From the IMG/VR virus record IMGVR_UViG_3300032334_002567, positions 317,444 through 381,443 of that record: 64,000 nucleotides of DNA, one strand, 5' to 3'. Shown here piece by piece: positions 1-64,000 of this stretch; positions within the stretch are counted from its first letter, which is position 1; every line of letters starts with the position of its first letter. Under the pieces are notes generated by a model. It had not been told where the DNA came from, did not search any database, and saw nothing but the letters and a program-made list of their open reading frames with translations. The position numbers were made by a program, and so were the translations under genes.

Positions 1-181
1 CGACGGCCAGCCTGCAAAGATTGTGGGTTGGAAAGAAAAGTTTCCAATCGTGAGCCAAATCGACGGCCCTCTTGCTTTTGAGTGGTCGTGGGCCGCTGTC
101 AACAGGATCATGTCCGGTGATCGACAGTTCAAGAGCTAGATCATTTGTACCCTATTAAAGCGTTCAACACCCCAACGGAGA

Positions 182-514
182 ATGATCATGGAATACACCG
201 AAGCCCTCAAAGTTCTTGGCAAGCGTGATTCGAAGAAAGTCGGAAACAACACCTACATGATCCGGCTGGGTTCGGACATCGGTATTCGACTTCACAACAC
301 CGTTGTGGTGACCATCCATCCCGACAATACCTACACACTCAATAGCGGTGGATGGCAGACAGTGACAACAAAGGATCGGATCAACCAGTATTCACCGGTT
401 CGTGTGTATCAATCAAAAAGCGTTTGGTATGTCGGTCAAGGCGAGCTGTTTTACGACAACATGAAAGTCGGTGTCGTTTGCGGTGAGCCGCTAGCTTTAG
501 GAATTGTACCCTAG
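182..514 (+). CDS. Hypothetical phage protein (GGWQTVTTKDRIN motif)
   Basis: ORF after leader with GGAG RBS; its stop TAG lies inside the next repeat. Confidence 0.8.
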   Translation: MIMEYTEALKVLGKRDSKKVGNNTYMIRLGSDIGIRLHNTVVVTIHPDNTYTLNSGGWQTVTTKDRINQYSPVRVYQSKSVWYVGQGELFYDNMKVGVVCGEPLALGIVP

Positions 515-553
515 TAGGTTGTGTAACCACCCCCAACGGAGTTGTGAAAAAAC

Positions 554-835
554 ATGATGAACTACAGCGGTTGTAACAGCTGGATCTACATCTACGCCAT
601 CGGTGGCAATTGGAACCCCGGCCCCAGCGGTGACGAGTTCGTGGGCTGTGCCTACGACGCCTCCACTGCCCTCAGCCTGCTCGACTTGGTCGAGTTGAAG
701 GGTGGCTATGCCGTCAGCCTGCACGGTGACAACCTGCATACGCTCAATGCCGTCAGCGGCGAGTGTGGTGTGCGGGAAGCCCGTATCATGTTCAAGCTCT
801 GGAAAGAGAAAGAGGCGGTCGTTGTCGCTGGGTAA
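554..835 (+). CDS. Hypothetical protein, cassette gene
   Basis: ORF fills the space between repeats at 504 and 847; GGAG RBS. Confidence 0.7.
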   Translation: MMNYSGCNSWIYIYAIGGNWNPGPSGDEFVGCAYDASTALSLLDLVELKGGYAVSLHGDNLHTLNAVSGECGVREARIMFKLWKEKEAVVVAG

Positions 836-888
836 CAATAAATAAATTGTACCCTAAAAGAGTGTTCGATCCCAACGGAGAAGCGATC

Positions 889-1032
889 ATGGAAATTAAA
901 TTCAACTTCAAAACACGTCAGTACGACGTTTGCATCACATTCTTCGACGGCAGAACCCCCATAAATGTTTGCTCTTTCTACAAAGAGTCGGATGCTCGCG
1001 CCTACGTCATGGTTCACAATGTCAAGTGTTAG
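889..1032 (+). CDS. Hypothetical 47-aa protein (MEIKFNFK...)
   Basis: ATG 889 follows CCCAACGGAG; restart within track ORF 763..1032. Confidence 0.7.
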   Translation: MEIKFNFKTRQYDVCITFFDGRTPINVCSFYKESDARAYVMVHNVKC

Positions 1033-1091
1033 ATTCAATAAATAAATTGTACCCTGACAGAGTGTTCGATCCACCCCAACGGAGTTTTGAA

Positions 1092-1244
1092 ATGACCGAA
1101 AACGAAATCAATGTTCTGGAAGAGGCCGCATCGCACATTCGAAACGATGCTTACAACTGCGATAGCAGTCTGGATCGCAAGTATTTCGAAAAGCTTGCCG
1201 ATAAGATCGAAGACATTATCGCCAAGCATAATCAAAGCAAATAA
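1092..1244 (+). CDS. Hypothetical 50-aa protein (MTENEINV...)
   Basis: ATG after leader RBS; stop abuts the next repeat. Confidence 0.75.
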   Translation: MTENEINVLEEAASHIRNDAYNCDSSLDRKYFEKLADKIEDIIAKHNQSK

Positions 1245-1293
1245 ATTGTACCCTAGATGATTGTTCGATTCACACCCCAACGGAGAAGCGATC

Positions 1294-1674
1294 ATGGCAA
1301 GCTGGTACACCGTCAGCGAGAGCAAGATTCAGTGGGCTCCCATCGGCACCCGTGTTCTGAAGACTGGCGAGACTAAGCCGAAGTTTTCCCGGATCGGCGT
1401 CCGTATCAATATGGTGGACGGTAGCTGGTGGTTCCACAGCTTCAAGCACGATAGCTGGACGCAACACTATCCCCGGAAGCAGGCCACCGACAAGCTGGGA
1501 CGGCCCATTTTCGAGGATGGTCAGCCGCTCCTGCGACCGGAACGCAAGGAAACCTACCGCAACTGGATGGCGGTTGTGAGAGAGTTCGGCACTCGACTGC
1601 CCGCTCTGGTTGTCGCTCTGGAAAACGGTCACGCCGAAGCTCTGCTAGCCGAAGCAGAGAAAACGGCAGCGTAA
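1294..1674 (+). CDS. Hypothetical protein (MASWYTVS...KTAA)
   Basis: ATG after CCCCAACGGAG; restart within track ORF 1261..1674. Confidence 0.8.
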   Translation: MASWYTVSESKIQWAPIGTRVLKTGETKPKFSRIGVRINMVDGSWWFHSFKHDSWTQHYPRKQATDKLGRPIFEDGQPLLRPERKETYRNWMAVVREFGTRLPALVVALENGHAEALLAEAEKTAA

Positions 1675-1681
1675 AACGTGT

Positions 1682-1738
1682 GCTAGGGGCGGCAAGGCTC
1701 TACGGCCAAAAGCCGCGAAACTGCTAGCCGCCCCTAGC
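1682..1738 (+). other. GC-rich hairpin without U-tract (linker type B)
   Basis: GCTAGGGGCGGC / GCCGCCCCTAGC perfect 12-bp inverted repeat. Confidence 0.8.
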
Positions 1739-1810
1739 CCGTTGGGGTACTTATAAATAATTGTACCCTAAAAGTGTGTTGCGAACGCCCCTCTTTTTCA
1801 AGGATGAAAA

Positions 1811-1981
1811 ATGTACGCTCTGACGATGATCATAGGTTTTCTTGGCTACGGGTTCGGGTACGAGGGTTGTGAAAAAGGAAAGATATATTTCGGCGTGTAT
1901 ACCCCCAAAGCCGAATATGGTTGGGTCATGACAGAAAAAGACGTTTATCTGGATACCGTGTACCAGAAAACTTCTAAATAA
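1811..1981 (+). CDS. Hypothetical 56-aa protein (MYALTMIIGFLGYGFGY...), not in ORF track
   Basis: Manually translated; AAGGA RBS; TAA abuts the repeat at 1983. Confidence 0.65.
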   Translation: MYALTMIIGFLGYGFGYEGCEKGKIYFGVYTPKAEYGWVMTEKDVYLDTVYQKTSK

Positions 1982-2022
1982 ATTGTACCCTAGTTGATTG
2001 TTCGATCCAACCCCAACGGAGA

Positions 2023-2247
2023 ATGACAATGCCAAATATCAACTGGTTCGACGGTCAGAATGCGGTTGGCAAGTACGTTATGGAACTCATGTACGACGAC
2101 GGTAGCGTCAGCTACATGAAAAATGAGAACTACGAGCAGATTTGCCACTACTACCGGCTTGCTTTGGAAATGTCGGAAGTGGTGGGTGCGACCATCTACA
2201 ACCCAAAGTGGCAAGTAGTTTGCTCGACAGCACGGGCCGCAGCGTGA
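2023..2247 (+). CDS. Hypothetical protein ending ARAAA
   Basis: ORF after leader/RBS. Confidence 0.75.
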   Translation: MTMPNINWFDGQNAVGKYVMELMYDDGSVSYMKNENYEQICHYYRLALEMSEVVGATIYNPKWQVVCSTARAAA

Positions 2248-2353
2248 ACACGGTTGCCTGGGCGGGTTGAGACAAAACTCCCCGCCCTGGCCTGTTAGGG
2301 TATTTATATTGTACCCTATAGAAGTGTCAGCCACCCCAAACACAGGAGCCAAT

Positions 2354-2515
2354 ATGAGCAATAACGAAAAACCGTACTGCTTCGAAGAAGCCCGTTTCAA
2401 GCGTGAAATGGAATACGTGGCTCGTAAGCTCAAAGAGGCGTTGGAACTCAAGGAATACGCCAAACAACTGGCAAAAGAAAAAGAACAAAAAGAGAAAGAG
2501 GAAAGCCGGGACTAA
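2354..2515 (+). CDS. Hypothetical 53-aa charged protein (MSNNEKPY...)
   Basis: AGGAG RBS before ATG 2354. Confidence 0.7.
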   Translation: MSNNEKPYCFEEARFKREMEYVARKLKEALELKEYAKQLAKEKEQKEKEESRD

Positions 2516-2535
2516 CACCCCCGGTTCTCTTTTTT
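2504..2535 (+). terminator. Rho-independent terminator (linker type A)
   Basis: GCCGGG..CCCGGT stem followed by TCTCTTTTTT. Confidence 0.7.
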
Positions 2536-2595
2536 AGTCGGCCATAGGGTACAAATAAAATAAAAAGGGATATACAATAATTGTACCCTATAACA

Positions 2596-2713
2596 GTGTG
2601 AATGATTGCGAGGCCGCACCATCGGCACTACTGTCCGGTTGCAAACGGCAGTAACTCGCGGGAGCGGTATGCCGAAAGGCAGCGAGTGGTGCACCCCATC
2701 GCAATCGTTCACA
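2596..2713 (+). ncRNA. Putative structured ncRNA (~118 nt) occupying a cassette slot
   Basis: 15-bp closing stem 2597-2611/2699-2713 (one G-U); inner stems GCACCA/TGGTGC, TACTG/CAGTA, CTCGC/GCGAG and a TGCC-GAAA-GGCA tetraloop hairpin; no RBS; flanked by repeats at 2581 and 2723. Confidence 0.7.
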
Positions 2714-2766
2714 ACAAAACAATTGTACCCTAGAAAAGTGTTCGATTCACCCCAACGGAGACGATC

Positions 2767-3102
2767 ATGACTTTCGTCAACCTGACCCCGCACACGATCA
2801 CTGTGGTTCTCGACAATACCAGCGTGCAATTCCCGGCTTCTGGCAACGTGGCCCGTGTTTCCACCAGTCGAGTCTCTGGCCCCACGCTAACCGTCTACGG
2901 CGATTCTGTCGGTATCCAGACTTCCCGTGTCGAGTTCGGGGCAGTCGAGGGGCTTCCCGATCCCGTGGACGGCACGGTTTACATTGTGAGCGGAATGGTC
3001 GCAGCCCGTGTCAACCGGCCCGACGTTTTCGCTCCCGGTGAACTGGTGCGTGATGCAAACGGCCAGCCCACCGGCTGCAAGGGTCTGACTTGCAGCGGTT
3101 GA
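2767..3102 (+). CDS. NLTPH-motif protein; possible Crn4-like ring nuclease
   Basis: Motifs NLTPH, GLPDP..G..YIVS, RPDV..PG..VRD..G...GC..L. Family link recalled, not searched. Confidence 0.55.
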   Translation: MTFVNLTPHTITVVLDNTSVQFPASGNVARVSTSRVSGPTLTVYGDSVGIQTSRVEFGAVEGLPDPVDGTVYIVSGMVAARVNRPDVFAPGELVRDANGQPTGCKGLTCSG

Positions 3103-3159
3103 TTATTATAATTGTACCCTATAGAAGTGTTCGATCCCAACCCCAACGGAGACTCACGA

Positions 3160-3600
3160 ATGAACGACATTCTTCTCGCCGCCCTGACCAGCTGCTTCAG
3201 CAAGATGGCAAAGGCCGCTGGCCCGATTGCCCCCGGCCTGCACCAGGTCGATGAAACGATCACGATGCGGGTCAAGGGCGAGGTGCTGAAGTCGGACGAC
3301 GAAACCTACGTCCCGACGATTGCGATTCCCGTCAAGGCCGTGATGGCTACGTTGCTCCCCCGGTTGGGTGCGACACGGGAGGCTGCGATGGAAACGCTTA
3401 TCGCCGCCATGACTGAAGCGGTCAATCTGGACAAGCTGGGCGATGAAACGCTCAAAGCCCGGATGAAAGACGTTGACGCGGCTTTCGAGCATGTGCAGAA
3501 CGTGCTCGACGCCCTCCCGCCAAAGACACGGACGGGAAAGACGAACGTGGACGTGACCCTTGTGGTCGCTCCCACGCCCGCCGTCGCACTTGTCCCGTGA
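3160..3600 (+). CDS. Hypothetical 146-aa protein (MNDILLAA...)
   Basis: ATG after CCCCAACGGAG; restart within track ORF 3112..3600. Confidence 0.8.
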   Translation: MNDILLAALTSCFSKMAKAAGPIAPGLHQVDETITMRVKGEVLKSDDETYVPTIAIPVKAVMATLLPRLGATREAAMETLIAAMTEAVNLDKLGDETLKARMKDVDAAFEHVQNVLDALPPKTRTGKTNVDVTLVVAPTPAVALVP

Positions 3601-3612
3601 CGATACGGCATC

Positions 3613-3644
3613 GGGGGCGGGAGGAACTAACAACTCCCGCCCCC
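3613..3644 (+). other. GC-rich hairpin (linker type B)
   Basis: GGGGGCGGGAG / CTCCCGCCCCC perfect 11-bp stem. Confidence 0.8.
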
Positions 3645-3709
3645 ACTAGCCGTTTGTGCAATTGTACCCTATTGGTTTGTGTGATTCGTCCCTTTACTTT
3701 GGAGCAGTT

Positions 3710-3892
3710 ATGGAAGCGAAAATCGAGAACGGCTTTCTGGTTCTGCGAGTCCCGATGAATGCAACGCCGATTCGTTCGTCTACCGGCAAGACTTTGGTGG
3801 TTGCCTCGACCTATGGCAACAAGGCAACCGAAGTGACGGTGGACGGCAAGACGGTCACCGTGGGCGTCAACGCCTATATCAAGGCCGCTTGA
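3710..3892 (+). CDS. Hypothetical 60-aa protein (SSTGKTLVVASTYGN motif), ends KAA
   Basis: GGAG RBS, ATG 3710. Confidence 0.8.
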   Translation: MEAKIENGFLVLRVPMNATPIRSSTGKTLVVASTYGNKATEVTVDGKTVTVGVNAYIKAA

Positions 3893-3913
3893 CCCCAACG
3901 GTTCGGATCGAAA

Positions 3914-3950
3914 GCCGGAGGGGACAGCCACCCCCTCCGGTTCTTTTTTT
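3914..3950 (+). terminator. Rho-independent terminator (linker type A)
   Basis: GCCGGAGGGG / CCCCTCCGGT stem + TCTTTTTTT. Confidence 0.85.
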
Positions 3951-4039
3951 AGCCCGCCATAGGGTACAAATAAATATATAAAATAATTGTACCCTAGATA
4001 AGTGTTCGATCTAACCTTCCCTCTCACTTGGAGTCAACG

Positions 4040-4108
4040 ATGATCGCTCTCGTTCTCGCGTTTGGCCTTGGTTTCGCCGCCATTTCTGCCGTTTACTGGG
4101 TGCTGTAA
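4040..4108 (+). CDS. 22-aa hydrophobic peptide MIALVLAFGLGFAAISAVYWVL
   Basis: Own leader repeat at 3987 and GGAG RBS; manually translated. Confidence 0.55.
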   Translation: MIALVLAFGLGFAAISAVYWVL

Positions 4109-4201
4109 AGCTCCCAGTCTAACACCTGAGTGATTAGGGTATAAAGTAATTGTACCCTAGATAAGTGTTCGATCCGATCCCACCCCAACCGGAGACGCAC
4201 G

Positions 4202-4495
4202 ATGAAGAACGCTTTCGACCGCACGAACAGCATGAAGAACAAGCTCAAGGCCGATTGGAACCGGATGGTGGGGGAACTGGTGTCCATCCCCGCCGGTTGC
4301 CAGATTCACAGCCTGACGCTCACGCAGACCAACTTCGGTTGGGTCTACGCCCGGAAGCACGGCCAGCCCGTGCCGGTCGCCCAGTTGCGGAACGCCGCCG
4401 TGACGAAGGGTTACTGTATCCTGCACGACGGCCCCAACTTCCGGGTGGCCCTCCCGCCGAAGCGGAACGGGGAGCCGGTCAAGGCCGCAGCGTGA
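4202..4495 (+). CDS. Hypothetical protein ending VKAAA
   Basis: ORF after leader/RBS. Confidence 0.8.
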   Translation: MKNAFDRTNSMKNKLKADWNRMVGELVSIPAGCQIHSLTLTQTNFGWVYARKHGQPVPVAQLRNAAVTKGYCILHDGPNFRVALPPKRNGEPVKAAA

Positions 4496-4503
4496 ACACG
4501 GTT

Positions 4504-4538
4504 GCCGGGGCGGGTCGAGACTAACTCCCCGCCCCGGC
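4504..4538 (+). other. GC-rich hairpin (linker type B), near-copy of 2256-2291
   Basis: GCCGGGGCGGG / CCCGCCCCGGC; flanks GGCCGCAGCGTGAACACGGTTGCC and TATTTATATTGTACCCTATAGAAGTGT are shared with 2235-2327. Confidence 0.8.
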
Positions 4539-4611
4539 CCCGTTGGGGTACTTGTATTTATATTGTACCCTATAGAAGTGTTCGATCCCCACCCCCAACC
4601 GGAGCCGCCCC

Positions 4612-5001
4612 ATGTTGAATGAAGCGTTCTTTCAGGTGTGCAACGATGCCGTCCCCGCAAAGTCCAGCTACGTCTCGCTCTACGTCAACGTGCCGTACTA
4701 CGGTGGGCCGGAGGAAGGTGGATGGTGGGGCAGTGACACCGCACTAGTCGCTCACTACAAGTGTGACAGCCAGCCCCATGCCGAAGCTGTGAAGGCCCGT
4801 GTCGAGGAGCTGGCCCAGCAGTTGAGCGACGATGCCCGCCGGTCGTTTGGTCAAGCCTGCAAGGCCCAGTGTGAATGGCTGGACGCACGTGGGTTGGACG
4901 CCGACTACCTGCCCGAAGTGGACGGGGAGGAAACCTACTGGGTCGCCGTCGAGGATCGCCCCGGTGAACACGCCAGCCAAGGGTGCAGGCACTACGAATA
5001 A
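4612..5001 (+). CDS. Hypothetical phage protein (YGGPEEGGWW motif)
   Basis: ORF after leader; stop abuts the repeat at 5004. Confidence 0.8.
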   Translation: MLNEAFFQVCNDAVPAKSSYVSLYVNVPYYGGPEEGGWWGSDTALVAHYKCDSQPHAEAVKARVEELAQQLSDDARRSFGQACKAQCEWLDARGLDADYLPEVDGEETYWVAVEDRPGEHASQGCRHYE

Positions 5002-5025
5002 AATTGTACCCTATCAAGCACACCG

Positions 5026-5060
5026 ACCGGAGGGGACAGCCAACCCTCCGGCTTTCTTTT
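5026..5060 (+). terminator. Rho-independent terminator (linker type A)
   Basis: CCGGAGGG / CCCTCCGG + T-tract; near-copy of 3914-3950. Confidence 0.8.
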
Positions 5061-5255
5061 CAGCCCGCCATTGGGTACAAATAAAGTAATACATAATAAT
5101 TGTACCCTAGTAATATACAGGAGGGTATTACAAAGATAATAATACAGAAATAAAAAGCGAAAACCTTTTAAAAAAATTGTACCCTAGGTACCCTCCCCCC
5201 CGCAATTACTGTCTTATTTTTTAAGTCGTCCTGACTTTTTTTCCCGTATTAGCAC

Positions 5256-5324
5256 CGTTGCAAAATCCCGGTTACAAACGTTGCAAAATCCCGGTTACAA
5301 ACGTTGCAAAATACCAGTTACAAA
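5256..5324. repeat. 3 x 23-bp tandem repeat CGTTGCAAAATCCCGGTTACAAA
   Basis: Two exact copies and one with two mismatches. Confidence 0.9.
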
Positions 5325-5636
5325 ATTTTGGCCCTAGTAATTCTTTATTTTCTCCATATGGGCTTAAGATTTTAATATTGATGACATCTTTAAAAAATCC
5401 AGCCAAAAAATTCCATAAAATTCTATTACAAATTTTGGCCCCAACAATTCTTCGTTCTATGCCGTATAAATAAATTAGGCAAAATGGAGTGCCTCTAAAA
5501 AAATGCGGCACGAAATTTTTAACGAAGGAGTGTTATGGATTATTATTCTATAAGTGGATTGGCAGTAATTACATCAATTATTTGGTTGTTTTGCTATTGT
5601 GTAAAAATAACAATGGACAATAACGAATAGACCCCC

Positions 5637-5664
5637 TAGACAAAACCTACTCTTCTGGTAAGAT
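5637..5664 (+). promoter_or_regulatory. Sigma70-type promoter TAGACA-N16-TAAGAT, extended -10
   Basis: TGG precedes the -10. Confidence 0.45.
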
Positions 5665-5739
5665 GTCCCGTAAGGAGATCACAAAGAAGTTCTCTAGGAG
5701 AAAAAATGAAAGTCAAAAGCAGGTAGTGTTCTTACTAAA

Positions 5740-5922
5740 ATGATAGCAAAACTTATTTTAGCTTTTTTGCTGATTATAACCATTCTTGTTGGTTATAGTT
5801 CTATTCAAGCTGTTGCAGAACCTACAAAAGTAGAGAAAAAAGTAGAAGACAAATCGAAATGTTTTTGTAATGGATTAAGTTTGCCCCAAGAGCGTCAGTG
5901 TCCAACAATGAACGATTTGTGA
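5740..5922 (+). CDS. Small protein with N-terminal signal/TM segment
   Basis: Hydrophobic N-terminus. Confidence 0.5.
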   Translation: MIAKLILAFLLIITILVGYSSIQAVAEPTKVEKKVEDKSKCFCNGLSLPQERQCPTMNDL

Positions 5923-5930
5923 GATTCTTC

Positions 5931-6152
5931 ATGGCATGGAATATCCCAGAAATTAAAAAATGGGCAAAGAACCATAAAATAGAAGTTAAATTAGACAAAG
6001 AGTCTAAAAAATACAGATGGACAATAGATGATAAAGTAAGTGAACTTTTATCTATAGATGATTTAGTCCCTCAGGTATTTAACTTTTTAACGGACAACAA
6101 GTACGTTCAGCATCAGGAAGAATATAGGAACAAAAAAGACACTAAATTATAA
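5931..6152 (+). CDS. Hypothetical protein (MAWNIPE...)
   Basis: Track ORF 5898..6152; ATG 5931 avoids overlap. Confidence 0.55.
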   Translation: MAWNIPEIKKWAKNHKIEVKLDKESKKYRWTIDDKVSELLSIDDLVPQVFNFLTDNKYVQHQEEYRNKKDTKL

Positions 6153-6168
6153 CATATATAAAATTGTT

Positions 6169-6711
6169 ATGTTATTTTTTAGAAGTTTTATTTGTTTTAG
6201 GTTAAATGGGAAAATAAATTCAAAAACAGTTAGTGAATTTGAAGAAATACTTTCAAATTGTTTAAAAACAAAACAAAATATACTTCCTATAGTAATAAAC
6301 TCAACAGGAGGTTGTGCTTATTCTTTAGTATCTTTATATGAAAAAATTAAAAAATCAAAAATAAAAGTAGCAACAATAGTTGAGCACAAAGCATTATCAG
6401 CAGCGGCATTTCTTCTGTCTTGTGGCAATCAAGGATACAGATATATGGCCAAAGAAGCAGTTGTTATGATACATGATGCACATTCAGCGGATTTAAAACC
6501 AGACTTAAAAGAAATAGAAAGAATTAATAGCGTATTATACAACATATTAGAAAACAACTCTAATAAAAAAAACAACTTTTTTAAGAACATAATGCAAGAC
6601 AATAAATGTTCAGATCTATATCTAAATGCTGAACAATGTCTCAAATATAAAATTATTGATTTTATTGGAATTCCTATAATTAAATCAATAATAGAAAAAG
6701 AATATTCATAG
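6169..6711 (+). CDS. clpP: ClpP-like serine protease (S14)
   Basis: INSTGG, ALSAAAFLL (Ser), MIHD (His), DLYLNAEQCLKYKIID (Asp). Confidence 0.85.
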   Translation: MLFFRSFICFRLNGKINSKTVSEFEEILSNCLKTKQNILPIVINSTGGCAYSLVSLYEKIKKSKIKVATIVEHKALSAAAFLLSCGNQGYRYMAKEAVVMIHDAHSADLKPDLKEIERINSVLYNILENNSNKKNNFFKNIMQDNKCSDLYLNAEQCLKYKIIDFIGIPIIKSIIEKEYS

Positions 6712-7398
6712 TTTTATATGGTTATTCTCTAAGAACATCTTCATTCTATCTAGTTTATTCCTCATATGACCTTCGTAATAGTTAAAATGGAATATCTTAT
6801 CTTCAGAATAGCTGGTTTTTTCGTTAGAATATAATCTAAATCTATCAGTCATGTCCTTCCAGATAATCTCTGGGTGGGAATAAAAGAACATATTGAACAT
6901 AGATTGCTCTAACTTAGGCGGATCTAAGTTCTTTTTTAGCTTTTCTTGCATATATTGGGATAACTTTAGAGCTAAATCTTTACTTAAACTAAAGAATCCA
7001 GCATTAATTCCCATATACTTTCTTTTAATTTCTATATCCCACCCCGTAGAACACCACTCGTTCAATTTTAAGCGGGTGTAGCTTTCATAGCAGTAAAGAT
7101 TGCTTTCTTTATTAAAATCCTTTTTAAACCACAACACATCGCTATCTATGTATATGAATCGGTCATAGTCTAAATTGAATATAGTTGGGCTGTATTTAAG
7201 GTCTCCAATATAATCCCAATCAGGTCTTATTTTTTCTGCTGGGGTTATTTCAGTTTCGTATTTTTCTTTTTGATCAATAGGAGCTACTATTTTGAAATTT
7301 ATATCTCCTAAATTAGCTTTTAGTGATTTATGTAGTAGTTTTGAGCATTCGAGTGCTTCGTGGTCTGGGGTGGATAATGTGTAAAATAAAATTTGCAT
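6706..7398 (-). CDS. GT-A fold glycosyltransferase (GT8-like)
   Basis: YIDSDV DxD, INAGFF, EQSMFN, FHF motifs. Confidence 0.65.
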   Translation of the reverse strand: MQILFYTLSTPDHEALECSKLLHKSLKANLGDINFKIVAPIDQKEKYETEITPAEKIRPDWDYIGDLKYSPTIFNLDYDRFIYIDSDVLWFKKDFNKESNLYCYESYTRLKLNEWCSTGWDIEIKRKYMGINAGFFSLSKDLALKLSQYMQEKLKKNLDPPKLEQSMFNMFFYSHPEIIWKDMTDRFRLYSNEKTSYSEDKIFHFNYYEGHMRNKLDRMKMFLENNHIKL

Positions 7399-7415
7399 AA
7401 AAGTATGTACTTGTT

Positions 7416-7443
7416 TTGCAATCTATTATTTTTATGATATACT
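7416..7443 (+). promoter_or_regulatory. Sigma70-type promoter TTGCAA-N16-TATACT, extended -10
   Basis: TGA precedes the -10; upstream of 7471. Confidence 0.55.
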
Positions 7444-7470
7444 GTTGTTCCTCTTTTATAAGGAACAAAT

Positions 7471-7659
7471 ATGACTCCCAGAAGAAGTAGAAAACAGGCG
7501 TTTCGGGATTATTGCGAAAAGGTGCGTATGTATTTGTCTGAGGAATGCATGGTAAATAACGTCGATGCTAAAGTGGATGATGAAGATATAGGGTTTTATT
7601 TTCGTGATAAGCACGATGTTCAGACTGCTGCTATGCTTATAAAGGAAGTTTTAGATTAA
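7471..7659 (+). CDS. Hypothetical protein
   Basis: AAGGA RBS. Confidence 0.6.
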   Translation: MTPRRSRKQAFRDYCEKVRMYLSEECMVNNVDAKVDDEDIGFYFRDKHDVQTAAMLIKEVLD

Positions 7660-8531
7660 TGTTGAAATTGGTGAGGCCAGCATATTCTGAGATATGTCTT
7701 TTAGTAAAGTCATATAATGAAATAGATTTTGAGGATTGGCTGCGTCACTATACTTCTTTAAAAGCTGATAAAATAACCATATTTGATAATGAGTCCAGTA
7801 TAAATGTTCGTAAAATAGTAAAAAAGGTAGATAATAACAGGGTAGCGGTTAGGGAGATAAAGGGATTTCCTAATCAGTCTCGTTTATATACAAATTATTG
7901 TAAGGAGAGCGATTCTAGGTGGGTTTTCTTTGTAGATGATGATGAGTTCTTGTATTTGAATAATAAAGCGAATGATATAAACAGCTTGTTGTGTAATTAT
8001 GAGAAGTATTCTGGGCTTTGTTTTAATTGGTTGTTTATGAGTTATGATAAGCCTATTGTAGATCGTCCAGTTCCGTCTTGTATAGATTATTGTTTATATT
8101 CCAGTGATAGGAAGAATAGTTTAAATAGTCATGTAAAGACCTTTGTGAATCCTAAGATGGTGCGTGGTTATGGGGATCCTCATTTGCCAGCTTTTAGGAG
8201 TGGCTTTGCAGTAAACTTTGATTATAAGCGGTGTAAACGTCCAGTTTTTGAGAGGTTTACTGATTCTGTTATATTATTTCATTATTATTTGAAGTCAAAA
8301 TTAGATTGGGAGGAGAAGCGTAAACGGGGTAGGGCCACAACTTTATCTGTTCGCATCTCAGCGTACGAGAAAATAGTTAACTTTCGTTTATGTAAGAATT
8401 TTGATACTAGGATGATGGAGTATAAGAAGAGATGGGGCCAGTTCACTCCCGATAGTTTGAATTGGCGAGATTTGTCAATTACGGGTCGTCAGAATATTGA
8501 TTCGCCTAATCCAATTAGAAAAATGATTTGA
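7659..8531 (+). CDS. Glycosyltransferase (GT2/GT92-like)
   Basis: DWLRHY, IFDNES, WVFFVDDDEFL, HVKTFVNP, LFHYYLKS. Confidence 0.75.
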   Translation: MLKLVRPAYSEICLLVKSYNEIDFEDWLRHYTSLKADKITIFDNESSINVRKIVKKVDNNRVAVREIKGFPNQSRLYTNYCKESDSRWVFFVDDDEFLYLNNKANDINSLLCNYEKYSGLCFNWLFMSYDKPIVDRPVPSCIDYCLYSSDRKNSLNSHVKTFVNPKMVRGYGDPHLPAFRSGFAVNFDYKRCKRPVFERFTDSVILFHYYLKSKLDWEEKRKRGRATTLSVRISAYEKIVNFRLCKNFDTRMMEYKKRWGQFTPDSLNWRDLSITGRQNIDSPNPIRKMI

Positions 8532-8665
8532 ATTTAATAAAAGGGCCGATTGTGGAATTTAATAAAAGACCCGATAGTGATATTTTATAGTTAGTTACTT
8601 GTTTAGGAAATTATAATACAAGTGGCGGCACAATATCTAATTGTGCCTATTTTGGAATATTGTTT

Positions 8666-9658
8666 ATGAAAAAAATATCGATTCTTTTTTATGGAATTAG
8701 TAAACCGATTATAGAGCATGATTATATTGTAAAAGATATATTTATGGACTATAGTGTTACATGTGACTATATTTTGGCCAACAAAGAAGAAGTAAATAGA
8801 AAGTATGATATTTTTGTTTATAATTGTAGGAATCCAAATTGTAAAACTCATTTTGGTTTTGCTCCATCGTATGAGCAAGTTAAGAATGCGATTCTTAGGT
8901 TTGAGCCAAAAGTTGTCATCCAACTATCAGACGAGTGTTGGAGGGAACGCAACGACGTTCATAACTTGCTAGGTAACTTTTGTGGTCTTTTTTTAAGACA
9001 GTATAGGCATCATTGTCATTTAGCTTTATATACAAAAAACACAGTGCAAATTCCACTAGGATATTTAAACGGGTTTTATGATAGGTCTGTTGAAGTAAAA
9101 AAAATTAAAGATAGAAAGTACACATGGTCTTGGGTGGGATATTTGAAATCTGATCGGCGGGAGATGATTAATATTTTTTGGAAGATGTGGAACAACATTA
9201 CTATTTGCAATTCAAATGTCCCTGCAAATGAGGTTTTTGATATTTTTTCTAATTCTATTTTTGTTCCATGTGGTAGAGGCAATTTTACTTTAGACTGCTT
9301 TAGAAATTACGAAGCAACAATTGCTGGGGCCATTCCTGTGGTTGTTGGGTCTCAAGAAGAAATTAATTGTGCATATAAATATGAAGAAGCTCCGCCATGG
9401 ATATATGCAAATAATTGGGCTGAGGCGGTTGTTAAATGTCAAAAAATTCAATTTGACTTTAACAGGCTACAAGAAATGCAAGAAGCAAACATTGCATGGT
9501 GGAATCGCACAATAGACTCGATACGTAATAAAATATCAGATGCTCTTAGGGATGAAAAAAGTGATTATTCTTCTTTGTTAGTAAAAAATCTTCAAGAAAA
9601 AATATTAGAACAAGAATCTATTATTCAAAAGCCAATTTCTATAGTACGATATAGTTAG
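8666..9658 (+). CDS. Exostosin/GT47-like glycosyltransferase
   Basis: SIFVPCGRGNFTLDCFRNYEATIAGAIPVV signature; IPLGY. Confidence 0.65.
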   Translation: MKKISILFYGISKPIIEHDYIVKDIFMDYSVTCDYILANKEEVNRKYDIFVYNCRNPNCKTHFGFAPSYEQVKNAILRFEPKVVIQLSDECWRERNDVHNLLGNFCGLFLRQYRHHCHLALYTKNTVQIPLGYLNGFYDRSVEVKKIKDRKYTWSWVGYLKSDRREMINIFWKMWNNITICNSNVPANEVFDIFSNSIFVPCGRGNFTLDCFRNYEATIAGAIPVVVGSQEEINCAYKYEEAPPWIYANNWAEAVVKCQKIQFDFNRLQEMQEANIAWWNRTIDSIRNKISDALRDEKSDYSSLLVKNLQEKILEQESIIQKPISIVRYS

Positions 9659-9693
9659 TTAAAAAAGCGTATTATTTTGCTAAATATGTTTAT

Positions 9694-10473
9694 ATGAGAT
9701 TCTCTAATTTTCTAATTTTATCAGAATACGCCCAAGGCATGTCAGACTTGGCGACAAGATACTTACAGGGCCAAATAAAGCCTGAAGATTTTGAGGCACT
9801 TACCAGAAGCAATTATGTCCAAAGAAATATGGATCTTTGGCGAAGCAATACTCAAGGCGGTTTTAGCCCAAGATTCCAACAATGGAAAGAGTGGTACAAT
9901 AACATCAAACAACAATTAATTTCTAGTATGGAAAAAATTGGTTGGATTAATGATGAAAACCCCGGCTGGTTTCAGTTTAGTTTGCCAAAACAAAATCGGG
10001 ATAAAATTGACGGCAAAACTTTTAAACTCTATTATTCTGTTGATGTGAAAGATTGTGCTAATTTTGTTCAAAATCTTCCAAGTTTAGCCAATAACTTAAG
10101 TCAAGTTAATACTCAAAACCAACTTTCCTTTAAGATCCCAAGCACTTATTCAACGTTCATGACCGAAAGAGATTCTCTTGTTGTTCATTTTTATGATAAA
10201 CAAGCAAATCAAGAAATTAATCAAGCTGTTATTTCTTTCTTTCAAAATGCTGGGGTTACTCCACAAGATAGAAGAAAAATTTACCAGACAACTGATCACG
10301 GTGTTGATCTTGACGGCAAGTCTGATACTCAATTAGTAGTTCAAAAATTTATGCAATTTATAGACCACAACAAACAGTATTTGTTAGACTTACAAAAAAG
10401 AGATCCTTCTAAATTTACAAAAGATTTAGACCAATTGTGGCAGCATATATCGCAAAAAGGATATCATAGGTAA
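9694..10473 (+). CDS. Hypothetical protein with capsid-targeting-like N-terminus
   Basis: MRFSNFLILSE; FKIP...RDSLVVHF segment. Confidence 0.6.
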   Translation: MRFSNFLILSEYAQGMSDLATRYLQGQIKPEDFEALTRSNYVQRNMDLWRSNTQGGFSPRFQQWKEWYNNIKQQLISSMEKIGWINDENPGWFQFSLPKQNRDKIDGKTFKLYYSVDVKDCANFVQNLPSLANNLSQVNTQNQLSFKIPSTYSTFMTERDSLVVHFYDKQANQEINQAVISFFQNAGVTPQDRRKIYQTTDHGVDLDGKSDTQLVVQKFMQFIDHNKQYLLDLQKRDPSKFTKDLDQLWQHISQKGYHR

Positions 10474-10500
10474 ACTTAATTTACATGAATAACTACCTTT

Positions 10501-10893
10501 CTATTTGGTATTCCCTATTGTTATATGGTATTCGCTTCTTTGAATTCCTCCATAAAATCTATCGTCACGATATTGGGGCAGACCTAGTTCCTGCCTTATA
10601 TAGCCTATTTCACTGCTATAAGCATTTATCCAGAAATACATACCATCTGTTTGTATGATGGGTTCATATTGGTATGTTATGATTCTGCCTTCGTGCTTCC
10701 TCCAAAACTCCATTTTTGTTGGAGTTTCTTTGTTCTTTCTTACAATTGTTATATGTGCAAGAGCTTTTTGGGGCTTTGCATAATAGTATCTTGGGATAAG
10801 ACTTCTATAGTAGTCGCTTATACTTTGGTCTATGTTTGCAACTACTTGTATATTTTCATCATATGCAACGATTGCCTTAGCTGTATACAACAT
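10501..10893 (-). CDS. 2H phosphoesterase family protein
   Basis: Two HxT motifs, AHITIV and YHITIG, about 76 aa apart. Confidence 0.7.
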   Translation of the reverse strand: MLYTAKAIVAYDENIQVVANIDQSISDYYRSLIPRYYYAKPQKALAHITIVRKNKETPTKMEFWRKHEGRIITYQYEPIIQTDGMYFWINAYSSEIGYIRQELGLPQYRDDRFYGGIQRSEYHITIGNTK

Positions 10894-10951
10894 TTCTATC
10901 TTTCAAATACGTATATACAATAGCACAATAGTGCTAACAAGGAGGTTTATT

Positions 10952-11491
10952 GTGGGAGCTACAACAACAGAAGGAACTGGTCCGGGTTCTGTGGACAAAA
11001 TTCTACCAACTATAAAGAATGGTAAAATCTATTTGTCTAATATTATAAACATAAAAAGTCTTCTTGAAGGAGTTCTCGTTCTTGAGGAATTTGAACCAAG
11101 TTTTTCACAATTGTCGGCACCTGTGGAAAATTATGTGGAAAAAGTTCAAAAAGAACAAGTGGAAAAGAAAATTCAAATTTCGCAAAGCTTTAAGCACAAC
11201 ATTAATGTCCACCATTCAGTTACTATAAAACCAGAAGCTGTTTTACCTTTGTCTTTAGATAAGAAGGAATCTTATAAGGTAGTTATATCCAAACAAACTA
11301 GATCAAAGAACAAAAATATGTTGAGCCATTCTAATAAAAAGCAAACCAAACAAAGAAGAAAAGTAATTTTAGAGCCTAGAAATAAAATTCAGAAAAAACA
11401 AAGAAAAAAAATAATTAGTTCTGAGGTTTTGTTAATTGGAAATAATCAGAAGGTAATTATTTCAAAAAACAGTAGTATTTTTGATAAATAA
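10952..11491 (+). CDS. Hypothetical protein, basic C-terminus; N-terminus paralogous to 11530
   Basis: GGAGG RBS before GTG 10952, in frame with track ORF 10832. Confidence 0.6.
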   Translation: MGATTTEGTGPGSVDKILPTIKNGKIYLSNIINIKSLLEGVLVLEEFEPSFSQLSAPVENYVEKVQKEQVEKKIQISQSFKHNINVHHSVTIKPEAVLPLSLDKKESYKVVISKQTRSKNKNMLSHSNKKQTKQRRKVILEPRNKIQKKQRKKIISSEVLLIGNNQKVIISKNSSIFDK

Positions 11492-11529
11492 TTATGTAGG
11501 AGTTAGTCTTTAACCAAGGAGGTGTACAC

Positions 11530-12078
11530 ATGGCTGCAACTACAACAATGGGAACCGGTGTTGGTTCTGTGGATAATGTCTATAATAAATTAAAAAATGG
11601 TGTTGTTAATTCATCAAATGTTGTTAACAATTCTTTAAAGTCTGTTGACGTTTTACGTAAGCCACTTTTGGTAACAGCTGATACTTTAACTGTCACGGAA
11701 GATTATGCAGGTAGAGTTGTTTGTTTAGATAGGGCTGCTGGCGTTACTGTTACTTTACCAGCCGCAACTGGAACTGGAAATGTTTACAAGTTTGTTGTTT
11801 CAACAACAGTAACAAGCAACAATGACGTAATCAAAGTTGCCAATGCTGTTGATTCAATGGCAGGTCGTGCATTAGCTTGTGCTGATAGCGGCAACACTGT
11901 CAATGGTTGGGAAGTTGTATCCGGTGATGATACTATCACACTAAACGGTGGAACTAAAGGTGGATATGTTGGCGACACAATTGAAATTATTGATATCAAA
12001 GCCAATCTCTTTTTAGTTAATGCTTACCTAAATCAGACAGCCTCAGAAGCCACTCCATTCAGTGCAACTGTTTCTTGA
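11530..12078 (+). CDS. Probable virion structural/decoration protein
   Basis: AGGAGG RBS; Thr/Val/Gly beta-rich, LDRAAGVTVTLPAATG motif. Confidence 0.55.
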   Translation: MAATTTMGTGVGSVDNVYNKLKNGVVNSSNVVNNSLKSVDVLRKPLLVTADTLTVTEDYAGRVVCLDRAAGVTVTLPAATGTGNVYKFVVSTTVTSNNDVIKVANAVDSMAGRALACADSGNTVNGWEVVSGDDTITLNGGTKGGYVGDTIEIIDIKANLFLVNAYLNQTASEATPFSATVS

Positions 12079-12103
12079 TTTTAAATAATATTTATTAAAT
12101 GGT

Positions 12104-12141
12104 AGTGAGGGTAGGGTGAAAGCCTTACCCTCACTTTTTTT
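12104..12141 (+). terminator. Rho-independent terminator
   Basis: AGTGAGGGTAGGG / CCTTACCCTCACT + T-tract. Confidence 0.85.
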
Positions 12142-12167
12142 GTATTGATACCTCATAAATAAAGATT

Positions 12168-12527
12168 ATGAGCAATAATTCTTTTAAATCGTGGTTGAAA
12201 CTATCGGAAGATGGTGGAGGTGCCGGTGGTGGTGGAGGTGCCGGTGGTGGTGGAGGTGCCGGTGGTGGTGCCGGTGGTGGTGGAACTAGTGGTGGTGGAA
12301 CTAGTGGTGGTGGAACTAGTGGTGGTGGAACTAGTGGTGGTGGAACTAGTGGTAGTGGAACTAGTGGTGGTGGAACTAGTGGTGGTGGAACTAGTGGTGG
12401 GCAAAATCCTCCCATGGGCAGTGGAACTGGCAAAGATAATATCGCCAAAGTTCCTACACGTTGGGGATGTTGTGGAATTTGGCCATATTGGAAAAAGAAA
12501 AGAAGAAAAAAGAAAAAAAGTGGATAA
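12168..12527 (+). CDS. Gly-rich low-complexity protein with basic tail
   Basis: FKSWL..SE N-terminus, (GGGTS)8, C-terminal WKKKRRKKKK. Confidence 0.65.
   Translation: MSNNSFKSWLKLSEDGGGAGGGGGAGGGGGAGGGAGGGGTSGGGTSGGGTSGGGTSGGGTSGSGTSGGGTSGGGTSGGQNPPMGSGTGKDNIAKVPTRWGCCGIWPYWKKKRRKKKKSG
12213..12398. repeat. Coding tandem repeats (GGTGGTGGAACTAGT x ~8 and GGTGGAGGTGCC units)
   Basis: Directly visible. Confidence 0.9.
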
Positions 12528-12996
12528 TAAAGAGCTACTGCCTTCCATTCCTGATGATCAAAAAAAGAAGGTATTCTCGTTAATAGAGGAATTTAAGAAT
12601 TTTGCTTTTAAGGGCAACGTTGTTGATCTAGCTGTGGGTATGGTTATTGGGAGTTCTTTTAGTAATATAGTAAACAGTTTAGTCAACAACCTAATTACTC
12701 CGATAATAGGTATAGTTTTACCGGGTGATGTTGGACTTAAAGATTGGCAAATAGTTGTTGGCGAAAAACGAATACCTTTTGGTGCATTCTTTAATGATGT
12801 ATTTGGATTCTTACTCACTGCGACTATTTTGTTCTTATTCTTGAAGAAGTTTTTAGTTTGGTTGTTGAAGTCTAGAAGAGAGGTGGACTTGAACAAACCT
12901 CCTCTAACTAAAGACCAAGAACTATTGCGTCAAAACAACGAAGTACTTAACCAAATAAAAGACATTTTATTGAGAAGTCAAAGTACCGGACTATAG
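12520..12996 (+). CDS. mscL: Large-conductance mechanosensitive channel
   Basis: EEFKNFAFKGNVVDLAVGMVIG, second TM, ELL..IKDIL tail; probable GTG start at 12520. Confidence 0.92.
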   Translation: MDNKELLPSIPDDQKKKVFSLIEEFKNFAFKGNVVDLAVGMVIGSSFSNIVNSLVNNLITPIIGIVLPGDVGLKDWQIVVGEKRIPFGAFFNDVFGFLLTATILFLFLKKFLVWLLKSRREVDLNKPPLTKDQELLRQNNEVLNQIKDILLRSQSTGL

Positions 12997-13889
12997 ACTG
13001 CGGCGTGTTTGACAGCATAGTTAATTACATCTTTTTTAATTTGTCTGATTCTTTCTTTGGATACATCAAAGATTTTGCCAACATCTTGTAGAGTCATGCC
13101 CTCTTCTTGGTCTATTCCAAAGTAATACTTCAAAATAGTAATTTTGGCATCGGCATTTTTCATATTGCTCCTAATAATTTCAAATACTCTTTCAACAACT
13201 TCCCTGTTATGTTTATTTTTTAATTCCACAACAGCAAAATCTTCTTTTTGTTGTTGTAAGGTTTCTGGTTCTTCTATTCCTGTGAATCGTTCTTCTAGCT
13301 TCCTATAGTTTGAGTAATCTCTATGGAGGTTTCTCTTAAGAACATTTACATAATAGGTGGAAAATTTAAAGTTGAGTCTATAATCGAAGTATTCGATAGA
13401 CTTTAACATATGCATGTATGCGTTTGAAAAGAATTCGTCTCTTTGTGGTCCATCTTGTTCAGCAAATTTACTTACTTGCTTGACGATTAATCTCATATTG
13501 GATTTAAGTAGAATGTTTCTTACTTCTTGTAGTTTGTTAATGGTATCCTCTATTTCTAAGAGGCTTTTCTCTCTAAGTCTTTCCAACTTCACGGGGGGAG
13601 ATTGCTTAGGAGATTTGTTGTCTTTTGGTTTCTCAAATCCTGTGGTTAGTTTTTTAAGTCTATATTTCAAGTAATTGTATTTGCGAAAAAGGTGGTATTC
13701 TTGTTCTTTCTTCAACAGGGGAGAACAGTTTAGAATGTTGTTATGATCGACTTTGTCATAGCAAAGATTAACATCTGCCAATAATGGCTTTCTGTTGTTG
13801 CCCTCAAAAGATTTCTCGAAGAAAAATCTATCAGGAATGCATGAAATAATCTTTTCAAGTCTTTCATTCTTGGTCATGCTTATCTCCAT
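12978..13889 (-). CDS. RNA polymerase sigma-70 family factor
   Basis: PLL..EQE, SNMRLI, FDYRLNFKFSTY, TLQDVGKIFDVSKERIRQI. Confidence 0.9.
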   Translation of the reverse strand: MEISMTKNERLEKIISCIPDRFFFEKSFEGNNRKPLLADVNLCYDKVDHNNILNCSPLLKKEQEYHLFRKYNYLKYRLKKLTTGFEKPKDNKSPKQSPPVKLERLREKSLLEIEDTINKLQEVRNILLKSNMRLIVKQVSKFAEQDGPQRDEFFSNAYMHMLKSIEYFDYRLNFKFSTYYVNVLKRNLHRDYSNYRKLEERFTGIEEPETLQQQKEDFAVVELKNKHNREVVERVFEIIRSNMKNADAKITILKYYFGIDQEEGMTLQDVGKIFDVSKERIRQIKKDVINYAVKHAAVYSPVL

Positions 13890-13915
13890 CCTTGGTTTAA
13901 AGAAAGGGGATTTTG

Positions 13916-13943
13916 ATTATAGCATGGAATTTTTGCTTGACAA
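13916..13943 (-). promoter_or_regulatory. Sigma70-type promoter TTGTCA-N16-TATAAT, extended -10
   Basis: TGC precedes the -10; upstream of the sigma gene. Confidence 0.65.
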
Positions 13944-13965
13944 GTTTGAGTTTCTTTAAATTAGA

Positions 13966-14739
13966 CTAAATTATAATTTTGCTTTTGCCATTTAGATACT
14001 TGCCATATAATTTTTGTGCTTCAAGGAATACTAATTTTTCTTGATGTGGCAGCCATTCAACCATTTTGTTTTCCATGATAATATCGTCTAACCTATAATG
14101 AAAATTTTCACACAACTCAAAAATGTAATCTTTTTTTCCCATGTAAAAGTTATCTATGCCAAGGCAGTTAGTATTTGAGGTGAAAAGTATGTTCTGATTT
14201 TTGTAGCTTTTAGTAAAGTTTAGTAGATTATTGGCTTGAAATTGTTCTTCTTTTACGTCATTGTTTTGATAAACATTAAATATATCAAATCTTGTATTGA
14301 CAACAGCTTTGTATCTTATTTTTGATTTTTGAGCTTTGTTGACTGCATGAAATATTCCGTACCACATTTTCTTCCAAGCAATCACTGGGCACCTACTTGC
14401 ATAGTAGCGTTTAACAGGAGCAGGAAGAAAATTTGTGAGTTTTTCTCCTAAGTTTCCATGGATTTCTCCATTTATTTGTATTTCACTATCATCTTCTATT
14501 GTTAGATCTTTTATATTTTTTAAATTTCTATCAAAGTAAGACATGATTAGTTCTTCTTTGATTTCATAAGTTGGAGATTGCAAGATTCTCCAACTTGATT
14601 CTGCTTCGTTTTTATTCCAAGTATGGATGAATATATCTAAATCAAAATTTTGTGATAGTTCGAATATAAAATCACTAAATTCTGTGTTTTTGGTCACTTC
14701 TCTTTCGTGTCCACGTATTAGAATAGCGATTTTTTCCAT
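13966..14739 (-). CDS. Glycosyltransferase-like hypothetical protein
   Basis: KIAILIRG, DIFIHTW, TRFDI motifs. Confidence 0.45.
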   Translation of the reverse strand: MEKIAILIRGHEREVTKNTEFSDFIFELSQNFDLDIFIHTWNKNEAESSWRILQSPTYEIKEELIMSYFDRNLKNIKDLTIEDDSEIQINGEIHGNLGEKLTNFLPAPVKRYYASRCPVIAWKKMWYGIFHAVNKAQKSKIRYKAVVNTRFDIFNVYQNNDVKEEQFQANNLLNFTKSYKNQNILFTSNTNCLGIDNFYMGKKDYIFELCENFHYRLDDIIMENKMVEWLPHQEKLVFLEAQKLYGKYLNGKSKIII

Positions 14740-14742
14740 AGT

Positions 14743-15537
14743 TTAGATTACCATAGTAAGGCATTTACAAGCTCCACCGGCCTTTATAAATTCACTCATA
14801 TTTGTTTCGTGAACTTTGTAGCCTCTGCTCTCTAGCAATTCCTTGGTACTACTGCATCCTGCCGGTATAACAATATTGTTTTCAATAAGAACTGCATTAC
14901 AGGCAAACTTTAATGCATCTTCTTGTGCGACTTCTAGCAATTCAAACTTACTTCTTAAGAAAGAAATTTTGTCATCATCAAAAGCCTTTGGATATATCAA
15001 AATTTGCTTGTTATTTAAAGGACAGAAGCATGTATCTAAATGATAAAAATAAGGATCTACAAGATTGAGCCTTATACACTTAACGTGGTAGTCTAACAAA
15101 GATTGCCAAATTTCATGGTCATATGCTTCTTCGTCACTTCTGAAGCCGTAACCCATAAAGATGTACCGATCTTTTATCAGACAATCTCCAGCTCCTTCAA
15201 ACCTTAAATTTTCAGGAAGCTCAAAAGTTTTACAATTATTGCTCAAGAACCAATTTTTGTAAAGTTGCTTTTCTGGGATTCTTTCTTTATATTTAAAATT
15301 TGAAAGTAAAATGTTGTTTTCAATTAATATTCCTGCATTGGCTGTAAAGACTATGTCTGGAAGCTTGTCGGCAGGGGGCATTCTAAGGACATTAACGTTC
15401 AAAGATTCTAGGATTGAAATTAAGTTTTGCCATTGTTGATTGGCTAGTTCTTGGTTTACCTTTTTTTCTAGGCTCATCCAAGGGTTAATTTCATAGTCAA
15501 TTTGATAAAAAGATGGATCACAAGTAAGTATATTCAT
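14743..15537 (-). CDS. Amidinotransferase/DDAH (pentein) family protein
   Basis: YEINPWM, PDIVFTANAG, FEGAGD, YHLDTCF, SEFIKAGGACKCLT. Confidence 0.88.
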   Translation of the reverse strand: MNILTCDPSFYQIDYEINPWMSLEKKVNQELANQQWQNLISILESLNVNVLRMPPADKLPDIVFTANAGILIENNILLSNFKYKERIPEKQLYKNWFLSNNCKTFELPENLRFEGAGDCLIKDRYIFMGYGFRSDEEAYDHEIWQSLLDYHVKCIRLNLVDPYFYHLDTCFCPLNNKQILIYPKAFDDDKISFLRSKFELLEVAQEDALKFACNAVLIENNIVIPAGCSSTKELLESRGYKVHETNMSEFIKAGGACKCLTMVI

Positions 15538-15551
15538 TGATAATATTATAG

Positions 15552-15821
15552 TTATGAATTAGGTAATTTTATTACTTTCACAACAAGATCTCCACTACCT
15601 TTTATAATACGATGCCACTCATTCGCTTTTATCTTGATTTCTTGGTTTATAGGGATGGGCAGTTCATTTTCTCTCTGAAAAAGCCAATCATTTGTACCTA
15701 TGGGAAATACAATTCTATCTTCTAGGTCTTTATGCCACTTTAGTTCACTAGAATCTAAATCCTTGGAAAAAGTTCTAATAAAAATATTTTCTAATTTTTT
15801 TTCTGAAAATGGAAGTTCCAT
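15552..15821 (-). CDS. Small cupin-like phage protein
   Basis: WHKD.EDR, WHRIIKG; start at MELPF. Confidence 0.55.
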   Translation of the reverse strand: MELPFSEKKLENIFIRTFSKDLDSSELKWHKDLEDRIVFPIGTNDWLFQRENELPIPINQEIKIKANEWHRIIKGSGDLVVKVIKLPNS

Positions 15822-15834
15822 AATACATATCCTT

Positions 15835-16440
15835 ATGAGTTTTAAAGAGTATATATCCAGCAAAAAAGTACAACCTATGGAATTATTAGAATCCATAGAA
15901 ATTAGTGATAATTTGAAGTATCACTTAGAGAATAATATTTCCTTATGTGAAAATGTATTCAGAGTTTATAGTGAAGCATATTTTAGTTTGATAAGAGAGG
16001 TCAGAGAACTTTATAATAAGGATATGATAGCTATTAACGATGAAGATGCAGAGTTGCTAGAAACTGACTTGGGTGAATTTATAGAATTAAATGGAGAGGT
16101 CATTTATTTTGATGCACCAATGTTAGAAGAGAGTGAAATAAATGAAGCTGAGGTGGCGGGTAAAAAAGTAAAACTTAATAAACCAACTAGAACTCCTGGT
16201 GGGCCAAAGAAATTCAAAGTACACGTAAAAACTTCTAGTGGTAGGATTAAAACTGTGCGGTTTGGAGACTCAAAAGCTTCAGGACTAACAATTAAAAACT
16301 CAAATCCCGCAAGAGCAAGAAGCTTTAGAGCAAGACATAAATGTAGTGAAAAGAAAGATAGAACGACACCGGGCTATTGGTCTTGCAATGTGGGCAGGTA
16401 TGCCAAGGCTCTTGGATTATCTTCGTCTAGACCTTGGTAA
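15835..16440 (+). CDS. Conserved phage protein (KKFKV..VRFGD..SFRARHKC..YWSC)
   Basis: Start MSFKEY; motif set recalled from aquatic T4-like phages. Confidence 0.65.
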   Translation: MSFKEYISSKKVQPMELLESIEISDNLKYHLENNISLCENVFRVYSEAYFSLIREVRELYNKDMIAINDEDAELLETDLGEFIELNGEVIYFDAPMLEESEINEAEVAGKKVKLNKPTRTPGGPKKFKVHVKTSSGRIKTVRFGDSKASGLTIKNSNPARARSFRARHKCSEKKDRTTPGYWSCNVGRYAKALGLSSSRPW

Positions 16441-16442
16441 TT

Positions 16443-17387
16443 TTATTGCCAAGTAGGCATTAATATCTGCTTCTTTATCTTTTCTTTGTCAGTTACTTTT
16501 TGTTTAGTTTCTTTGTCGTTTATCGGTATTTCTTGAACAAATAAACTTCCAAAAAGTAAGTCTCCTAACATGCTATTATCAGGTAATGCCTTATAATAAG
16601 GTTGCTGTCCTCCGCCTTTGTGGTTGAGAGCAAATGCTTTTAAAAACTGTGCTATTGATACGTTTTCTTTATCTTTTAAAGCGTCGTATGTAGTCTTGAA
16701 TCTTAAAGCAAAAACGCCTCTAGTAGATAGCATTTCAGCACTAGAAGAACTAATAATTAATGCTTCTTCATACGCCCCACTATCCTCTCCGTAGTCTATA
16801 GATTCATCTTTTCTAATATCAAATATGCCTATGAAAGGAAAGATAATTCTATTGTTTTTACTTGGTAGCTCTGGGAGGAATGCGATCCCTTTCTCAATCT
16901 CTAGATTTCTTAACAATTCCCCATTCTCTTTAAATCCTTCTTGTATTCCACCTTGGGCATGACAAGTATCAATTAGCACTATCAACCTTTTAACTTTTTT
17001 GGATTTAGCTATCGATTCTAGTGCTTTGCTGAATTTAAAACTACCGCCTCTTGCTTGCATACCAAAATTATTTCTACTACCGCCTCCATGACCATTTAAA
17101 TATAATAAAAGTGTAGATCTATCTGTTATTTTTTTTGATGTTTCTGTAATTGTTGAGTATATTTGCTGGGAAGAAACATTATGATGCCGTTCCGATTTAA
17201 AACCAAGTTTCTTATCTTTAAATACAGATTCCATTAAGTCTAAATTCTTTGTTCTTCCCCCTTCATCTGACATGGTGAAGAGCAGAGCTATGTTATTTTC
17301 AAGAGGATCGTACGCCATACCGGTTTCAACCTCTTGTCCATAACAAGTAGATGTAAAAAGTAACAACAGTATTAAAATATTTTTCAT
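16443..17387 (-). CDS. Secreted caspase-like (clan CD) cysteine peptidase
   Basis: Signal peptide; LYLNGHG and LIDTCHA His-Cys dyad. Confidence 0.7.
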   Translation of the reverse strand: MKNILILLLLFTSTCYGQEVETGMAYDPLENNIALLFTMSDEGGRTKNLDLMESVFKDKKLGFKSERHHNVSSQQIYSTITETSKKITDRSTLLLYLNGHGGGSRNNFGMQARGGSFKFSKALESIAKSKKVKRLIVLIDTCHAQGGIQEGFKENGELLRNLEIEKGIAFLPELPSKNNRIIFPFIGIFDIRKDESIDYGEDSGAYEEALIISSSSAEMLSTRGVFALRFKTTYDALKDKENVSIAQFLKAFALNHKGGGQQPYYKALPDNSMLGDLLFGSLFVQEIPINDKETKQKVTDKEKIKKQILMPTWQ

Positions 17388-18436
17388 ATTATTGGTGTTT
17401 GGAAGGATGGCCCCGAATATAAAGAGCCATTGTAGCCGGGAATTTGTTTTATTTTTTCTTCATATTTGTCTAGATGATTCATCGACTGTTTTTTATCTAT
17501 CAATTCTTTTATATAGTTAAGATTATGTGTAACTATTTGAGGAAAATTAGTAGGTGATTGCAGGTTCTCAAGCGGTATGTTTCTGCTTCTAATTATCCTA
17601 AAACTTCTTGGTCTGAATTTATTAACTGCGTTTAACTCTTCATGCAGAGTGTATAAATCCACTAAAATATGCATATCTTCTGATATTGGATTTCTTTTAA
17701 ATGTTATTTTTTCAACAACTGCGAGGTCTCTTCCGTTTATCACAAATTTTCCAATTATATTTTGTTCGGGGAAAATTTTTCTAATTTTTAAGAGTTGTTT
17801 TCTTAGCTCTTGTTTCTCAAATCTAGCTTCTTCTATATCTTGCTTGTGATATTCTTTTCTTTGTTCGATGTATTCTTTTAAGTGGTCATTTTTTGCTAGT
17901 TTAAGTAATCTTTCAATAAAAGGTTTCCTTAAATACACTCTGGTGTTTGATATATGACTTTTTTCTGGCTCATTCTGTACGATTTCCATATCGGTTAGTT
18001 TTGATATGAAAGTGTGGTATACTAGTAGCATATCTTTCTCATAAGGGGAAAAAGATATGCCATCTACACGTTTGGTGTCAATCAATTTCTTAATACCAAA
18101 CATAATTTTTTCATATATCGCATTAGATTGAGAGTTACTTCTTGTTGCACTGTAGGTGTTATCTTTTAAGAAGTCGATTTGATATATATTTTCTAAAATA
18201 CTATTAGGATCTTCTATCCCACTATCCATCATTGCATCCTCAAGACCTCCAGCTATTGTGCTACCTTTTTGCATCTTTACAACATATTTTGATTTTGAAA
18301 CATCATCTATGAATTCATATTCATATCCTTCTTTGTTTCCAAAATATGTAGGAATTAACTCGATGTGACTAGTATCTGCGTTTACTAAATCTCTTATTTC
18401 AAAAATATAGAAAAATTCTTTAAAATTCATATACAA
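17384..18436 (-). CDS. Hypothetical protein with capsid-targeting-like N-terminus
   Basis: MNFKEFFYIFE; long ORF. Confidence 0.65.
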   Translation of the reverse strand: MYMNFKEFFYIFEIRDLVNADTSHIELIPTYFGNKEGYEYEFIDDVSKSKYVVKMQKGSTIAGGLEDAMMDSGIEDPNSILENIYQIDFLKDNTYSATRSNSQSNAIYEKIMFGIKKLIDTKRVDGISFSPYEKDMLLVYHTFISKLTDMEIVQNEPEKSHISNTRVYLRKPFIERLLKLAKNDHLKEYIEQRKEYHKQDIEEARFEKQELRKQLLKIRKIFPEQNIIGKFVINGRDLAVVEKITFKRNPISEDMHILVDLYTLHEELNAVNKFRPRSFRIIRSRNIPLENLQSPTNFPQIVTHNLNYIKELIDKKQSMNHLDKYEEKIKQIPGYNGSLYSGPSFQTPII

Positions 18437-18482
18437 GCTTAAGCAAAGGTAATATGCTTATATAGAAATGTTTAAACTTATT

Positions 18483-19103
18483 TTAAATTAACATATCAGA
18501 TATTTCTTTGTTTGTTAATACGTTGACAATCTTAATCAGTTGGTCTAAATTAAGGTCTGTTTTTAGATCAATTGAGTCGCAATAAGCTCTATGGATAGCA
18601 TTTGCAGAAAATTGTTCTGGGGAATTAAGGACTACTGAAGATAAAGCTGGGAAGGCACAATCTAATCCTTCTTCCTCTTCATCAGCTGTTTGCAATTTTG
18701 TGTGAAGATTATAGGCTGATTCTTTTGAAGTGTCTTTACCGCTTAAGTAAGACAAAGCCCAATTTTTAAACTCTTCATTTTTAACAAGGCTGTATGCACA
18801 CAATATGGCCAGCGTTATTCTCTTCTCTGGTACTGGAAAATTTATATCGTGCTTTTTTATTGTTTTGACTTTAGAGCATTTACTTCTTAAACCGCCATCC
18901 AATACATCTGACAGCGTTTCAACGCTCCATAATATTTTGTCGAAAGCCGTTTCTTCATAAAATGGATATAGATAAACAGCCTTTTCGGGAGAGTCATATA
19001 TGGTAAAATAATAATTGGAATTTAACTCTTCATTTGTAACCTCTTCTCCCCATAGAATGTCTCTTTCTGTCTTATTATCATTTTTTGTAATTAAAAAATA
19101 CAT
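18483..19103 (-). CDS. Hypothetical protein
   Basis: 206-aa ORF. Confidence 0.6.
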   Translation of the reverse strand: MYFLITKNDNKTERDILWGEEVTNEELNSNYYFTIYDSPEKAVYLYPFYEETAFDKILWSVETLSDVLDGGLRSKCSKVKTIKKHDINFPVPEKRITLAILCAYSLVKNEEFKNWALSYLSGKDTSKESAYNLHTKLQTADEEEEGLDCAFPALSSVVLNSPEQFSANAIHRAYCDSIDLKTDLNLDQLIKIVNVLTNKEISDMLI

Positions 19104-19238
19104 TTATTTCCACCATTTATTAAGCATATAGTTTAGTGCTGCGTATAGGCTTGGGCCTATAAACAATAGGTCCATAAGGTCAAAATGAAAATGAGTACAG
19201 GGACACAGCCCAACTAAATGCAGGATATAGTTTATCAT
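19104..19238 (-). CDS. 44-aa hypothetical peptide (MINYILHLVGLCPC...)
   Basis: Manually translated; abuts the next gene and lies downstream of a promoter. Confidence 0.4.
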   Translation of the reverse strand: MINYILHLVGLCPCTHFHFDLMDLLFIGPSLYAALNYMLNKWWK

Positions 19239-19244
19239 AGTTTT

Positions 19245-19272
19245 ATTTTACCAAAAAACATGATTATGTCAA
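19245..19272 (-). promoter_or_regulatory. Sigma70-type promoter TTGACA-N16-TAAAAT, extended -10
   Basis: TGG precedes the -10. Confidence 0.65.
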
Positions 19273-19317
19273 CAAAAAAAATGAAAAAAACGATATGTAG
19301 GATCACTAGATATTGTT

Positions 19318-20049
19318 ATGCGCTTGGCAATAATCACGCTTATGTTAACCTTTAATGTAGCTTGTGGTGGAACTATCGATCCTTCTACTCCTGATTCAAA
19401 ATATGTGGAGTATGCCAAAGACTTCGAATGTATACTAAAAATATGTGGAAAAGATGAAAAAGATAGAAGTTACTGTGCTTCAGCAGTTGCTGTTGCCCCG
19501 CATTGGATCATGACCGCTGCTCATGTTGTGAAAGATGTGAAGTCAAGCTTTGTTGTAGTCAACCACAAAGTTTTTGAAGTAAAGAAAATAGTTTGCCATG
19601 ATCAGTATGAAGAAAAAAACTATGGAACTTGTGATTTAGCTTTAGGCTATATTGAAGAAGATCTGGGGCTTAAGTTCTATCCAGAGATATATAAAAATCA
19701 GGATGAAGTAGGAAAGATTTGTTCTATTTCTGGTTACGGCATTACAGGTACCTTTAATACGGGTGCAAAAAATAGTGACAACCAAAGACGAGCTGGATCT
19801 AATAAAGTCGAATCAATTGACAGAAAACTTCTAGTTTGCACTCCATCAAAAGAAAATAGAACTTCTTTAGAATTTCTTATCGCACATGGCGATAGTGGAG
19901 GAGGCTTATTTATAGATGGAAAACTAGCGGGCATTAATTCTTGTGTAATGGCAACAGACAAAAAGCCAGATTCAACTTATGGCGATGAGAGTGGTCACAC
20001 AAGACTAAGTCTTTATAAGGATTGGATTAAAGAAGTCATGCAAAAATAA
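19318..20049 (+). CDS. Trypsin-like serine protease (S1) with signal peptide
   Basis: TAAH, DLAL, GDSGG triad motifs. Confidence 0.9.
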   Translation: MRLAIITLMLTFNVACGGTIDPSTPDSKYVEYAKDFECILKICGKDEKDRSYCASAVAVAPHWIMTAAHVVKDVKSSFVVVNHKVFEVKKIVCHDQYEEKNYGTCDLALGYIEEDLGLKFYPEIYKNQDEVGKICSISGYGITGTFNTGAKNSDNQRRAGSNKVESIDRKLLVCTPSKENRTSLEFLIAHGDSGGGLFIDGKLAGINSCVMATDKKPDSTYGDESGHTRLSLYKDWIKEVMQK

Positions 20050-20050
20050 A

Positions 20051-20494
20051 TTATACTTCCCAAGGAAATATAATCCATCCACTCTCGTAGTCTCTATCAA
20101 TTTTTCTTGCTTTGTAATCTGAACAAAATCTCTGCCTAATATTGTGGAAAAGGCTGCAAGTTTTGATATCGGAAAAGTCTTTCTTTAAAGAATAAAAAAC
20201 TTTTTCTAAAGTTTTTCCGCTATCACAAATGTCATCAACAACAAGCAATCTTGCATCCTTAGGTAGATCAACTATTTCTAGGGGATAAAATTCTTCTTTG
20301 CCATCTCTTAGTTGACAACTTATCACGCTTAAGGGCAAGTGCATTTTGTGACTCAAAGATACTGCTGGGACTAGTCCACCCCTTTTTATCCCAACAATAA
20401 ATTGAGGCATCCACCTAGAATCATATATTTGTTTTATAATTAGTAAAATATCTTTGTCAAATTCTTCCCAAGAATAACGTATTTCTTTATTCAT
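20051..20494 (-). CDS. Type I phosphoribosyltransferase (purine PRT-like)
   Basis: GIKRGGLVPA, LVVDDICDSGKT, WIIFPWE. Confidence 0.88.
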   Translation of the reverse strand: MNKEIRYSWEEFDKDILLIIKQIYDSRWMPQFIVGIKRGGLVPAVSLSHKMHLPLSVISCQLRDGKEEFYPLEIVDLPKDARLLVVDDICDSGKTLEKVFYSLKKDFSDIKTCSLFHNIRQRFCSDYKARKIDRDYESGWIIFPWEV

Positions 20495-20841
20495 TTTATT
20501 TCCCAAGAAGCGTTTGGTCTCCTCAAGTTTTCTTTCTTTAAAGATTTACTGCAAGCTTCGGTAACGCTTGCTACTGATTTTTTTGCTTGCGACAAAGTAT
20601 CTGCACTCCCCATATAGAATAGTTCTTTTGCAGAATGCAAATTTTCACAAGAATAAGGCAAGTCTATTTCTTCTTTTACCAGACCTTCCTTATTGTAGGT
20701 TTGATCTATGATTTTTGGGACATGATAACACGTAAAACACATTCTTGGGTAAAGATTGCCATCAACATAGGGCTTTGTTTTGTGGACCGTGGTGTGTATG
20801 TCCATTTTTTGATTACACAAAGAGCAGACGTCTTTTTTCAT
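20491..20841 (-). CDS. Hypothetical Zn-binding protein
   Basis: Two CxxC pairs. Confidence 0.55.
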   Translation of the reverse strand: MKKDVCSLCNQKMDIHTTVHKTKPYVDGNLYPRMCFTCYHVPKIIDQTYNKEGLVKEEIDLPYSCENLHSAKELFYMGSADTLSQAKKSVASVTEACSKSLKKENLRRPNASWEIK

Positions 20842-21662
20842 GGACCTTTAAGGAAAAGCCTTATTCCCTTTTTATCATGAATATAGTAATTGTTCCTACC
20901 ATATTCTACCCCAACTTTGCAGCGATTGAAATACACACTGTCAAAAGCCAGATTATTTGGTTCAACAAGGTGTATGTTGACATTTTTAAATTTTGGATCA
21001 TCTTCCTCCCTAATGCAGGAAAAAATATCTCTAATCATAATTTCATATAGACTGATATCCAGTGCTCTAAATGCCATGTTTAGAGCTTTAAGAAAACCTT
21101 TTGGCTTTTCCCAAGGCTCTAAAAAAGCTGGTCTGCCCATTATCACATATATTTCGTCGCAACCAGCTTCTATACATTGTTCTAAAGGGGCCAATTGCCT
21201 ACTCCCCGCATCTACCCAACCATTGCGATCTTGTACCAATCCAGTAATTGCCACGCTGCCTAGAATTGCTTCTTTAAATTCTTCTTTTGTACAATGTTTG
21301 TTTGAAACGTATTGAAGTTCACCTGTTTCTATGTTCATCCTACAAACGACGCTTTCACATAAAGGTTCATTTTCTAATGATTTTTTTACAATTTTTTCCA
21401 TTGGCTTCTGATTGAATATCCCAGTAGAAAAAAGAAAATTAATATTAGGTTGAAAAACATCGAAAATATTTGAAATGTTTTTCCACATATTCGCCAAACC
21501 TTCTGGTCCTAAATACGCATAAGAAGCCGCACATATAGAACCAGAGGAAATCCCTATAGTAAAATCTGCATTGATTCCCTTTTTAGATAGGTCTGCTGCA
21601 ATGCCAGCTTGTACAGAACCTCTAGCTCCCTCCCCGGTAAAACAAAAACCTATTTTAGTCAT
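20838..21662 (-). CDS. Patatin-like phospholipase
   Basis: GEGARG, GISSG (GxSxG), WVDAG. Confidence 0.8.
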   Translation of the reverse strand: MTKIGFCFTGEGARGSVQAGIAADLSKKGINADFTIGISSGSICAASYAYLGPEGLANMWKNISNIFDVFQPNINFLFSTGIFNQKPMEKIVKKSLENEPLCESVVCRMNIETGELQYVSNKHCTKEEFKEAILGSVAITGLVQDRNGWVDAGSRQLAPLEQCIEAGCDEIYVIMGRPAFLEPWEKPKGFLKALNMAFRALDISLYEIMIRDIFSCIREEDDPKFKNVNIHLVEPNNLAFDSVYFNRCKVGVEYGRNNYYIHDKKGIRLFLKGP

Positions 21663-22533
21663 TTATATTCTTTCTTTGATTAATATATTCTTTAGCTAGA
21701 TTTGAAATATAGAAAACATTTTCTGACTGATGTGAATTAGCAAGTAATTCAAACGGATTGCCAAAAGACATAAACATTGGTGGAGTATATGAAAACATAG
21801 ACTTATAAAAATTTTTACCTACACCATTTTTATAGCTTATAAAGTTGCCAGTACCTTCTGAATTAGCTGGCACAGTTAAATACTGGCCGTGTATAACCAT
21901 ATTACTTCTGTTTTGAAACAGAGATATACACAGAGCTACTTTAGAAGTTTCACTCCAAACCTCTTTGTTGTCAAGCATCTGTTGGAGTGCTAGTTTTTCC
22001 ATATTTTCTATCATCATCGAAATAAAGCCGATATGAATATTTGAAAAACCATAGCAACCGCTAACAGAATGCCAATTTTCTTTTAATTCTTCTTCTTTTA
22101 TATTGAAAATTTCAAGAAATTCATCTCCAATATTTTCTTTTACAAAATCTAAAGTAAACAAAGGATCTACCGAGTAAACACATTCAGGGAAGTTTGTCAA
22201 AAACACAGCTTCGCTTGGCTGTCTGTAAAGAACTGTGTCGTTCTCTAAAACAAAAAAAGATTCTTTTATAATATCATTGAATAGAGAAGAGTATAAAGAA
22301 TAAAATTTGTTGAATCCTTTTACTTCTTTTGCTTCATCTATATTTTCAAAAGTGTTTATGTTTTTAAGCTTTTTAATACCTGTGTTGTAAAGCTCTAATG
22401 ATTGTGAGTCTTTTTTATTTGTTAGAGCCACTATCAATTTATCAGTGCATCCTTGGTTTTCAAAGCTTTGCACCATTAAGTCTAATTGCCATTGGTAGTA
22501 AGGCTCATTGTCTAAATATAAGAAGTATTGCAT
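21655..22533 (-). CDS. Hypothetical protein, possibly glycosyltransferase-like (GT95/GT96-like N-terminus)
   Basis: YYQWQLDLMVQSF, NKFYSL, LENDTV. Confidence 0.4.
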   Translation of the reverse strand: MQYFLYLDNEPYYQWQLDLMVQSFENQGCTDKLIVALTNKKDSQSLELYNTGIKKLKNINTFENIDEAKEVKGFNKFYSLYSSLFNDIIKESFFVLENDTVLYRQPSEAVFLTNFPECVYSVDPLFTLDFVKENIGDEFLEIFNIKEEELKENWHSVSGCYGFSNIHIGFISMMIENMEKLALQQMLDNKEVWSETSKVALCISLFQNRSNMVIHGQYLTVPANSEGTGNFISYKNGVGKNFYKSMFSYTPPMFMSFGNPFELLANSHQSENVFYISNLAKEYINQRKNIND

Positions 22534-22551
22534 GAACTATAATAGTAAAAA

Positions 22552-22938
22552 CTATTTAACTCTAAATTTGCTACATTTATTATTATCGTTGTCATCCGTT
22601 TGTGGGAAAAAATATGATTCATATATTCTATAAACTTCACTATAGGCTACCCCCCAAGAAGCATCATGAGACATTTTTTCAAAATCTTCCCAAGAAAGCT
22701 TATCGTGCAAGTGGTTCCAAGCTCTTGCATGTGCCCACTCATGAAGCACGGTATCCATAGCAGCAGATTCTGTCATTTCTTTGTTTATCCTGATAAAGAA
22801 CTTTTTTGAAGCCAGACTACAGTCGCCATCTAAATTATTCATAGGAACCCTTTTCACGCTCACAGGATATGCCAAAGGACAGTTTTTTTTAAGTATAGAC
22901 ACTAATTTCCTATAATGCTTAAAGTTTTTTTGTTTCAT
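22552..22938 (-). CDS. Zn metallopeptidase-like protein
   Basis: VLHEWAHA HExxH plus distal HDASW. Confidence 0.7.
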   Translation of the reverse strand: MKQKNFKHYRKLVSILKKNCPLAYPVSVKRVPMNNLDGDCSLASKKFFIRINKEMTESAAMDTVLHEWAHARAWNHLHDKLSWEDFEKMSHDASWGVAYSEVYRIYESYFFPQTDDNDNNKCSKFRVK

Positions 22939-23033
22939 TGTCCTCCGATAATTTATCAAGAAGTAACACCTTAGTATATACCCTAAGGGAGGAAACAAAC
23001 GAAATTTAAGAAATCATGTAAATTGGTAAGAAT

Positions 23034-24506
23034 TTATTTCTTTAGTGAATCTATCCATTTTTTTGTTGATAGATTTTGCTTAACATAGTCGAATTCTTTA
23101 CCTTGCGGCGATCTGCCTAAAAGATCAGTATATGCTGGATTTATTGCTCTTTTTCCTTTTTCATCCGTTATATAAGGGGCTAAATCGCTTTCATCGTGGT
23201 CAATAAAACTATTAAATTCATCTTTATCTAGGTTGACCATCTTCATCCAATCCTTGATTTTGGACTTTGTTAATCCACTATGAGCCTTTTTTATACTATA
23301 AAATTGATTTGAATCAAAATTGTTATTTTTACCCCAATTATAAAGTTTGACAAGATATGCAATATCGTTAGCTTCTTGGCTAGTCCAACCATTCGATGTA
23401 AGAAGTTCTTTTACTTGATCTGGGGAATTATTCCTTAGAACCCAAGCGACACTCAACCATCTGTCCCCTACAAAGTTTTCTGGCATTTCTTCTTCTGTTG
23501 AGAATTCCACACCAGGAAAAATTTGACTAAATATATCAAGTGAATGGGCCGTCTTCATTAGTTTTCTAGGATCTACATCAGGATGCTCTAAAGTACTGAT
23601 AAAATCTTTTTTCACTAATTCTTTTGGAAGACTGGCGATGCTCTTTGAATGGCTTTTTATTATCTTTGCATAATCCTTTGGCAGAGATTCTGGGTTGCCG
23701 TATCTTGCATTTGTTTTTAGAAGTCTTAGTGCAATTGCTGGGTCTTCTTTGAGTCTATCTTCTAGTTTTTCTCCTACTACCTTTATTTGGCTGTTCTTTA
23801 GATGGGTAGCTCCACCATATGGATCTATTAGTTCACTATTATCGCCATCTGCGTTTGATAATGGTATGTATAGAGAGTTTATAGTTAAGTCTCTATTTGA
23901 CGAATCTTCTTCTATAGATGAAGCAGACTCAGCCTTATCAGGTTGTATTCTTCTGCTTTTTAGACTCTTTGACAAAGTTGCTATTTCAAACTCTTCACCA
24001 TTTATTTCTACCGTTATCTCTAATTCTTTTCCCTGTTTATCCCACCTAGAAACATAGAAAGATTTCTTATTTGTAGATGTTGGTAGCTTTGCATATCTTT
24101 TTTCTTCAGGAAGATTTTTTGGTTTAACTTCTGAGAAACCTTCTTCGGATTGGTCTAATATCATTCTTACTTCACTTATTGTAGCGTCTGTTACCAAGTC
24201 ATAATTTCTTGGTGTCTTGCCTTTTAAGTGATCACGCACGGCACCACCGGTTAAATACAAAGATTTTTTCTTTAACTGTGGCTCTATTTCGCCTTTTGAT
24301 TTGTCGATAGTGGTATAGCCCAGTCCAACTTGGTTCGAGCCATTAAAAGCTTTTACAAGATATCTCAAATTAGCATGAGAGTTTTTATTGATGGCAAAAG
24401 GAGTAAACTCTTTGTCTCCTAGTTTCTTCTGAAGTTTAACCTTAGATGTAACTGATTCTGGCTCTTTGGCTTGCTCCCTGAACTGATAATACTTTGAGAA
24501 TTTCAT
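23034..24506 (-). CDS. Class II nucleotidyltransferase (CCA-adding/poly(A) polymerase-like), atypical active site
   Basis: GGAVRDHL..KTPRNYDL, EIATL, EDSSNRDLTINS, IDPYGG, EDP...LR. Confidence 0.8.
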   Translation of the reverse strand: MKFSKYYQFREQAKEPESVTSKVKLQKKLGDKEFTPFAINKNSHANLRYLVKAFNGSNQVGLGYTTIDKSKGEIEPQLKKKSLYLTGGAVRDHLKGKTPRNYDLVTDATISEVRMILDQSEEGFSEVKPKNLPEEKRYAKLPTSTNKKSFYVSRWDKQGKELEITVEINGEEFEIATLSKSLKSRRIQPDKAESASSIEEDSSNRDLTINSLYIPLSNADGDNSELIDPYGGATHLKNSQIKVVGEKLEDRLKEDPAIALRLLKTNARYGNPESLPKDYAKIIKSHSKSIASLPKELVKKDFISTLEHPDVDPRKLMKTAHSLDIFSQIFPGVEFSTEEEMPENFVGDRWLSVAWVLRNNSPDQVKELLTSNGWTSQEANDIAYLVKLYNWGKNNNFDSNQFYSIKKAHSGLTKSKIKDWMKMVNLDKDEFNSFIDHDESDLAPYITDEKGKRAINPAYTDLLGRSPQGKEFDYVKQNLSTKKWIDSLKK

Positions 24507-24560
24507 TTTTACCCCAATCATTATTTTAATAAAGTTATTTATGCCTTATTATAGTATTTT

Positions 24561-24866
24561 TCACAAAGGAGGTGATTGTAGACCCAAAGCATAAAGTATA
24601 TACGCTGCGATAGTCATCAGACCTATTTTCCAAATAGTATCAAAAATATTAGACCATTTAAGATCATGACTGCCAATCCTAACGTTTATCATTTCTATCT
24701 TTATTTCAATATCTTTTATCTTTCCTTGAAATTCTTCTAACTCCTCTTCTATAACCTCCTTGTTTTCCAACAATATTTTTATTCTTTCGTCCATCCTAGA
24801 AGTTAAATCTGAGACTAATTTAAGGTTGTCCAATAACTGTGAAATGTTGGGTGTTTGTCGATTCAT
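24561..24866 (-). CDS. Coiled-coil protein with C-terminal TM helix (holin/XhlA-like topology)
   Basis: Heptad region then IGLMTIAAYILYAL. Confidence 0.45.
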   Translation of the reverse strand: MNRQTPNISQLLDNLKLVSDLTSRMDERIKILLENKEVIEEELEEFQGKIKDIEIKIEMINVRIGSHDLKWSNIFDTIWKIGLMTIAAYILYALGLQSPPL

Positions 24867-24907
24867 TTTTTTCCATTTCTAAGTCCCTACATTCTATATA
24901 TTAACAT

Positions 24908-25444
24908 ATGACAAAACCAGAAGTAGTAAAAGTTGAAGAAATAACAGAAAGTCCTATAGAACCAATATACGAAGGACCCAGAGAAGTTGACTTAGAAATA
25001 AGCACAGAAGATATAGAGGGAATGGTGCCTCAAATGAACGTTTCTGTGCCGGATCAGCCTAAAAATGAATCTATGCTAATAACGGATGACCAATACCTAG
25101 GACTTTTAGATGAAATTTTAAGCTCAATTAGAGAAGATAGAAAACAAGTAAGTGATTATATTGATAATTTTGCAGATATGGTTATGAATGATGGAGATGC
25201 TACTACTTCTACAAAAGAAGCACTTGTGAACTTAGTTAAAGTAAAAACCGACCTACAAGATAAAATGTTAAAAACAGCGGATTTAATGACAAGATTAAAG
25301 ATGAAGAATACGTACGCATACTCAGGGCCACATTTAAATGCTATGCAACAAAATAATTTCAATATAGGTGCGGATGCTGACTTTGGCAGGAAAGAACTTA
25401 TCAAGGCAATTAATCAAGCTAAGAAAAAGAAAAAGGAACAATAA
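24908..25444 (+). CDS. Hypothetical helical phage protein
   Basis: 178-aa ORF, coupled to the next gene. Confidence 0.65.
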   Translation: MTKPEVVKVEEITESPIEPIYEGPREVDLEISTEDIEGMVPQMNVSVPDQPKNESMLITDDQYLGLLDEILSSIREDRKQVSDYIDNFADMVMNDGDATTSTKEALVNLVKVKTDLQDKMLKTADLMTRLKMKNTYAYSGPHLNAMQQNNFNIGADADFGRKELIKAINQAKKKKKEQ

Positions 25445-26763
25445 TGTCTAAAATAGCAATTGATGAATGGTACAAAGAAGCCAGTGGTGATATAGCTGCA
25501 AATCAATCTTCTATGGGTACACCAGATGGCTCACCTATGGATGCTCCTAATGCCCAACAAGCTCAACAACCAAGTGTAGGAGTACCACAAGACCAGCAAA
25601 ATGCAAAACAAGGCACAGAGCAGAATCCAGATCAAGGATCACAACAGCCACAGATGCCAGATGTCTCACAGGATCCAGTAGCTCCTGATATGCCTGAGGA
25701 GAAACAGGATCAAAACTTTGAAGATTGGAAAAACAATTATTTCAGAGAATCAATCAAAGGCGATGTAAGTAAACTTATAGAAATGATTCAACAAGTCAGA
25801 GACACCGAACTAGACTCTTACCCCAGAAAATTTGTTGAAGACAATTTGCAAATTTGCTTTTTAAGACAACATGCCAACATTGAAAAAGCTAGCAAAGAAA
25901 TAAGAAAACTAATTAGAGATAATCTCGATAGAAATAATCCAAGTGTTTCTTTAGTTAATCACATCGATAGCACCTTGCAAACAATGCCAGAACTGAATAG
26001 TGTTTTTATAAAGCTTAAAGGACTTTTAGGTATGAAGGGCGATCTTCATAGAAAGTTTGTATCAGCTATTATAGGTGGTGTACAGGTTGGAACAGGTGGA
26101 AACAATGAAGATGTAATTTATAATGAAAGAGATTATTCTATAAGGCTTTCTACGAGATATAACGATAAGTGGGGCAGAGTAGATATTGGAAAATGGAGTC
26201 TTAAAGAAGATGACACAGAAAGATACCTTACAGAACCTGAGCAAAGAAGATTAGAAGAAGGATCCCCAGAAGAAAAAGACGTCCTCAGAAGAAGAGTCGT
26301 TGTGGAGAGTATTTCTGACATCTTCAAGAAAAGAGGATTCGTTATAAATATTGTAGGAGAAGATGGCACCATTTATACTTTAGGCTGGGATATATCAGGT
26401 AGCCTAAAGAATGCCTATACTAGCGGCAAAATAATCGTAAAAACAATTCAAAGTGAAAACTCTGAGGCCATGATAGATGATGATGGAAAGATAACTCCTT
26501 ATGTTGATGTAAAAATAAAATATACTAAAGAGACTGGGGAGGTTGACGAAGATGGAAAGCCAGTTCAAGAAGAACATGACTTCATGGAAAGAATAGATGG
26601 AATGCTTTTCTTGACAGCACAGTTTCAAATACTAAAAGAAGCTGCGTCTTCATTTAGTGGAATGGTTCTAAAAGAAATTCCATATAATGGAAACCCAAGT
26701 GACTTAAGAATAATACAAAGATGTGTTCCCTCGGCCCCAGAAATATTAATGCGTCAGTGCTAA
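25444..26763 (+). CDS. Hypothetical phage protein with Q/P-rich N-terminus
   Basis: 439-aa ORF. Confidence 0.7.
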   Translation: MSKIAIDEWYKEASGDIAANQSSMGTPDGSPMDAPNAQQAQQPSVGVPQDQQNAKQGTEQNPDQGSQQPQMPDVSQDPVAPDMPEEKQDQNFEDWKNNYFRESIKGDVSKLIEMIQQVRDTELDSYPRKFVEDNLQICFLRQHANIEKASKEIRKLIRDNLDRNNPSVSLVNHIDSTLQTMPELNSVFIKLKGLLGMKGDLHRKFVSAIIGGVQVGTGGNNEDVIYNERDYSIRLSTRYNDKWGRVDIGKWSLKEDDTERYLTEPEQRRLEEGSPEEKDVLRRRVVVESISDIFKKRGFVINIVGEDGTIYTLGWDISGSLKNAYTSGKIIVKTIQSENSEAMIDDDGKITPYVDVKIKYTKETGEVDEDGKPVQEEHDFMERIDGMLFLTAQFQILKEAASSFSGMVLKEIPYNGNPSDLRIIQRCVPSAPEILMRQC

Positions 26764-26771
26764 GGAGAAAA

Positions 26772-27245
26772 ATGCAGAACTTTTTTGAATTTGTCGATAG
26801 AAAACAACGAGAGTCAAGAAAACACCTACAGCTTGTCGAAAAGGCTTTAAAAAAAGCTGGGATGAATGTAATCAATTTTATAGATCAAGATGATTCTTAT
26901 GTGTTTGTTAAAAACAAACATCCTGATGCCCCTTTTGCTGGAGTTAGAATCTATGAAATAGGAGACTCATTGGCCTACAGAGTACAAAAAGAGCCTGAGA
27001 CTGAACCTTATGGTAAGGCCTATTTAATAGACCTAGAGGAAATGTTCAATGACTTTATGGGGGAAGGAATGAAAGAAGAAAAAGCTGGCGAAAAAGTCGT
27101 TGATAGCTTAGTTTTAGAAATAAACAAGTTCTTTGAGAAAAGTGCGAAAGCCCAAACAGAAGTAGAGAACACACCAGTTGGACTTCCTGCAATTCTAAAG
27201 ACGGGTGGAACTGATTACTCTGGCTTGGTTACAAGTAAAATGTAA
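26772..27245 (+). CDS. Hypothetical protein (MQNFFEFV...)
   Basis: AAGGAG RBS before ATG 26772. Confidence 0.7.
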   Translation: MQNFFEFVDRKQRESRKHLQLVEKALKKAGMNVINFIDQDDSYVFVKNKHPDAPFAGVRIYEIGDSLAYRVQKEPETEPYGKAYLIDLEEMFNDFMGEGMKEEKAGEKVVDSLVLEINKFFEKSAKAQTEVENTPVGLPAILKTGGTDYSGLVTSKM

Positions 27246-27246
27246 A

Positions 27247-27942
27247 ATGGATGACGCCATAATAATCAGCGATATCCACCTAGGCAGCGAAGTTAGTCAG
27301 TCAAAAAAGCTGATTAAATTTTTTGAAGAAATTGAAAGTGGATCTCGTCTTGTAAAATCCTTGATCATTAATGGAGATCTTTTTGACAGCTGGGATTTTC
27401 GAAAGCTTAAGAAGAGCCATTGGAAAGTTTTATCACATATAAGAAAACTTTCTAAAATTTTGCATATAGTCTACGTTAATGGGAATCACGATGGACCTGC
27501 AGAAATTATATCTCATCTTTTAGGAGTTGAGTTTTTAGAAGAATATATTTTTGAAAGCGGTGGTAAAAAAATACTAGTTCTGCATGGTGATAAATTTGAC
27601 AAATTTATAGCCGATTATCCGATACTAACCAGATTGGCAGACAATATTTATAGGCTTATACAAAAAATAGATAAAAGTTTTTATCTTGCAAAAATGGCAA
27701 AAAAGAACAGTAAAACATTTCTCAGGTGCTCAGAATTAATTAAAGAAAAAGCAAAAAAATACGGAGAGCAAAAAAAAGTTAATATGGTTTGTTGTTCACA
27801 CACACACTTGGGCATGGAAGATAATGAGGGAAAGGTAGGATATTACAACTCAGGCTGTTGGACAGAAGAACCTTGTACCTTTCTGACCATTAAAGATGGG
27901 ATTATAAAGCTCAACAGTTTTGTTCAAAAAGAGCATATATAA
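27247..27942 (+). CDS. Calcineurin-like metallophosphoesterase (LpxH-like)
   Basis: SDIHLG, NGDLFD, GNHD, HGD, SHTH, NSGCW. Confidence 0.88.
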   Translation: MDDAIIISDIHLGSEVSQSKKLIKFFEEIESGSRLVKSLIINGDLFDSWDFRKLKKSHWKVLSHIRKLSKILHIVYVNGNHDGPAEIISHLLGVEFLEEYIFESGGKKILVLHGDKFDKFIADYPILTRLADNIYRLIQKIDKSFYLAKMAKKNSKTFLRCSELIKEKAKKYGEQKKVNMVCCSHTHLGMEDNEGKVGYYNSGCWTEEPCTFLTIKDGIIKLNSFVQKEHI

Positions 27943-27974
27943 TATAGACGATTAACCGTTTAACAAGGAGGTTT

Positions 27975-28154
27975 ATGGAAAATAAAGACATAAGTTTGTT
28001 GGCTCTTTTGTTAGCCATTTTTATACCACCCGTAGGTGTTCTTATAAAAGAAGGACTAGGAGTACAGTTTCTAATTAACTTAATTTTAACCTTTTTAGGA
28101 TATATACCTGGCATAGTCCATGCCTTGTACATAATACTAAGAGAAAAACAATGA
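27975..28154 (+). CDS. YqaE/Pmp3 family membrane proteolipid (59 aa), not in ORF track
   Basis: Manual translation LLAIFIPPVGV...FLINLILTFLGYIPGIVHALYII; AGGAGG RBS. Confidence 0.9.
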   Translation: MENKDISLLALLLAIFIPPVGVLIKEGLGVQFLINLILTFLGYIPGIVHALYIILREKQ

Positions 28155-28471
28155 AATTAAAATCTTTTGAAAGTTGGCTTACAGCAAGAGGTGTTGAGCC
28201 TCTTGCTGTACAAGCTAAAAAAATTAGCGAAGCCTCTAATGACGGTAATGAGATGCTAAAAAACAATCTCAATGACATTATAGAATACGCTACTAAACTT
28301 TCTAGCGTTGTTGAGTCCACATCAGAATTAGACGAGTGGATGGAGAATAAAATAACAGTTGCTAGAACTTATTTATCTGACGTTACTCATGCTTACCTAA
28401 ACGATCTAAAGAACCAAAGTCCTTGTGGTGGGATGTTAGGTCAAGCTAGCGAATTCGGTCCAACCCCGTGA
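28151..28471 (+). CDS. Hypothetical phage protein (LDEWMENKIT motif)
   Basis: ATGA overlap with the Pmp3 stop. Confidence 0.65.
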   Translation: MKLKSFESWLTARGVEPLAVQAKKISEASNDGNEMLKNNLNDIIEYATKLSSVVESTSELDEWMENKITVARTYLSDVTHAYLNDLKNQSPCGGMLGQASEFGPTP

Positions 28472-28481
28472 AAAATATAGC

Positions 28482-29237
28482 CTATGCAGGGGCAAAACTT
28501 GAAGCAGCTTCTGGTGTCGATGGATTCTTGCCCATGATTTTCATTACTTCTTTCTTCTTCATAACTTGATCGTACTTATCTGGAAATACTTTTGCAATAG
28601 TAGCTTGAATTTGGGCTTTTGCTTTGCTGCTTACTCTTGGGCTTAGATAGGCTCCGACCAAGCTGTGAAACAACTTTTCTCTCTCTAGTGCTTTTTCATC
28701 CTGTTGCTGGGTCTGCTTGGCTTGAGCTTTAACAGCTTTGGGAGCCTGAACTTTAGAGACTTGTTTTTGGGGCTGTTCTTCATCCTCTCCAGAATTTAAA
28801 CCAAATATATTTTGCCAAGGTTTATTTTGCTTTCCACCGGGACTATAAACTCCGGTGATATCAAAGGGACTTTCACCAGCCGCCTGAACACCTCTTATTG
28901 CCGCTGTTAAAGGTGATGCACCAATTTGCAGGGCTCCTGTACCTATTTGCTTTCCTGCATTCTGGCCTAGCTGCCATCCTCTCCTGATTTTTTCTCTGCC
29001 CTTCTTTTTTCCTCCACCTATAATTTCAAGAGCACCAGCACCCATTTGTCCTAAACCATAAGCACTTCTAGCCGTTCCTCCTAGAATGTTGCCTCCACCC
29101 CTTGCAATTTGTGTTCCTAAATTTGAGGCTGCACCTGCAAGACCTGTGAGGATGCCTTCTTTTACAAGCCTATCATGCTCGGCTTGAATCCATTGCTCAA
29201 AAATTTCTTGTTCTAATACGTATTCTTTAAATTCCAT
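28482..29237 (-). CDS. Gly/Ala-rich protein with capsid-targeting-like N-terminus
   Basis: MEFKEYVLEQE; glycine-zipper-like core. Confidence 0.65.
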   Translation of the reverse strand: MEFKEYVLEQEIFEQWIQAEHDRLVKEGILTGLAGAASNLGTQIARGGGNILGGTARSAYGLGQMGAGALEIIGGGKKKGREKIRRGWQLGQNAGKQIGTGALQIGASPLTAAIRGVQAAGESPFDITGVYSPGGKQNKPWQNIFGLNSGEDEEQPQKQVSKVQAPKAVKAQAKQTQQQDEKALEREKLFHSLVGAYLSPRVSSKAKAQIQATIAKVFPDKYDQVMKKKEVMKIMGKNPSTPEAASSFAPA

Positions 29238-29412
29238 GCCTTATCTATTGGGCATAATAGCTTTTTTAAATTTAAAAACAAACAACGCAATATTATATTG
29301 AAGCTTTTGAAAAACGCTCATGTTGTTATGAATATCAACAAATTCCCTGATCATCATAGGGTTGTTCTTAAGCCCTTCCCACAATTCATTTTCCATTTAC
29401 ATTCTCCTATTT

Positions 29413-29907
29413 TTAAATGCCTTTGACTTTTTTGTAAAGAGAAGCAGCCATTTCTGATAATTTATTCTTTCGTTCTTCCGAGTAAGGAGACTTGGGCTTT
29501 TCAGAGGGTGCTGCTTCGTTGTATTTCCTCACATACTTATTGTATTCTTCTGCGATGTGGGGCTTTTGCTCAGGATAGTCCCAAGGCAAAGGCCTTGCAC
29601 AACTATGACATACATATGGACCGTTATAGCCCTTATTAGGAAATGGGCCTTTTGGTCGGTGAGGAGAGTTACTGAATATCCAATTTAGGTCAATTAAAGA
29701 ACTACAAAAAGTGCAATTAGCTAAGTCGTTGATGTGAGGCCCATGATTAAGGGGCGAAATATACTCATACAACAAGTTTCTAAATACAGGTTGATCTGCG
29801 TGGACGCCTCGAAATCGCCATTCGCACTTTGGGCACTCCCAAATTTGGAATAAGTTATAGTCTTTTGCGTTAATTACCTTCTCACACCTAGGACAAGAGA
29901 TGTGCAT
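29413..29907 (-). CDS. Zn-ribbon protein
   Basis: Four CxxC pairs. Confidence 0.65.
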   Translation of the reverse strand: MHISCPRCEKVINAKDYNLFQIWECPKCEWRFRGVHADQPVFRNLLYEYISPLNHGPHINDLANCTFCSSLIDLNWIFSNSPHRPKGPFPNKGYNGPYVCHSCARPLPWDYPEQKPHIAEEYNKYVRKYNEAAPSEKPKSPYSEERKNKLSEMAASLYKKVKGI

Positions 29908-29953
29908 TTTATATTTCTCCGGCTTTAAATTCTCTCCAAATGACTCTAATTCT

Positions 29954-29981
29954 AGTATAGCACAACATATTGACTTGTAAA
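29954..29981 (-). promoter_or_regulatory. Sigma70-type promoter TTTACA-N16-TATACT, extended -10
   Basis: TGC precedes the -10; upstream of 29907. Confidence 0.55.
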
Positions 29982-30027
29982 GTCATTCAAAAGCTAATTT
30001 AGAATTTGCCAAGCCTAAATAAAAGAT

Positions 30028-30567
30028 ATGCAAACCCCATTTTTAGACGCTTTTTTACCCTCAAAAACAGTTAGGCCCATGTCAATGGTGGTCATGCGTG
30101 GGAGCTTAATAACCTTTAACTACACATTTCACAAACCTAACCACGACTCTTTCCCTTTAGTTTTAGTGACCGATACCGAGTATCCATCAGAGGATAAACC
30201 AGCTAGGCCTAATGCAGCACCACAAAGAAGAGGAACCTACTTAAGAGGAATAAATTTACACTATTTAACATTTCCCGTTATTAAGAACTTGATATATCCA
30301 AATAACAAGCAATCTGTATGTGATAACCCTAATTTTACGTATCAATATATCAAAAACAATGGATATATAACATCAGCCTTTCGACAATACAAAAGAAACG
30401 GCATAGCGAACATTAAAAAACTCGACTGCCAGTTTGTTGTTAATGCAATGGGAATATCTAGGTCATTTGATCCAAATGAACTAGAAGCCATACGCAGGTC
30501 TGTGAGGGAGCAAATAAACCGCATGGTCAATCCAAGAGCAGCATCAACCGATGAAATGCCAATTTAA
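30028..30567 (+). CDS. T4 gp2-like DNA end protector protein
   Basis: DSFPLVL and GINLHYL motifs. Confidence 0.55.
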   Translation: MQTPFLDAFLPSKTVRPMSMVVMRGSLITFNYTFHKPNHDSFPLVLVTDTEYPSEDKPARPNAAPQRRGTYLRGINLHYLTFPVIKNLIYPNNKQSVCDNPNFTYQYIKNNGYITSAFRQYKRNGIANIKKLDCQFVVNAMGISRSFDPNELEAIRRSVREQINRMVNPRAASTDEMPI

Positions 30568-30580
30568 ATAAAAATTAAAA

Positions 30581-33500
30581 ATGCCAGAATTATACGACAA
30601 CCTAGGAAGAAAAATAGATGCTGCCAAAATGAGCATTGGCGAGCTAAAGGGTTTAGTCGGCACATTGATGAAGTCTAAAGTTGGACCAGCAAAACCTATT
30701 GGTGGTCAAGAAGAAGAAGCTAAAACACAAGACTCAAATCTAGAACTTATTAAATTATTTGAAGACTATGTAAAAGGATTTAACGAAGAAGTAGATGAAC
30801 AAAAGAGTTTACTTCAAAATATAGTAGATGCATTAAAAAATATTAATTCTAAAAAAGAAGAAAAAGCTAATCAACCAAAAGACAACAAAGAAGAAAAAGA
30901 TGAGATAAAAGAAACATTTCCAGAAAAATTAAGAAAAGCTCTTACTGGAAAAAACAAGCCTAGCAAAGAAGAGCATACAACTGCTAAGGCTACAAATTCT
31001 TTAGCAAATCTATTCGGGAAAAAAGGTTCTGGCTATACCCATGATATACACTGTGAGGCATGGCTAAGACAAATATATCAGGTTTTAGCTAAAGATAGAG
31101 AAGGCGTAGCAACGCCAGAAGCCGCTGCTAGGCAGGTTGAAGAAGATGTAACAAGAGTCACAGCAAGAGAACCTGCAGAAACAGCTGCAAGGGAAGCTTC
31201 TGAGGCAGCTACTACTGGAGGGGGCGAGACTATAAGAGCGAGAGATTGGCTAGATGCCGAAGAGTACTACCAAGAGTTAAACGGATTAGAAAATGATTAC
31301 TATCAACACACAGTAGATTCAATATTTGGACTATGGAACAAAGAAAAAGATTTATACGAAAGAATAACAGGCTTAGAAAAAGAAAAAAATGCAATTCACC
31401 GTGCTTATTTGAAGGAAGGCATCAGCAAAGAGGAAAAAGAAAGACTAGCTTTAGCTTACAGGCAAATGGGCATAGAAATAAGCAATCAAAAAATCATAAA
31501 AAGAAATTTAAAAGAACAAGAGAACGCTTGGAAAGAGATTGGAAAACAAATAGAGACAGCAGAAAAATATTTATTAGGTTTCAAAGGAGGCGGGGCGTTT
31601 GAGGTACTAACAAAAGGAATAATAAAAGAAGAAAGAGAATTTACACAAAATATTAGACAAGCGGCATATGAAACTGCTGGAGTCACTTCTGAGTCTAAGG
31701 CCCTGCAAAAAACATACGAAGAGATAGGCAAAACTTCTAAACTAACCGGAATGAATAGGAGTGAAACTCAAAAAGCTTATACAAAAGCATTAAGGTCAGG
31801 TGTCAAAGATCAAAAGAAAGCACTTAGTCTATCAGTATCACAACTAAACACAGAAAAACAAATAGGTGCCACAGCAGATTCTTTAGGTGAATTCTTCATA
31901 GAAATGGGCACCCAACTTCAGTTCAACAATGATCAAATGTCAGAGGTTGGAAGAGGCATAAGAGAAGCTGGTCGAAACACTGGTTTGGTAGGAGATAAAT
32001 TAGCTGGCGTTGTCAGGGGCAGTGCAGAATTTGTAAAAATGATGAAAAATGCTGGTACTGCGTCTGCATCTGCCGTGAGTAATATTGTTGGTTTACAAGC
32101 AGAGTTTACAAAGACAGGCGTAGAAGGAGGAAAGCTTCTTAAAGGACTAAGCAGTACATCTGGATTCTTAGGTAGTGATGCACAAACATTGGCTTTGATT
32201 GCTAATGCTGCTAACAGAGTTGGTCTTACTCAAGAAATGATTAATGGAACAATACTAAAAAGTTCAGCTAGCATTAAAAAGTTTAACAGAGGCTTGACTC
32301 AAACTGTCAATGACATGGGATTGGGTGGTAGAAACGCCGAAGAAATGCGAGCAAACTTTGACAAATTGTCAGATGAAGGCAGAAGAGATATCAATTTAAG
32401 ACTCAACGCAGCTTTTGGGATGGAAGCCGGTGAGTTAATGTTAGCAATAGAAGGAATCGAAAATCAATCTAAATCACTTTCTGATCGTTTGGGAGAACTT
32501 AATAAAAAGAAATCTCAAAACTTAACATTAGAAGAAAAAGCTACATTGCTTGAAGAAGAAAGAAGCTTGAAACTTGGTGCAGCAACAAAAGCTCTGACTG
32601 CAATATCTGAGGCCGCTAAGGGCACAAAAGACATGAACGAGGCCTTAGCAAAATTTAGCAGTAGAAGATCCGAATTTGAAGGCGACATGAAGGCACTCGG
32701 ACAATCCTGGACAACCGAGACAGATGTTGCTAGGGGAGCTATAAAAAGTGCTTTAGAAAATGTAAATGCTGGCTTGAAAAAAGCAGGAAAGAAAGAACTA
32801 AAAATAGACTCGTCGGAAATAGAAAAAGCAATAAAAGACCCAGCAGCATTCAGAGAACTAACGTCTCAAATAACTAAGGGAGAGCAAGAATTAGCTACTG
32901 CACAAAAAGCACAATTAGACCCATTGAGTGCAATAGAACAAAAGTTAACTGAAATAAACGACTCTGTGAGAAACTTGAGCCAAAGTTTGATATCGGGTAT
33001 TTTTAATAGTTTTCTAGGAAAAATGCTTGTGGGGATAACAGCTTTAGGAGCTTTAATTGTAGGTGCCATAGGTGGATTGAATTCAATAATCATGCCTATT
33101 TGGAACTTAATGACTCTTTTAGGAAGATCTTTATCCGGTATGGGACAAAGAACATCACAGGATAGAATGGGAAGTCTTGGGAAGGTATGGGATCGCTTAA
33201 CTGGGCGTGATACAACCCCAACCCCAGAAAGATTAACAGAAGCAGAAGTAACAGCTACCGGTAAAGATAAAACTATAACTAAAACTGGTTGCTGCGAGGA
33301 TCTTGTAAGTATAAACAAAGCAATGTTGGATGTTTTAAATGCCATTAAAGATTGTGTTTGTGGCAAACAACCAGAAGCTTCTACTCAAGCAAGTCAAACA
33401 AAACAGGAGTTAAGAGAAGCGGAACTAACACCCAAATCAGTAGTATCACCAGATCAAGTTGCAGCTGGTAAAGCAGGAGAAGTTGCCAAAAAAGAAGTAG

Positions 33501-36500
33501 GAACAGACTTAGCTTCTAAATCAGTAGTTTCACAGCCACCACAAACTACTCCAGAAAAAATAGAAGAAGCTGTTAAAAAAGAAAGTAGGAAACCAAAGTT
33601 ATCTCCTGAGGAGATTGCCACAAGAAAAGCAGCTGGACAGGCAGCTAAAGAGAGATCACAAACAGCCGGTATAAGTCCTTCAGTAGCAAAGTCCATAAAG
33701 AGACAAGAAGTCAAAAATATAAAAATGGATGCTTCATTAAACAAAATGCAAAGAAGGAATATAATTCAAGAATTGCAGAACGGAAAAAAAACAAAGACAA
33801 TGATCCTAAGAGAGCAGGAAGCTGCTAAAGGACCAAAGCCCTTAGAAGTACCCCAGCCACCAGATACAGGAAATTTTGATTTAAATAAATTAATTGCAAG
33901 TGGTCAAGATATGGCAAAGAGTGCTGCTGCTGTTGCCCTACTTGGTTTAGGAGTTGTTGCTCTAGGTGCAGCAATAGTGTTCTTGTCCAAGAAAATATTG
34001 AGTGGGTTCAACTTAGACACTTCAACAATACTACAAACAGCTGGTGCTATAGCTGCACTTGCGGTAGCAGGTGGTGCGATTGCTGCTGCTGGTATTGTGG
34101 CATATGAGGCACTAAATAAGAAAGAAAATAAAGAATTTGTAGATACTGCTCCAAAAAGTAAAACCGAAATGCTAAAGCAAATAGCAGCAATGATGCTATT
34201 GGGGCCAGCTCTTGTACTATTAGGTGCAGCTATAGTCAAGATGTCCCAAATGGTTATAGACGCTTTTGGACTTGATTTAAATACGGTTGCAATGGTTGCC
34301 GGAACAGTAGCTGCAATTGTAGCTGCTGCTGGAGCCTTGACTCTAGGTGCTTCAGAGGCTCTTGAAGGTTTTGAGAAACTAGAGGGCAATAAGCTTATAA
34401 AAAATCCTGGTAAACTTGTTAGTGCGATGGCTAAGGGAGCATTAGCTCTATTGATCGTTGGTCCGGGACTAGTTGCACTTTCTGCCGCAATAATCAAGAT
34501 GTGTCAAGGTATATTAAGCTATGCAGAAATAGATCTAAACACAATCAAAACTGTAACTGGACAAGTAGCCGCACTTCTCGCTGGCACTGGTGCAATAGCA
34601 TTAGGTATAACAGCGGCTGCTGGAGGATTAATACTATTAGGTAAATTCGCAGACTTTGCCAAGAGCTATGCTAAAGACATGATAATAGGAGCGGCAGCAC
34701 TAATACTTATTGGTCCTGCAGTTGTAGCCCTTGCAGCAGGTCTAAATTATATAATTAATCAAATTTTATCTGCAACAGGTGTGGACGCAGCAAAAGCAGC
34801 AAAAACAGCGTGGAATGTAGCTGGTTTGATTGCGGCCACAGCTGTAATTGCTCTTGCGGTTATGGGTGCGATGGCGGGCTTAACAGCTTTAGGTGCACTT
34901 GCTACTGCCATGACAGGACCACAAATTGGATTCATGCTTTATGGTGCTGCTGCATTATTATTGTTAGCTCCATTAGTTACCGGACTAGCTGCGGCTGTTT
35001 TATATTTAACCAAGTCTTTCATGGGTGGGTTTGACGCAAAACAAGCAACCAAAGTGGCATACGATCTATCTGCAGTTTTAATGTCTGCCTCTGTTATAGC
35101 CATAGCTGTAATGGCGGCCATGGCTGGACTGGGTGGTTTAGGAGTTCTTGCAGCTGGTTTACCTGCTTACATACCTGCTATGTTGGGTGGTGCAGCAGCT
35201 CTAATGCTGCTTACCCCGGTAATGACAGCTTTGGCAACTTCAGTAATAGGAATGACAGAATCCATAATGGATGGAATTGATGCTAAACACGCAGCTAAAG
35301 TTGCATATGATTTGGGGTCAATAATAATGTCTGCTGGCTCAATTGCTCTTGGGATCATGGGAGCCATGGCAGCTCTAACAGGATTAGGATTATTGGCAGG
35401 TGCTTATATTGGATTTATAGGACCAATGATTGGCGGTGCTCTGGCATTGAGTGTAATGACACCGGCTGTTGTAACCCTTGCTGGCTCCATTATATCGATG
35501 TCTGAATCTTTAATGAAAAATATGGTTAGCCCAGATGCTGCAAAGAAAACAGTTGAAAGCTTAAATTCTATTCTTGATAGTGCTGGCAATATAGCTGTGT
35601 CAATTATAGCCAACGCAGCTTCTCTGGCTCTTTTGGGAACAATGTTTGGTGTTTCTTTAGTAGCTATACCATTTATGAAGCTAGGCACTATGGCTTTGTC
35701 TAATCTAACACCTAGTATAGCAAATTTTGTAAACACTATTGTTAATATGGCAAAACAATTTTCTACTTTAGTGTCTCCAAAAGAAGCTGTAAGCCTCTCT
35801 AAAGACGTCGCCGCTATAATGGGAGCGGTTGGAGATATAAGTGAACAAATATTCAAAATTAAAGATAAAATGCTTTCTGTGCCTGTTTATGGAAGCGTTT
35901 GGAATGCAATAAGAGGTGTAAAAGTAGCCGATTATATGAATAGTGGGGTCAAAGCTCTGAAAGAATTAGCTGCTCCTGTTCAAGATTATGTTGCTGCCAT
36001 AAAAGATTTTGCACTTAATGTTGGAAGAACAGTTAATCCAAGAAATGCTGCTGAAATGGCGAGAGGCGTTGCCGCAATACTTTGTGCTGTTAGCAATGTA
36101 ACTTCTAATATGATGACTGCTAAAGACGGTATACTTTCTATTCCTAAAAATGGAGGAATTTTTGCGACTTTAACACGCACAAGAATTTCAGATTACCTTA
36201 ATGCTGGCGTTGGTTCTTTGCAAGAAATGGCCGCACCAATTAAACGATATGTAGCAGCAGTGAAAAAATTTGCAAGTGAAATTGGATTTGATCCTAGACA
36301 AGCTGCTGAGATGGCTAGCGGTGTGGCAGCGATACTTTGTGCTGTTGGTAAGGTTACTTCTAACATAATGACTGCTAAAGATGGAATAATGAGCATACCA
36401 GACAACGGTGGAATATTTGCTTGGATGCTAGGTGCTCAGTTATCCCAAAGAATGAACAAAGGCGTCGAAGCACTTAAAGTACTTGGAAAACCAATACAAA

Positions 36501-39500
36501 GATTCGTTAAAGCAATAAAAGATTTTTCAAGCAAACTTGGAAACAAGCTGCCTCCTAGTCAAGCAGCCGGTATGGCAAAAGGAATAGCAGACATACTTTC
36601 TGGAGCCTCTGAAGTTACCAAACAAATAATGGAAACCAAAGATAAAATAATTGGAATAAAGTCTGCACGAGGATGGGGATTCTTTAGAAAAGATTATGTC
36701 GTATTAATGGAAACAGGCAGAAAAGCCTTAGTTGAACTTTCCAAGCCAATTATAAATTATATAGAATCTATTAGGGATTTTGCTTCACAAGTGGGTGCTA
36801 GATTAGATCCTAGACTAGCAGCGTCTATGGCCAGAGGAGTAGCTGATGTATTGACAGCTTCTGGCGACGTTACAGAAGGAATAATGAAGACCAAAGATAA
36901 ATTGGTTACCATTAAATCAAGCGAAGGATTCTGGTTATGGAGCACTAGCATAGCAGACTCCATGAAAGCAGGAGTTGTAGCTTTAAATACATTAAAACAG
37001 CCATTAATGTCGTACTTAGATACTATTGTTACTTTCTCAAATGAGCTCAAAGACAAGATCAACCCGACTGATGCTAAGAAGGCGGTAAAGTCAATAACAA
37101 GTGTTTCAGAAGTAATAGACATGATCAGCAAAGTCATGAATGATCTAGGTTCAAAAATTGCACCAATGACACAAGGAGGATGGTTTACCAGTTCTCCTGT
37201 AGAACAGATTAAAGAAGCAAAAACAAAAATGGATGCGTTTTTCCCTGTGCTTTCTAGCTTCATTACATCGATTGTTTCGCATGTAGATTCTTCTTTGGGT
37301 GAGTCCAAGAGTCTAAAGGGAACTGTTAAGTCCATGGGTCAAATATCAGAGCTTTTAAACAATATTAAGCCTGTAGTGGACACCATGATGTCTTCAATTG
37401 TTCCAATGACTCAAGGTGGGTTCTTTAAAGGTTCAGCAGTTGATAGCATCAAGGGTGCAATACCACAGTTAAATCAGTTTTTTGAATCAATATCAAGCTT
37501 TATATTAAACGGGTTAGTTAATCCAATTAAGAAGTCTGCGGAGAGCATTGATGACTTAAAGGAAACAGGCAAAAGAATTGTAGTTATTGCAGATGTTCTT
37601 AAAGGAACAAAAACTTCTATTGACTCTTTGTCGTCTATGATGACTTTGATGCAAGATGGAATATTTACAAATTCACCAATAAAAACAATATCCAATAATA
37701 TAACTGGTTTTTCTGATTATTTTAATGCTATATCAAATTTTGTAAGTAGTGGATTAATCGAACCAATAACAAAAATGGGAGAAGTAAGTGGACTTAGCAA
37801 AGCAAAAGGAATTCTAATAACTGTCGGCAATTTCCTATGTGCCACCAAATTAACTATAGAAAGCTTAGCTGGGGTTATTGGTTTGTTGGATTCAAAGTCA
37901 GTTTTTTCCTCTTCTCCAATTGACAATATAATTAATAATAAAGATAAATTTAGAAAACACTTTTTAGCGATAGCCGACCTTGTAAAGAATGGAATTGCAG
38001 AGCCTGTTGCTCTAATGGGCGGAGATGGAACTTCTTTAGGTAAAGCAGCAAAAGTTATAACAGCTATGGCCTCAATAGCTTGTAGGATTGTACCATTAAT
38101 AAAGAATTTAGCTACTGCTGTTTCAATGGCTACAGATAAGACAGAGTTTTTTAGTGTAGCACCCATGCAAAAAATAATTGATGCTAAAGGTCAATTTGCA
38201 GTATGGTTCCAGCAAATAGCAGCTTTTGTTAGAGACGGCATTGTTCTGCCTGTCAATAATGAGATGGAGGGGGTCAATATAGGTTCAGCTGCTAAGAATA
38301 TATCCTCCATGACCAGCATAGCTGGTTCTGTTATGCCCCTTATAAAGAATCTAGCCAATGTTATGGGCATGATGAGTGAAGATGCAGCAAAATCTTTAGA
38401 CACAGAATTTCCTATAGACAAAATTATATCCTATAAAGATAGCTTCGCCATATTTTTCAGACAAACAGCAGGATTCATTAGAGATGGAGTTATTGCTCCA
38501 ATTGTAGAAGAAATAAAAGATACACAGGAAATAACAAAAGCAAGTAGGATATTAAATCAATTAAGCTCTAATATTGTTACCATACCAAAAGTTATAAAAG
38601 GAGTTTCTGAGGGTTTAATTCCGCTGGTAGAAGTGAGGTCAGGTCTAGCTCCTATGGAAGTTATAGCTGACTCTGCAAAAGATTTTGAAAAATGGTTTAC
38701 AAAAGTAGCAGTCTTTATTAGAGATGGAGTAGTAACTCCAATCGTGAGAGAGTTTGAGGGAACACAAGATATTATTTTAGCCACAAGAATACTAAACAAT
38801 ATATCTTCAATGATCTCAGCTTTACCTAAGGTTATAACAAGTCTATCCAGTGTTTTTGTTGGACTAAACGCAAAAAGTTGCCTATCAGAATCTCCAATAG
38901 GTATGCTTGCAACTAATGCTGAGACTTTCAAAGCTTGGTTCAGAAGCGTCACTAGTTTAATACAAGAAGGTATAATTAAGCCATCTCTTGAAATAATGCC
39001 AGATAATTCTTTGCTTAAAGAAGTAAAGGTAAAATTAGCACTCAACGAGATAGCAATCAGAGCGGTAACCCCTTGGTTGAATTCTTTGAGTTCTAGCATC
39101 CAAGGATTATCTGGTGGTATTTTCTGGAGAATATTTACTGGAATTAAGGTTTCTAAGTTTAGTAAAAACTTCATGTATATGGCCAGCCTAATAAATGATG
39201 GCCTCATAAAACCAATAAAGAAGAATCTTGCTTCTTCTGCGGAATTAGAAGAAGTTACAAGTCAACTTGATGGTTTAGTTGATGTGGTAGACAGAGTTAC
39301 ATTTATACTAGGAATATTAGGAACAGCCTTTAACAATATAAGCCCAGTTAAAATAGATGTGGGCAAGATGTTCAGTGTAACTGGGAGCATACGTGCTTTT
39401 AAAGAAGCCATAAACGAAGAGGCTAAAGATAAATTAGCATTATCCAGACAAATGCAAGGAGAGCTACAAGAAGTATTCATGGCTCCAGAAAAAATGATGA

Positions 39501-42500
39501 GGCAAGTTAGTGAAAAAGCTGTTGGGGGGACTTTTGAAGCCAAAGCTGTAGAGCCAATTATATTCGGAGACGCAGAAGACATACAAGATTCTATAGGTGA
39601 TGCCAAATTAACAGCTCTCGCAAAACTTAGTGAGAAGCTCGGAAGATCACAATTATCTGGTGTTGAATATGAGGTAAAAGTAAGTAAAGATTTTGTAGAA
39701 GCAACAGCTAAATGGTCAAAAGAGAATGAAGATGCAGCTCTAGGTTTAAAGAAATCTATGGATGCACTTAAGGCAGGAGAAGGTGGAGCAGGAAGATCAA
39801 ATTTACCAATAGTGCCAGCACCGGCTGCAAGAATTGAACCTGCACAAGCGGCTACTAAGGCAGTTGAAATGGAGAAAGATGAAAAATTCCAGAGAGACAT
39901 GAAGATTTTTGGAAAAGGCAAAGCCACAGAGAAGTACTATCGTAGAAAATCGCTTGAAGAGGCTGTTACAAAGAATAACCCCACAGTTCAGCAAGACAGA
40001 AAACAAGAAACGGCACAATCAGCAGCTAATGCTGGAGTCAAAGCATATGGCGAGAAAAGCAAGCCGCTGACTGTTGAGTATAAAGTAGATATACTATTCA
40101 TGCATGATAGTGCTAACATAAGAGAATCTTTAGAAGAGGCTGCTACAGAAGCTAAAGCCATGATAGCAGAAAGACTAGGAGTAAAAGAAGTACTAGGATC
40201 ACAAGTTAAAATAGAATACTCTATAGACAAGAAAACAGAACAAGCAATAGCAACGGCCACATATACACCCGACAATAAGTTCTCTGAATTTCTTACAGAA
40301 CAAAACAGAAGAGTAGCTGGTGTTCCTGCTTCGACAAATATAATACCTACCAATTCTGGGAGGACTAAAAATTCTGGTATTGGGGACGCCGTTATAGAAA
40401 AGGGTATGCTAGAAGCTTCTGCGAGAGAAGCAATTATAGGAAAGACAGAAATAGCCATAGAAGTTGCAGAAAGAAAGGCAGAAGACAAAGCTAGAAAAGC
40501 CTTAGGTGCAATGATGGCCAAATCAGGAATTAAAGATTTTATTGGCATTGAAGTAGATTCAGAAATAGAAGGTAATATTGTCAAGGCTACAGCACGTTGG
40601 TCTGAAGAAGCTCAAAAAGAGGCAAAGGGACTAAGAGAAAGCTTTGAAACTTTAGGTGCAAGCAAGGGAGGGTTAGGAAGAGCAGGTATGCTGCAGGCAC
40701 AGGAACCAGCTCAAGCAGCAACACAAGCATCAACACAAGCAGCAACACAAGCAACAAAGACATCGACGGCTGCATTCGATCAATTCGATATTATAGAACA
40801 GCGACAAATAGAAGCAGAAAATCGTCTTCTAGACGCTGCTGCAAAGCAAGGGGTGAGTGGACCTTTACTTAGTGGTATAACTTCGGGTAAAAGTATAGCT
40901 GTAAGCACTGGTATTACCGGAGTTCAGGATGCAACAAAGGCAATAAAAGCTCAACAAGCTCAACAAGCTACAAAAAAAGAACCAGCTCAAGCAGCAACTA
41001 TAGCTACAAAAAATAGTCCCGTTGTTCAACAGGCACAAAAAATGGAGCCAGCACAAGCCGCAGTAGACGCTGGCGTTAGATCAGCTAGCGAGAAAAGCAA
41101 GCCACTGACTGTTGAGTATAAAGTAGATATACTATTCATGCATGATAGTGCTAATATAAGAGAGTCTTTAGAAGAAGCCGCCACAGAGGCTAAAGCTATG
41201 ATCGCAGAAAGACTAGGAGTAAAAGAAGTACTAGGATCACAAGTTAAAATAGAATACTCTATAGACAAGGAAACAGAACAGGCAATAGCAAAAGCCACGT
41301 ATACACCCGACAATAAGTTCTCTGAATTTCTTACAGAACGAAACAGAAGAGCAGCTGGTGTTCCTACTTCGCCAAATACAGTGCCAGCCAAGTCTGGGGC
41401 GGCTAAGACATACACTTTTGGAGACGCAGGTATCGAGAAAGGTATGCTAGAGGCTTCTGCTAGAGAAGCAATTATAGGAAAAACAGAAATAGCCATAGAA
41501 GTTGCAGAAAGAAAGGCAGAGATAAAAGCCAGAGAAGCCTTGGGTGTAATGATGGCTAAATCAGGAATTAAAGATTTCATTGGAATAGAAGTAGATTCAG
41601 AAATAGAAGGTAACATTGTCAAGGCTACAGCACGTTGGTCTGAAGAAGCTCAAAAAGAGGCAAAGGGACTAAGAGAAAGCTTTGAAACTTTAGGGGCTAG
41701 CAAGGGAGGTCTAGGTAGAGGTGGTATGCAGATACAAATGCAAGAACCAGCACAAACAGCAACAGCTGCTACGCAGTCAAATCCTGTTGTTCAGCAAGCT
41801 ACAAAACCAGAACCAGCACAAGCAGCAACTAAGGCAGTTGAAATGGAAAAGGATGAAAAATTCCAGAGAGACATGAGAGTTTTTGGAAGAGGAAAAGCAA
41901 CAGATAAATACTATCGTAGAAAATCGCTTGAAGAGGCTGTTGCAAAGAGCAATCCTACAGTCCAGCAAGCTACAAGAACAGAACCAGCACAAGCAGCAAC
42001 CGCTTCTACAAATTCAAATCCTGTTGTTCAGCAAGCTACAAGAACAGAACCAGCACAAGCAGCAACTCAAATAGCACAGCCTATGGCTCAACCGCAAAGT
42101 TTACCAGCACAAGAAAGATTTTTAATTACCAAAGATGTAAAAACTAATAAAGATTCTATTGAAGTGGTTCTAAGAAAAGAACTAAAACTTTTAGATGATG
42201 AAGAATTAGAAGAAGAAATATTAACAACTAAAGTATTTGAAATATTAAAGAAAAAAGGTATAAGTCCATCAGGAGTAAACCTTGATACCAGTTTAAAACA
42301 AGGAATTTTAGAAGTTAAAGCCACAACAAGCCCAGAAGATCTTAGTTTTTCTGAAGGCCTTAGCAAGGAATTTTCAAGGATTAATGCTGGCGGTGGTGGC
42401 GTGGGAAGATCAGCAATCCAACCAACAATAGCACAAGAACAAATGCAAGCTGCAAATCAGGTTGTTGCAGAGGCTACAGCAAGAATGACAAATAAGTCAG

Positions 42501-43795
42501 AGTCCTCATTTAATGCTGCTGAAAAGATGGCTATTTTAGATCTTAAGGGAACTTTATTAGAAAGAAACATACCACAATCTAGTGTTGATATAGAAACTGC
42601 AATAGAAGGTAAATTTGTAAAAGCAGTGGCAAAGTTAAAACAAAATGAAATAGAACCGGCACAAGCAGCCACACAAGTAGCACAAGTTCAATCTGGCAAT
42701 AAACGGGGAAGTTTCTTAGAGGCCTCAGGACAGGCTCTGACTATAGGTAGGACAGAAGAAGACTGGGATTTAGCCGAAGATAAGGCTACTGATGCTGCGA
42801 TGGGTGCACTTAAACAAATGATGATCAAGTCTGGATTTGGGGAAAGAGAAATTAGTGGCATAGAGGTTGAATCACAAGTAGATGAAAAAACAGGAATAGT
42901 AAAAGCAGTAGCAAGGTGGTCTGATGAAGTTCAAAAAAGTGCACAAGCCCAAGGAGCATCTTACGAGGCACTAGGAGCAGGTAAGGGAGGGCTAGGCAGA
43001 GGTGGCATCCAAGTACAGGAACCAGCACAGGCAGCAACTACTGCTACCCTTGCCGATATATCTGGTTATTTTTCTTCTACAGGCACAAAACCAGAACCAG
43101 CACAGGCTGTAACTCAAATTGCTACAGAAGCTAGAATAAAAGGCAGGACAGAGGCCGCAATCGGTGCTGCTGAGAAGGTGGCTATTTTAGATCTCAAGGG
43201 TATTCTCTTAGAAAGAAACATGCCACAATCTAGTGTTGATATAGACACTAAAGTAGAAGCAACGCTTGTAAGAGCAATAGCAAAATTCAAACAAAATGAT
43301 GTAGAACCAGCACAGGCAGCAACTCAAAAAGCAGCTAATGCAGCAGTCCCAAGTGCAAATGGTAACATAGAAAGTGTAGTGCCTAACACAGATGTAGACA
43401 CTTCTAAAGCTCTGCCATCGACAGCAACACCAGTGCCTGTCAGCACAATATCTCCAAGTGCATCTATTGCTAGTATAGAGCAAAAAATGCTACAAGACAA
43501 AGCGGCAGCTTCACCAGCAAAAGCAGAAATAACATCTCCAGAACTAGGAAATATAGTTTCAGAAAATGAAGAACAAACAATTATATTGTCAGAAATGAGA
43601 GATTTGTTTGAGAAGTTCTTGGCTGCGATTAAGCCAAGATCAGATATAAATTCTTCTGGCGGCGGTGAGCCAGGAAATACATCTTCTATTCCAATAGCTG
43701 GTAAGCCTGCTAACTATTATAGAAGAGTCACAGGTAATGTATCACAGACTCCAGGCAAGGGAGTTGTCAATTTAGGAGCAAAGGCACTAAGTTAA
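30581..43795 (+). CDS. Tape measure protein (4404 aa) with repetitive C-terminal region
   Basis: Long Ala-rich amphipathic/hydrophobic helical repeats; directly upstream of baseplate genes. Confidence 0.8.
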   Translation: MPELYDNLGRKIDAAKMSIGELKGLVGTLMKSKVGPAKPIGGQEEEAKTQDSNLELIKLFEDYVKGFNEEVDEQKSLLQNIVDALKNINSKKEEKANQPKDNKEEKDEIKETFPEKLRKALTGKNKPSKEEHTTAKATNSLANLFGKKGSGYTHDIHCEAWLRQIYQVLAKDREGVATPEAAARQVEEDVTRVTAREPAETAAREASEAATTGGGETIRARDWLDAEEYYQELNGLENDYYQHTVDSIFGLWNKEKDLYERITGLEKEKNAIHRAYLKEGISKEEKERLALAYRQMGIEISNQKIIKRNLKEQENAWKEIGKQIETAEKYLLGFKGGGAFEVLTKGIIKEEREFTQNIRQAAYETAGVTSESKALQKTYEEIGKTSKLTGMNRSETQKAYTKALRSGVKDQKKALSLSVSQLNTEKQIGATADSLGEFFIEMGTQLQFNNDQMSEVGRGIREAGRNTGLVGDKLAGVVRGSAEFVKMMKNAGTASASAVSNIVGLQAEFTKTGVEGGKLLKGLSSTSGFLGSDAQTLALIANAANRVGLTQEMINGTILKSSASIKKFNRGLTQTVNDMGLGGRNAEEMRANFDKLSDEGRRDINLRLNAAFGMEAGELMLAIEGIENQSKSLSDRLGELNKKKSQNLTLEEKATLLEEERSLKLGAATKALTAISEAAKGTKDMNEALAKFSSRRSEFEGDMKALGQSWTTETDVARGAIKSALENVNAGLKKAGKKELKIDSSEIEKAIKDPAAFRELTSQITKGEQELATAQKAQLDPLSAIEQKLTEINDSVRNLSQSLISGIFNSFLGKMLVGITALGALIVGAIGGLNSIIMPIWNLMTLLGRSLSGMGQRTSQDRMGSLGKVWDRLTGRDTTPTPERLTEAEVTATGKDKTITKTGCCEDLVSINKAMLDVLNAIKDCVCGKQPEASTQASQTKQELREAELTPKSVVSPDQVAAGKAGEVAKKEVGTDLASKSVVSQPPQTTPEKIEEAVKKESRKPKLSPEEIATRKAAGQAAKERSQTAGISPSVAKSIKRQEVKNIKMDASLNKMQRRNIIQELQNGKKTKTMILREQEAAKGPKPLEVPQPPDTGNFDLNKLIASGQDMAKSAAAVALLGLGVVALGAAIVFLSKKILSGFNLDTSTILQTAGAIAALAVAGGAIAAAGIVAYEALNKKENKEFVDTAPKSKTEMLKQIAAMMLLGPALVLLGAAIVKMSQMVIDAFGLDLNTVAMVAGTVAAIVAAAGALTLGASEALEGFEKLEGNKLIKNPGKLVSAMAKGALALLIVGPGLVALSAAIIKMCQGILSYAEIDLNTIKTVTGQVAALLAGTGAIALGITAAAGGLILLGKFADFAKSYAKDMIIGAAALILIGPAVVALAAGLNYIINQILSATGVDAAKAAKTAWNVAGLIAATAVIALAVMGAMAGLTALGALATAMTGPQIGFMLYGAAALLLLAPLVTGLAAAVLYLTKSFMGGFDAKQATKVAYDLSAVLMSASVIAIAVMAAMAGLGGLGVLAAGLPAYIPAMLGGAAALMLLTPVMTALATSVIGMTESIMDGIDAKHAAKVAYDLGSIIMSAGSIALGIMGAMAALTGLGLLAGAYIGFIGPMIGGALALSVMTPAVVTLAGSIISMSESLMKNMVSPDAAKKTVESLNSILDSAGNIAVSIIANAASLALLGTMFGVSLVAIPFMKLGTMALSNLTPSIANFVNTIVNMAKQFSTLVSPKEAVSLSKDVAAIMGAVGDISEQIFKIKDKMLSVPVYGSVWNAIRGVKVADYMNSGVKALKELAAPVQDYVAAIKDFALNVGRTVNPRNAAEMARGVAAILCAVSNVTSNMMTAKDGILSIPKNGGIFATLTRTRISDYLNAGVGSLQEMAAPIKRYVAAVKKFASEIGFDPRQAAEMASGVAAILCAVGKVTSNIMTAKDGIMSIPDNGGIFAWMLGAQLSQRMNKGVEALKVLGKPIQRFVKAIKDFSSKLGNKLPPSQAAGMAKGIADILSGASEVTKQIMETKDKIIGIKSARGWGFFRKDYVVLMETGRKALVELSKPIINYIESIRDFASQVGARLDPRLAASMARGVADVLTASGDVTEGIMKTKDKLVTIKSSEGFWLWSTSIADSMKAGVVALNTLKQPLMSYLDTIVTFSNELKDKINPTDAKKAVKSITSVSEVIDMISKVMNDLGSKIAPMTQGGWFTSSPVEQIKEAKTKMDAFFPVLSSFITSIVSHVDSSLGESKSLKGTVKSMGQISELLNNIKPVVDTMMSSIVPMTQGGFFKGSAVDSIKGAIPQLNQFFESISSFILNGLVNPIKKSAESIDDLKETGKRIVVIADVLKGTKTSIDSLSSMMTLMQDGIFTNSPIKTISNNITGFSDYFNAISNFVSSGLIEPITKMGEVSGLSKAKGILITVGNFLCATKLTIESLAGVIGLLDSKSVFSSSPIDNIINNKDKFRKHFLAIADLVKNGIAEPVALMGGDGTSLGKAAKVITAMASIACRIVPLIKNLATAVSMATDKTEFFSVAPMQKIIDAKGQFAVWFQQIAAFVRDGIVLPVNNEMEGVNIGSAAKNISSMTSIAGSVMPLIKNLANVMGMMSEDAAKSLDTEFPIDKIISYKDSFAIFFRQTAGFIRDGVIAPIVEEIKDTQEITKASRILNQLSSNIVTIPKVIKGVSEGLIPLVEVRSGLAPMEVIADSAKDFEKWFTKVAVFIRDGVVTPIVREFEGTQDIILATRILNNISSMISALPKVITSLSSVFVGLNAKSCLSESPIGMLATNAETFKAWFRSVTSLIQEGIIKPSLEIMPDNSLLKEVKVKLALNEIAIRAVTPWLNSLSSSIQGLSGGIFWRIFTGIKVSKFSKNFMYMASLINDGLIKPIKKNLASSAELEEVTSQLDGLVDVVDRVTFILGILGTAFNNISPVKIDVGKMFSVTGSIRAFKEAINEEAKDKLALSRQMQGELQEVFMAPEKMMRQVSEKAVGGTFEAKAVEPIIFGDAEDIQDSIGDAKLTALAKLSEKLGRSQLSGVEYEVKVSKDFVEATAKWSKENEDAALGLKKSMDALKAGEGGAGRSNLPIVPAPAARIEPAQAATKAVEMEKDEKFQRDMKIFGKGKATEKYYRRKSLEEAVTKNNPTVQQDRKQETAQSAANAGVKAYGEKSKPLTVEYKVDILFMHDSANIRESLEEAATEAKAMIAERLGVKEVLGSQVKIEYSIDKKTEQAIATATYTPDNKFSEFLTEQNRRVAGVPASTNIIPTNSGRTKNSGIGDAVIEKGMLEASAREAIIGKTEIAIEVAERKAEDKARKALGAMMAKSGIKDFIGIEVDSEIEGNIVKATARWSEEAQKEAKGLRESFETLGASKGGLGRAGMLQAQEPAQAATQASTQAATQATKTSTAAFDQFDIIEQRQIEAENRLLDAAAKQGVSGPLLSGITSGKSIAVSTGITGVQDATKAIKAQQAQQATKKEPAQAATIATKNSPVVQQAQKMEPAQAAVDAGVRSASEKSKPLTVEYKVDILFMHDSANIRESLEEAATEAKAMIAERLGVKEVLGSQVKIEYSIDKETEQAIAKATYTPDNKFSEFLTERNRRAAGVPTSPNTVPAKSGAAKTYTFGDAGIEKGMLEASAREAIIGKTEIAIEVAERKAEIKAREALGVMMAKSGIKDFIGIEVDSEIEGNIVKATARWSEEAQKEAKGLRESFETLGASKGGLGRGGMQIQMQEPAQTATAATQSNPVVQQATKPEPAQAATKAVEMEKDEKFQRDMRVFGRGKATDKYYRRKSLEEAVAKSNPTVQQATRTEPAQAATASTNSNPVVQQATRTEPAQAATQIAQPMAQPQSLPAQERFLITKDVKTNKDSIEVVLRKELKLLDDEELEEEILTTKVFEILKKKGISPSGVNLDTSLKQGILEVKATTSPEDLSFSEGLSKEFSRINAGGGGVGRSAIQPTIAQEQMQAANQVVAEATARMTNKSESSFNAAEKMAILDLKGTLLERNIPQSSVDIETAIEGKFVKAVAKLKQNEIEPAQAATQVAQVQSGNKRGSFLEASGQALTIGRTEEDWDLAEDKATDAAMGALKQMMIKSGFGEREISGIEVESQVDEKTGIVKAVARWSDEVQKSAQAQGASYEALGAGKGGLGRGGIQVQEPAQAATTATLADISGYFSSTGTKPEPAQAVTQIATEARIKGRTEAAIGAAEKVAILDLKGILLERNMPQSSVDIDTKVEATLVRAIAKFKQNDVEPAQAATQKAANAAVPSANGNIESVVPNTDVDTSKALPSTATPVPVSTISPSASIASIEQKMLQDKAAASPAKAEITSPELGNIVSENEEQTIILSEMRDLFEKFLAAIKPRSDINSSGGGEPGNTSSIPIAGKPANYYRRVTGNVSQTPGKGVVNLGAKALS
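40050..41720 (+). repeat. Intragenic duplication (~40050-40680 vs ~41090-41720)
   Basis: Near-identical KSKPLTVEYKVDILFMHDSANIRE...ASKGGLGR blocks offset by 1038 nt. Confidence 0.9.
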
Positions 43796-43812
43796 AATAG
43801 ATAGGAGAAATA

Positions 43813-44424
43813 ATGGCAAAAGCTACAATTAACGGAGGTCAATACTCTGGAACATTAAATAGGATACCGGACTGCTACATTGCAGTGGGAGGAAGCCCCG
43901 GTATTCTACCTGACGGTACTAGGGTAGAAGGTGGGCTAAAATACATAGATATGTATATTTTACCGGATGTATCTGATTCTAAGTCCGCAAATTATGCCCC
44001 AGAAAATGGAATAGGAAGATCTAATCCTTTTACAATATTTTCTTATTCAGAACTTAGAACAATATCTTGGACTTGTCACTTCATAGTTCAGACTTTAAAA
44101 GGACCAAATTCAGCAGACAATATTCTAGACAATATAAGAACTCTACAATCTGCGGTTTATCCTAGAGACAGCTTTGGATCTCCTCCTCCTTTGTGCAAGC
44201 TTAAATGTGGCGACTTATTAGCGTCAAATGACACTGAAATTTGTGCTGTGCTCAGGTCTTACTCGGTAAAGTACGACACATCAGTTCCTTGGTTTAGTTC
44301 TGATTCGGGCACCCTACCTAACAGACTAGTTCCTTATAAAATAGATGTAGACTTACAATTTGATGTGGTCTACAACCAAACTTCACTACCAACTTCTAGT
44401 ATAATTTTGACAACAGGTTATTAA
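43813..44424 (+). CDS. Tail tube initiator/baseplate tube-like protein
   Basis: IGRSNP, RTISW, LQSAVYP, PPLCKL..G pattern; position after the TMP. Confidence 0.6.
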   Translation: MAKATINGGQYSGTLNRIPDCYIAVGGSPGILPDGTRVEGGLKYIDMYILPDVSDSKSANYAPENGIGRSNPFTIFSYSELRTISWTCHFIVQTLKGPNSADNILDNIRTLQSAVYPRDSFGSPPPLCKLKCGDLLASNDTEICAVLRSYSVKYDTSVPWFSSDSGTLPNRLVPYKIDVDLQFDVVYNQTSLPTSSIILTTGY

Positions 44425-44425
44425 A

Positions 44426-44761
44426 ATGGCAAATTACATAGAAAAAACAAATATAGATCCAAAAAGATTTGTTACACCAAGTAGTAGGTATGCTGGTTCT
44501 GCCATAGTGTACTACACAGAAAACAAATTATTAACGTTTGAAACTTATAAAAAAAGTAAAAAAACTATTGATAATACTAGTAAAAACAACAAATATTATG
44601 TTATCACTCCTGGCACTGAGTATAGACCTGACTTGGTTGCAGCTGAGGCTTATGGCAGCACTGATTTTTGGTGGAAAATCATGGAAGCCAATAACATAAA
44701 AGATGTTTTTAATTTCAAAGCTGGTTTAAACATCATTATACCAAATGTTATATTAAGGTAA
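44426..44761 (+). CDS. Baseplate wedge LysM-like protein (gp53-like)
   Basis: EYRPDLVA..AYG..DFWWKIMEANNI. Confidence 0.8.
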   Translation: MANYIEKTNIDPKRFVTPSSRYAGSAIVYYTENKLLTFETYKKSKKTIDNTSKNNKYYVITPGTEYRPDLVAAEAYGSTDFWWKIMEANNIKDVFNFKAGLNIIIPNVILR

Positions 44762-44763
44762 TT

Positions 44764-46275
44764 ATGGCCATAGAATTAGAATGTTTATCAACTTATGGTT
44801 GTGCAAATGAAGAAGGAGAAGTATCAGTAAAGGGAGCTCCCTATGAAGCAGTTTATACCCCGTATTGTGCTTTATGGGTTGCTGGAAAAGAGATTGTACT
44901 TCAAACTGGGAATGAATCTGCTCCTGGTACAAACCATCATACATTAATAAAGTCTTTTGAGTATGGATGTCAATCTGGCACTGGCGGGTGCGGGGTTAAG
45001 TTTGAAATAATTGATGAAGGCGGTGTTTTATATCAGCAATTAGTTCAAGGTTTAAATAAGGATATAAGTTTCACGCTAAGTGCTGTGACGGGAGTTAATA
45101 GTTGTGAAGTTGAATTTGGATGGATAGTTGTTGGTTGTAATGGTGAGTGGAGAAAAATTACAAACAAGGAGCTCGGAAGTCCTCTGTTTTTTTTACCTAA
45201 AAATGTAGAAACTACATTTGAGGGCGGATTAATTAAGTTTACATTTGAAGCAACAGATATATTTACTAGATCTTCAGACACTAGATTAGACAAAAATATA
45301 GGAACAGAAGATGATAAAGTTCATCTTAAAGAAGCCCTTCAAAGGCTATTTAGAAACAAAGACCCACAGTTTGAACAAGTAATATTTGAAAATCAATATG
45401 GCGACTCAGGAGATGGTGATTTTGAATTTGAAGAAGATCCCGATGGACCGAGAGGGGTATGGACTACAGACCAAGAGAGTCAAATAGAATGTGCAAGAAA
45501 GTGGCTTAACAAGGTTAGAACTGTAGAAAAAAATGGATGTTTAGCAATGTATGATCCTAAAAGAAAAGCAGCTGTAATAAAGGAAAGGCCAGAAGACAAA
45601 GGAGACTGCTGTGACAACAACAATCTAGGAACTTATATAGTTAACGGAGGAAATAGTTCTCCTGTAATTAGTTTTAACCCGAACTTTAAATGGAATTTAG
45701 GATCCAATGCTTCAAGTGGTGGTACTTCTGGTGCCGGTTCTTCAGCAAGGCAGGATGTAAAAGCTGTAGAAGAAGAAGGAATTCAGAATACTGGTACTGA
45801 GACTTCTCCTACTAATGAACAATGTAAGTATCAATGGCAAGATCCAGGAGAACACACTGAGAGAACAGAAAAAACTTTTCAGGCAAATATGGAAGCCGCA
45901 AAACCTTTTGAGGTTTTACCTGCTATTGAAGCAGAATTAAGAATAATAGGTGATCCCACTCTTAACAACCCTGTTTTTCTAACAGGAAAATGGATTTCTA
46001 TTGTAGTTATAGATCCTTATTATATTGCTGGGGGTGAGTCGGACAACACCTCTTGTGAATGGATAAGCAAACCAAATTGCAACCCTATTTTAAGCAACAA
46101 AAAATGGATGATTTTAGGAGCAAACCATCAAATTCAATCTGGTTCTTATGTAACTACATTAAAAGTATCTTTAAACACTCCAAATATTAATATATCTGCG
46201 AGTGAAACTTTAGGCGGAGATGGATGTGGCACAGAGCAGGCTCAAGAAGCAACTGGCGGGGAACCTTTGGAGTAA
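44764..46275 (+). CDS. Baseplate hub protein (gp27-like)
   Basis: Synteny; AELRIIGDP and H.I..G.Y.TTL C-terminal pattern. Confidence 0.55.
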   Translation: MAIELECLSTYGCANEEGEVSVKGAPYEAVYTPYCALWVAGKEIVLQTGNESAPGTNHHTLIKSFEYGCQSGTGGCGVKFEIIDEGGVLYQQLVQGLNKDISFTLSAVTGVNSCEVEFGWIVVGCNGEWRKITNKELGSPLFFLPKNVETTFEGGLIKFTFEATDIFTRSSDTRLDKNIGTEDDKVHLKEALQRLFRNKDPQFEQVIFENQYGDSGDGDFEFEEDPDGPRGVWTTDQESQIECARKWLNKVRTVEKNGCLAMYDPKRKAAVIKERPEDKGDCCDNNNLGTYIVNGGNSSPVISFNPNFKWNLGSNASSGGTSGAGSSARQDVKAVEEEGIQNTGTETSPTNEQCKYQWQDPGEHTERTEKTFQANMEAAKPFEVLPAIEAELRIIGDPTLNNPVFLTGKWISIVVIDPYYIAGGESDNTSCEWISKPNCNPILSNKKWMILGANHQIQSGSYVTTLKVSLNTPNINISASETLGGDGCGTEQAQEATGGEPLE

Positions 46276-46287
46276 TAAAGAGGATTT

Positions 46288-48420
46288 ATGGGATTTGTAC
46301 ATGAAAATGAATTAGAAATACTAAAAAGAAGAATTGCAACTATAGAAAATAGGTTCGGAAATATAAGCTACGAACTAAAAGGCGTAGTGAAGTCAGAACT
46401 CACAGCAGGAATGACAGTAATACAAGCCTCGCAAATGCAATATGGGCTTTATACCGCTATGTGCATAGACACAATAGATATATGGAAACAAAATAGAATA
46501 AGATGGTTTTCACCTTTGTTTCATAATCCCAAACAAGATTACAAAGAATTTCCTTGGGCTTTACCTGTCTCTTCTATGGGTGGATTTGATGATTGTGGAT
46601 TAACTTGGGTGCCACCGGCAGGATCAACGGTTTGTGTACTATTTGAAAATGGAAATAGGGAATGCCCATTTTATATAGGCACAACGTGGCACAGAGACAG
46701 AGGACCAGATGGTAATCACAAATTCGGAGTAGGAATACCAGAGTATCAAAGAGTTTCAGAAGGACATAGAAGAGGGTACATGGTTGGTCCAAACGATGGT
46801 TCACAGGTTTTTCCACCATGGAATACAGAAAATTATAACGGATACGATCTATCCTCTGTTGTTGATTTTGCAAGTAATCCAGAAGCTCAGAAGATCATAA
46901 CTTATCCCAACATTTATGGCTTTAAAACTCCAGAAAAACATATGATCAAAATGGTTGATGGAGATCCAAAATGCAATAGAAAGTGGAAAAGATTTGAAAT
47001 CATGTCTAGTTGTGGAAACTGGATAATGTTGAAGGACGATCATCTTCACTATGCAGGCCAGTGGGCCAATCCTCAATGTGGTGGAGTTCGTCAAGGAGAA
47101 ACAAGCTGTGTGGAAGGGGCATCTAATAGTGGTGCAGCAAACACAACAAACACAGAAGGTGCCAATCCGGCAAATACAAAAGACATAACTCCAAAATTTG
47201 GAAAGAAAAAAGAAGAGACAAGTTGTGATGGAAATCAAAGCAACTCAAAAATAATAGGGGGACATCCAAATACAGGACACCCACAAACAAAATATATAGA
47301 AACACAAGTAGGACACAACCCATTCTTTAAACATAGTCAAGAATGCAGGCCATACAGAGGACCGGGAACTCCTCAAAATCCAGCTGTAGATTTACCTCAG
47401 TCTGGAATACAGATTATGTCCATATCTGGTCACACTTTTGTTATGGACGATTCTGTTGAAGAACCTTCTGGTAACCCAGAGTGGGAAAGGTCAATGCAAG
47501 AGTTTGATTTTGGTTGTAATAATCACTATGTAGGAAGAACATATTGGCAATCTGCAACCGGTCACAGAATAGAGATGAGTGACGTTGAAAGCCCACAAGG
47601 AGATGAAGGAGCAAATTTAAGGGGCGAAGACAATTATATTAAAATGACCACTGCTAACGGCAATAAAATTGAAATGAATGATCACACCATTCAACAAAAA
47701 GATTGTCCTGGTTGTCCACCTAACATTGCAGGAGAAAGAAGAGGAATTCACCTTCAATCAACTAGCAATCACACAATTGATATGGTGGATTATACAAACG
47801 AGCAGTGCGGGCCGTGCAGAAGAGAGGGCGGAGTACCAATCAGTGAAGCTAAAAGAGCCTATGTAAGAATAAGAACCGGTTATGGTTTAGAAATGACTTA
47901 CAATGATGATTTTAGTCAAAAAGAGACACAACAACAGTATATTCAAATTTTCTGTCCACAAAAAGATAACAAAGAAAGAGGCCCACATATACATCGTTAC
48001 CAAGAAGCACCAAGTGGGCCTGGACTAATATTTCTCAGAGCAGGAGGAAACTATGTTGTTTCTACATATGATAATCAAATATCTATCATAGGAGACCCAG
48101 ACCTAAATCCTTCAGATAAAATTGAGATTATTAGTAGAATTAAATTAGTTTATTGTAAAGACGTTTACGTTAACGTCACTGATAAGCTGCATCTGTTCTT
48201 AGCAAAAGATAAAATACTATTATTGGCCGGTGAAGATAATGATGCTCCGCCAGGAGGTTGTTGTGGTGCAGAGCAACCAAACGTTGGGCCTGTTTTAGTT
48301 TATGACCCATGTTCTGGATGTATAAGATTGAGCGATAGAATATTCGGCAGTACGAGTTCGAATGCTCCTGCTGCTTCTATTTTTATGCTGACCCCGTTTG
48401 CAAAGTGTCCAGGCTGTTAA
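46288..48420 (+). CDS. Baseplate central spike (gp5/VgrG-like)
   Basis: WALP..VPPAGSTVCVLFENGN..PFYIG OB fold; SGH..MDD beta-helix repeats. Confidence 0.8.
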   Translation: MGFVHENELEILKRRIATIENRFGNISYELKGVVKSELTAGMTVIQASQMQYGLYTAMCIDTIDIWKQNRIRWFSPLFHNPKQDYKEFPWALPVSSMGGFDDCGLTWVPPAGSTVCVLFENGNRECPFYIGTTWHRDRGPDGNHKFGVGIPEYQRVSEGHRRGYMVGPNDGSQVFPPWNTENYNGYDLSSVVDFASNPEAQKIITYPNIYGFKTPEKHMIKMVDGDPKCNRKWKRFEIMSSCGNWIMLKDDHLHYAGQWANPQCGGVRQGETSCVEGASNSGAANTTNTEGANPANTKDITPKFGKKKEETSCDGNQSNSKIIGGHPNTGHPQTKYIETQVGHNPFFKHSQECRPYRGPGTPQNPAVDLPQSGIQIMSISGHTFVMDDSVEEPSGNPEWERSMQEFDFGCNNHYVGRTYWQSATGHRIEMSDVESPQGDEGANLRGEDNYIKMTTANGNKIEMNDHTIQQKDCPGCPPNIAGERRGIHLQSTSNHTIDMVDYTNEQCGPCRREGGVPISEAKRAYVRIRTGYGLEMTYNDDFSQKETQQQYIQIFCPQKDNKERGPHIHRYQEAPSGPGLIFLRAGGNYVVSTYDNQISIIGDPDLNPSDKIEIISRIKLVYCKDVYVNVTDKLHLFLAKDKILLLAGEDNDAPPGGCCGAEQPNVGPVLVYDPCSGCIRLSDRIFGSTSSNAPAASIFMLTPFAKCPGC

Positions 48421-48433
48421 TTTTGGAGTTATA

Positions 48434-48862
48434 ATGAAAAAATTTTTAGGAGCACCATACCCTATAGAAAAAAATCCGAATGGTTTTCTATATTCACAAA
48501 GTGGAATAAATCAAATAAAAGCAGATATGCTTATATTACTTTTGACTAATCCTGGCGAGCGTGTAATGAATCCTGCGTATGGGACTCCTTTAAAAAAGTT
48601 AATATTTGAGCCAAATGACGAAATTTTAAAACAAAAAGCCAGAAATATAATTTTTAACTCAATTAGTAGATGGGAACCTAGAGTAGTAATAAATCAGGTT
48701 GAGGTTTTAACTAATATTGAAAATTCTTCTCTAAATAGCAATGACGACCTAACAGAAAAAAGTCACATTCTATTTGTTAGAATTATTTTTATAGATCCTC
48801 AAAACATACAACAAGTACAAGAACTGACCTTAGAAGTCCCATTAGCTGGAACAGGAGCTTGA
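48434..48862 (+). CDS. Baseplate gp25-like protein
   Basis: LLLTNPGERVMNPAYG..L.FEP, WEPRV. Confidence 0.9.
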   Translation: MKKFLGAPYPIEKNPNGFLYSQSGINQIKADMLILLLTNPGERVMNPAYGTPLKKLIFEPNDEILKQKARNIIFNSISRWEPRVVINQVEVLTNIENSSLNSNDDLTEKSHILFVRIIFIDPQNIQQVQELTLEVPLAGTGA

Positions 48863-48863
48863 T

Positions 48864-50420
48864 ATGCCAATAAACAATTGTCCATTTGATGTTACGCCTT
48901 ATTCACAATCAAATAATATTGTTACACCAAATATATTTAATTTAAATTATACTAATCAAGACTACTGGTCTATGAAGACTAGGCTTATAGACTTTATAAG
49001 ACAAAAATTTGATAAAGAGTTCTCAGACTTTGTTGAGTCTTCTTTAGCAATAATGTTAATAGAGAATTGGGCTTTTATTGCAGATACTTTAAGTTTTAAG
49101 ATGGATCAAATTGCAAATGAAGTTTTTATAGACACAGTTACAGAATTAGAAAATGCCTTCAGACTAGCAAAATTGGTAGGGTTTCAACCACAGCCTCCTA
49201 TAGCAGCTAGTTCATTGTGGACAGCTAGACTCAACAACCCTTTACTTTCTGACGTAGTTGTTCCGGCTCCTTTTGCAATAGAAACTACAGCAGGTGCAAC
49301 TGGAATAGACTTAGAATTGTTCCCTGCCGATGCAAATAATAATCCTATTTTTAATCAAGATATAACAATACCTGCTGGAGGTGTGGTTAATGCGAGCATA
49401 GTTGGTCTAGAAGGAAAAACAAGAAAAATAAGCTCGGTAGGGGATGGATCTGTTGGACAAACTATAACATTGAATAGAAACCCAGTAATATTTAATTCAG
49501 TTAGTGTAGAAGTTGATGGAGTTAAATGGACACAAGTAGAGTACTTTACAGACTCTCAGCCTAGAAGAGAGTATAGAGTAGAATATGACTCTACCTACAC
49601 AGCTTATGTTATATTTGGCAACAATAGAGCTGGTCTGATTCCTTCTAAAGGAAGCAAAATATTAGTAACTTATAGAAATGGCGGAGGCAACATAGGCAAT
49701 ATAGTAAGTGGAACAATAACTAAACAAACCGTTATAAATGTATCAGGAATAGCTTATCCAGTATCTGTTTCTTTTTCAAATTATACTAAGGGTCAGTATG
49801 GATATGATGGAGATACAATAATAGATATTAAAAATAAACTTCCAGCTTGGACAAGAGCCCAACAAAGAGCAGTAACGGGATTAGATTACAAAACTTTGGT
49901 AGATCTTTTTGCAACACCATATCAAGGCCAAATAGGCAAATCAACAGCAGTACTAAGAAACTATGGATGTTCAGGAAATATAATTGATATCTATGTATTA
50001 GCTTTAGATGGCACAGATAAATTAGCAGAAGCTAGTGATGAGTTAAAAGTTGAGCTTACAAACTATTTGAACGAAGTAAAAATGCTAACAGATTATGTGT
50101 GTATTAAAAATGGATCAATAGTTATTGTAGATGCATCGATAGACGTAGTTCTAGATAGATTTTATAGAAAATTTGAAGATGAATTTAGAATAAAAATAGA
50201 AAGAAGAATAAATAATTTCTTTTCTTTACAAAAATGGGATTATAACAAAAATCTTAAAGATAGTGAAATTGTAAAAAGCTTATCTGATCTAAGAGAAATT
50301 AATAGAATAGATGTTAACTTTGTTACAAACGATGCAAATAACGGTGGTACAAATGTCACAACTAAGTTTTATGAAATTATACGACCAGATCTAATTGAAA
50401 TATCTTTTACATACGAGTGA
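48864..50420 (+). CDS. Baseplate wedge protein (gp6/BplJ-like)
   Basis: YTNQDY, SDFVESS, FGNNRAG.IP, RAVTGLDY. Confidence 0.85.
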   Translation: MPINNCPFDVTPYSQSNNIVTPNIFNLNYTNQDYWSMKTRLIDFIRQKFDKEFSDFVESSLAIMLIENWAFIADTLSFKMDQIANEVFIDTVTELENAFRLAKLVGFQPQPPIAASSLWTARLNNPLLSDVVVPAPFAIETTAGATGIDLELFPADANNNPIFNQDITIPAGGVVNASIVGLEGKTRKISSVGDGSVGQTITLNRNPVIFNSVSVEVDGVKWTQVEYFTDSQPRREYRVEYDSTYTAYVIFGNNRAGLIPSKGSKILVTYRNGGGNIGNIVSGTITKQTVINVSGIAYPVSVSFSNYTKGQYGYDGDTIIDIKNKLPAWTRAQQRAVTGLDYKTLVDLFATPYQGQIGKSTAVLRNYGCSGNIIDIYVLALDGTDKLAEASDELKVELTNYLNEVKMLTDYVCIKNGSIVIVDASIDVVLDRFYRKFEDEFRIKIERRINNFFSLQKWDYNKNLKDSEIVKSLSDLREINRIDVNFVTNDANNGGTNVTTKFYEIIRPDLIEISFTYE

Positions 50421-50427
50421 GGAAAAC

Positions 50428-53400
50428 TTGGCTGTTCTTACAATTAATGATAATCCTTCTATAAGTGATACAATAGTATTCGATCTAAACACAACTTTAT
50501 CAAGTGAGTGTATTAGTGATCCGTATAAAGTTAATAGTATAGTCATATACTTTGTTTCCAGAGACTTTGCTAGTGGAAATACTCAATCTTATGAAAAAGA
50601 AGTATATGATACCAATAAATTAAGAGCGGCGGAAGAAGCAGAAGCCTTGGCTTGTAATGATCCTACAGAAGATAATATTTTAAAAGCTAAGAAGTATAGA
50701 AATGAAGCGGAAGACAGCAAAAGCCTAAATTCTTTCTTTTTTAAAGAGGCTGTTCCAGTAAAAATAATTGGTACCGAGGGGTATCCAGCTTGGCTAAGCA
50801 CCGATTTAGATGAAAATAACCATTTAAAAATACAACCTTTAGACAAAGTGGGTATAGGAAAATTTCAATATACATGGGAGCCAGAGGGAGCAAGAGAAGG
50901 AGATTACTTTATATGCTGGACTTGGACCCCTAATATAGCCGGGGATAGCTTTTCTTCTCATCAAAAATTTAGTTTGATGGGTGACACACAGACAACGACA
51001 AGTATACCCACGCATTTTACTGATCCTAAAAAGTATATTACTTTGCTTGACAAATATACTCCAGAGATGTTTAAAAATATTATAACTGATGGTGATAGAA
51101 CTGCCGATGTTATTGATAAGTTTAATAAATCTATAGCAATGGGTTTTGATGTTCTGGAGAATTTGACAAATCAAATTGTGGATCTTCAAGATGCAAATTC
51201 ATTGCATGAATTTTTAATTCCTTATCTATCAAACCTTTTTGGCTTAAAATTAAGTACAGATGATCCCACACGTTGGCGTGGACAAATAAAAAGAGCCATT
51301 CCTTTGTACAAATCCAAAGGAACAAAAAGAGCACTACATGAAGCACTTGAACATAGTGGTACCACCCTTCATAGCGTTAAACAGCTTTGGCAGGTAATCT
51401 CTTCTTATACTTGGCAAGAATCTTTTGTTTACGATGGAACTAATAATACATTTATATTAGAAAAAAATATTCAAGGAATAGACACAGACAATTTTGAAAT
51501 TTATTGGAGAGCGGATTCAGGTGATTTATGGGAAGAATACGATTCAAACTATGTAAATTTTAGCTATGAAGATGGCAAAACTATTATGACTTGGATTGGA
51601 GATCAAATAGCTGGAGAAGAAAAGAAAGTTTTAGAAGCTGGAGATGAGGTAAGAGTTTTATATTTGTATAGAGACATACCAAGTAGCTCACAGACTATAG
51701 AGAGTTACATAAGAACATTGCCTCTAATGGATACCAGAGATGGAGAACAACTTTCTGAATTTCCTCCAAAAAACTGGAACGTTCGGTTAATCTCAGAAGA
51801 TGATCCAATGTTTAATATGGTTATACCAGATAGAAATCCATTTCACGACCCATTAATTTATGGAAAGATAAGAACTGAATTTCCATATAGTGAAAACATC
51901 TATAACATGGAAGAATACAACGGAAGCATTAGAGACTCAAGAAATCCTTGTGATATTGATAAAAGATTCATAGACCCCTGTACGGCTTGTATAAGCAGCA
52001 ACTACAATTTAGACTTAGAAGTTGAAGAGATATGTGATGATAAAATCTTAGAAGTAAAAGAAGTTATAAAAAACAATACGCCTTTTCATGCTGTTCTGTA
52101 CAGTTGTAATTTTACTGGTGGTTTGAATGAATTCGTAGAACCTCCAGTAGAAAGCTTAGAAGTTCTAGCCACATATTCAGGCGGAGACTTTGTTCTTTCT
52201 GGCACCGCCGATCCTTATTTTCACAGAATAATGCTAAATGTAGAAACACAAGGAATAAAAAGAAATGAGCTGGCAAACAAAGACATTGTTTTTTCTGGAA
52301 CTGGTTTGGCCTATAACGAAAAAATAGTAATGTTTTGTCCTTCTACGGTTTTATCAGACTCTGGTTTATCAAGTGATGGCTCTTGTTATGTCGATGTCAA
52401 ATCTCCTTCGCCTATAAGTGGACAGTACAACATAGTAGGAGCAAAAACAAATACAGTTGAACTAGCTAGTGCTGCAGAACCTTTGGATAGTTGTGATTCG
52501 GTCTTTGACTCATCAGAACTTAACTCTTGTGCTTTTACATTTGACATTAATGGTGAGATGAACCTAATTAATGGCACTAATTGCAATATAGAACAAGATA
52601 ATTTATATAAATTAAGTGATGAAAATGTAAACTTTTATGATCTTGGAGTCAAATCACAGAAGGAACCTGCTTCTTGGAAGGTTTTAATAGAAGAATACTC
52701 AGCCACTCCTTATCTTATAAAAGATATATTGCCTAGCGGAGAATTAGTTCTAGAAAATGACGGATCTTTACCCGCATCAAATGCATCAAATGTAATATAC
52801 TCTATATTAAATAATGAAGATGAAGAAATAGTTCCATCAGAAACAGGAATGCTAAATCTGGAAAAAAGAGGTTTGGTTACAGTGCTAAACTTGAAAATAT
52901 CTGGCCTATTTTTAAATAAAGAATATTACCAAAAAGTTAGTGGCAATGAATATTTGGTAGGGGCAAAGATAATAGGAGAGGGCGGAGATCCAGATCAATA
53001 TTATATAGAAGGATATAACCTTGGAGACATGAATGGAGTAGAAATAAAAATAATAGAAAAAATAATCAAATCTAAGGTGGGTTATCTTAGCTATAATGGT
53101 CTAAAGCTTAAGGTTGATGGAAATTTAGAGATGGATCTGAGTATACAAAATGGTGCAAGTCAAATTGGTGGTGATCTTTCAAATCCAAGTAATTTTTGGT
53201 TAGATAATAATAATTTTAAAGAGAATTTTATTATACTTCTTGATGAAGTGGCTTATTGGATATCTGAAATAGAGTATAATTCTGGTGGTAATTATACTAT
53301 AATTACATTATCCGGTCCCAGTACATACTGGAAGACCTTACCTTTTGGTGGAACTAGTGTGAACATAGAAATATATCAATATGAGAAACTAGGTAGAACC

Positions 53401-53613
53401 ATAATTGGACAAAATTTTGATCTTCCTGAACATGAATTCCAAACTATAGATAGGAGTGGAAGAGAAGTAATATACGGGATTGACACAAATCAAGACACAG
53501 TTGTAAGCCTATCTGAACCTGTAAAGCCCGAGGGTTTTAATGATTCTATAGGTCAAAAAGAAGAAATATCACTGAAAATTGAAAGAAAGAAAAAGGAGAA
53601 TAAAGATGAATGA
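50428..53613 (+). CDS. Baseplate wedge protein (gp7/P2 gpI-like)
   Basis: FLIPYLSNLFG..WR..IK.AIPLYKSKGT, PFHA; probable TTG start. Confidence 0.7.
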   Translation: MAVLTINDNPSISDTIVFDLNTTLSSECISDPYKVNSIVIYFVSRDFASGNTQSYEKEVYDTNKLRAAEEAEALACNDPTEDNILKAKKYRNEAEDSKSLNSFFFKEAVPVKIIGTEGYPAWLSTDLDENNHLKIQPLDKVGIGKFQYTWEPEGAREGDYFICWTWTPNIAGDSFSSHQKFSLMGDTQTTTSIPTHFTDPKKYITLLDKYTPEMFKNIITDGDRTADVIDKFNKSIAMGFDVLENLTNQIVDLQDANSLHEFLIPYLSNLFGLKLSTDDPTRWRGQIKRAIPLYKSKGTKRALHEALEHSGTTLHSVKQLWQVISSYTWQESFVYDGTNNTFILEKNIQGIDTDNFEIYWRADSGDLWEEYDSNYVNFSYEDGKTIMTWIGDQIAGEEKKVLEAGDEVRVLYLYRDIPSSSQTIESYIRTLPLMDTRDGEQLSEFPPKNWNVRLISEDDPMFNMVIPDRNPFHDPLIYGKIRTEFPYSENIYNMEEYNGSIRDSRNPCDIDKRFIDPCTACISSNYNLDLEVEEICDDKILEVKEVIKNNTPFHAVLYSCNFTGGLNEFVEPPVESLEVLATYSGGDFVLSGTADPYFHRIMLNVETQGIKRNELANKDIVFSGTGLAYNEKIVMFCPSTVLSDSGLSSDGSCYVDVKSPSPISGQYNIVGAKTNTVELASAAEPLDSCDSVFDSSELNSCAFTFDINGEMNLINGTNCNIEQDNLYKLSDENVNFYDLGVKSQKEPASWKVLIEEYSATPYLIKDILPSGELVLENDGSLPASNASNVIYSILNNEDEEIVPSETGMLNLEKRGLVTVLNLKISGLFLNKEYYQKVSGNEYLVGAKIIGEGGDPDQYYIEGYNLGDMNGVEIKIIEKIIKSKVGYLSYNGLKLKVDGNLEMDLSIQNGASQIGGDLSNPSNFWLDNNNFKENFIILLDEVAYWISEIEYNSGGNYTIITLSGPSTYWKTLPFGGTSVNIEIYQYEKLGRTIIGQNFDLPEHEFQTIDRSGREVIYGIDTNQDTVVSLSEPVKPEGFNDSIGQKEEISLKIERKKKENKDE

Positions 53614-54076
53614 GGAAGTAAAAGTTTTTGGACATGTTTATGGTCAAATAGAACACAAAGATGGAACAAAAGTTCCTTTTGACTTCCCAAATACAATATT
53701 GTCAAAAGGAAGACAAGCTTTAGCCTCATCCTTAGCAAAGAACTTTACAGGAGACTTTGAATTCTATATTTCTAGAATGTTATTCGGTGACGGAGGTACT
53801 ACTGAAGATGGGATAAAGAAGTATGTTAATACAAGCAGAGATGGTTTGTTTGGAACTTTAGTAGCATCAAAGCCAGTAATGTCTTCTGTCGATAGCAATA
53901 TGCCATATCAGGCAATATTTACGTCTGTACTTAGGTTTGACGAAGCCAATGGATTAATAAATGAAATGGCGCTACAGATGTCTAACGGCAACCTCTATAG
54001 TATGGTTACATTTCCGGATTTAAACAAAAGCGATGAAATGCAGATCACTTTTAATTGGAGACTCAGTTTTGTTTGA
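53606..54076 (+). CDS. Tail collar/fibre attachment-like protein
   Basis: NTIL..G, FGDGGT, INEMAL, FPDLNK, W.LSF. Confidence 0.6.
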   Translation: MNEEVKVFGHVYGQIEHKDGTKVPFDFPNTILSKGRQALASSLAKNFTGDFEFYISRMLFGDGGTTEDGIKKYVNTSRDGLFGTLVASKPVMSSVDSNMPYQAIFTSVLRFDEANGLINEMALQMSNGNLYSMVTFPDLNKSDEMQITFNWRLSFV

Positions 54077-54087
54077 TTTGGGGGACA

Positions 54088-54201
54088 ATGAAAAATTTTT
54101 GGCTAGATAAGTATGAAGAAAAAATAAAAAAACAAGAAGAAGCAGAAAAAGAAAACCAAAATAAAGATACAGAAGAAACAGAGTGGATACTAGACGTATA
54201 A
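54088..54201 (+). CDS. 37-aa charged peptide
   Basis: GGGGA RBS; fills the intergenic gap. Confidence 0.35.
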   Translation: MKNFWLDKYEEKIKKQEEAEKENQNKDTEETEWILDV

Positions 54202-54210
54202 GGAGATGTT

Positions 54211-55491
54211 ATGCCTGACTTAAATAAAATGCCGGTGCCAAAATATTCTGCTGATCAGCCCTACCATTGGGAGTATGATAATCTACCTCTACAGGCATTA
54301 GAAGATCGAGATATCGCAATAAACAATGCCGTAGATCAGCAAACTCAAATATTAGTAGATGCCGCAGGCACACAAGGAAATATTGCAAATAGGCTAGATC
54401 AGTCTATCAATGATGACGGCAATTTAAAGTCTTCCGCTGTTGATGAGACGATACACAATGTAGCCAAACATTCAGATGGAACAATTACTGTAGATACAGA
54501 AGAACTAAATTTTTATGTTGACACATTAGGCTATTCAACAGTTGTCAACCCAGTTCCCTTTGTCAGAATGTTAGAGGCAGAAAGAAATAAACTTGCCTTG
54601 ATTGCTGAAGAGGCTACGAATTTAAAGGTAGAGATTTGCACAGAGGATAGAGGGTTAGAATCAGCTTGTACATCTGAAAATAAAGTAAATCTTTTTGATG
54701 ATGGAACTTTAAAGTTAAGGCCCTCAGACAGCATACACTGGGAGTTTGAGTCTCCAAACATAATAAGACCAGTTTTGAGTGCTTCTTTAGAATTTGCTCA
54801 TAGACATTATTATGATATTACACCAATATCACAATCGGAAGAACCAACAGAAACTGAACTTTATTATAAAGTTTTTGATGTGACTTCTACCAACACGGCT
54901 TACACACCAGGAAGTTTAAGAGTTTATTTAAACGGAGTTAGATTGAGTGGTGAATCAGAAGTTTACTATCCTCCTGCAACTGATCAATCTAATTTAAATT
55001 TTTCTAAAAATCCCGAAATTTATCCCTCAAGTGTAGATACTGTACCCTCTCAACCTTTAAATTTGTCAGGATCACCAGCAAACGGATCTATAGTTCTTTC
55101 GTGGAATGCACCAGCTTCTAATGGTGGCAGCTCAATAACAAATTACGTTTATCAGTATAGTACAAACAACGGTGTATCATGGTCTATAGCTGCGAGCACC
55201 AGTTCGACATCTACTACTTATACAGTAGGAGGCTTAACTAATGGAAAAGGGTATGTTTTTAGAATAGCTGCTGTAAACATAGTGGGTCGTGGCCCTTATA
55301 CAACCCCAACTTCTGGGGTTTGGAGTGCAGGTAAGTGGTTGACTAACAAGTACACGGAAGATCCAAGAGGTGGAACTTTCACTCTTCTACATGCAATAAC
55401 AGAATCAGATGTAATTAAAATAGATTTCGATGTTTGCGTGTCTAGTCTGCCTTGCCAAGCCGATCACATGGGCAGCCTTTCTGTAGAATAA
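54211..55491 (+). CDS. Virion structural protein with fibronectin type III domain
   Basis: PSQP.NL...LSWNAPASNGGS.ITNY...GLTNG..Y.FRIAAVN..G. Confidence 0.8.
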   Translation: MPDLNKMPVPKYSADQPYHWEYDNLPLQALEDRDIAINNAVDQQTQILVDAAGTQGNIANRLDQSINDDGNLKSSAVDETIHNVAKHSDGTITVDTEELNFYVDTLGYSTVVNPVPFVRMLEAERNKLALIAEEATNLKVEICTEDRGLESACTSENKVNLFDDGTLKLRPSDSIHWEFESPNIIRPVLSASLEFAHRHYYDITPISQSEEPTETELYYKVFDVTSTNTAYTPGSLRVYLNGVRLSGESEVYYPPATDQSNLNFSKNPEIYPSSVDTVPSQPLNLSGSPANGSIVLSWNAPASNGGSSITNYVYQYSTNNGVSWSIAASTSSTSTTYTVGGLTNGKGYVFRIAAVNIVGRGPYTTPTSGVWSAGKWLTNKYTEDPRGGTFTLLHAITESDVIKIDFDVCVSSLPCQADHMGSLSVE

Positions 55492-55492
55492 T

Positions 55493-56029
55493 ATGAAACT
55501 ATACGTAAAAAAGAAGCTAGATTATGGATTCATAATCTTGTGTCATGACAACAATATTGGGCTACTAAAATCTACCGCAAATTCTATAAAAAGAAGGTAT
55601 GAAGGGGTGCCATACATATGCATAACAGAAAAAGATGCTAAAACAATTGATATTAAATCAATGAAAGATGTGTGCCCCACCTTTAAAGGAAAAAGTACTT
55701 TTAGCTCTTTGATAAACTCTGGAATGAAGAATACCAAAGCAGAATGGAATTTTATAGTCTTTGCAGGCACGACTGTACGAAGCAGAATGGACGAAAAATT
55801 TTTTCTATTTATCAATAGCAAAAAAGATGTTTTATTTCCTATTGCAGACAATAAAACCGACTTTGTCAGCGGAACTTTGAATGGACTTTTATTGAATAAA
55901 GAAACTTTTAAAGAAATAGGAGATATAGAAGAAAATGGAAGCTTAGATTATGTAAAAACTATGTGGGCCTGTGAGGCGATACAAAAAGGGTGTAATTTCA
56001 AGGCTATAGCAAATACAAAAATTTGTTAA
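55493..56029 (+). CDS. Degenerate GT2-like protein
   Basis: FIIL, IN.GMK...EW pattern; no clear DxD. Confidence 0.35.
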   Translation: MKLYVKKKLDYGFIILCHDNNIGLLKSTANSIKRRYEGVPYICITEKDAKTIDIKSMKDVCPTFKGKSTFSSLINSGMKNTKAEWNFIVFAGTTVRSRMDEKFFLFINSKKDVLFPIADNKTDFVSGTLNGLLLNKETFKEIGDIEENGSLDYVKTMWACEAIQKGCNFKAIANTKIC

Positions 56030-56538
56030 ATGATTTCATAACAAAAATGCCATCTGTTGTTGTAAGAGTGCTTTCCATTGTCAACTTCTTGTAAATGATC
56101 GTAAATTTCATCCCAAGATCCAAAAAAATTAGAATGATCCATATATCCGTAGAACCATGCAGGGACCTTTTCTTTTCCTTGAGGGCAAATTATAAATGTA
56201 GGTTTTTTTGAATCATTACTTCTAATAACCTCTTCTGTTGTGCCGGTTGTGGGAACTTTATATGGCATATAAGCTATAAGAAGATCGCATCTATCAACCA
56301 TGCATAGGTCTTTTCTTACAAAGCATCTAGCTATACTTGCCATCCGTTCGTAATCTTTATTCTGTCTGGCGGTGGCTAACTCTTCTGTCCACTGGTTTTT
56401 GGGATCAGCATGTGGATCAAAAACAGAAAGACCGAACTTTTCAAATAAGTTTTTTTTCGGTTCATCTCTCCAATTTGGTCCAGAGTCAAACTCTATAGCT
56501 CCAGATAAATATACATTCTTTCCTTTTAAATAATTCAT
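56026..56538 (-). CDS. Nucleoside 2-deoxyribosyltransferase-like protein
   Basis: VYLSGAI, WR, FDP, DL.MVDRCD, GTTEE. Confidence 0.7.
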   Translation of the reverse strand: MNYLKGKNVYLSGAIEFDSGPNWRDEPKKNLFEKFGLSVFDPHADPKNQWTEELATARQNKDYERMASIARCFVRKDLCMVDRCDLLIAYMPYKVPTTGTTEEVIRSNDSKKPTFIICPQGKEKVPAWFYGYMDHSNFFGSWDEIYDHLQEVDNGKHSYNNRWHFCYEII

Positions 56539-56607
56539 TTTTACTCCTGACTTTTTGAGCAAAAAACACTCTAATTAAGGTGTGTATCTTACAAAAAAGG
56601 ACTTATC

Positions 56608-57303
56608 ATGTCAAATGAAATAAGTTTAAATATGGAATTAAAAGAAGAAATATCAAAAATACTAAAGAATGAAGTAGCAGAAAGACATAGTTATTTTCAA
56701 TTAAGATATTTCCTAATTGGAAAAGAGCCAACAAACCAATCAAAAATGTGGCAGTGTATAAAAGAGCTAAAAATTAGAAAAGAAGCACTTGATTCCTTAG
56801 AATTAGAATATCAAGAACAAAAAGACAAACTAGAGTTACTTGGTCTAGAAGAAAGTTTATTAGAAATTGAAAAATTTGAAACAAATAATGAACAAGAGTT
56901 AATTTTAAGAGACAAACAAAAAGAAATAAAAATAAGAAGAATTAAAAGACAAAAACAGGCTGTAATTTCTTCGCTAAACGAATTCATAAATAAGAAAAAA
57001 TACATAGAAGAAGAATCAAGGTTCTTTCTTGAAATGTTTAAATCCCTAGAATCAATCGAGAAATTAAAACCATTTGACGATGTAGATGCCCAAAAAGAAT
57101 ACTGGGCAGAACGTTTATCCCAAAAATTAAACCTTAAAATGTTGACGAATGGTCAACTAGATACTGAGCTAATAGAAACAATTGTGGCCCTACCTGATGA
57201 TATGAAAATCAAGCACCAAGCCATAAAAATGTTAGATTTAAGGCACTCCCAAATGACTCAATCCTTAGAAAGTGGCTTAAAGAGAGAGGAAGCTAATGGT
57301 TGA
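56608..57303 (+). CDS. Coiled-coil phage protein
   Basis: E/K-rich heptads; overlaps the next gene. Confidence 0.65.
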
Positions 57304-58378
57304 AAGAATATCTTCACAAGATACTGGATATGCTGTGGGAGATTTGTCCCTGTATCCAAGCATCTTAGATGACAGGTATCAGTTGTACAAGGCTACTAAT
57401 AATTCTGTTACCAAGCTAAAACAGAGCTTGACGTACTCAGGAAAGCATATTGTAGTTGAAGATAACTCCATATTTCCAGAAAATGGAATTATTCGAATAG
57501 GACCTCCGCCGGGTGAGAGTGGCGCTGCGGAGATGGTTTACTATGATTCAAAAGCAAATGGTCTTTTTCAAAATCTAATACGAGGCTTTGCGGGGTCTAG
57601 GCAAAACCAGTGGCCAGCTGGAAGCTTTGTTGCAAACGCAGTTTTTTCAGAGCATCACAATGCAACCAAAGATGCAATTATAAATATACAGAATAATTTA
57701 GGAATAGAAAATACACCTACTGCGAACTCTTTAAATGGAATACTAAAAAAACAAGAAGTGAAGTTTCTTGCACCTAAAGCCGTTTTTCGAGCTTTTCCTA
57801 TAAAAGGACCTCCTTCACTTCAGGTAAGATTCCAGAACTTTAGTACTGGGCCTATTGTGCGATCCTTCTGGGACTTTGGGGATGGCACAACCTCAACAGA
57901 GTTTTCACCTTTTCACACCTACTCTAAAGAAGGAGTTTATACAGTGCAATTAAACGTTATAACAACTTTGGGTGCACAAGGCTATACAATAAAATCAAAT
58001 TATATAACAGTTGATAAAGAATCTAGACAACCTTTCTTCTACGTTACTCCTCTTGTAGGAGTATCAAAACAAACAGCGGACGCAAATATAGGTCACCCAA
58101 CTCTTGGAACGGCTACAACCTTTCAATTTGTTGATCAGACCGATGGCAACATATCACAGAGGTGGTGGATATTAGACGGAGAAGGAAAAGTAAATGAAGT
58201 TTCGATAGCAAATCAAACCTACATACAACAAGATCCAAATATTCACACCCTAGATTTTGTGTACGATGTTCCAGGAGAATATAATCCTGCTTTGTTGGTT
58301 TTATTAGATAATCAAACAATTAAAAAAGCGTATGTAAATCCCTCTAAATCAACTGGGCAAGGAGTTATAGTATTATGA
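57296..58378 (+). CDS. PKD-domain virion protein
   Basis: [10 protein letters not shown]...HTY..EGVYTV.L.V. Confidence 0.8.
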
Positions 58379-60684
58379 TTCCTAAAACAACGTACCCCAC
58401 AGCAGTCGATACAAATGAAAGCTTATTCTTAGTAGGAGACGGATTAAGAGTAGTCCTAGCAGAAGACTATAATCCTGGTGATACAGTTATCACCGTAGTG
58501 GGCGATGAAGATACAATGAGGAATTTTAATTCTACTGGAATTATAACCTTAACAGAACAATGCAGCGAGCCAGAACTAAGAGCTATATCTTTTTATTACT
58601 CTTCTAGAAGTTTAACAACTTTTGAAGGATTAGAAATATTACCTGGTTTCATAGATGTAATAAAGTCTAAAGGTATAACCAATGTTACACAAAATGTGAT
58701 GTCTATTCATCACAATAATTTAAAAGATGCACTTATAAGAATAGAACAGTTTGCCGGAAGAAAAGGGGAAGTAGGGAAAGGTCCTTTGTTGGGAACAATG
58801 GAAGAAAGAATAAATTACCTTAGAAACATAGTGCTTAAACCAAAGGCTTGGTTCAAAATATCAAATGCTATTGGAATAGCACCACTGACTGTTTACTTCA
58901 CAGACCAAAGTTTTAGACTAGGCACAGATGGATCTTCTCATGAAGTAAAGCATTTTTGGGATTTTGGGGACAACACAGACTCTTCTGACTTAAGTATTAT
59001 ACCAATAGCTGACGGTGTTGTTCCTGAAGGGGTTGAAGATGTTATCATAGATGCAACTTGCCCAACCGGAAAAGCTTGTGTAATTCAAAAAACATATACT
59101 AAACCTGGAATATATGACATATCTTTAACAGTAACGAATGACTTTGGTTCTGATACTGTGACATTTAAAGAAGCAGTCAATGTAAGATACTCTGCACCGG
59201 AGTTAGCCATAGTCGAAATTATAGAAGCTGCTGGGCAAGATGTTACAGCGGGCATTATTGAAGATGGAAAGTATATCTCTACACCAAAAATTAGAGCTAC
59301 AATAAATTCTTTAATCAATCTTGGCATAAAAACAAACGGTGGCTCACCAATAATGCCAGGACAAGGGAAAACTTATGGCGGTGAAGTTTTAAATTCTAAT
59401 AATGAGCCAATAGATCCTATTTTGTATTATACATGGAATTTCTCAGACGATTTAAATCATAATAATACAAGCACAACAAAAGCACTATTCGGTGTTGGTG
59501 GGTATTATGATTTAGTTTTGAGAACTGATACAAAGTACGGATCTTATAGAATTACTAACTATCCAAATGCATTTGATATTATAGAAAATACAAACCTATG
59601 GTTGTGGAATTTTAAAACTAGCAGCACTCAAATTAACTCACATGAATTTGGTTTGTTGAGCGAAACATTCAAAGCAAAGACGGCAGGCTCAGAATTAGAT
59701 TTATCCTACTTGGGTTACAATGATGGTTTTCTAACGACAGATCAGCAAAGAGCTGAGTTTGCAAGAAATAATGGGTGTGCTCAAATTGGAACATCAAATT
59801 CTGGTGCTTCTGGGTCCGCTATGCTTTTTTGGGCTAGCGGTAGAAGTGAATCAGATCCTGCATCTTCTGAGAAGATTAATTTCTGTCGCTATAATGGTTT
59901 TGCAGATTTGTATACATATCCAAGCAATCCAGCTATATCCATAAATAGACCTTGGAATTGGGTAGGTTTTTCTTCTACCGAGGAGTCTTATTTTATATTA
60001 GGCGGTTTAACATCACCTATAACCTCTTTTTCTTCTCCTACTAACCAAACAAAAAGTAAATTAGATTTTTATACATCTACTGTAACCAGTTCTACTTTAA
60101 CTGATTCCAACTATAAAAACGGAGCTACAGACCTTAAACAAAACTCTGTGACTTACAATCCAGATACAGGACTGCCTGATCAGGGGCACATGAGTGTTTA
60201 TAGGTCTACTTGGCACAATAATGCTGGGTATTTTTTGAAGAACGAAGGAGCTGGTGCATTCTTTAGGATTAAGTCTTTTTATAAGACAAGCGGTAATACC
60301 ACAGAAAGCTTCATCGACATAAGAAAGCTGCCTGATATGCTTGGTTCGGCAAAAGTAGAAGGACAACTTGCCTCTTTGAGCCAAGGCGTGTACTTTTTCA
60401 GTAACTCCGGCTCTGTGTCTGCGTATGGGTCTTCTAGTGGGACATGGACAACCGGTGGTGTGGCCACTACTTCTGCGGCTTTTAGATCTCTGCAAGATAC
60501 GGATAAGACGGGATTTGACAATGCAACCAATACGCTATTAGTTGCCACCGACAACGAAAAAACAGCTTATTTGAGTTTTGACTATAGTGAAAAATGCTTT
60601 ATTAAATTTAATGAACTAGATACCACTTTCAGTTCTTCAAGTTATAGACCAACAGGCGATCAGTGGCAGATGTTTATATTCTAA
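58375..60684 (+). CDS. PKD-domain virion protein
   Basis: [29 protein letters not shown]. Confidence 0.8.
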
Positions 60685-60712
60685 GGTAATATATACCTAA
60701 AAAGGAACAAAA

Positions 60713-63700
60713 GTGGTTAATTTCTTTCCTCCTAAACCTGTATATCCAAAAAGTTACGATAGTGATTACACACTGTATTTGGTTTATAACACATCTGAGA
60801 CTTTTATATCTAAAAAGAATAATGCATGGGCAGAGGAAATTGAGATTATTCCTGTGGGTCCAAAAAATCCAGAAATATGGGCAAACAATGGTTTTGCTAG
60901 TATAAGTGGAGAACTATTCTATTACGATTCAGTAGAAAAGAATCTACCAATATCACCAGAAGTTGAGTTAAAAATCGGTCTAATTGAAGTAGACGCTAAA
61001 GGGGCCATTACCAGCATTCCAGTGGTAGATGGAGGGTCCGGTTATTATTTTCCGTCTTTTGATGTAGCAGGAACCGGCAGTGGTGCGGTAATTCAGCCAG
61101 TAGTCGTAGATGGCTCTATCACTGAAATTATTATTTTAAATGGTGGAACAGGTTATACATTTAACTCGGTAGAGTTGATATTAGTTGGAAAAGTATTCAA
61201 ATTAAAGCGTTGTGCAAGAAATTTAGGAGGCTCGGCTACAAAAAATAATCAGATAGGCTCAGAAGTCAGAGGCTTTGTGGTTGCCGAACACCACAATCAA
61301 ATTGTAGATGTGATTATTAACATAGAAAAATTTATAGGACAAAACTTTGATGCCGATTATGATACTCTTGACTGGAGAATTAGGCACTTAGAAGGATTGC
61401 CTATTGTTTTTGACGATTTTACATGTCCAGATATACAGTTTAACTTTTATATAGAAAGTGAAGACCCAGCTAAAGGTGTTATAGCCAGATATGACATCGT
61501 CATAACAGGTTCTTATAATAATTTTAGATTAGATTTTGGAGATGGCAATTTTACTACAAGTTCGGTTTCGGGAACACATACTTACGCTACTGGATCAACT
61601 ATAGATCCAACAGTTGTTTTATCGAATAGCAAGTGCACAATAGTTCAGACTCCAATAGAAAGAGCGGCCTCCACAGAACCAGAAAATCCAACTGTGGCGA
61701 CAACTTTTGAAATACCAATACCACAGATACCTAATATTCCAGATTTTGTACCACCTACCGTACCTACGCCACCTACTCCACAGATACCTCCTATAGTCTT
61801 TCCTTGTTTGGACATAGGTCCAGTTGGGCCGGTAAACATATCACCACTTTCACCAATAAACATACCACCTGTAACCATACCACCGGTGAATGTGCCTCCA
61901 ATAACTATACCACCTATAAATATTACGCCTATAAATGTATCACCAATTAATTTGCCACCTATAAGTCTTCCTCCTACTAACATACCGCCTGTTAACATAT
62001 CGCCTGTAAATATTACGCCTGTAAATATACCACCAGTAACTATACCTCCTATCAATATACCACCTATATCACCTATCAATATACCACCAATACCACCAGT
62101 ATCACCTCTATCACCTATCAACATACCACCGATATCACCTATCAACGTTCCACCAATTTATATACCACCTGTAACTATACCACCTGTAACTATACCACCT
62201 GTGACTATACCACCTGTAACTATACCACCTGTGACTATACCACCTGTGACTATACCACCTGTGACTATACCACCTGTGACTATACCACCAATACCACCGA
62301 TATCACCTTTATCGCCAATTAACATACCACCGATATCACCTTTATCGCCAATCAATATACCACCAATACCACCTTTATCACCAATCAATATACCACCGAT
62401 ATCACCTTTGTCACCAATTAATATACCACCTGTAACAATACCACCAGTAAACATACCGCCAATAACCATTCCACCGATAACAATACCACCTATATCGCCC
62501 ATCAATATACCACCGATACCACCGGTCAATATACCACCTGTAAATATTACACCGGTTAACGTACCACCAGTTAACATACCACCTGTAAATATTACACCAG
62601 TTAATATACCACCTATTAACATACCACCTGTAAATATTACACCAGTTAATATACCACCTGTAAATATTACACCTGTTAACATACCTCCTGTAAATATAAC
62701 ACCTGTTAACATACCTCCTGTAAATATAACACCTGTCAACATACCGCCTGTAAATATACCACCTGTAAATATTACACCAATTAACATACCACCTGTAAAT
62801 ATCACACCTGTTAATATACCACCTGTAAATATTACACCAATTAACATACCACCTGTAAATATTACACCAGTTAACATACCACCTGTAAACATACCACCTA
62901 TAAACATACCACCTATAAACATACCACCGATACCACCCGTATCACCTATCAATATACCACCGATATCACCTTTGTCTCCGATCAATATACCGCCAATATC
63001 ACCTGTTAACATACCACCTGTAAACATTACACCAATTGACATACCACCTATAAACATACCACCTGTAAACATACCACCGATACCACCCGTATCACCTATC
63101 AATATACCACCGATATCACCTTTGTCCCCGATCAATATACCACCAATACCACCTTTATCGCCAATTAACATACCACCGGTTAACATTACGCCAATAACAC
63201 CAATAAATATACCACCAATAAATGTACCACCAATAACAATACCACCCGTTTATATTGAAATTTCTCCAATTACGCCTGCGTACTTGACGCCAATAGATTT
63301 GTCGCCAATAAACATACCACCTGTGTCTCCAATTAATATACCACCAATACCACCCGTATCACCTATCAATATACCACCAATATCACCTATAAACATACCA
63401 CCTGTGTCTCCAATTAATATACCACCAATATCACCTGTTAACATACCACCTGTATCACCAATAAACATACCACCTATAACTATACCACCAGTATCACCTA
63501 TCAACATACCACCGATAACCATACCACCAATAAATGTACCACCTATAACAATACCACCGGTTTATATTTCACCAATTACACCTGCGTACTTGACGCCAAT
63601 AGATTTGTCACCAATCAACATACCACCTATATCACCCATTAACATACCGCCAATACCACCAATAACACCCATCAACATACCACCGATAACAATACCACCT

Positions 63701-64000
63701 ATATCGCCCATCAATATACCACCGATAACAATACCACCTATATCGCCCATCAACATACCACCGATAACAATACCGCCAATACCACCAATAACACCCATAA
63801 ACATACCACCGATAACAATACCACCTATATCGCCCATCAATATACCACCGATAACAATACCACCTATATCGCCCATCAACATACCACCAATAACTGTTCC
63901 ACCAATAAACGTACCACCAATAACTGTACCACCAATAAACATACCACCTGTAGAGATACCGCCCGTAACTATACCACCAATATCGCCTATTAATGTACCA
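60713..64000 (+). CDS. Virion protein with PKD-like domain and long Pro/Ile-rich repeats; truncated by window end, not in ORF track
   Basis: AAGGA RBS, GTG 60713 (MVNFFPPKPVYP...), LDFGDG; the same frame is used at 62162 and 63962. Confidence 0.8.
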   Translation, partial: MVNFFPPKPVYPKSYDSDYTLYLVYNTSETFISKKNNAWAEEIEIIPVGPKNPEIWANNGFASISGELFYYDSVEKNLPISPEVELKIGLIEVDAKGAITSIPVVDGGSGYYFPSFDVAGTGSGAVIQPVVVDGSITEIIILNGGTGYTFNSVELILVGKVFKLKRCARNLGGSATKNNQIGSEVRGFVVAEHHNQIVDVIINIEKFIGQNFDADYDTLDWRIRHLEGLPIVFDDFTCPDIQFNFYIESEDPAKGVIARYDIVITGSYNNFRLDFGDGNFTTSSVSGTHTYATGSTIDPTVVLSNSKCTIVQTPIERAASTEPENPTVATTFEIPIPQIPNIPDFVPPTVPTPPTPQIPPIVFPCLDIGPVGPVNISPLSPINIPPVTIPPVNVPPITIPPINITPINVSPINLPPISLPPTNIPPVNISPVNITPVNIPPVTIPPINIPPISPINIPPIPPVSPLSPINIPPISPINVPPIYIPPVTIPPVTIPPVTIPPVTIPPVTIPPVTIPPVTIPPVTIPPIPPISPLSPINIPPISPLSPINIPPIPPLSPINIPPISPLSPINIPPVTIPPVNIPPITIPPITIPPISPINIPPIPPVNIPPVNITPVNVPPVNIPPVNITPVNIPPINIPPVNITPVNIPPVNITPVNIPPVNITPVNIPPVNITPVNIPPVNIPPVNITPINIPPVNITPVNIPPVNITPINIPPVNITPVNIPPVNIPPINIPPINIPPIPPVSPINIPPISPLSPINIPPISPVNIPPVNITPIDIPPINIPPVNIPPIPPVSPINIPPISPLSPINIPPIPPLSPINIPPVNITPITPINIPPINVPPITIPPVYIEISPITPAYLTPIDLSPINIPPVSPINIPPIPPVSPINIPPISPINIPPVSPINIPPISPVNIPPVSPINIPPITIPPVSPINIPPITIPPINVPPITIPPVYISPITPAYLTPIDLSPINIPPISPINIPPIPPITPINIPPITIPPISPINIPPITIPPISPINIPPITIPPIPPITPINIPPITIPPISPINIPPITIPPISPINIPPITVPPINVPPITVPPINIPPVEIPPVTIPPISPINVP
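61710..64000 (+). repeat. Degenerate 15-nt coding repeats (IPPVT/IPPVN/ITPVN/ISPIN)
   Basis: ATACCACCTGT(A/G)A(C/A)T units directly visible. Confidence 0.95.

What the first reader, a model, noticed from the sequence alone, without database searches (positions are those of the whole stretch)
121..5200. Array of ~16 single-gene cassettes, each headed by the same non-sigma70 leader: candidate shufflable early/anti-defence module
Seen: 18 direct copies of TTGTACCCT. In 15 of them it is followed at an invariant 6-nt spacing by (G/T)(T/C)GT, then typically TCGAT..CCCCAACGGAG and an ATG. Unrelated 22-146-aa ORFs fill the gaps almost exactly, and several stops abut or overlap the next repeat (514, 1244, 1981, 5001). 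There is no TATAAT at sigma70 spacing, and I did not notice the motif in the remaining 59 kb. Known analogues: PeSL promoter/stem-loop cassettes that shuffle genes in T4-type phages, and integron cassette arrays. Inference: each unit is a self-contained expression cassette, with a promoter for a phage RNAP or alternative sigma and a start at the GTGT. The repeats could also serve as recombination points for gaining, losing or reordering host-takeover genes. This is the best candidate for an undescribed system in the window.
Basis: partly seen in the sequence, partly recalled or inferred. Interest (0 to 1): 0.9.

Follow-up and report, generated by a model that had tools for sequence, protein, structure and literature searches.

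The report
Shuffling promoter-headed gene cassettes, huge phage
The repeats are real: they are most likely the phage's own promoters, each driving one small gene, at the end of a 50-kb block of a giant phage genome, and related phages have swapped, gained and lost genes exactly at these repeats, as in a mechanism known from T4-type phages.

Summary
Window 1-5200 is the promoter-dense 3' end of a 50.6-kb block in which all genes run one way. The block lies in a phage contig of at least 381 kb and carries 72 exact + strand copies of TTGTACCCT (0.15 expected).

The conserved element is A-W4-AATTGTACCCTA, then N6, then TGT, with no -35 element. It precedes about 50 start codons by roughly 45 nt. 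It also precedes a tRNA gene and a structured non-coding RNA, and it restarts expression after hairpin/T-run terminators. It therefore behaves as a promoter, not a translation signal. What reads it is unresolved: two sigma-70-family genes were found, and no phage RNA polymerase in the roughly 150 kb examined.

Two divergent lake-metagenome lineages carry the same core in dense arrays. Only 17 of 57 array genes are shared with one of them, the order is partly scrambled, and orientation never changes. Between strains 85-99% identical, 6 of 9 homology breakpoints fall in the core/leader zone (p = 0.0015).

Cassette genes have GC3 of 0.5-0.9 against 0.25 in the backbone, which is unexplained. There is no evidence for early timing or anti-defence function.

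Closest known: PeSL cassettes of T4-type phages. I class this as a new variant of that kind.

The parts
1..5194 (+). 3' terminal 5.2 kb of a 50.6-kb array. The array runs from 45,428 bases upstream of window position 1 to position 5185, which is contig Ga0335335_10478751 about 272,015-322,637.
   Evidence: the window is the last 64,000 bases of the 381,443-bp contig. The array holds 72 + strand copies and 4 inverted copies. Array GC is 45% against 33-36% in the flanks.
138..514 (+). Cassette 1: core at 145-153, ORF 188-514 (108 aa, Kyano_Gp96-like, family F10).
   Evidence: (PF23790, 4e-6).
497..835 (+). Cassette 2: core at 504-512, overlapping the stop codon of cassette 1. ORF 554-835 (93 aa, family F18).
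840..1032 (+). Cassette 3: core at 847-855, leader GTGTTCGAT..CCCAACGGAG, ORF 890-1032 (47 aa).
1040..1244 (+). Cassette 4: core at 1047-1055 (followed by G, not A), ORF 1092-1244 (50 aa).
1239..1738 (+). Cassette 5: core at 1246-1254, ORF 1294-1674 (126 aa, family F11), then a GC-rich hairpin at about 1682-1738 and a partial inverted core.
1754..1981 (+). Cassette 6: core at 1761-1769, ORF 1811-1981 (56 aa).
1976..2310 (+). Cassette 7: core at 1983-1991, ORF 2029-2247 (72 aa, family F12). It ends in a 76-nt 3' module (2235-2310) that it shares with cassette 14.
   Evidence: repeat D8, 82% identity.
2302..2554 (+). Cassette 8: core at 2309-2317, ORF 2354-2515 (53 aa), hairpin plus T-run terminator at 2506-2535, inverted core at 2546-2554.
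   Evidence: repeat D7.
2574..2722 (+). Cassette 9: core at 2581-2589 driving a structured non-coding RNA of about 120-130 nt (about 2597-2715), with no ORF.
   Evidence: minimum free energy -60.7 kcal/mol, z = -6.4, 0 of 200 shuffles as good; no Rfam match.
2716..3102 (+). Cassette 10: core at 2723-2731, ORF 2767-3102 (111 aa, family F5).
   Evidence: phrog_21731, 7e-18, unknown function.
3105..3643 (+). Cassette 11: core at 3112-3120, ORF 3160-3600 (146 aa, family F19), GC-rich hairpin at about 3612-3643.
3655..3969 (+). Cassette 12: core at 3662-3670, ORF 3710-3892 (60 aa), intrinsic terminator at 3913-3950, inverted core at 3961-3969.
   Evidence: (repeats D7, D11).
3980..4144 (+). Cassette 13: core at 3987-3995, ORF 4040-4108 (22 aa, hydrophobic), one-mismatch inverted core at 4136-4144.
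4143..4558 (+). Cassette 14: core at 4150-4158, ORF 4202-4495 (97 aa, GC3 0.90), 3' module at 4483-4558.
   Evidence: (repeat D8).
4556..5001 (+). Cassette 15: core at 4563-4571, ORF 4612-5001 (129 aa). Full-length homologues at 50-53% identity occur in Mycobacterium and Gordonia phages.
   Evidence: phrog_24642, 7e-42, unknown function.
4997..5080 (+). Unit 16: core at 5004-5012 running straight into a hairpin/T-run terminator (5027-5061), with no gene. A one-mismatch inverted core lies at 5072-5080.
   Evidence: repeats D7, D11.
5093..5260 (+). Units 17 and 18 plus the array-end element: cores at 5100 and 5177, about 70 nt of AT-rich spacer, then ATTACTGTCTTnTTTTTTA. GC drops sharply after this point.
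   Evidence: this non-coding end aligns at 76% mean column identity over about 260 nt with the array end of phage 2 (L140).
5249..5324 (.). Three tandem 23-bp repeats just past the array end. Whether they belong to the array is uncertain.
   Evidence: repeat D10.
12978..13889 (-). Sigma-70-family gene (sigma1), a candidate reader of the element. Its own upstream region has TTGTCA-N16-TATAAT with TG at the extended -10 position.
   Evidence: TIGR02937, 61.7 bits, cut-off 42.9. The link to the element is inference only.

Best explanation
The element A-W4-AATTGTACCCTA is a phage-specific promoter. It has a single conserved block and no -35 element. Transcription most likely starts at the conserved G, 17 nt after the first T of the core. 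In the distal third of the block the promoter is joined to a standard C/A-rich leader ending in GGAG, so each small gene is an independent transcription and translation unit. Hairpin terminators, often followed by an inverted copy of the core, close some units.

Because the same 12-45 bp recur every 200-500 bp in one orientation, they also act as portable homology. Recombination between copies deletes, duplicates, inserts and re-orders cassettes without ever inverting them.

Shown: the anatomy, the strict conservation across three lineages, and junctions at the element. Inferred: promoter activity, the start site, and who reads it. Recombination by ordinary homologous exchange is also inferred.
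For: - Copy number and orientation: 72 + strand copies against 4 inverted, over 50.6 kb.
- Position: the core starts 20-80 nt (mode 42-48) before 49 of about 100 + strand start codons.
- Non-protein units: in phage 2 a copy sits 23 nt before the 5' end of tRNA-Glu, which forms its own cassette. In the window a copy heads a structured ncRNA whose first helix starts at position 16-17.
- Restart after terminators: copies follow hairpin/T-run terminators.
- Flank and start context: A/T-rich 7-nt upstream flank and Y-G-T at positions 16-18, in this phage and in the relatives.
- Another genome region: an isolated copy heads an operon after sigma2 and is kept in a relative 88-92% identical in DNA.
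- Possible readers: two sigma-70-family genes are present, one with a host-type promoter. A phage sigma that reads a single element 6-8 bp upstream of the start is known (phiEco32 gp36; PMC8948821).
- Recombination: shared families appear in a different order. Only 17 of 57 phage-2 array ORFs have a homologue here, with order correlation rho 0.77 and 7 of 16 adjacent pairs out of order. UvdE and ligase are swapped in order. Junctions at the core or leader are seen base by base. Six of 9 breakpoints fall in a zone covering 17.6% of the sequence, p = 0.0015. Non-homologous genes share 3' modules and leaders (repeats D8, D12, D13).
Against: - There are no transcript 5' ends and no read-level data.
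- No RNA polymerase gene was found in the roughly 150 kb examined.
- Both sigma factors have region 4, yet no -35 element exists.
- Orthologues of sigma1 (47-51% identity) occur in more distant relatives that lack the element. Sigma2 has homologues on many other large contigs, which were not checked for the element. So neither sigma factor is tied to the element.
- The near absence of degenerate copies is unusual for sigma-type promoters.
- The relatives with re-ordered cassettes are 35-80% identical in protein, so the rate of shuffling is unknown.
- In a tightly packed array most intergenic DNA is core or leader, which inflates the coincidence of junctions with the element. The binomial test allows for this only in part.
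Confidence: 0.68

Rival explanations
1. The element works at the RNA level. The block is transcribed as long RNAs, and UUGUACCCUA marks a cleavage or processing site, or a translational operator, that yields monocistronic mRNAs with a standard leader.
For: The conserved leader ends in GGAG. Where an inverted core lies upstream, a read-through RNA would form a 10-11-bp hairpin (z = -1.9 to -4.7).
Against: Copies follow strong intrinsic terminators, so transcription has to restart there. One copy heads a tRNA with only 13 nt between the core and the tRNA 5' end. The 7-nt A/T flank upstream is a DNA-type feature. Only about 10 of 72 copies have the inverted partner.
Confidence: 0.1
2. The copies are sites for a dedicated site-specific recombinase, in the manner of an integron or an IS110-type system, and expression is a secondary matter.
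For: The core is conserved in an all-or-none fashion. Junctions lie at the core. Inverted pairs of cores resemble imperfect palindromic sites. A 303-aa protein with an IS110 C-terminal-like domain is encoded inside the array.
Against: No tyrosine or serine recombinase appears in the window or array annotations. Several junctions lie in the leader near GGAG, not at a fixed point in the core, as expected for homologous exchange. Every copy is positioned for expression. The 303-aa protein showed no Pfam hit to a nuclease domain.
Confidence: 0.08
3. The core is the operator of a DNA-binding regulator (repressor or activator) that coordinates the block. The true promoter determinants are the flanking A/T-rich tract and a weak -10-like TAnnnT.
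For: TACCCT fits TAnnnT. Inverted pairs could bind a dimer. T4 MotA-type activator boxes are a precedent (PMC4122927, describes PmSLs).
Against: Most copies are single half-sites. No separate conserved -10 or -35 element lies at a fixed distance. This rival overlaps with the main explanation, because the element would still define the promoter.
Confidence: 0.1
4. The GC-rich block is an assembly chimera, or a foreign element recently inserted into an AT-rich phage.
For: GC is 45-58% against 33% in the backbone, and GC3 is 0.5-0.9 against 0.25. One cassette has homologues in actinophages.
Against: The same junction occurs in three assemblies from different samples. Phage 2 shows the same sharp drop (0.59 to 0.26) at a homologous array end. 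The block contains RuvB-like, UvdE and ligase genes whose orthologues sit next to sigma1 in AT-rich relatives. High GC3 is shared by orthologous cassettes in three lineages.
Confidence: 0.03

Closest known systems
PeSL / PmSL composite promoter-terminator cassettes of T4-type phages (Arbiol 2010, PMC2839356; Comeau 2014, PMC4122927)
   Same: An A/T-rich tract, promoter, Shine-Dalgarno sequence and ATG head small ORFans in a hyperplastic region. A stem-loop lies just upstream in some units. Copies are densely clustered: eight PeSLs in about 5 kb in RB49, and a plastic region of about 60 kb in nt-1/KVP40. Insertions, deletions, replacements and displacements between relatives have junctions in the element.
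   Different: The promoter here is not sigma-70-like and not MotA-type. It is a single invariant 12-17-bp block. Seventy-two nearly identical copies cover a 50-kb block with genes in one orientation only. tRNA and ncRNA units are included. The stem-loop next to the promoter is an inverted copy of the promoter core itself. The cassettes differ sharply from the backbone in GC3. Mini-circles were not tested.
Arrays of phage-polymerase promoters in T7-type phages (own knowledge: T7, T3 and SP6 promoters of about 23 bp)
   Same: A contiguous conserved block with an A/T-rich upstream part. Copies are near-identical and all co-oriented. They sit before small genes and are separated by hairpin terminators. 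Some copies read CCCTATAGAAG, resembling the SP6 sequence.
   Different: No single-subunit RNA polymerase gene was found in the roughly 150 kb examined. The bases immediately after CCCTA are variable, and the conserved G lies 7-8 nt further downstream. The genome is a huge myovirus-type phage.
Single-element promoters of phage-encoded sigma factors (phiEco32 gp36, tAATGTAtA; PMC8948821)
   Same: One highly conserved element, no -35 element, and a start 6-8 bp downstream. The phage encodes sigma-70-family proteins.
   Different: gp36 lacks region 4, whereas both sigma factors here have it. phiEco32 has six such promoters; this phage has 72. No link between either sigma factor and the element was shown.
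Integron cassette arrays
   Same: Co-oriented single-gene cassettes of unrelated content, bounded by a repeated element, with turnover at the boundaries.
   Different: Each cassette has its own promoter at its 5' end. There is no attC-type site and no integrase, and the junctions are spread through the repeat.
Host-takeover module of Bacillus phage SPO1 (own knowledge; not checked in a paper here)
   Same: A block of many small genes, with densely spaced strong promoters, strong ribosome sites and terminators.
   Different: The SPO1 promoters are host sigma-A type. The block lies in the terminal redundancy, and no shuffling role has been described.

Membership tests
PeSL (T4-type promoter-early stem-loop) | Sigma-70-like -35/N17/-10 early promoter (or a Mot box plus -10 for PmSL) | tested here: not met
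   No -35 or -10 pair. Positions -45 to -9 carry no information.
PeSL (T4-type promoter-early stem-loop) | Stem-loop just upstream of the promoter, acting as terminator of the preceding unit | tested here: inconclusive
   Present at a minority of units: three hairpin/T-run terminators and four GC-rich hairpins in the window, and about 10 of 72 copies with an inverted core. Many units abut directly.
PeSL (T4-type promoter-early stem-loop) | A/T-rich tract upstream, with Shine-Dalgarno and start codon at the 3' end of the element | tested here: met
PeSL (T4-type promoter-early stem-loop) | Clustered between small variable ORFs, with indels and replacements between relatives that have junctions in the element | tested here: met
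PeSL (T4-type promoter-early stem-loop) | Excised mini-circles detectable during infection | not testable with these tools
   Needs reads or inverse PCR (method in PMC2839356).
T7-type single-subunit RNA polymerase promoter | A cognate single-subunit RNA polymerase is encoded by the phage | tested here: inconclusive
   None in the window, the array, L133 or L134. About 230 kb of the contig was not seen.
T7-type single-subunit RNA polymerase promoter | Contiguous conservation of about 20 bp running up to the start base | tested here: inconclusive
   A 17-nt block is conserved, but the next 6 nt vary and the conserved G lies beyond them.
Phage sigma single-element promoter | The phage encodes a sigma-70-family factor | tested here: met
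   Sigma1 at window 12978-13889 and sigma2 at L134:7649-8527 both pass the TIGR02937 cut-off.
Phage sigma single-element promoter | The factor and the element occur together across relatives | tested here: not met
   Sigma1 orthologues at 47-51% identity lie in loci without the element. Sigma2 has homologues on many other large contigs, not checked for the element.
Integron | intI tyrosine recombinase with attI next to the array | tested here: not met
   No integrase domain in the flanks or the array.
Integron | Promoterless cassettes with an attC site at the 3' end, expressed from one common promoter | tested here: not met
   Every unit carries the element at its 5' end.

The most novel reading that the evidence does not exclude
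A clade of huge freshwater phages runs a gene-capture platform. A self-propagating promoter-leader module, read by a factor specific to the clade, recruits genes from a foreign, GC-rich pool; one cassette has actinophage homologues. The captured genes stay GC-rich (GC3 0.5-0.9 against 0.25) over long divergence. This would come either from recombination-linked biased gene conversion or from selection, for example to escape silencing or nucleases that target AT-rich DNA. GC rises with promoter density in two lineages (rho 0.49 and 0.69).
Probability: 0.25. Interest if true: 0.8.

Novelty: new variant of a known kind. Interest (0 to 1): 0.6.

Why it matters
If the element is a promoter, it is a ready-made, very strict specificity. 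Seventy-two near-identical sites would define a new polymerase or sigma recognition sequence in uncultured huge phages, whose transcription programmes are almost unknown.

The comparisons extend promoter-mediated modular shuffling beyond T4-type phages and beyond host-type promoters. They give base-level junctions that can be tested in read data.

The large and conserved GC3 gap between cassettes and backbone inside one genome is an unexplained pattern. It could bear on how accessory genes enter phage genomes and persist there.

Tried and rejected
- Rfam on window 1-6000 and on the conserved 61-nt element gave nothing meaningful.
It was useful only for fetching pieces of the same contig.
- The single hits in Pontibacter (L146) and in UViG 3300035698_006185 (L158) lie in coding sequence or are unrelated, so they are chance.
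- Test of sigma/element co-occurrence: the search for related loci found only the phage itself. Homologues from the protein search led to more distant phages with a sigma1 orthologue but no element and no other repeated motif. This argues neither for nor clearly against sigma1.
- ClpP homologues sit on short contigs with no array.
- The 4404-aa ORF was checked as a possible injected polymerase. It has no Pfam, PHROG or PDB match.
- The 739-aa protein upstream of the array has no match either.
- Structure predictions of two cassette proteins were too poor to search with (pLDDT 47.7 and 36.8).
- No dispersed repeat exists in the AT-rich part that could serve to fetch the rest of the genome.
- Walking the remaining roughly 230 kb of the contig was not possible within the look-up cap.

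Full report
**1. What the window is.**
The window is identical to the last 64,000 bases of JGI contig Ga0335335_10478751 (381,443 bp; window position 1 = contig position 317,444). The same sequence occurs in a 145,911-bp contig from another JGI sample and in a 224-kb ENA scaffold, at 99.9-100% identity.

Beyond position 5200 the window is AT-rich (30-40% GC). It encodes myovirus baseplate and tail proteins, ClpP, glycosyltransferases, an MscL fusion, a sigma-70-family protein and a 4404-aa ORF. The nearest GenBank phage is an uncultured 595-kb phage, at 35% protein identity in a baseplate protein. This is therefore an uncultured huge phage.

**2. The observation.**
- There are 18 exact + strand copies of TTGTACCCT in 145-5185 and none elsewhere in the window.
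- Fifteen have (G/T)(T/C)GT after 6 nt, and 12 have GGAG and an ATG 42-53 nt after the core start.
- Stop codons abut or overlap the next copy.

Four inverted copies (two exact, two with one mismatch) sit just after hairpins.

**3. The true extent.**
I fetched the contig piecewise and joined overlapping pieces. The window segment turns out to be the 3' end of a 50.6-kb block, running from 45,428 bases upstream of window position 1 to position 5185.
- It holds 72 + strand copies and 4 inverted copies, against an expectation of about 0.15 + strand copies.
- Median spacing is 422 nt.
- There are about 100 + strand ORFs with a median length of 97 aa.
- No copy occurs in the 9.4 kb upstream of the block or in the 59 kb downstream.
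- Density rises from 1-2 copies to 7-9 copies per 2.5 kb towards the 3' end.

The block also holds larger genes: a RuvB-like AAA protein, MoxR/CbbQ ATPases, VWA and DUF2201 proteins, DNA ligase and UvdE. It carries five tRNA genes as well. One further copy lies elsewhere in the genome, after a second sigma gene, at the head of an operon. That copy is conserved in a relative 88-92% identical in DNA.

**4. Anatomy of the element.**
Across the 73 copies that could be aligned, the consensus is A-W-W-W-W-A-A-TTGTACCCT-A, then six purine/A-T-rich bases with few C, then T-G-T. Nothing is conserved from -45 to -9. Seventy-two copies from the relatives give the same picture, with TATA after CCC and Y-G-T at positions 16-18.

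Conservation is all-or-none. The 10-mer has 68 exact copies, 4 copies with one mismatch (all at the last base), and two-mismatch copies at background level.

In the distal roughly 13 kb, and in the relatives, a longer leader follows: (G/T)TGTTCGAT, a C/A-rich stretch, then CCCCAACGGAG.

**5. Why I read it as a promoter.**
- It follows canonical hairpin/T-run terminators, so transcription must restart there.
- In phage 2 a copy lies 23 nt before the 5' end of tRNA-Glu, which forms a cassette of its own between two copies.
- In the window a copy heads a 133-nt RNA with a very stable fold (z = -6.4) whose first helix begins at position 16-17.
- The element has an A/T-rich upstream flank and a pyrimidine-G-T at the inferred start.

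These points exclude a purely translational signal and make an RNA-processing site unlikely. The start at the G 17 nt after the first T is an inference, not a measurement.

**6. Who reads it.**
It is not a sigma-70 promoter. The AT-rich part of the window does carry host-type promoters, including a near-consensus one before the phage sigma gene.

Two sigma-70-family genes exist, 30% identical to each other. A phage sigma that reads one conserved element with a start 6-8 bp downstream is known. However, both sigma factors here have region 4. Orthologues of sigma1 occur in more distant relatives that have the RuvB-like/UvdE/ligase block but neither the element nor elevated GC. Sigma2 has homologues on many other large contigs, which I did not check for the element.

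The contiguous block and its strictness resemble single-subunit polymerase promoters. No polymerase gene was seen in about 150 kb, and about 230 kb could not be reached.

**7. Relatives and shuffling.**
One metagenome scan found arrays with the same core in lake metagenomes. Phage 2 was joined from L150, L130 and L140: 24 kb with 40 copies. Phage 3 is represented by three strains (L129, L123, L126).

Only 17 of the 57 phage-2 array ORFs have a homologue in this array, at 35-80% identity. Their order is only partly colinear (rho 0.77; 7 of 16 adjacent pairs out of order), and UvdE and ligase are swapped in order. Orientation never changes.

Between strains 85-99% identical the junctions can be read base by base.
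- L126 and L129 match through the hairpin, the inverted core, the core and the leader up to GGAG. Different genes follow.
- L129 carries two extra cassettes between two leaders, relative to L126.
- L123 and L129 diverge right after TTGTACCCTATAG at one site. At another, L123 has a 100-nt non-coding insert flanked by core copies.

Six of nine internal breakpoints fall in the zone from -15 to +50 around a core. That zone covers 17.6% of the sequence (p = 0.0015).

Within this window, non-homologous genes share a 76-nt 3' module and near-identical leaders. Unit 16 is a core fused directly to a terminator, which looks like an empty site. These patterns match what was described for PeSLs.

**8. Composition.**
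Cassette genes have GC3 of 0.5-0.9, against 0.25 for backbone genes. Orthologous cassettes are GC3-rich in all three lineages.

In phage 2, GC falls from 0.59 to 0.26 at an array end that is homologous to this one in its non-coding DNA. Chimerism and recent import are therefore unlikely explanations. GC correlates with copy density. I have no tested explanation for this.

**9. Function of the cassettes.**
There is no informative Pfam or PHROG hit. One protein has full-length homologues in Mycobacterium and Gordonia phages. Nothing supports or excludes anti-defence roles or early timing.

**10. Verdict.**
This is a real and striking feature. It is best described as a PeSL-like system built on a phage-specific promoter and operating across a 50-kb block of a huge phage clade. 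The mechanism class is known. The promoter type, the scale, the inclusion of RNA genes and the compositional contrast are new.

Noticed in passing
window 2581-2722: A copy of the element drives a 133-nt non-coding RNA with a very stable fold (-60.7 kcal/mol, z = -6.4). It has no Rfam match, and no homologue was found in the relatives.
   Followed up: partly
L135 about 11625-11685 (about 6.76 kb upstream of window position 1); L130 8144-8204; L123: A 61-nt non-coding element is 96.7% identical between lineages whose genes are about 70% identical. It lies in a 5' leader here and next to tRNA-Val in phage 2. It has no Rfam match, and its fold is no better than shuffled sequence.
   Followed up: partly
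L038 5461-6372 and 6590-6700 (about 40 kb upstream of the window): A 303-aa protein inside the array matches a PHROG 'transposase' family (2e-34). By sequence it also matches PDB chains named IS110 C-terminal domain protein and TasH. Two hairpins that share the stem TTGACGTAAGT/ACTTACGTCAA follow the gene. This may be an RNA-guided system.
   Followed up: partly
L053 1286-1359, 1574-1644, 4395-4466, 10858-10943; L135 11508-11592: Five tRNA genes (Glu-UUC, Gln-UUG, Arg-UCU, Leu-UAA, Leu-CAA) lie on the + strand inside the GC-rich array. Most of them read A/U-ending codons, which suit the AT-rich backbone genes.
   Followed up: partly
window 5249-5324: Three tandem 23-bp repeats (GTTGCAAAATCCCGGTTACAAAC) lie directly after the array end. 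They resemble iterons. A Logan contig begins within them.
   Followed up: no
window 12274-12400: A 15-bp coding tandem repeat (8-9 units) lies in the N-terminal part of an MscL-fusion gene. The JGI and ENA assemblies differ by one gap of 15 bp (one unit length), whose position was not mapped.
   Followed up: no
window 30581-43795: A 4404-aa ORF just upstream of the baseplate genes has no Pfam, PHROG or PDB sequence match.
   Followed up: partly
window 1-5200 against 5200-64000; L140: GC3 is 0.5-0.9 in cassette genes against 0.25 in backbone genes. The contrast is conserved in three lineages and correlates with the density of the element. It is unexplained.
   Followed up: partly
L153 3729-3992; L154 1540-1797: More distant relatives encode an 85-87-aa protein with an RNA polymerase alpha C-terminal domain, next to ClpX.
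   Followed up: no
window 61645-63942, - strand: A run of - strand ORFs with repetitive GGTGGTAT-type sequence and strongly negative GC skew lies at the contig end.
   Followed up: no

What the first reader, a model, noticed from the sequence alone, without database searches (positions are those of the whole stretch)
2581..2731. A cassette whose cargo is a structured ncRNA rather than a protein
Seen: the slot between the repeats at 2581 and 2723 lacks the CCCCAACGGAG/RBS. Starting at the same +6 GTGT position is a ~118-nt sequence closed by a 15-bp stem (TGTGAATGATTGCGA / TCGCAATCGTTCACA, one G-U pair). It continues into GCACCA/TGGTGC and a three-way junction with a TACTG/CAGTA arm and a CTCGC/GCGAG arm. 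The latter has a GGGAGCGGUA bulge and a UGCC-GAAA-GGCA GNRA hairpin. The G-U pair and GNRA loop point to RNA-level structure. The match between its 5' end and the conserved GTGT independently supports the promoter reading. Inference: a phage small RNA (decoy, antitoxin mimic, RNA anti-CRISPR or ribozyme) that I cannot assign to a known family.
Basis: partly seen in the sequence, partly recalled or inferred. Interest (0 to 1): 0.8.

Follow-up and report, generated by a model that had tools for sequence, protein, structure and literature searches.

The report
Structured RNA slot beside phage Crn4b
In the early-gene array of an uncultivated 381-kb freshwater phage, one promoter-to-promoter slot holds no gene but a very stably folding ~120-base sequence, probably a small RNA, directly in front of a Crn4b ring nuclease gene (an enzyme phages use to destroy CRISPR alarm molecules). 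Its role is untested, because only near-identical copies could be found.

Summary
Window 2596-2716 is an ORF-less unit between two copies of the array's repeat (AATTGTACCCTA-N5-[G/T]TGT). It folds at -60.7 kcal/mol (z -5.0) and is the most stable 121-nt window in the array. It has a 15-bp closing stem that starts 1-2 nt after the presumed transcript start.

The minimum-energy fold has three hairpins, two with GNRA loops.

There is no Rfam, tRNA or ribozyme match. The slot's ORFs score unlike the array's 13 genes.

Covariation cannot be tested: only three other copies were found, each with two changes, both at unpaired bases. No RNA-seq run was listed. No terminator follows the element.

New context:
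- The gene immediately downstream (2767-3102) is a Crn4b-type ring nuclease, a likely anti-type-III-CRISPR enzyme.
- The unit is cleanly present or absent among close relatives, with deletion junctions inside the repeats, as in PeSL-type shuffling.
- The same arrays carry tRNA genes and other ORF-less, stem-closed units.

Best reading (0.4): a processed, stable phage small RNA belonging to an anti-defence module. Rivals are a cis-acting leader of crn4b, a CRISPR-repeat mimic, a functionless palindromic insert, and a small peptide. It is an orphan candidate RNA of moderate interest.

The parts
2506..2536 (+). GC hairpin (2506-2524) followed by a T run. It ends the preceding unit (gene 2354-2515).
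   Evidence: Sequence. The hairpin is listed. The same hairpin-plus-T-run arrangement (a different hairpin sequence) recurs at 3913-3950 and 5027-5060.
2545..2555 (-). Inverted copy of the repeat core (TTTGTACCCTA), 25 nt before the forward copy.
   Evidence: The same arrangement follows the terminators at 3960-3970 and ~5073.
2579..2595 (+). Promoter-like repeat of the RNA slot (AATTGTACCCTA + 5 nt).
   Evidence: Consensus of 43 distinct copies. Not sigma-70-like. That it is a promoter is inferred, not shown.
2596..2716 (+). Candidate structured RNA, 121 nt counted from the G of GTGT.
   Evidence: No Rfam or tRNA match.
2597..2611 (+). P1 5' strand. Pairs with 2699-2713 (15 bp, one U.G), extended by GG 2612-2613 with CC 2696-2697.
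2699..2713 (+). P1 3' strand. The next repeat begins 8 nt later.
2616..2622 (+). P2 5' strand. Pairs with 2686-2692 (7 bp, one U.G).
2629..2653 (+). Hairpin A: 5+3 bp, 8-nt loop GUUGCAAA.
   Evidence: pair probabilities 0.84-0.93.
2654..2668 (+). Hairpin B: 2+3 bp, GNRA loop GGGA.
2670..2681 (+). Hairpin C: UGCC-GAAA-GGCA, a GNRA loop.
2721..2766 (+). Next promoter-like repeat and the standard leader, with CCCCAACGGAG (SD GGAG at 2757-2760).
2767..3102 (+). Crn4b-type ring nuclease gene (111 aa). It lies directly downstream of the RNA in every haplotype that has the RNA.
   Evidence: AF2 model pLDDT 96.4. Foldseek top hit 9r7b, named Crn4b in the chain list: E 8.5e-11, TM 0.81. Profile against PDB sequences: Crn4b E 1.4e-21. 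The NLTPH motif and a conserved Arg are kept, matching T13/H15/R112 of PMC12830947.
3160..3600 (+). 146-aa gene of unknown function, next unit on the same strand.
   Evidence: no informative match.

Best explanation
The slot is an RNA gene inside a phage early-gene array built from repeated promoter(+terminator) units.

Proposed mechanism:
- Transcription starts at the (G/T)TGT a few bases after the AATTGTACCCTA repeat.
- The first ~118 nt fold into a closed domain: a 15-bp stem starting at nt 2-3, a 7-bp second stem, and three hairpins, two capped by GNRA loops.
- No terminator follows, so the polymerase runs on into the crn4b ring-nuclease gene.
- The folded domain is then cut out at the base of its long stem (an RNase III-type substrate) or simply survives decay. 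It accumulates early in infection as a stable small RNA, much as the tRNAs in the same array must be cut out of longer transcripts.
- It acts in trans, as a protein-binding or decoy RNA in host takeover or anti-defence. It is genetically coupled to the ring nuclease that destroys cyclic-oligoadenylate signals of type III CRISPR (and possibly CBASS).

Shown: the sequence, its exceptional folding energy, the absence of a credible ORF, its modular presence or absence, the identity of the neighbouring gene, and the RNA genes in the array.

Inferred: promoter activity, the transcript start, processing, stability, and any trans function.
For: - Folding: z -5.0 on the sense strand. This is the best GC-corrected 121-nt window of the array, and the optimum sits exactly at 2596.
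- Strand-specific RNA features: two U.G pairs and two GNRA tetraloops on the sense strand only.
- Not coding: no leader/SD, and the slot's ORFs score unlike the 13 array genes. No Pfam hit for the 43-aa ORF.
- Modularity: the unit runs from repeat to repeat. It is present in L017, L018, L019 and one X7 contig and absent from L015, L016 and L020-L024. The L020/L021 junction (TATAACATTGT|TCGATCCC) is a chimera of the RNA-slot repeat and the next leader, which indicates loss by recombination between repeats.
- Linkage: it stays joined to crn4b behind three different upstream genes.
- RNA genes in the same array: tRNA genes sit immediately before promoter copies without terminators of their own.
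- Analogous units in relatives: they show the same layout of promoter, long closing stem, branched interior, next promoter. Examples are L017:2652-2800 with a canonical T-arm and L108:4496-4715, z -4.3.
- Neighbour: a Crn4b ring nuclease. Chi et al. 2025 (PMC12830947) propose that phage Crn4b acts as an anti-CRISPR.
- Divergence from the three relatives: 2 of 121 positions in the RNA against 76 of 1613 (4.7%) in five flanking genes.
Against: - No covariation: the four copies give two distinct sequences and all 43 pairs are invariant.
- No distant homologue turned up in about 150 fetched loci, in IMG/VR, in JGI metagenomes or in GTDB, using pattern scans plus a covariance model.
- No RNA-seq run was listed.
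- No terminator-like site follows the element, so a free small RNA needs a processing step for which there is no evidence.
- The lower divergence is not significant (binomial p about 0.07, my arithmetic). Other intergenic pieces are equally conserved.
- Close relatives do without the unit, so it is dispensable.
- The promoter nature of the repeat is itself inferred.
Confidence: 0.4

Rival explanations
1. Cis-acting 5' domain of a longer crn4b mRNA. Transcripts from the upstream repeat carry the folded domain as a 5' cap-like stem-loop that protects against 5'-end-dependent decay (RNase E/RppH or RNase J), or that defines a processing site. This gives the ring nuclease a second, more stable message alongside the one from the repeat at 2721.
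For: - No terminator lies between the element and crn4b.
- The stem begins 1-2 nt from the presumed 5' end. That is the geometry known to protect bacterial mRNAs (own knowledge).
- The element is always directly upstream of crn4b.
- crn4b homologues in distant relatives also have a conserved 5'-UTR hairpin with compensating stem changes, though it is unrelated in sequence.
Against: - A simple hairpin would be enough; the branched interior with two GNRA loops is more than a stabiliser needs.
- A complete promoter and leader sit between the element and the gene.
- The similarly built units in relatives precede other genes.
- The fold of 2596-2900 shows no interaction with the crn4b ribosome-binding site.
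Confidence: 0.25
2. RNA anti-CRISPR (Racr) or crRNA-like decoy. Part of the RNA mimics a CRISPR repeat or crRNA of the host and ties up Cas6 or Csm/Cmr proteins, working alongside the ring nuclease against type III CRISPR.
For: - It lies directly behind a promoter-like element, with no cas genes, next to a likely anti-CRISPR gene. Racrs are described as solitary repeat units often just downstream of a promoter and co-localising with acr genes (PMC10651486).
- From memory only, unverified: AUUGCGAG (nt 10-17) and GUUGCAAAC (nt 43-51) resemble the 3' tag and 5' start of one family of type III-associated repeats.
Against: - No Rfam CRISPR-DR model matched at E<=10.
- No CRISPR array is present in the window.
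- The host and its repeats are unknown.
- The motif resemblance is short enough to be chance, and the library search could not confirm it.
- The supposed tag lies inside the 15-bp stem.
Confidence: 0.1
3. A palindromic insert or relic with no RNA function: a piece of DNA trapped between two repeats by the array's own recombination, or a DNA-level element such as a protein-binding palindrome or recombination hotspot. It would be transcribed only incidentally.
For: - It is dispensable and patchy among close relatives.
- It is an orphan with no detectable relatives.
- The minus strand also folds well (z -4.4), as any inverted repeat does.
- Empty units (promoter followed directly by a terminator) exist at 5004-5100.
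- The 3' part carries a degenerate copy of the standard leader (CACCCCATCG), which suggests cobbling together from array parts.
Against: - Nested helices with two GNRA tetraloops and U.G pairs on the sense strand only are not expected of a DNA palindrome or decayed coding DNA.
- It is the most stable window of the array, in exact register with the repeat.
- It is kept with only two changes, both at unpaired bases, across haplotypes whose flanking genes differ by 3-8%.
- The same architecture recurs with unrelated sequences in relatives.
Confidence: 0.2
4. A small protein: ORF 2602-2733 (43 aa, ATG 6 nt after the presumed start), or ORF 2669-2770 (33 aa, GGAG 4 nt upstream, running through the next repeat and ending in the ATCATGA of crn4b).
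For: - Both ORFs stay open in all four copies.
- The one internal substitution is synonymous in the 43-aa frame, and the 3-nt deletion in relatives is in frame.
Against: - Codon-usage scores are 0.08 and -0.45 against 0.37-0.66 for all 13 array genes.
- There is no standard leader/SD. The internal SD and ATG are buried in hairpins B and C.
- The 33-aa frame would have to encode a peptide across a conserved promoter and leader.
- No Pfam hit.
- With 99% identical copies, an open frame means nothing.
Confidence: 0.03

Closest known systems
RNA anti-CRISPRs (Racrs), solitary repeat units of phages (Camara-Wilpert et al. 2023, PMC10651486)
   Same: A small non-coding unit right behind a promoter, in a phage, without cas genes, next to an anti-CRISPR-type gene (here Crn4b).
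   Different: Racrs are defined by likeness to a CRISPR repeat. None was found here (Rfam CRISPR-DR models) and the host's repeats are unknown. This RNA is a 120-nt closed multi-branch fold, not a single repeat hairpin.
PeSL cassettes (promoter-early stem-loop) of T4-type phages (PMC2839356, PMC4122927)
   Same: Repeated promoter(+terminator) motifs flank small accessory ORFs in a hyperplastic region. Units are gained and lost by recombination within the motifs. Here the deletion junctions lie inside the repeats.
   Different: The motif here is a different sequence and is probably read by a phage-specific transcription factor or polymerase. It sits in a huge (381 kb) freshwater phage, and the array is ~52% GC in a ~33% GC genome. 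PeSL units are described with ORFs, not with a structured RNA as sole cargo.
Stable RNAs in phage tRNA clusters (tRNAs; T4 species 1 and 2 RNAs: own knowledge, not checked here)
   Same: Phage-encoded, co-transcribed with neighbours, released by processing, with paired 5' and 3' ends. In this array tRNA genes also sit immediately before promoter repeats.
   Different: No tRNA-like features in this RNA. ARAGORN calls it only at an 80% threshold, with coordinates that run into the next repeat.
RNase III processing hairpins between T7 early genes (own knowledge)
   Same: A long interrupted duplex (15 + 2 + 7 bp with internal loops) in an early polycistronic transcript of a phage.
   Different: T7 sites are simple bulged hairpins of ~60 nt between genes. 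This element has its own promoter copy and a three-hairpin interior. Cleavage is untested.
Viral ring nucleases (AcrIII-1/Crn2; Crn4b, Chi et al. 2025, PMC12830947). This entry concerns the neighbouring gene.
   Same: The 111-aa product of 2767-3102 has the Crn4b fold and its conserved T/H/R residues. The size matches the short Crn4b form that the paper reports from phages and plasmids.
   Different: Activity is not tested. This homologue sits in a promoter-repeat array of a huge phage and, in some haplotypes, behind a structured RNA.

Membership tests
Any Rfam 15 family (riboswitches, ribozymes, sRNAs, CRISPR-DR, Y RNA, pRNA, 6S, tmRNA) | Score at or above the family's gathering threshold against its covariance model | tested here: not met
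   0 matches in the whole window at gathering thresholds. On 2500-2800 at E<=10 there were only sub-threshold chance hits to miRNA models and Ysr209.
tRNA / tmRNA | Cloverleaf with T-arm, D-arm and anticodon loop, as detected by ARAGORN or Rfam RF00005 | tested here: not met
   No tRNA in the window. At a relaxed 80% threshold ARAGORN gives a 'tRNA-Cys with intron' whose coordinates extend into the next repeat, i.e. spurious.
Racr (RNA anti-CRISPR) | Sequence and structure similarity to a CRISPR repeat of the host system | tested here: inconclusive
   No Rfam CRISPR-DR hit. The host's repeats are unknown.
Racr (RNA anti-CRISPR) | Solitary unit just downstream of a promoter, without cas genes | tested here: met
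   It starts 5 nt after the array repeat. No cas genes or CRISPR array in the window. The promoter itself is inferred.
Racr (RNA anti-CRISPR) | Co-localisation with acr genes (frequent, not obligatory) | tested here: met
   The next gene is a Crn4b homologue.
Racr (RNA anti-CRISPR) | Binds Cas proteins and inhibits interference | not testable with these tools
   Needs experiments.
PeSL-type mobile regulatory cassette array | Conserved promoter (+ stem-loop terminator) motifs flanking small ORFs in a variable region | tested here: met
   18 forward copies in 5.2 kb, at least 43 distinct copies in the phage, each ~30-45 nt before a start codon. Terminator hairpins occur between some units.
PeSL-type mobile regulatory cassette array | Insertions, deletions and replacements between close relatives with junctions in the motifs | tested here: met
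   Clean one-unit indel. Chimeric junction in L020/L021, and a second junction type in L015/L016. Contig joints between repeats in X5/X6.
Integron cassette / attC | attC site with RYYYAAC...GTTRRRY cores; promoterless cassettes; integrase | tested here: not met
   The stem ends read TGTGAAT / GTTCACA, not the attC cores. Each unit carries its own promoter-like repeat. No integrase was seen among the ORFs scanned.
Riboswitch | Conserved aptamer plus an expression platform (terminator or SD sequestration) acting on the downstream gene | tested here: not met
   No Rfam aptamer. No terminator. A full promoter and leader lie between the element and the gene. The fold does not touch the SD. A new ligand class cannot be excluded.
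Structured RNA in general (R-scape-type criterion) | Significant covariation supporting the helices | tested here: inconclusive
   2 distinct sequences, 43 of 43 pairs invariant.
Crn4 ring nuclease (neighbouring gene 2767-3102) | Crn4 fold, conserved Thr/His near the N-terminus and a C-terminal Arg (T13, H15, R112 in PMC12830947) | tested here: met
   TM 0.81, E 8.5e-11 to 9r7b. Profile E 1.4e-21 to Crn4b. N5 L6 T7 P8 H9 and R84/R95 are nearly invariant in 40 homologues. Enzymatic activity not tested.

The most novel reading that the evidence does not exclude
The RNA is the RNA half of a two-part anti-signalling or anti-CRISPR module with the viral ring nuclease Crn4b. Either it is a crRNA/repeat mimic that disarms type III complexes, or it is a structured RNA that binds cyclic oligoadenylates or an effector. 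It would be one member of a so far undescribed class of promoter-to-promoter, stem-closed RNAs carried as swappable cargo in the early arrays of huge freshwater phages. Other candidate members are L017:2652-2800 and L108:4496-4715.
Probability: 0.15. Interest if true: 0.8.

Novelty: new member of a known kind. Interest (0 to 1): 0.5.

Why it matters
Phage early arrays are where anti-defence genes collect, and nearly all known cargo is protein. RNA-based counter-defence (Racrs, crRNA-like RNAs, pseudo-antitoxins) is recent and still thinly sampled.

A structured RNA kept next to a ring nuclease would give a concrete, clonable candidate for an RNA partner in the fight over cyclic-oligoadenylate signalling. 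The recurrence of similarly built units in related phages hints at a wider class.

Independently of the RNA, the work identifies a Crn4b homologue in a huge freshwater phage. It also documents a PeSL-like shuffling mechanism with mapped junctions outside the T4 group.

If the element turns out to be a mere leader or a relic, the finding is ordinary.

Tried and rejected
1. Known RNA family: Rfam at gathering and at E<=10 gave nothing. tRNA/tmRNA: nothing.

2. Homologue hunt:
- Three IMG/VR pattern scans returned only the window's own two contigs or chance hits that the model rejects; a fourth, for L017b, found nothing.
- One JGI-metagenome scan gave 35 loci and one GTDB scan gave 29, using the pattern GGTTGCAAACG-N12-34-GCCGAAAGG. 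All were chance matches by covariance model R1. The best, L091 at 15.8 bits, aligns poorly.
- BLAST against INPHARED phages and PLSDB plasmids: nothing.
- R1 over about 150 loci, including with filters off, found only simple hairpins.

3. Context walk from the neighbouring genes (12 look-ups) found three more copies (L017-L019), all with the same two changes. The crn4b-anchored relatives at 57-73% aa identity and the 146-aa-gene-anchored relatives at 66-73% lack the RNA.

4. Reads: no RNA run was listed. DNA contigs of four lake runs gave one more L018-type copy and no new variant.

5. A T7-like or sigma-70 promoter could not be established. The sigma-70 scan shows no enrichment. An ECF-type sigma gene sits beside arrays of some relatives, but none is in this window. 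The 4404-aa ORF has no Pfam hit.

6. Pairing of the RNA's loops with the conserved mRNA leader was looked at by eye. Only the stem-locked 3' strand of P1 is partly complementary, so this was rejected.

7. The likeness of loop A (GGTTGCAAAC) to the 23-nt tandem units at 5249-5324 amounts to 3 hits against 0.37 expected, but two of them come from one tandem array. Too weak.

8. Homology between this RNA and L017:2652-2800 was suggested by a shared TCGCAATCG and GATGCGAG. R1 does not support it.

10. Attempts to verify the remembered type III tag motif in the literature library failed.

Full report
**Where the window comes from**

The window is identical to two IMG/VR contigs from different samples, one of 381,443 bp and one of 145,911 bp. 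Bases 5200-64000 are ~33% GC and encode tail and baseplate proteins, glycosyltransferases, a 4404-aa ORF and a CCA-adding-type enzyme. One structural protein (window 44764-46275, next to the baseplate gene) finds only a 595-kb uncultured huge phage in GenBank phages. DNA runs holding the sequence are freshwater lake metagenomes.

Bases 1-5200 are different. They are ~52% GC and carry 18 forward copies of TTGTACCCT(A/G). Allowing one mismatch to ATTGTACCCTA gives 20 copies against 1.3 expected. Each copy is followed after 5 nt by (G/T)TGTTCGATcc, then CCCCAACGGAG, and then a start codon.

The array continues upstream of the window for more than 25 kb. At least 43 distinct copies give the consensus aaAATTGTACCCTA-N5-(T/G)TGTTCGAT. 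The motif is not sigma-70-like. A variant, TTGTACCTTA, is used in related phages, some of which have an ECF-type sigma gene beside the array. Another 340-kb phage contig has GGTCTATTGTACCCT. I therefore read the motif as a phage-specific promoter, but that is inference: no transcript data exist.

**The observation**

Between the repeats at 2581 and 2723 the usual leader, SD and ORF are missing. The 121 nt from 2596 fold at -60.7 kcal/mol. Dinucleotide shuffles give -39.9 +/- 4.1 (z -5.0, none of 200 as good).

Among 1016 overlapping 121-nt windows of the array, the one starting exactly at 2596 has the largest GC-corrected stability. The next best are terminator regions.

So does a 7-bp stem, 2616-2622 with 2686-2692.

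The CTCGC/GCGAG arm costs 5.6 kcal/mol and has ~0 probability. The favoured fold has three hairpins with loops GUUGCAAA, GGGA and GAAA.

Two GNRA tetraloops and two U.G pairs exist only on the sense strand. The antisense strand folds 6 kcal/mol worse. These are modest but real pointers to an RNA-level structure in the direction of the array.

**Not a known family, not a gene**

Rfam gave no match at gathering thresholds anywhere in the window. At E<=10 on 2500-2800 it gave only chance sub-threshold hits, with no ribozyme, riboswitch, CRISPR-repeat, Y RNA, pRNA or tRNA model among them. ARAGORN finds nothing at normal settings. A relaxed-threshold call is spurious.

Two ORFs cross the slot:
- 2602-2733 (43 aa) has no SD.
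- 2669-2770 (33 aa) has a GGAG 4 nt upstream, but it lies inside hairpins B and C and would run through the next repeat.

Their codon-usage scores are 0.08 and -0.45. All 13 array genes score 0.37-0.66.

**Relatives**

Homologues of the downstream gene gave contexts from other lakes. Three contigs (L017, L018, L019) hold the RNA. Each has the same two changes: G to T at the first base, and C to T in the unpaired ACCCCA bulge. They also share a 3-nt deletion just after the stem. One contig of run X7 is of the same type.

Seven contigs of equally close relatives (L015, L016, L020-L024) lack exactly one repeat-to-repeat unit. In L020/L021 the junction reads TATAACATTGT|TCGATCCC, which is the RNA-slot version of the repeat fused to the next leader. 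That shows loss by recombination between repeats. L015/L016 have a different junction. Contig joints between other repeats appear in runs X5 and X6.

This is the behaviour described for PeSL cassettes in T4-type phages (PMC2839356, PMC4122927).

The RNA stays attached to the downstream gene behind three different upstream genes. It differs from the relatives at 2 of 121 positions, against 76 of 1613 in five flanking genes. That is suggestive but not significant (p about 0.07), and other intergenic pieces are similarly conserved.

No diverged homologue was found:
- by pattern scans of IMG/VR, JGI metagenomes and GTDB followed by a covariance model;
- in moderately diverged arrays reached through the 146-aa neighbour;
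- or with filters off.

Covariation is therefore untestable: 43 of 43 pairs are invariant. No RNA run was listed.

**The neighbourhood gives the most useful new fact**

The 111-aa product of 2767-3102 had no Pfam family and only PHROG families of unknown function. Its AlphaFold model is confident (pLDDT 96.4). The model matches the crystal structures of the CRISPR ring nuclease Crn4: 9r7b (named Crn4b) at E 8.5e-11, TM 0.81 and 37% identity, followed by the other Crn4 entries (9sma, named Crn4a, and 9qs9). A profile of 40 homologues hits Crn4b at E 1.4e-21.

[quoted passage not shown] The same paper notes that the short Crn4b form occurs in phages and plasmids and probably acts as an anti-CRISPR, possibly also against cA3-using CBASS (PMC12830947). 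Homologues occur in Microcystis, Paenibacillus, Bacillus and Thermobifida phages.

So the RNA slot sits at the head of an anti-defence unit. Racrs, the known RNA anti-CRISPRs, are solitary units just behind a promoter and often next to acr genes (PMC10651486). The defining Racr feature, likeness to a CRISPR repeat, could not be shown here.

**RNA cargo is not unique to this slot**

The same array holds tRNA-Leu, tRNA-Glu and tRNA-Gln genes on the same strand. The tRNA-Leu gene ends 4-5 nt before the next repeat and has no terminator of its own. This is the same layout as the candidate RNA.

Relatives have other ORF-less units built the same way, with a repeat, a long closing stem, a branched interior and then the next repeat:
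- L017:2652-2800, with a canonical T-arm;
- L108:4496-4715, with a 19-bp closing stem and z -4.3.

Neither matches Rfam or model R1.

In the window, the three places where a terminator is followed by an inverted copy of the repeat core are each followed by an unusual unit. These are the RNA, a 22-aa hydrophobic mini-ORF, and an ORF-less AT-rich stretch.

**How it most likely works**

I commit, at 0.4, to an RNA gene.
- Transcription starts at the (G/T)TGT.
- The folded domain forms co-transcriptionally.
- With no terminator, the polymerase continues into crn4b.
- The domain is released or outlives the rest, as the tRNAs must be. The 24-bp interrupted P1-P2 rod is a plausible RNase III substrate.
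- It acts in trans in host interference.

Every step after 'folds' is inferred.

The main rival (0.25) is a cis-acting 5' domain that stabilises or processes a second crn4b message. A specific Racr or crRNA-mimic reading gets 0.1, a functionless palindromic insert or DNA-level element 0.2, and a peptide 0.03.

**Verdict**

The interpretation as a structured RNA is reasonable but unproven, and the specific functions offered are untested.

It is an orphan candidate small RNA of a known general kind (phage-encoded structured RNA). Its position in front of a viral ring nuclease, and the recurrence of similarly built units in related huge phages, make it more interesting. Interest 0.5.

Noticed in passing
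window 2767-3102: The 111-aa gene after the RNA is a Crn4b-type CRISPR ring nuclease homologue (fold and profile match, catalytic T/H/R kept). It is likely a phage anti-type-III-CRISPR enzyme. Homologues occur in Microcystis, Paenibacillus, Bacillus and Thermobifida phages.
   Followed up: yes
window ~5200 (array end); 5249-5324: GC falls abruptly from ~52% to ~33% where the promoter array ends. Three tandem 23-nt units follow, each containing GGTTACAAAC / GTTGCAAAA, which resembles loop A of the RNA (GGTTGCAAAC). They may be iterons or a terminus-related site. The likeness to the RNA loop is near chance level.
   Followed up: partly
window 2545-2590, 3960-3996, 5073-5109: After three terminators the repeat core recurs inverted 25-35 nt before the next forward copy. 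This looks like divergent promoter-like pairs, or a 10-11-bp inverted repeat across an AT-rich spacer. The unit that follows is atypical each time: the RNA, a 22-aa hydrophobic mini-ORF at 4040-4108, and an ORF-less stretch at 5110-5175.
   Followed up: partly
window 5004-5100: An 'empty' unit: a promoter-like repeat followed directly by the standard terminator hairpin and T run, with no ORF.
   Followed up: no
L017:2652-2800: In a close relative, another ORF-less repeat-to-repeat unit. It has a ~24-bp closing stem and three hairpins, one a canonical T-arm (CGGGUUCGACUCCCG) placed as in a tRNA. No Rfam or ARAGORN call. It replaces the mini-ORF unit of the window.
   Followed up: partly
L108:4496-4715 and L108:2645-2905: A more distant relative (73% identity in the 146-aa gene) has two ~220-260-nt ORF-less units after terminator plus inverted-repeat modules. 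The first is closed by a 19-bp stem (z -4.3). The second is not significantly structured (z -1.5). No Rfam match.
   Followed up: partly
L004:867-951; L010:5385-5458 and 5673-5743: tRNA-Leu(CAA), tRNA-Glu and tRNA-Gln genes lie inside the same promoter array upstream of the window. tRNA-Leu ends 4-5 nt before the next repeat.
   Followed up: yes
L025:9900-9960, L027:3210-3265, L030:9950-9990: crn4b homologues of distant relatives (57-60% identity) have a 5'-UTR hairpin, ACGT-[G/C]CGTGTT(G)T-ACGT, whose flanking stem changes compensate between the three phages. The motif occurs only there in those loci. It is a possible crn4b-specific operator or RNA hairpin.
   Followed up: partly
L110:12548-13042, L111, L114, L118 (minus strand): An ECF-type sigma factor gene (Sigma70_r2/r4_2) lies next to the arrays of related phages that use the TTGTACCTTA variant. 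It is a candidate reader of the repeat. No homologue in this window.
   Followed up: partly
window 30581-43795: A 4404-aa ORF with no Pfam match, upstream of the baseplate and tail genes.
   Followed up: partly
window 23034-24521 (minus strand): A 495-aa ORF with a PolyA_pol head domain (CCA-adding enzyme type), in keeping with the phage's own tRNA genes.
   Followed up: no
window 61800-64000 and 12196-12423: Long runs of 15-nt periodic repeats with GC skew -0.67. On the minus strand they encode Gly-rich repeat proteins (fibre-like). A second Gly-rich repeat lies in the ORF at 12211-12996.
   Followed up: no
L012:2700-3000 (IMGVR_UViG_3300020172_001601, 340 kb): Another huge-phage contig uses GGTCTATTGTACCCT. 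Its first copy is followed only by a ~70-nt stretch ending in a hairpin and T run, then an inverted core copy and the next repeat. This may be a short RNA or an empty unit.
   Followed up: no

What the first reader, a model, noticed from the sequence alone, without database searches (positions are those of the whole stretch)
2767..3102. NLTPH protein: possible ring nuclease/anti-type III CRISPR cargo
Seen: 111 aa with NLTPH, LP.P..G..YIVS, R.D...P and RD..G...GC motifs. From memory this matches the Crn4 ring nuclease family, which degrades cyclic oligoadenylates and has phage-encoded members; I cannot verify this here. If right, it marks the array as an anti-defence island and makes the neighbouring unknown ORFs candidates by association.
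Basis: inference. Interest (0 to 1): 0.6.

Follow-up and report, generated by a model that had tools for sequence, protein, structure and literature searches.

The report
Jumbo-phage Crn4b-type ring nuclease gene
This small gene of a freshwater jumbo phage encodes a clear relative of Crn4, an enzyme that destroys the cyclic oligoadenylate alarm signals of bacterial type III CRISPR immunity, so it is most likely a phage counter-defence gene of a kind described in 2025.

Summary
It belongs to the Crn4 ring-nuclease family.

- **Sequence:** phmmer against PDB gives Crn4b (9r7b) at E 2.4e-16. A profile of 81 homologues gives 1.3e-21.
- **Catalytic residues:** T7, H9 and R95 align with Crn4a T13/H15/R112 and are invariant in all 81 homologues.
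- **Dimer:** a hairpin-swapped homodimer is predicted (score 0.70, best control 0.01).
- **Subtype:** it lacks the Crn4a insertion, so it is Crn4b-like.

The host record is a 381-kb, 36.5% GC virus. No Cas10 or SMODS cyclase was found in it, which favours counter-defence over self-regulation.

The 61% GC gene lies near the end of a 50-kb array of about 100 small genes. Seventy-two copies of a promoter-like element with core TGTACCCT stand in that array.

The "anti-defence island" corollary is not supported. No other array gene matched a known anti-defence family, and a 73%-identical homologue has different neighbours.

Phage-borne Crn4b homologues are already published, so this is a new member of a known kind. 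Its activity is untested.

The parts
2715..2741 (+). Promoter-like element of the Crn4 cassette. The invariant core TTGTACCCTA is at 2723-2732 and is preceded by an A/T-rich stretch.
   Evidence: It is one of 72 + strand copies of the core TGTACCCT between genome positions 272,016 and 322,621. Most copies lie 20-60 nt before an SD and start codon. Promoter function is inferred and was not shown.
2742..2766 (+). Conserved 5' leader (GTTCGAT...CCCCAACGGAG) with Shine-Dalgarno GGAG at 2757-2760.
   Evidence: Read directly from the sequence. The same leader recurs before most cassettes in the last ~10 kb of the array.
2767..3102 (+). Coding sequence of the 111-aa Crn4b-type ring nuclease (P0001). 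GC is 0.607 and GC3 is 0.67.
2785..2793 (+). Codons for T7-P8-H9. H9 (2791-2793) corresponds to the general-acid His of Crn4 (H15 in Crn4a, H17 in Crn4b).
   Evidence: Alignment to 9r7b, 9sma and the H15A mutant 9qs9. Invariant in 81 of 81 homologues. H15A abolishes activity in Crn4a (PMC12830947).
2854..2949 (+). Long beta-hairpin arm (residues 30-61) predicted to wrap around the partner subunit. It starts with the invariant R30.
   Evidence: DSSP strands 30-43 and 48-61 in the model. Residues 38-55 form the predicted dimer interface. The hairpin tip is where the 95%-identical copies differ.
2989..2994 (+). Codons for S75-G76. S75 corresponds to the cA6-contacting S91 of Crn4a. G76 replaces the adenine-stacking R92.
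   Evidence: Alignment. Column counts are S in 81 of 81; at position 76, G 49, A 16, T 6, R 4. Ligand contacts come from PMC12830947.
3049..3051 (+). Codon for R95, the equivalent of the catalytic Arg (R112 in Crn4a, R103 in Crn4b), supplied by the other subunit of the dimer.
   Evidence: Alignment. Invariant in 81 of 81. R112A abolishes activity in Crn4a.
3913..3942 (+). Strongest intrinsic-terminator-like hairpin downstream (11-bp stem followed by a T run). It probably ends the transcription unit that holds the structured RNA, the Crn4 gene, the 146-aa gene and the 60-aa gene.
   Evidence: Repeat families D6 and D10. The role is inferred.
1..5187 (+). The last 5.2 kb of the ~50.6-kb, one-strand array of small promoter-led genes in which the Crn4 cassette sits. 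GC drops from about 50-54% to about 33% just past its end.
   Evidence: The junction is also present in a second assembly that is 100% identical over 12,333 bp.

Best explanation
The ORF encodes a minimal, stand-alone Crn4b-type ring nuclease carried by an uncultured freshwater jumbo phage. Two copies form a homodimer in which each long beta-hairpin wraps around the partner. A cyclic oligoadenylate binds in the central cavity at the dimer interface. His9 of one subunit, acting as general acid and backed by Thr7, and Arg95 of the other subunit cleave the ring in a metal-independent way into short linear products with 2',3'-cyclic phosphate ends. By analogy with Crn4b, the likely substrates are cA4 and cA3 rather than cA6. 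The gene has its own phage promoter-like element, so it would be made during infection. The enzyme would then drain the cOA produced by the host's Cas10 and keep the CARF/SAVED effectors switched off, acting as an anti-type III CRISPR protein. It might also act against cA3-signalling CBASS. Shown here: homology, fold, residue conservation, predicted dimer and viral context. Inferred: catalysis, substrate range, timing of expression and the effect on host immunity.
For: - **Sequence:** E 2.4e-16 to Crn4b 9r7b, 8.8e-12 to Crn4a 9sma and 2e-10 to 9qs9. A profile of 81 homologues gives 1.3e-21, 2e-16 and 1.9e-14.
- **Catalytic residues:** T7, H9 and R95 align with T13, H15 and R112 and are invariant in 81 of 81 homologues. 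H15A and R112A kill Crn4a (PMC12830947).
- **Dimer:** predicted homodimer ipSAE 0.70 against a best control of 0.01. In the tool's calibration that mark was reached by 20 of 30 proteins solved as pairs of one chain and by 1 of 23 solved as single chains (rough here, because my own alignment was used). The runs share at least 97% of contacts and partner pLDDT is at least 90. The interface uses hairpin residues 38-55.
- **Subtype:** no Crn4a-type ~10-aa insertion.
- **Context:** virus record of 381 kb with baseplate and tail genes. No Csm1/Cmr2 Cas10 and no SMODS cyclase were found in it.
- **Retention:** 95%-identical copies sit in syntenic arrays, and a 73%-identical copy follows the same promoter motif in a relative with other neighbours.
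- **Precedent:** Crn4b homologues in phages and plasmids are proposed as anti-CRISPRs, and Crn4a relieves type III immunity in vivo.
Against: - No enzymology was possible, and no phage Crn4 has yet been tested as an anti-CRISPR.
- The host is unknown, so it is not known whether it has a type III CRISPR or cA3-CBASS system.
- There is no expression evidence: no RNA run holds the stretch, and the promoter role of the repeat is inferred.
- The Arg that stacks on adenine in Crn4a (R92, also Arg in Crn4b) is Gly76 here and is small in most of this clade. Substrate range may therefore differ from the characterised enzymes.
- The record is about 79% complete, so a phage-borne cOA system in the missing part is not excluded.
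- The dimer pass may partly reflect the model's memory of the solved Crn4 dimers.
Confidence: 0.75

Rival explanations
1. The enzyme's main target is cA3 from CBASS, or from other cA3-using systems, rather than type III CRISPR. On this reading it is an anti-CBASS nuclease comparable in effect to Acb1. This overlaps with the best explanation and is not exclusive of it.
For: Crn4a and Crn4b both cleave cA3, and the authors raise an anti-CBASS role for viral Crn4b. A Crn4 domain degrades cA3 in the TSR1 effector. Gly76 in place of the stacking Arg hints at altered ligand handling.
Against: Crn4a did not cleave the CBASS signal cAAG. The cellular members of the family are tied to type III CRISPR loci. 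The host and its defences are unknown.
Confidence: 0.3
2. The protein resets a cOA signalling system encoded by the phage itself, since some huge phages carry CRISPR-Cas. On this reading it acts as a housekeeping ring nuclease rather than a counter-defence.
For: Cellular Crn4 does exactly this inside type III-D loci. The record is only about 79% complete.
Against: No Csm1 or Cmr2 Cas10 and no SMODS cyclase were found in 381 kb, with positive controls ringing. SAVED also gave no hit, but its control rang in no genome, so that result is uninformative. The gene's neighbours are small unrelated cassettes, not cas genes.
Confidence: 0.03
3. The protein acts on another substrate: linear A-rich RNA, RNA 3' ends or a different cyclic nucleotide. 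It would then belong with the RNA and DNA repair genes of the array.
For: High concentrations of Crn4a cut a 12-nt polyA RNA. The array also holds a cREC_REC (cyclic-phosphate processing) protein and a WGR-ligase. R92 is not conserved here.
Against: The authors regard the polyA activity as slow and of doubtful relevance. The cREC gene lies about 7 kb away in a separate cassette. The catalytic residues and ligand-cavity residues S75 and R95 are conserved as in the cOA enzymes.
Confidence: 0.07
4. The protein binds cOA without cutting it (a sponge), or the gene is a silent passenger picked up from a GC-rich donor.
For: The gene's 61% GC in a 36.5% GC phage shows foreign origin. There are no expression data.
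Against: His9 and Arg95 are invariant in 81 homologues, which would not be expected of a sponge or a decaying gene. The frame is intact. It has an SD and the phage's own promoter-like element. It is retained at 95% and 73% identity in related phages, with changes concentrated in the hairpin tip.
Confidence: 0.05

Closest known systems
Crn4b (PDB 9r7b; MBK8772583, Hyphomicrobiales bacterium; PMC12830947)
   Different: The window's gene is viral and stands alone, not next to Can2 in a type III CRISPR locus. The protein is slightly shorter (111 aa against the 128-residue chain). Gly76 replaces the Arg that follows the conserved Ser. Activity is untested.
Crn4a (PDB 9sma and 9qs9; Actinomyces procaprae WP_136192672)
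   Different: Crn4a has about 10 extra residues in the hairpin, which align as two insertions against the window's protein. It is associated with Csm6-2 and CorA in type III-D loci. Identity is only 29-35%.
Phage-borne Crn4 homologues, e.g. Microcystis phage Ma-LMM01 gp061, Paenibacillus phages Unity and Scottie, Bacillus phage Mgbh1, Thermobifida phage P1312 and an Altiarchaeum virus
   Same: These have the same family and the same viral setting, at 33-40% identity over more than 90% of the query. All are annotated as hypothetical proteins. The Crn4 paper counts 11 such phages and proposes them as anti-CRISPRs.
   Different: Several carry N-terminal extensions, for example gp061 at 154 aa. 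PHROG profiles 21731 and 30542 match the window's protein only in their inner or C-terminal parts. The window's protein is the bare domain, sits in a jumbo phage, and is expressed from a promoter-per-gene cassette.
AcrIII-1 / Crn2 (DUF1874, PF08960), the viral cA4 ring nuclease
   Same: The proposed role is the same: a small viral homodimer that destroys cOA with a catalytic His acting as general acid.
   Different: The fold and family are unrelated. P0001 has no Pfam hit to PF08960, there is no PF08960 match anywhere in the phage record, and Foldseek finds only Crn4. AcrIII-1 is specific for cA4.
Acb1 (phage anti-CBASS phosphodiesterase)
   Same: A viral enzyme that degrades cyclic oligonucleotide signals including cA3.
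   Different: It is a different enzyme family with a broader nucleotide range. No homology to it was seen here.

Membership tests
Crn4 ring nuclease family | Significant sequence similarity to the characterised and solved Crn4 proteins | tested here: met
   phmmer gives E 2.4e-16 (Crn4b), 8.8e-12 (Crn4a) and 2e-10 (Crn4a H15A), with no other PDB hit up to E 10. The profile of 81 homologues gives 1.3e-21, 2e-16 and 1.9e-14.
Crn4 ring nuclease family | The Crn4 fold: paired beta strands, one short helix and an extended beta-hairpin. The authors report it as unique in the PDB. | tested here: met
Crn4 ring nuclease family | Conserved T13, H15 and R112 (Crn4a numbering); His and Arg are essential for catalysis | tested here: met
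   T7, H9 and R95 align to them and are invariant in 81 of 81 homologues. Mutant data are in PMC12830947.
Crn4 ring nuclease family | Homodimer in which each hairpin wraps around the partner, giving a composite active site | tested here: met
   Predicted only. ipSAE is 0.70 against a best control of 0.01. In calibration the mark was reached by 20 of 30 proteins solved as pairs of one chain and by 1 of 23 solved as single chains (rough, because my own alignment was used). At least 97% of contacts are shared between runs and pLDDT is at least 90. The interface residues are 38-55 with 105-109, 88 and 3. The pass may partly be model memory of the solved Crn4 dimers.
Crn4 ring nuclease family | Cleaves cyclic oligoadenylates to linear products with 2',3'-cyclic phosphate ends | not testable with these tools
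   This needs purified protein and HPLC assays with cA3, cA4 and cA6.
Crn4 ring nuclease family | Ligand-contact residues of Crn4a (side chain of S91; R92 stacking on adenine), both structurally conserved in Crn4b | tested here: inconclusive
   S75 is conserved in 81 of 81. The R92 position is Gly76 here. Across the 81 homologues it is G 49, A 16, T 6 and R 4. Most of the contacts the paper lists are main-chain, so the consequence is unclear.
Crn4b subfamily | Smaller than Crn4a, lacking the ~10-residue hairpin segment; also the form seen on phages and plasmids | tested here: met
   Crn4a aligns with two insertions totalling about 11 residues, whereas Crn4b aligns almost without gaps and scores best.
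CRISPR-associated (cellular) Crn4 | Located in a type III CRISPR locus, next to or fused with a cOA-activated effector (Csm6-2, CorA, Can2, TIR-SAVED) | tested here: not met
   The record is viral. No Csm1 or Cmr2 Cas10 was found in 381 kb, with controls ringing. The neighbours are small unrelated genes. It therefore belongs to the mobile-element-borne set, not the CRISPR-associated set.
Anti-CRISPR (type III) proteins | Virus-encoded and shown to neutralise type III CRISPR immunity during infection or in a challenge assay | not testable with these tools
   Virus-encoded is met. The functional half needs an experiment. The host and its CRISPR content are unknown.
Anti-defence island | Several recognised anti-defence genes clustered together | tested here: not met
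   A Pfam and PHROG scan of 102 array proteins found no second known anti-defence family. There is no PF08960 (AcrIII-1) match in the record. The PF13876 search, which I ran on my recollection that this Pfam family holds Acb2, also found nothing, but its control rang in no genome and is uninformative. Many array genes remain unknown, so this shows absence of evidence only.
AcrIII-1 / Crn2 (DUF1874) | Match to PF08960 and its fold | tested here: not met
   There is no Pfam hit apart from a sub-threshold BclA_C match at E 0.1. Foldseek finds only Crn4.

The most novel reading that the evidence does not exclude
The phage clade of Crn4 has a small residue where the characterised enzymes have an adenine-stacking Arg, and most members have an even shorter hairpin. 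This clade may have a substrate range of its own, for example cA3-centred action against CBASS-type signalling or other cyclic oligonucleotides. In addition, the 50-kb promoter-per-gene array may be a cassette-exchange system through which jumbo phages trade foreign, GC-rich counter-defence genes. The Crn4 cassette may travel there together with the conserved structured RNA that has its own promoter just upstream.
Probability: 0.12. Interest if true: 0.65.

Novelty: new member of a known kind. Interest (0 to 1): 0.35.

Why it matters
Ring nucleases are how viruses can silence the cyclic-oligoadenylate alarm of type III CRISPR systems. Crn4 is the newest such family, published in December 2025. 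Its phage-borne members have only been listed and none has been tested.

This gene is a compact, bare-domain Crn4b-type member with all catalytic residues. It comes from an uncultured jumbo phage and has close and more distant copies in related phages. That makes it a good candidate for a first test of a viral Crn4 as an anti-CRISPR, and possibly as an anti-CBASS enzyme.

Published work also shows that a cA3-degrading Crn4 can trigger the type II Panoptes guard system (PMC13577387). Carrying the gene may therefore have a cost to the phage that can be measured.

The finding does not open a new category. The surrounding promoter-cassette array is the more unusual feature.

Tried and rejected
- **Pfam on P0001:** only a sub-threshold BclA_C match (E 0.1, 12.9 bits against a cut-off of 38), rejected as noise. 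PHROGs gave only 'unknown function' families.
- **Selection test:** dN/dS between the window and the 95%-identical copies was not attempted. The copies differ at too few sites, and most of those lie in the hairpin tip.
- **Neighbours as candidates:**
  - Pfam and PHROG scans of ten neighbouring ORFs gave only Kyano_Gp96 for the 110-aa protein and PHROG 24642 (unknown function) for the 129-aa protein.
  - PDB sequence searches of five neighbours gave nothing below E 0.29.
  - The Atlas feature search of the 146-aa neighbour scored 0.80, which is the tool's noise level.
- **Rfam on 1-6000:** only a chance miRNA-like match at E 0.76. No tRNAs in 1-8000.
- **The search for related loci with alignment A1:** The single-protein scan of IMG/VR found only a second assembly of the same phage. 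Exact-pattern scans for the structured RNA and for the promoter plus leader found the same contig only.
- **Phage polymerase for the conserved promoter:** no T7-like match (the control rang nowhere, so this is uninformative) and no multisubunit RNAP match. Three sigma-70-type factors were found.
- **Uninformative searches:** the controls for SAVED and for PF13876 (searched as the presumed Acb2 family) rang in no genome.
- **Sequencing runs:** all holders are DNA metagenomes kept as contigs and none is RNA. Read laying was therefore not used, because it could not show expression.
- **Chimeric assembly as the cause of the GC break at about 5,100-5,200:** rejected. A second assembly is 100% identical across it, and related contigs continue into the same AT-rich genes.

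Full report
**1. Observation.** Window 2767-3102 (+) is an intact ATG-to-TGA ORF of 111 codons.
- NLTPH at residues 5-9
- LPDPVDGTVYIVS at 63-75
- RPDVFAP at 84-90
- RDANGQPTGC at 95-104

A GGAG Shine-Dalgarno sits at 2757-2760. A copy of a repeated element, with TTGTACCCTA at 2723-2732, lies 44 nt before the ATG.

**2. Identity.** Pfam has no model for the protein. PHROGs places it in two families of unknown function.

A phmmer search of all PDB sequences returns exactly three hits up to E 10, and all are Crn4:
- Crn4b 9r7b at 2.4e-16
- Crn4a 9sma at 8.8e-12
- Crn4a H15A 9qs9 at 2e-10

The word-index search found 99 homologues of similar length. A profile built from 81 of them hits the same three entries at 1.3e-21, 2e-16 and 1.9e-14.

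**3. Catalytic machinery.** The paper names T13, H15 and R112 (Crn4a) as conserved in all members. H17 and R103 are the Crn4b equivalents of H15 and R112. H15A and R112A abolish activity. His and Arg of one active site come from different subunits.

In the alignments, T7, H9 and R95 of the window's protein take these positions. They are invariant in 81 of 81 homologues, along with N5, P8, R30 and S75. S75 matches the cA6-contacting S91.

The next residue differs. It is R92 in Crn4a, where it stacks on an adenine, and Arg in Crn4b too. Here it is Gly76. Across the 81 homologues it is G in 49, A in 16, T in 6 and R in only 4. This is the one clear departure from the characterised enzymes.

Crn4a aligns with two insertions of about 11 residues in the hairpin, whereas Crn4b aligns almost without gaps. 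The protein is therefore of the Crn4b type.

A two-copy complex prediction passed its controls:
- ipSAE 0.70 against a best control of 0.01
- in the tool's calibration the mark was reached by 20 of 30 proteins solved as pairs of one chain and by 1 of 23 solved as single chains (rough here, because my own alignment was used)
- at least 97% of contacts shared between runs, pLDDT at least 90

The interface is made by hairpin residues 38-55 against residues 105-109, 88 and 3 of the partner, as in the solved Crn4 dimers. This pass may partly be model memory of those structures. It shows likeness, not binding.

**4. Where it sits.** The window is the last 64 kb of a 381,443-bp IMG/VR virus record, estimated 79% complete. 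The record has baseplate and tail genes and a tRNA nucleotidyltransferase. Its nearest relative in the phage collection is a 595-kb uncultured huge phage, at 43.6% identity for one large protein.

Run searches place near-identical DNA in metagenomes. Small shares occur in lake and freshwater metagenomes, and none of the holders is an RNA run.

GC content differs sharply between the gene and its setting:

| Region | GC |
|---|---|
| Whole genome | 36.5% |
| The array | 45% |
| Crn4 gene | 60.7% (GC3 67%) |

This points to acquisition from a GC-rich donor. Homologues at 57-60% identity sit in roughly 55% GC, phage-like contigs of up to 204 kb.

The gene lies near the end of a one-strand array spanning genome 272,016-322,621, which reaches window position ~5,187. 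The array holds about 100 small genes and 72 copies of the core TGTACCCT, with consensus AAATAATTGTACCCTA. Most copies lie 20-60 nt before an SD and start codon. Only a handful of copies occur in the other 330 kb.

No phage RNA polymerase was found, but three sigma-70-type factors were. The element is most simply read as a phage promoter, though that is inferred.

The GC break at the array's end is not an assembly artefact. A second IMG/VR assembly is 100% identical over 12,333 bp across it.

**5. Counter-defence or self-regulation?** No Csm1 or Cmr2 Cas10 and no SMODS cyclase were found in the record, with positive controls ringing. Nothing nearby resembles a cas gene or an effector. Together with the published proposal that phage and plasmid Crn4b homologues are anti-CRISPRs, this favours a counter-defence role.

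tblastn finds relatives in 21 phage records of 50,697. Examples are the Microcystis Ma-LMM01 group (gp061, annotated as hypothetical), Paenibacillus, Bacillus and Thermobifida phages, and two archaeal viruses.

Copies at 95% identity occupy syntenic arrays in other samples. Their differences are concentrated in the hairpin tip. A 73%-identical copy follows the same promoter motif in a more distant relative, with different neighbours. The gene is therefore retained as an independent cassette.

**6. Mechanism proposed.** A hairpin-swapped homodimer binds cOA in the central cavity. His9 of one subunit, acting as general acid, and Arg95 of the other cleave the ring without metal into A2>P, and into A1>P from cA3. 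By analogy with Crn4b the likely substrates are cA4 and cA3. This would lower cOA below the level that activates CARF/SAVED effectors.
- Shown here: homology, fold, conserved residues, predicted dimer and viral setting.
- Inferred: catalysis, substrate range, expression timing and effect on immunity.

A published consequence is worth noting. Crn4 expression triggers the cA3-guarded type II Panoptes system (PMC13577387), so such a gene could also be a liability for the phage.

**7. The island claim.** Pfam and PHROG scans of 102 array proteins found the following:
- MoxR-type AAA proteins with VWA and DUF2201 partners
- UvdE
- a WGR-ligase
- DUF6915
- a mycobacteriophage L5 gp82-like protein
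- cREC_REC
- HNH-like and transposase-like genes

None is a recognised anti-defence family. There is no PF08960 (AcrIII-1) match in the record. The PF13876 search, which I ran on my recollection that this Pfam family holds Acb2, also found nothing, but its control was silent and so it is uninformative.

The immediate neighbours gave no lead. These are the 146-, 60-, 97- and 129-aa proteins downstream and the 126-, 56-, 72- and 53-aa proteins upstream.

The array looks like a general accessory or early region with cassette turnover. Calling it an anti-defence island is not justified by present evidence, although most of its genes remain unknown.

**8. Verdict.** This is a Crn4-family, Crn4b-type ring nuclease on a phage. 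Phage-borne Crn4b homologues are already described, so it is a new member of a known kind. Its activity is untested and it has one notable active-site-cavity difference, Gly76.

Noticed in passing
window 1-5187 (genome G000:C1:272,016-322,621; loci L002-L004): A ~50.6-kb, single-strand array of about 100 small genes holds 72 copies of the core TGTACCCT (consensus AAATAATTGTACCCTA), most of them 20-60 nt upstream of an SD and start codon. Only a handful of copies occur elsewhere in the 381-kb genome. GC in the array is 45% against 35% for the rest. In the last ~10 kb the 5' leader (GTGTTCGATCC...CCCCAACGGAG) is conserved as well.
   Followed up: partly
window 2581-2722: One promoter-motif copy (2581-2590) is followed by a ~118-nt strongly structured stretch (2597-2713) instead of an ORF. 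The fold has a long closing stem and a three-way junction, with MFE -60.7 kcal/mol and z -5.6; none of 200 shuffles folded as well. It has no Rfam match and is single-copy in the genome. It is nearly invariant in the two related contigs and lies directly upstream of the Crn4 cassette. It is a candidate phage ncRNA.
   Followed up: partly
window 2321-2572, 3998-4140 and about 4609 versus L005 and L006: There is cassette presence/absence polymorphism between this phage and its 92-96%-identical relatives. Whole promoter-plus-gene units are replaced, inserted or missing, and the breakpoints fall at the repeated promoter, leader and terminator sequences. This suggests recombination at those repeats.
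   Followed up: partly
window 2518-2559, 3933-3974 and 5044-5085: A three-copy repeat holds the T-rich tail that follows terminator-like hairpins, followed by an inverted copy of the promoter core (TAGGGTACAA). With the next forward copy this forms a palindrome around TTGTACCCTA, which could be an operator or a recombination site.
   Followed up: no
window 4612-5001: A 129-aa protein (62% GC) matches PHROG 24642 at E 6.9e-42. At the DNA level, short stretches of it (about 70-105 nt) are 74-81% identical to hypothetical genes of Gordonia and Mycobacterium phages. That is a striking link for a 36.5% GC freshwater jumbo phage.
   Followed up: no
L004:2936-3226 (genome 312,936-313,226, about 7 kb upstream of the Crn4 gene): A 97-aa cREC_REC protein (cyclic-phosphate processing receiver domain, E 2.2e-21) occupies a cassette of its own. 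Crn4 products carry 2',3'-cyclic phosphates, but any link between the two is speculative.
   Followed up: partly
L003:9266-10399; L002:18776-19921 and L003:52-2256; L002:9830-11170; L003:13493-14410; L003:8201-8620: Larger array genes are a WGR plus ATP-dependent ligase fusion, a MoxR/CbbQ-type AAA ATPase next to a 735-aa VWA protein, a DUF2201 metallopeptidase/VWA protein, and DUF6915 (E 9e-50). L003:13493-14410 is probably the UvdE UV-endonuclease hit; I assigned it from its size and N-terminal sequence, not by a targeted scan.
   Followed up: partly
window about 5100-5200: GC steps sharply from about 50-54% to about 33% at the end of the array. A second, independent IMG/VR assembly that is 100% identical over 12,333 bp confirms the junction.
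   Followed up: yes
window 5249-5324: Just past the array there are three tandem copies of a 23-nt unit (TTACAAACGTTGCAAAATCCCGG-like).
   Followed up: no
window 30581-43795: A single ORF of 4,404 aa on the + strand lies upstream of the baseplate and tail genes.
   Followed up: no
window 60713-64000: An ORF that runs off the end of the record turns into hundreds of residues of proline-rich short repeats (PINIPPV/PVTIPP-like). This explains the GC skew of -0.67 in the last 2 kb.
   Followed up: partly
window 12978-13889 (-); also genome 162,481-162,651 and 197,871-198,020: There are three sigma-70 region-2 matches in the phage, one inside the window. No phage RNA polymerase was detected. These sigma factors are candidates for reading the array's conserved promoter element.
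   Followed up: no
window 182-514: A 110-aa protein matches Kyano_Gp96 (PF23790, E 4.1e-6), a family from T4-like cyanophages. The related contigs hold a 108-aa homologue.
   Followed up: no
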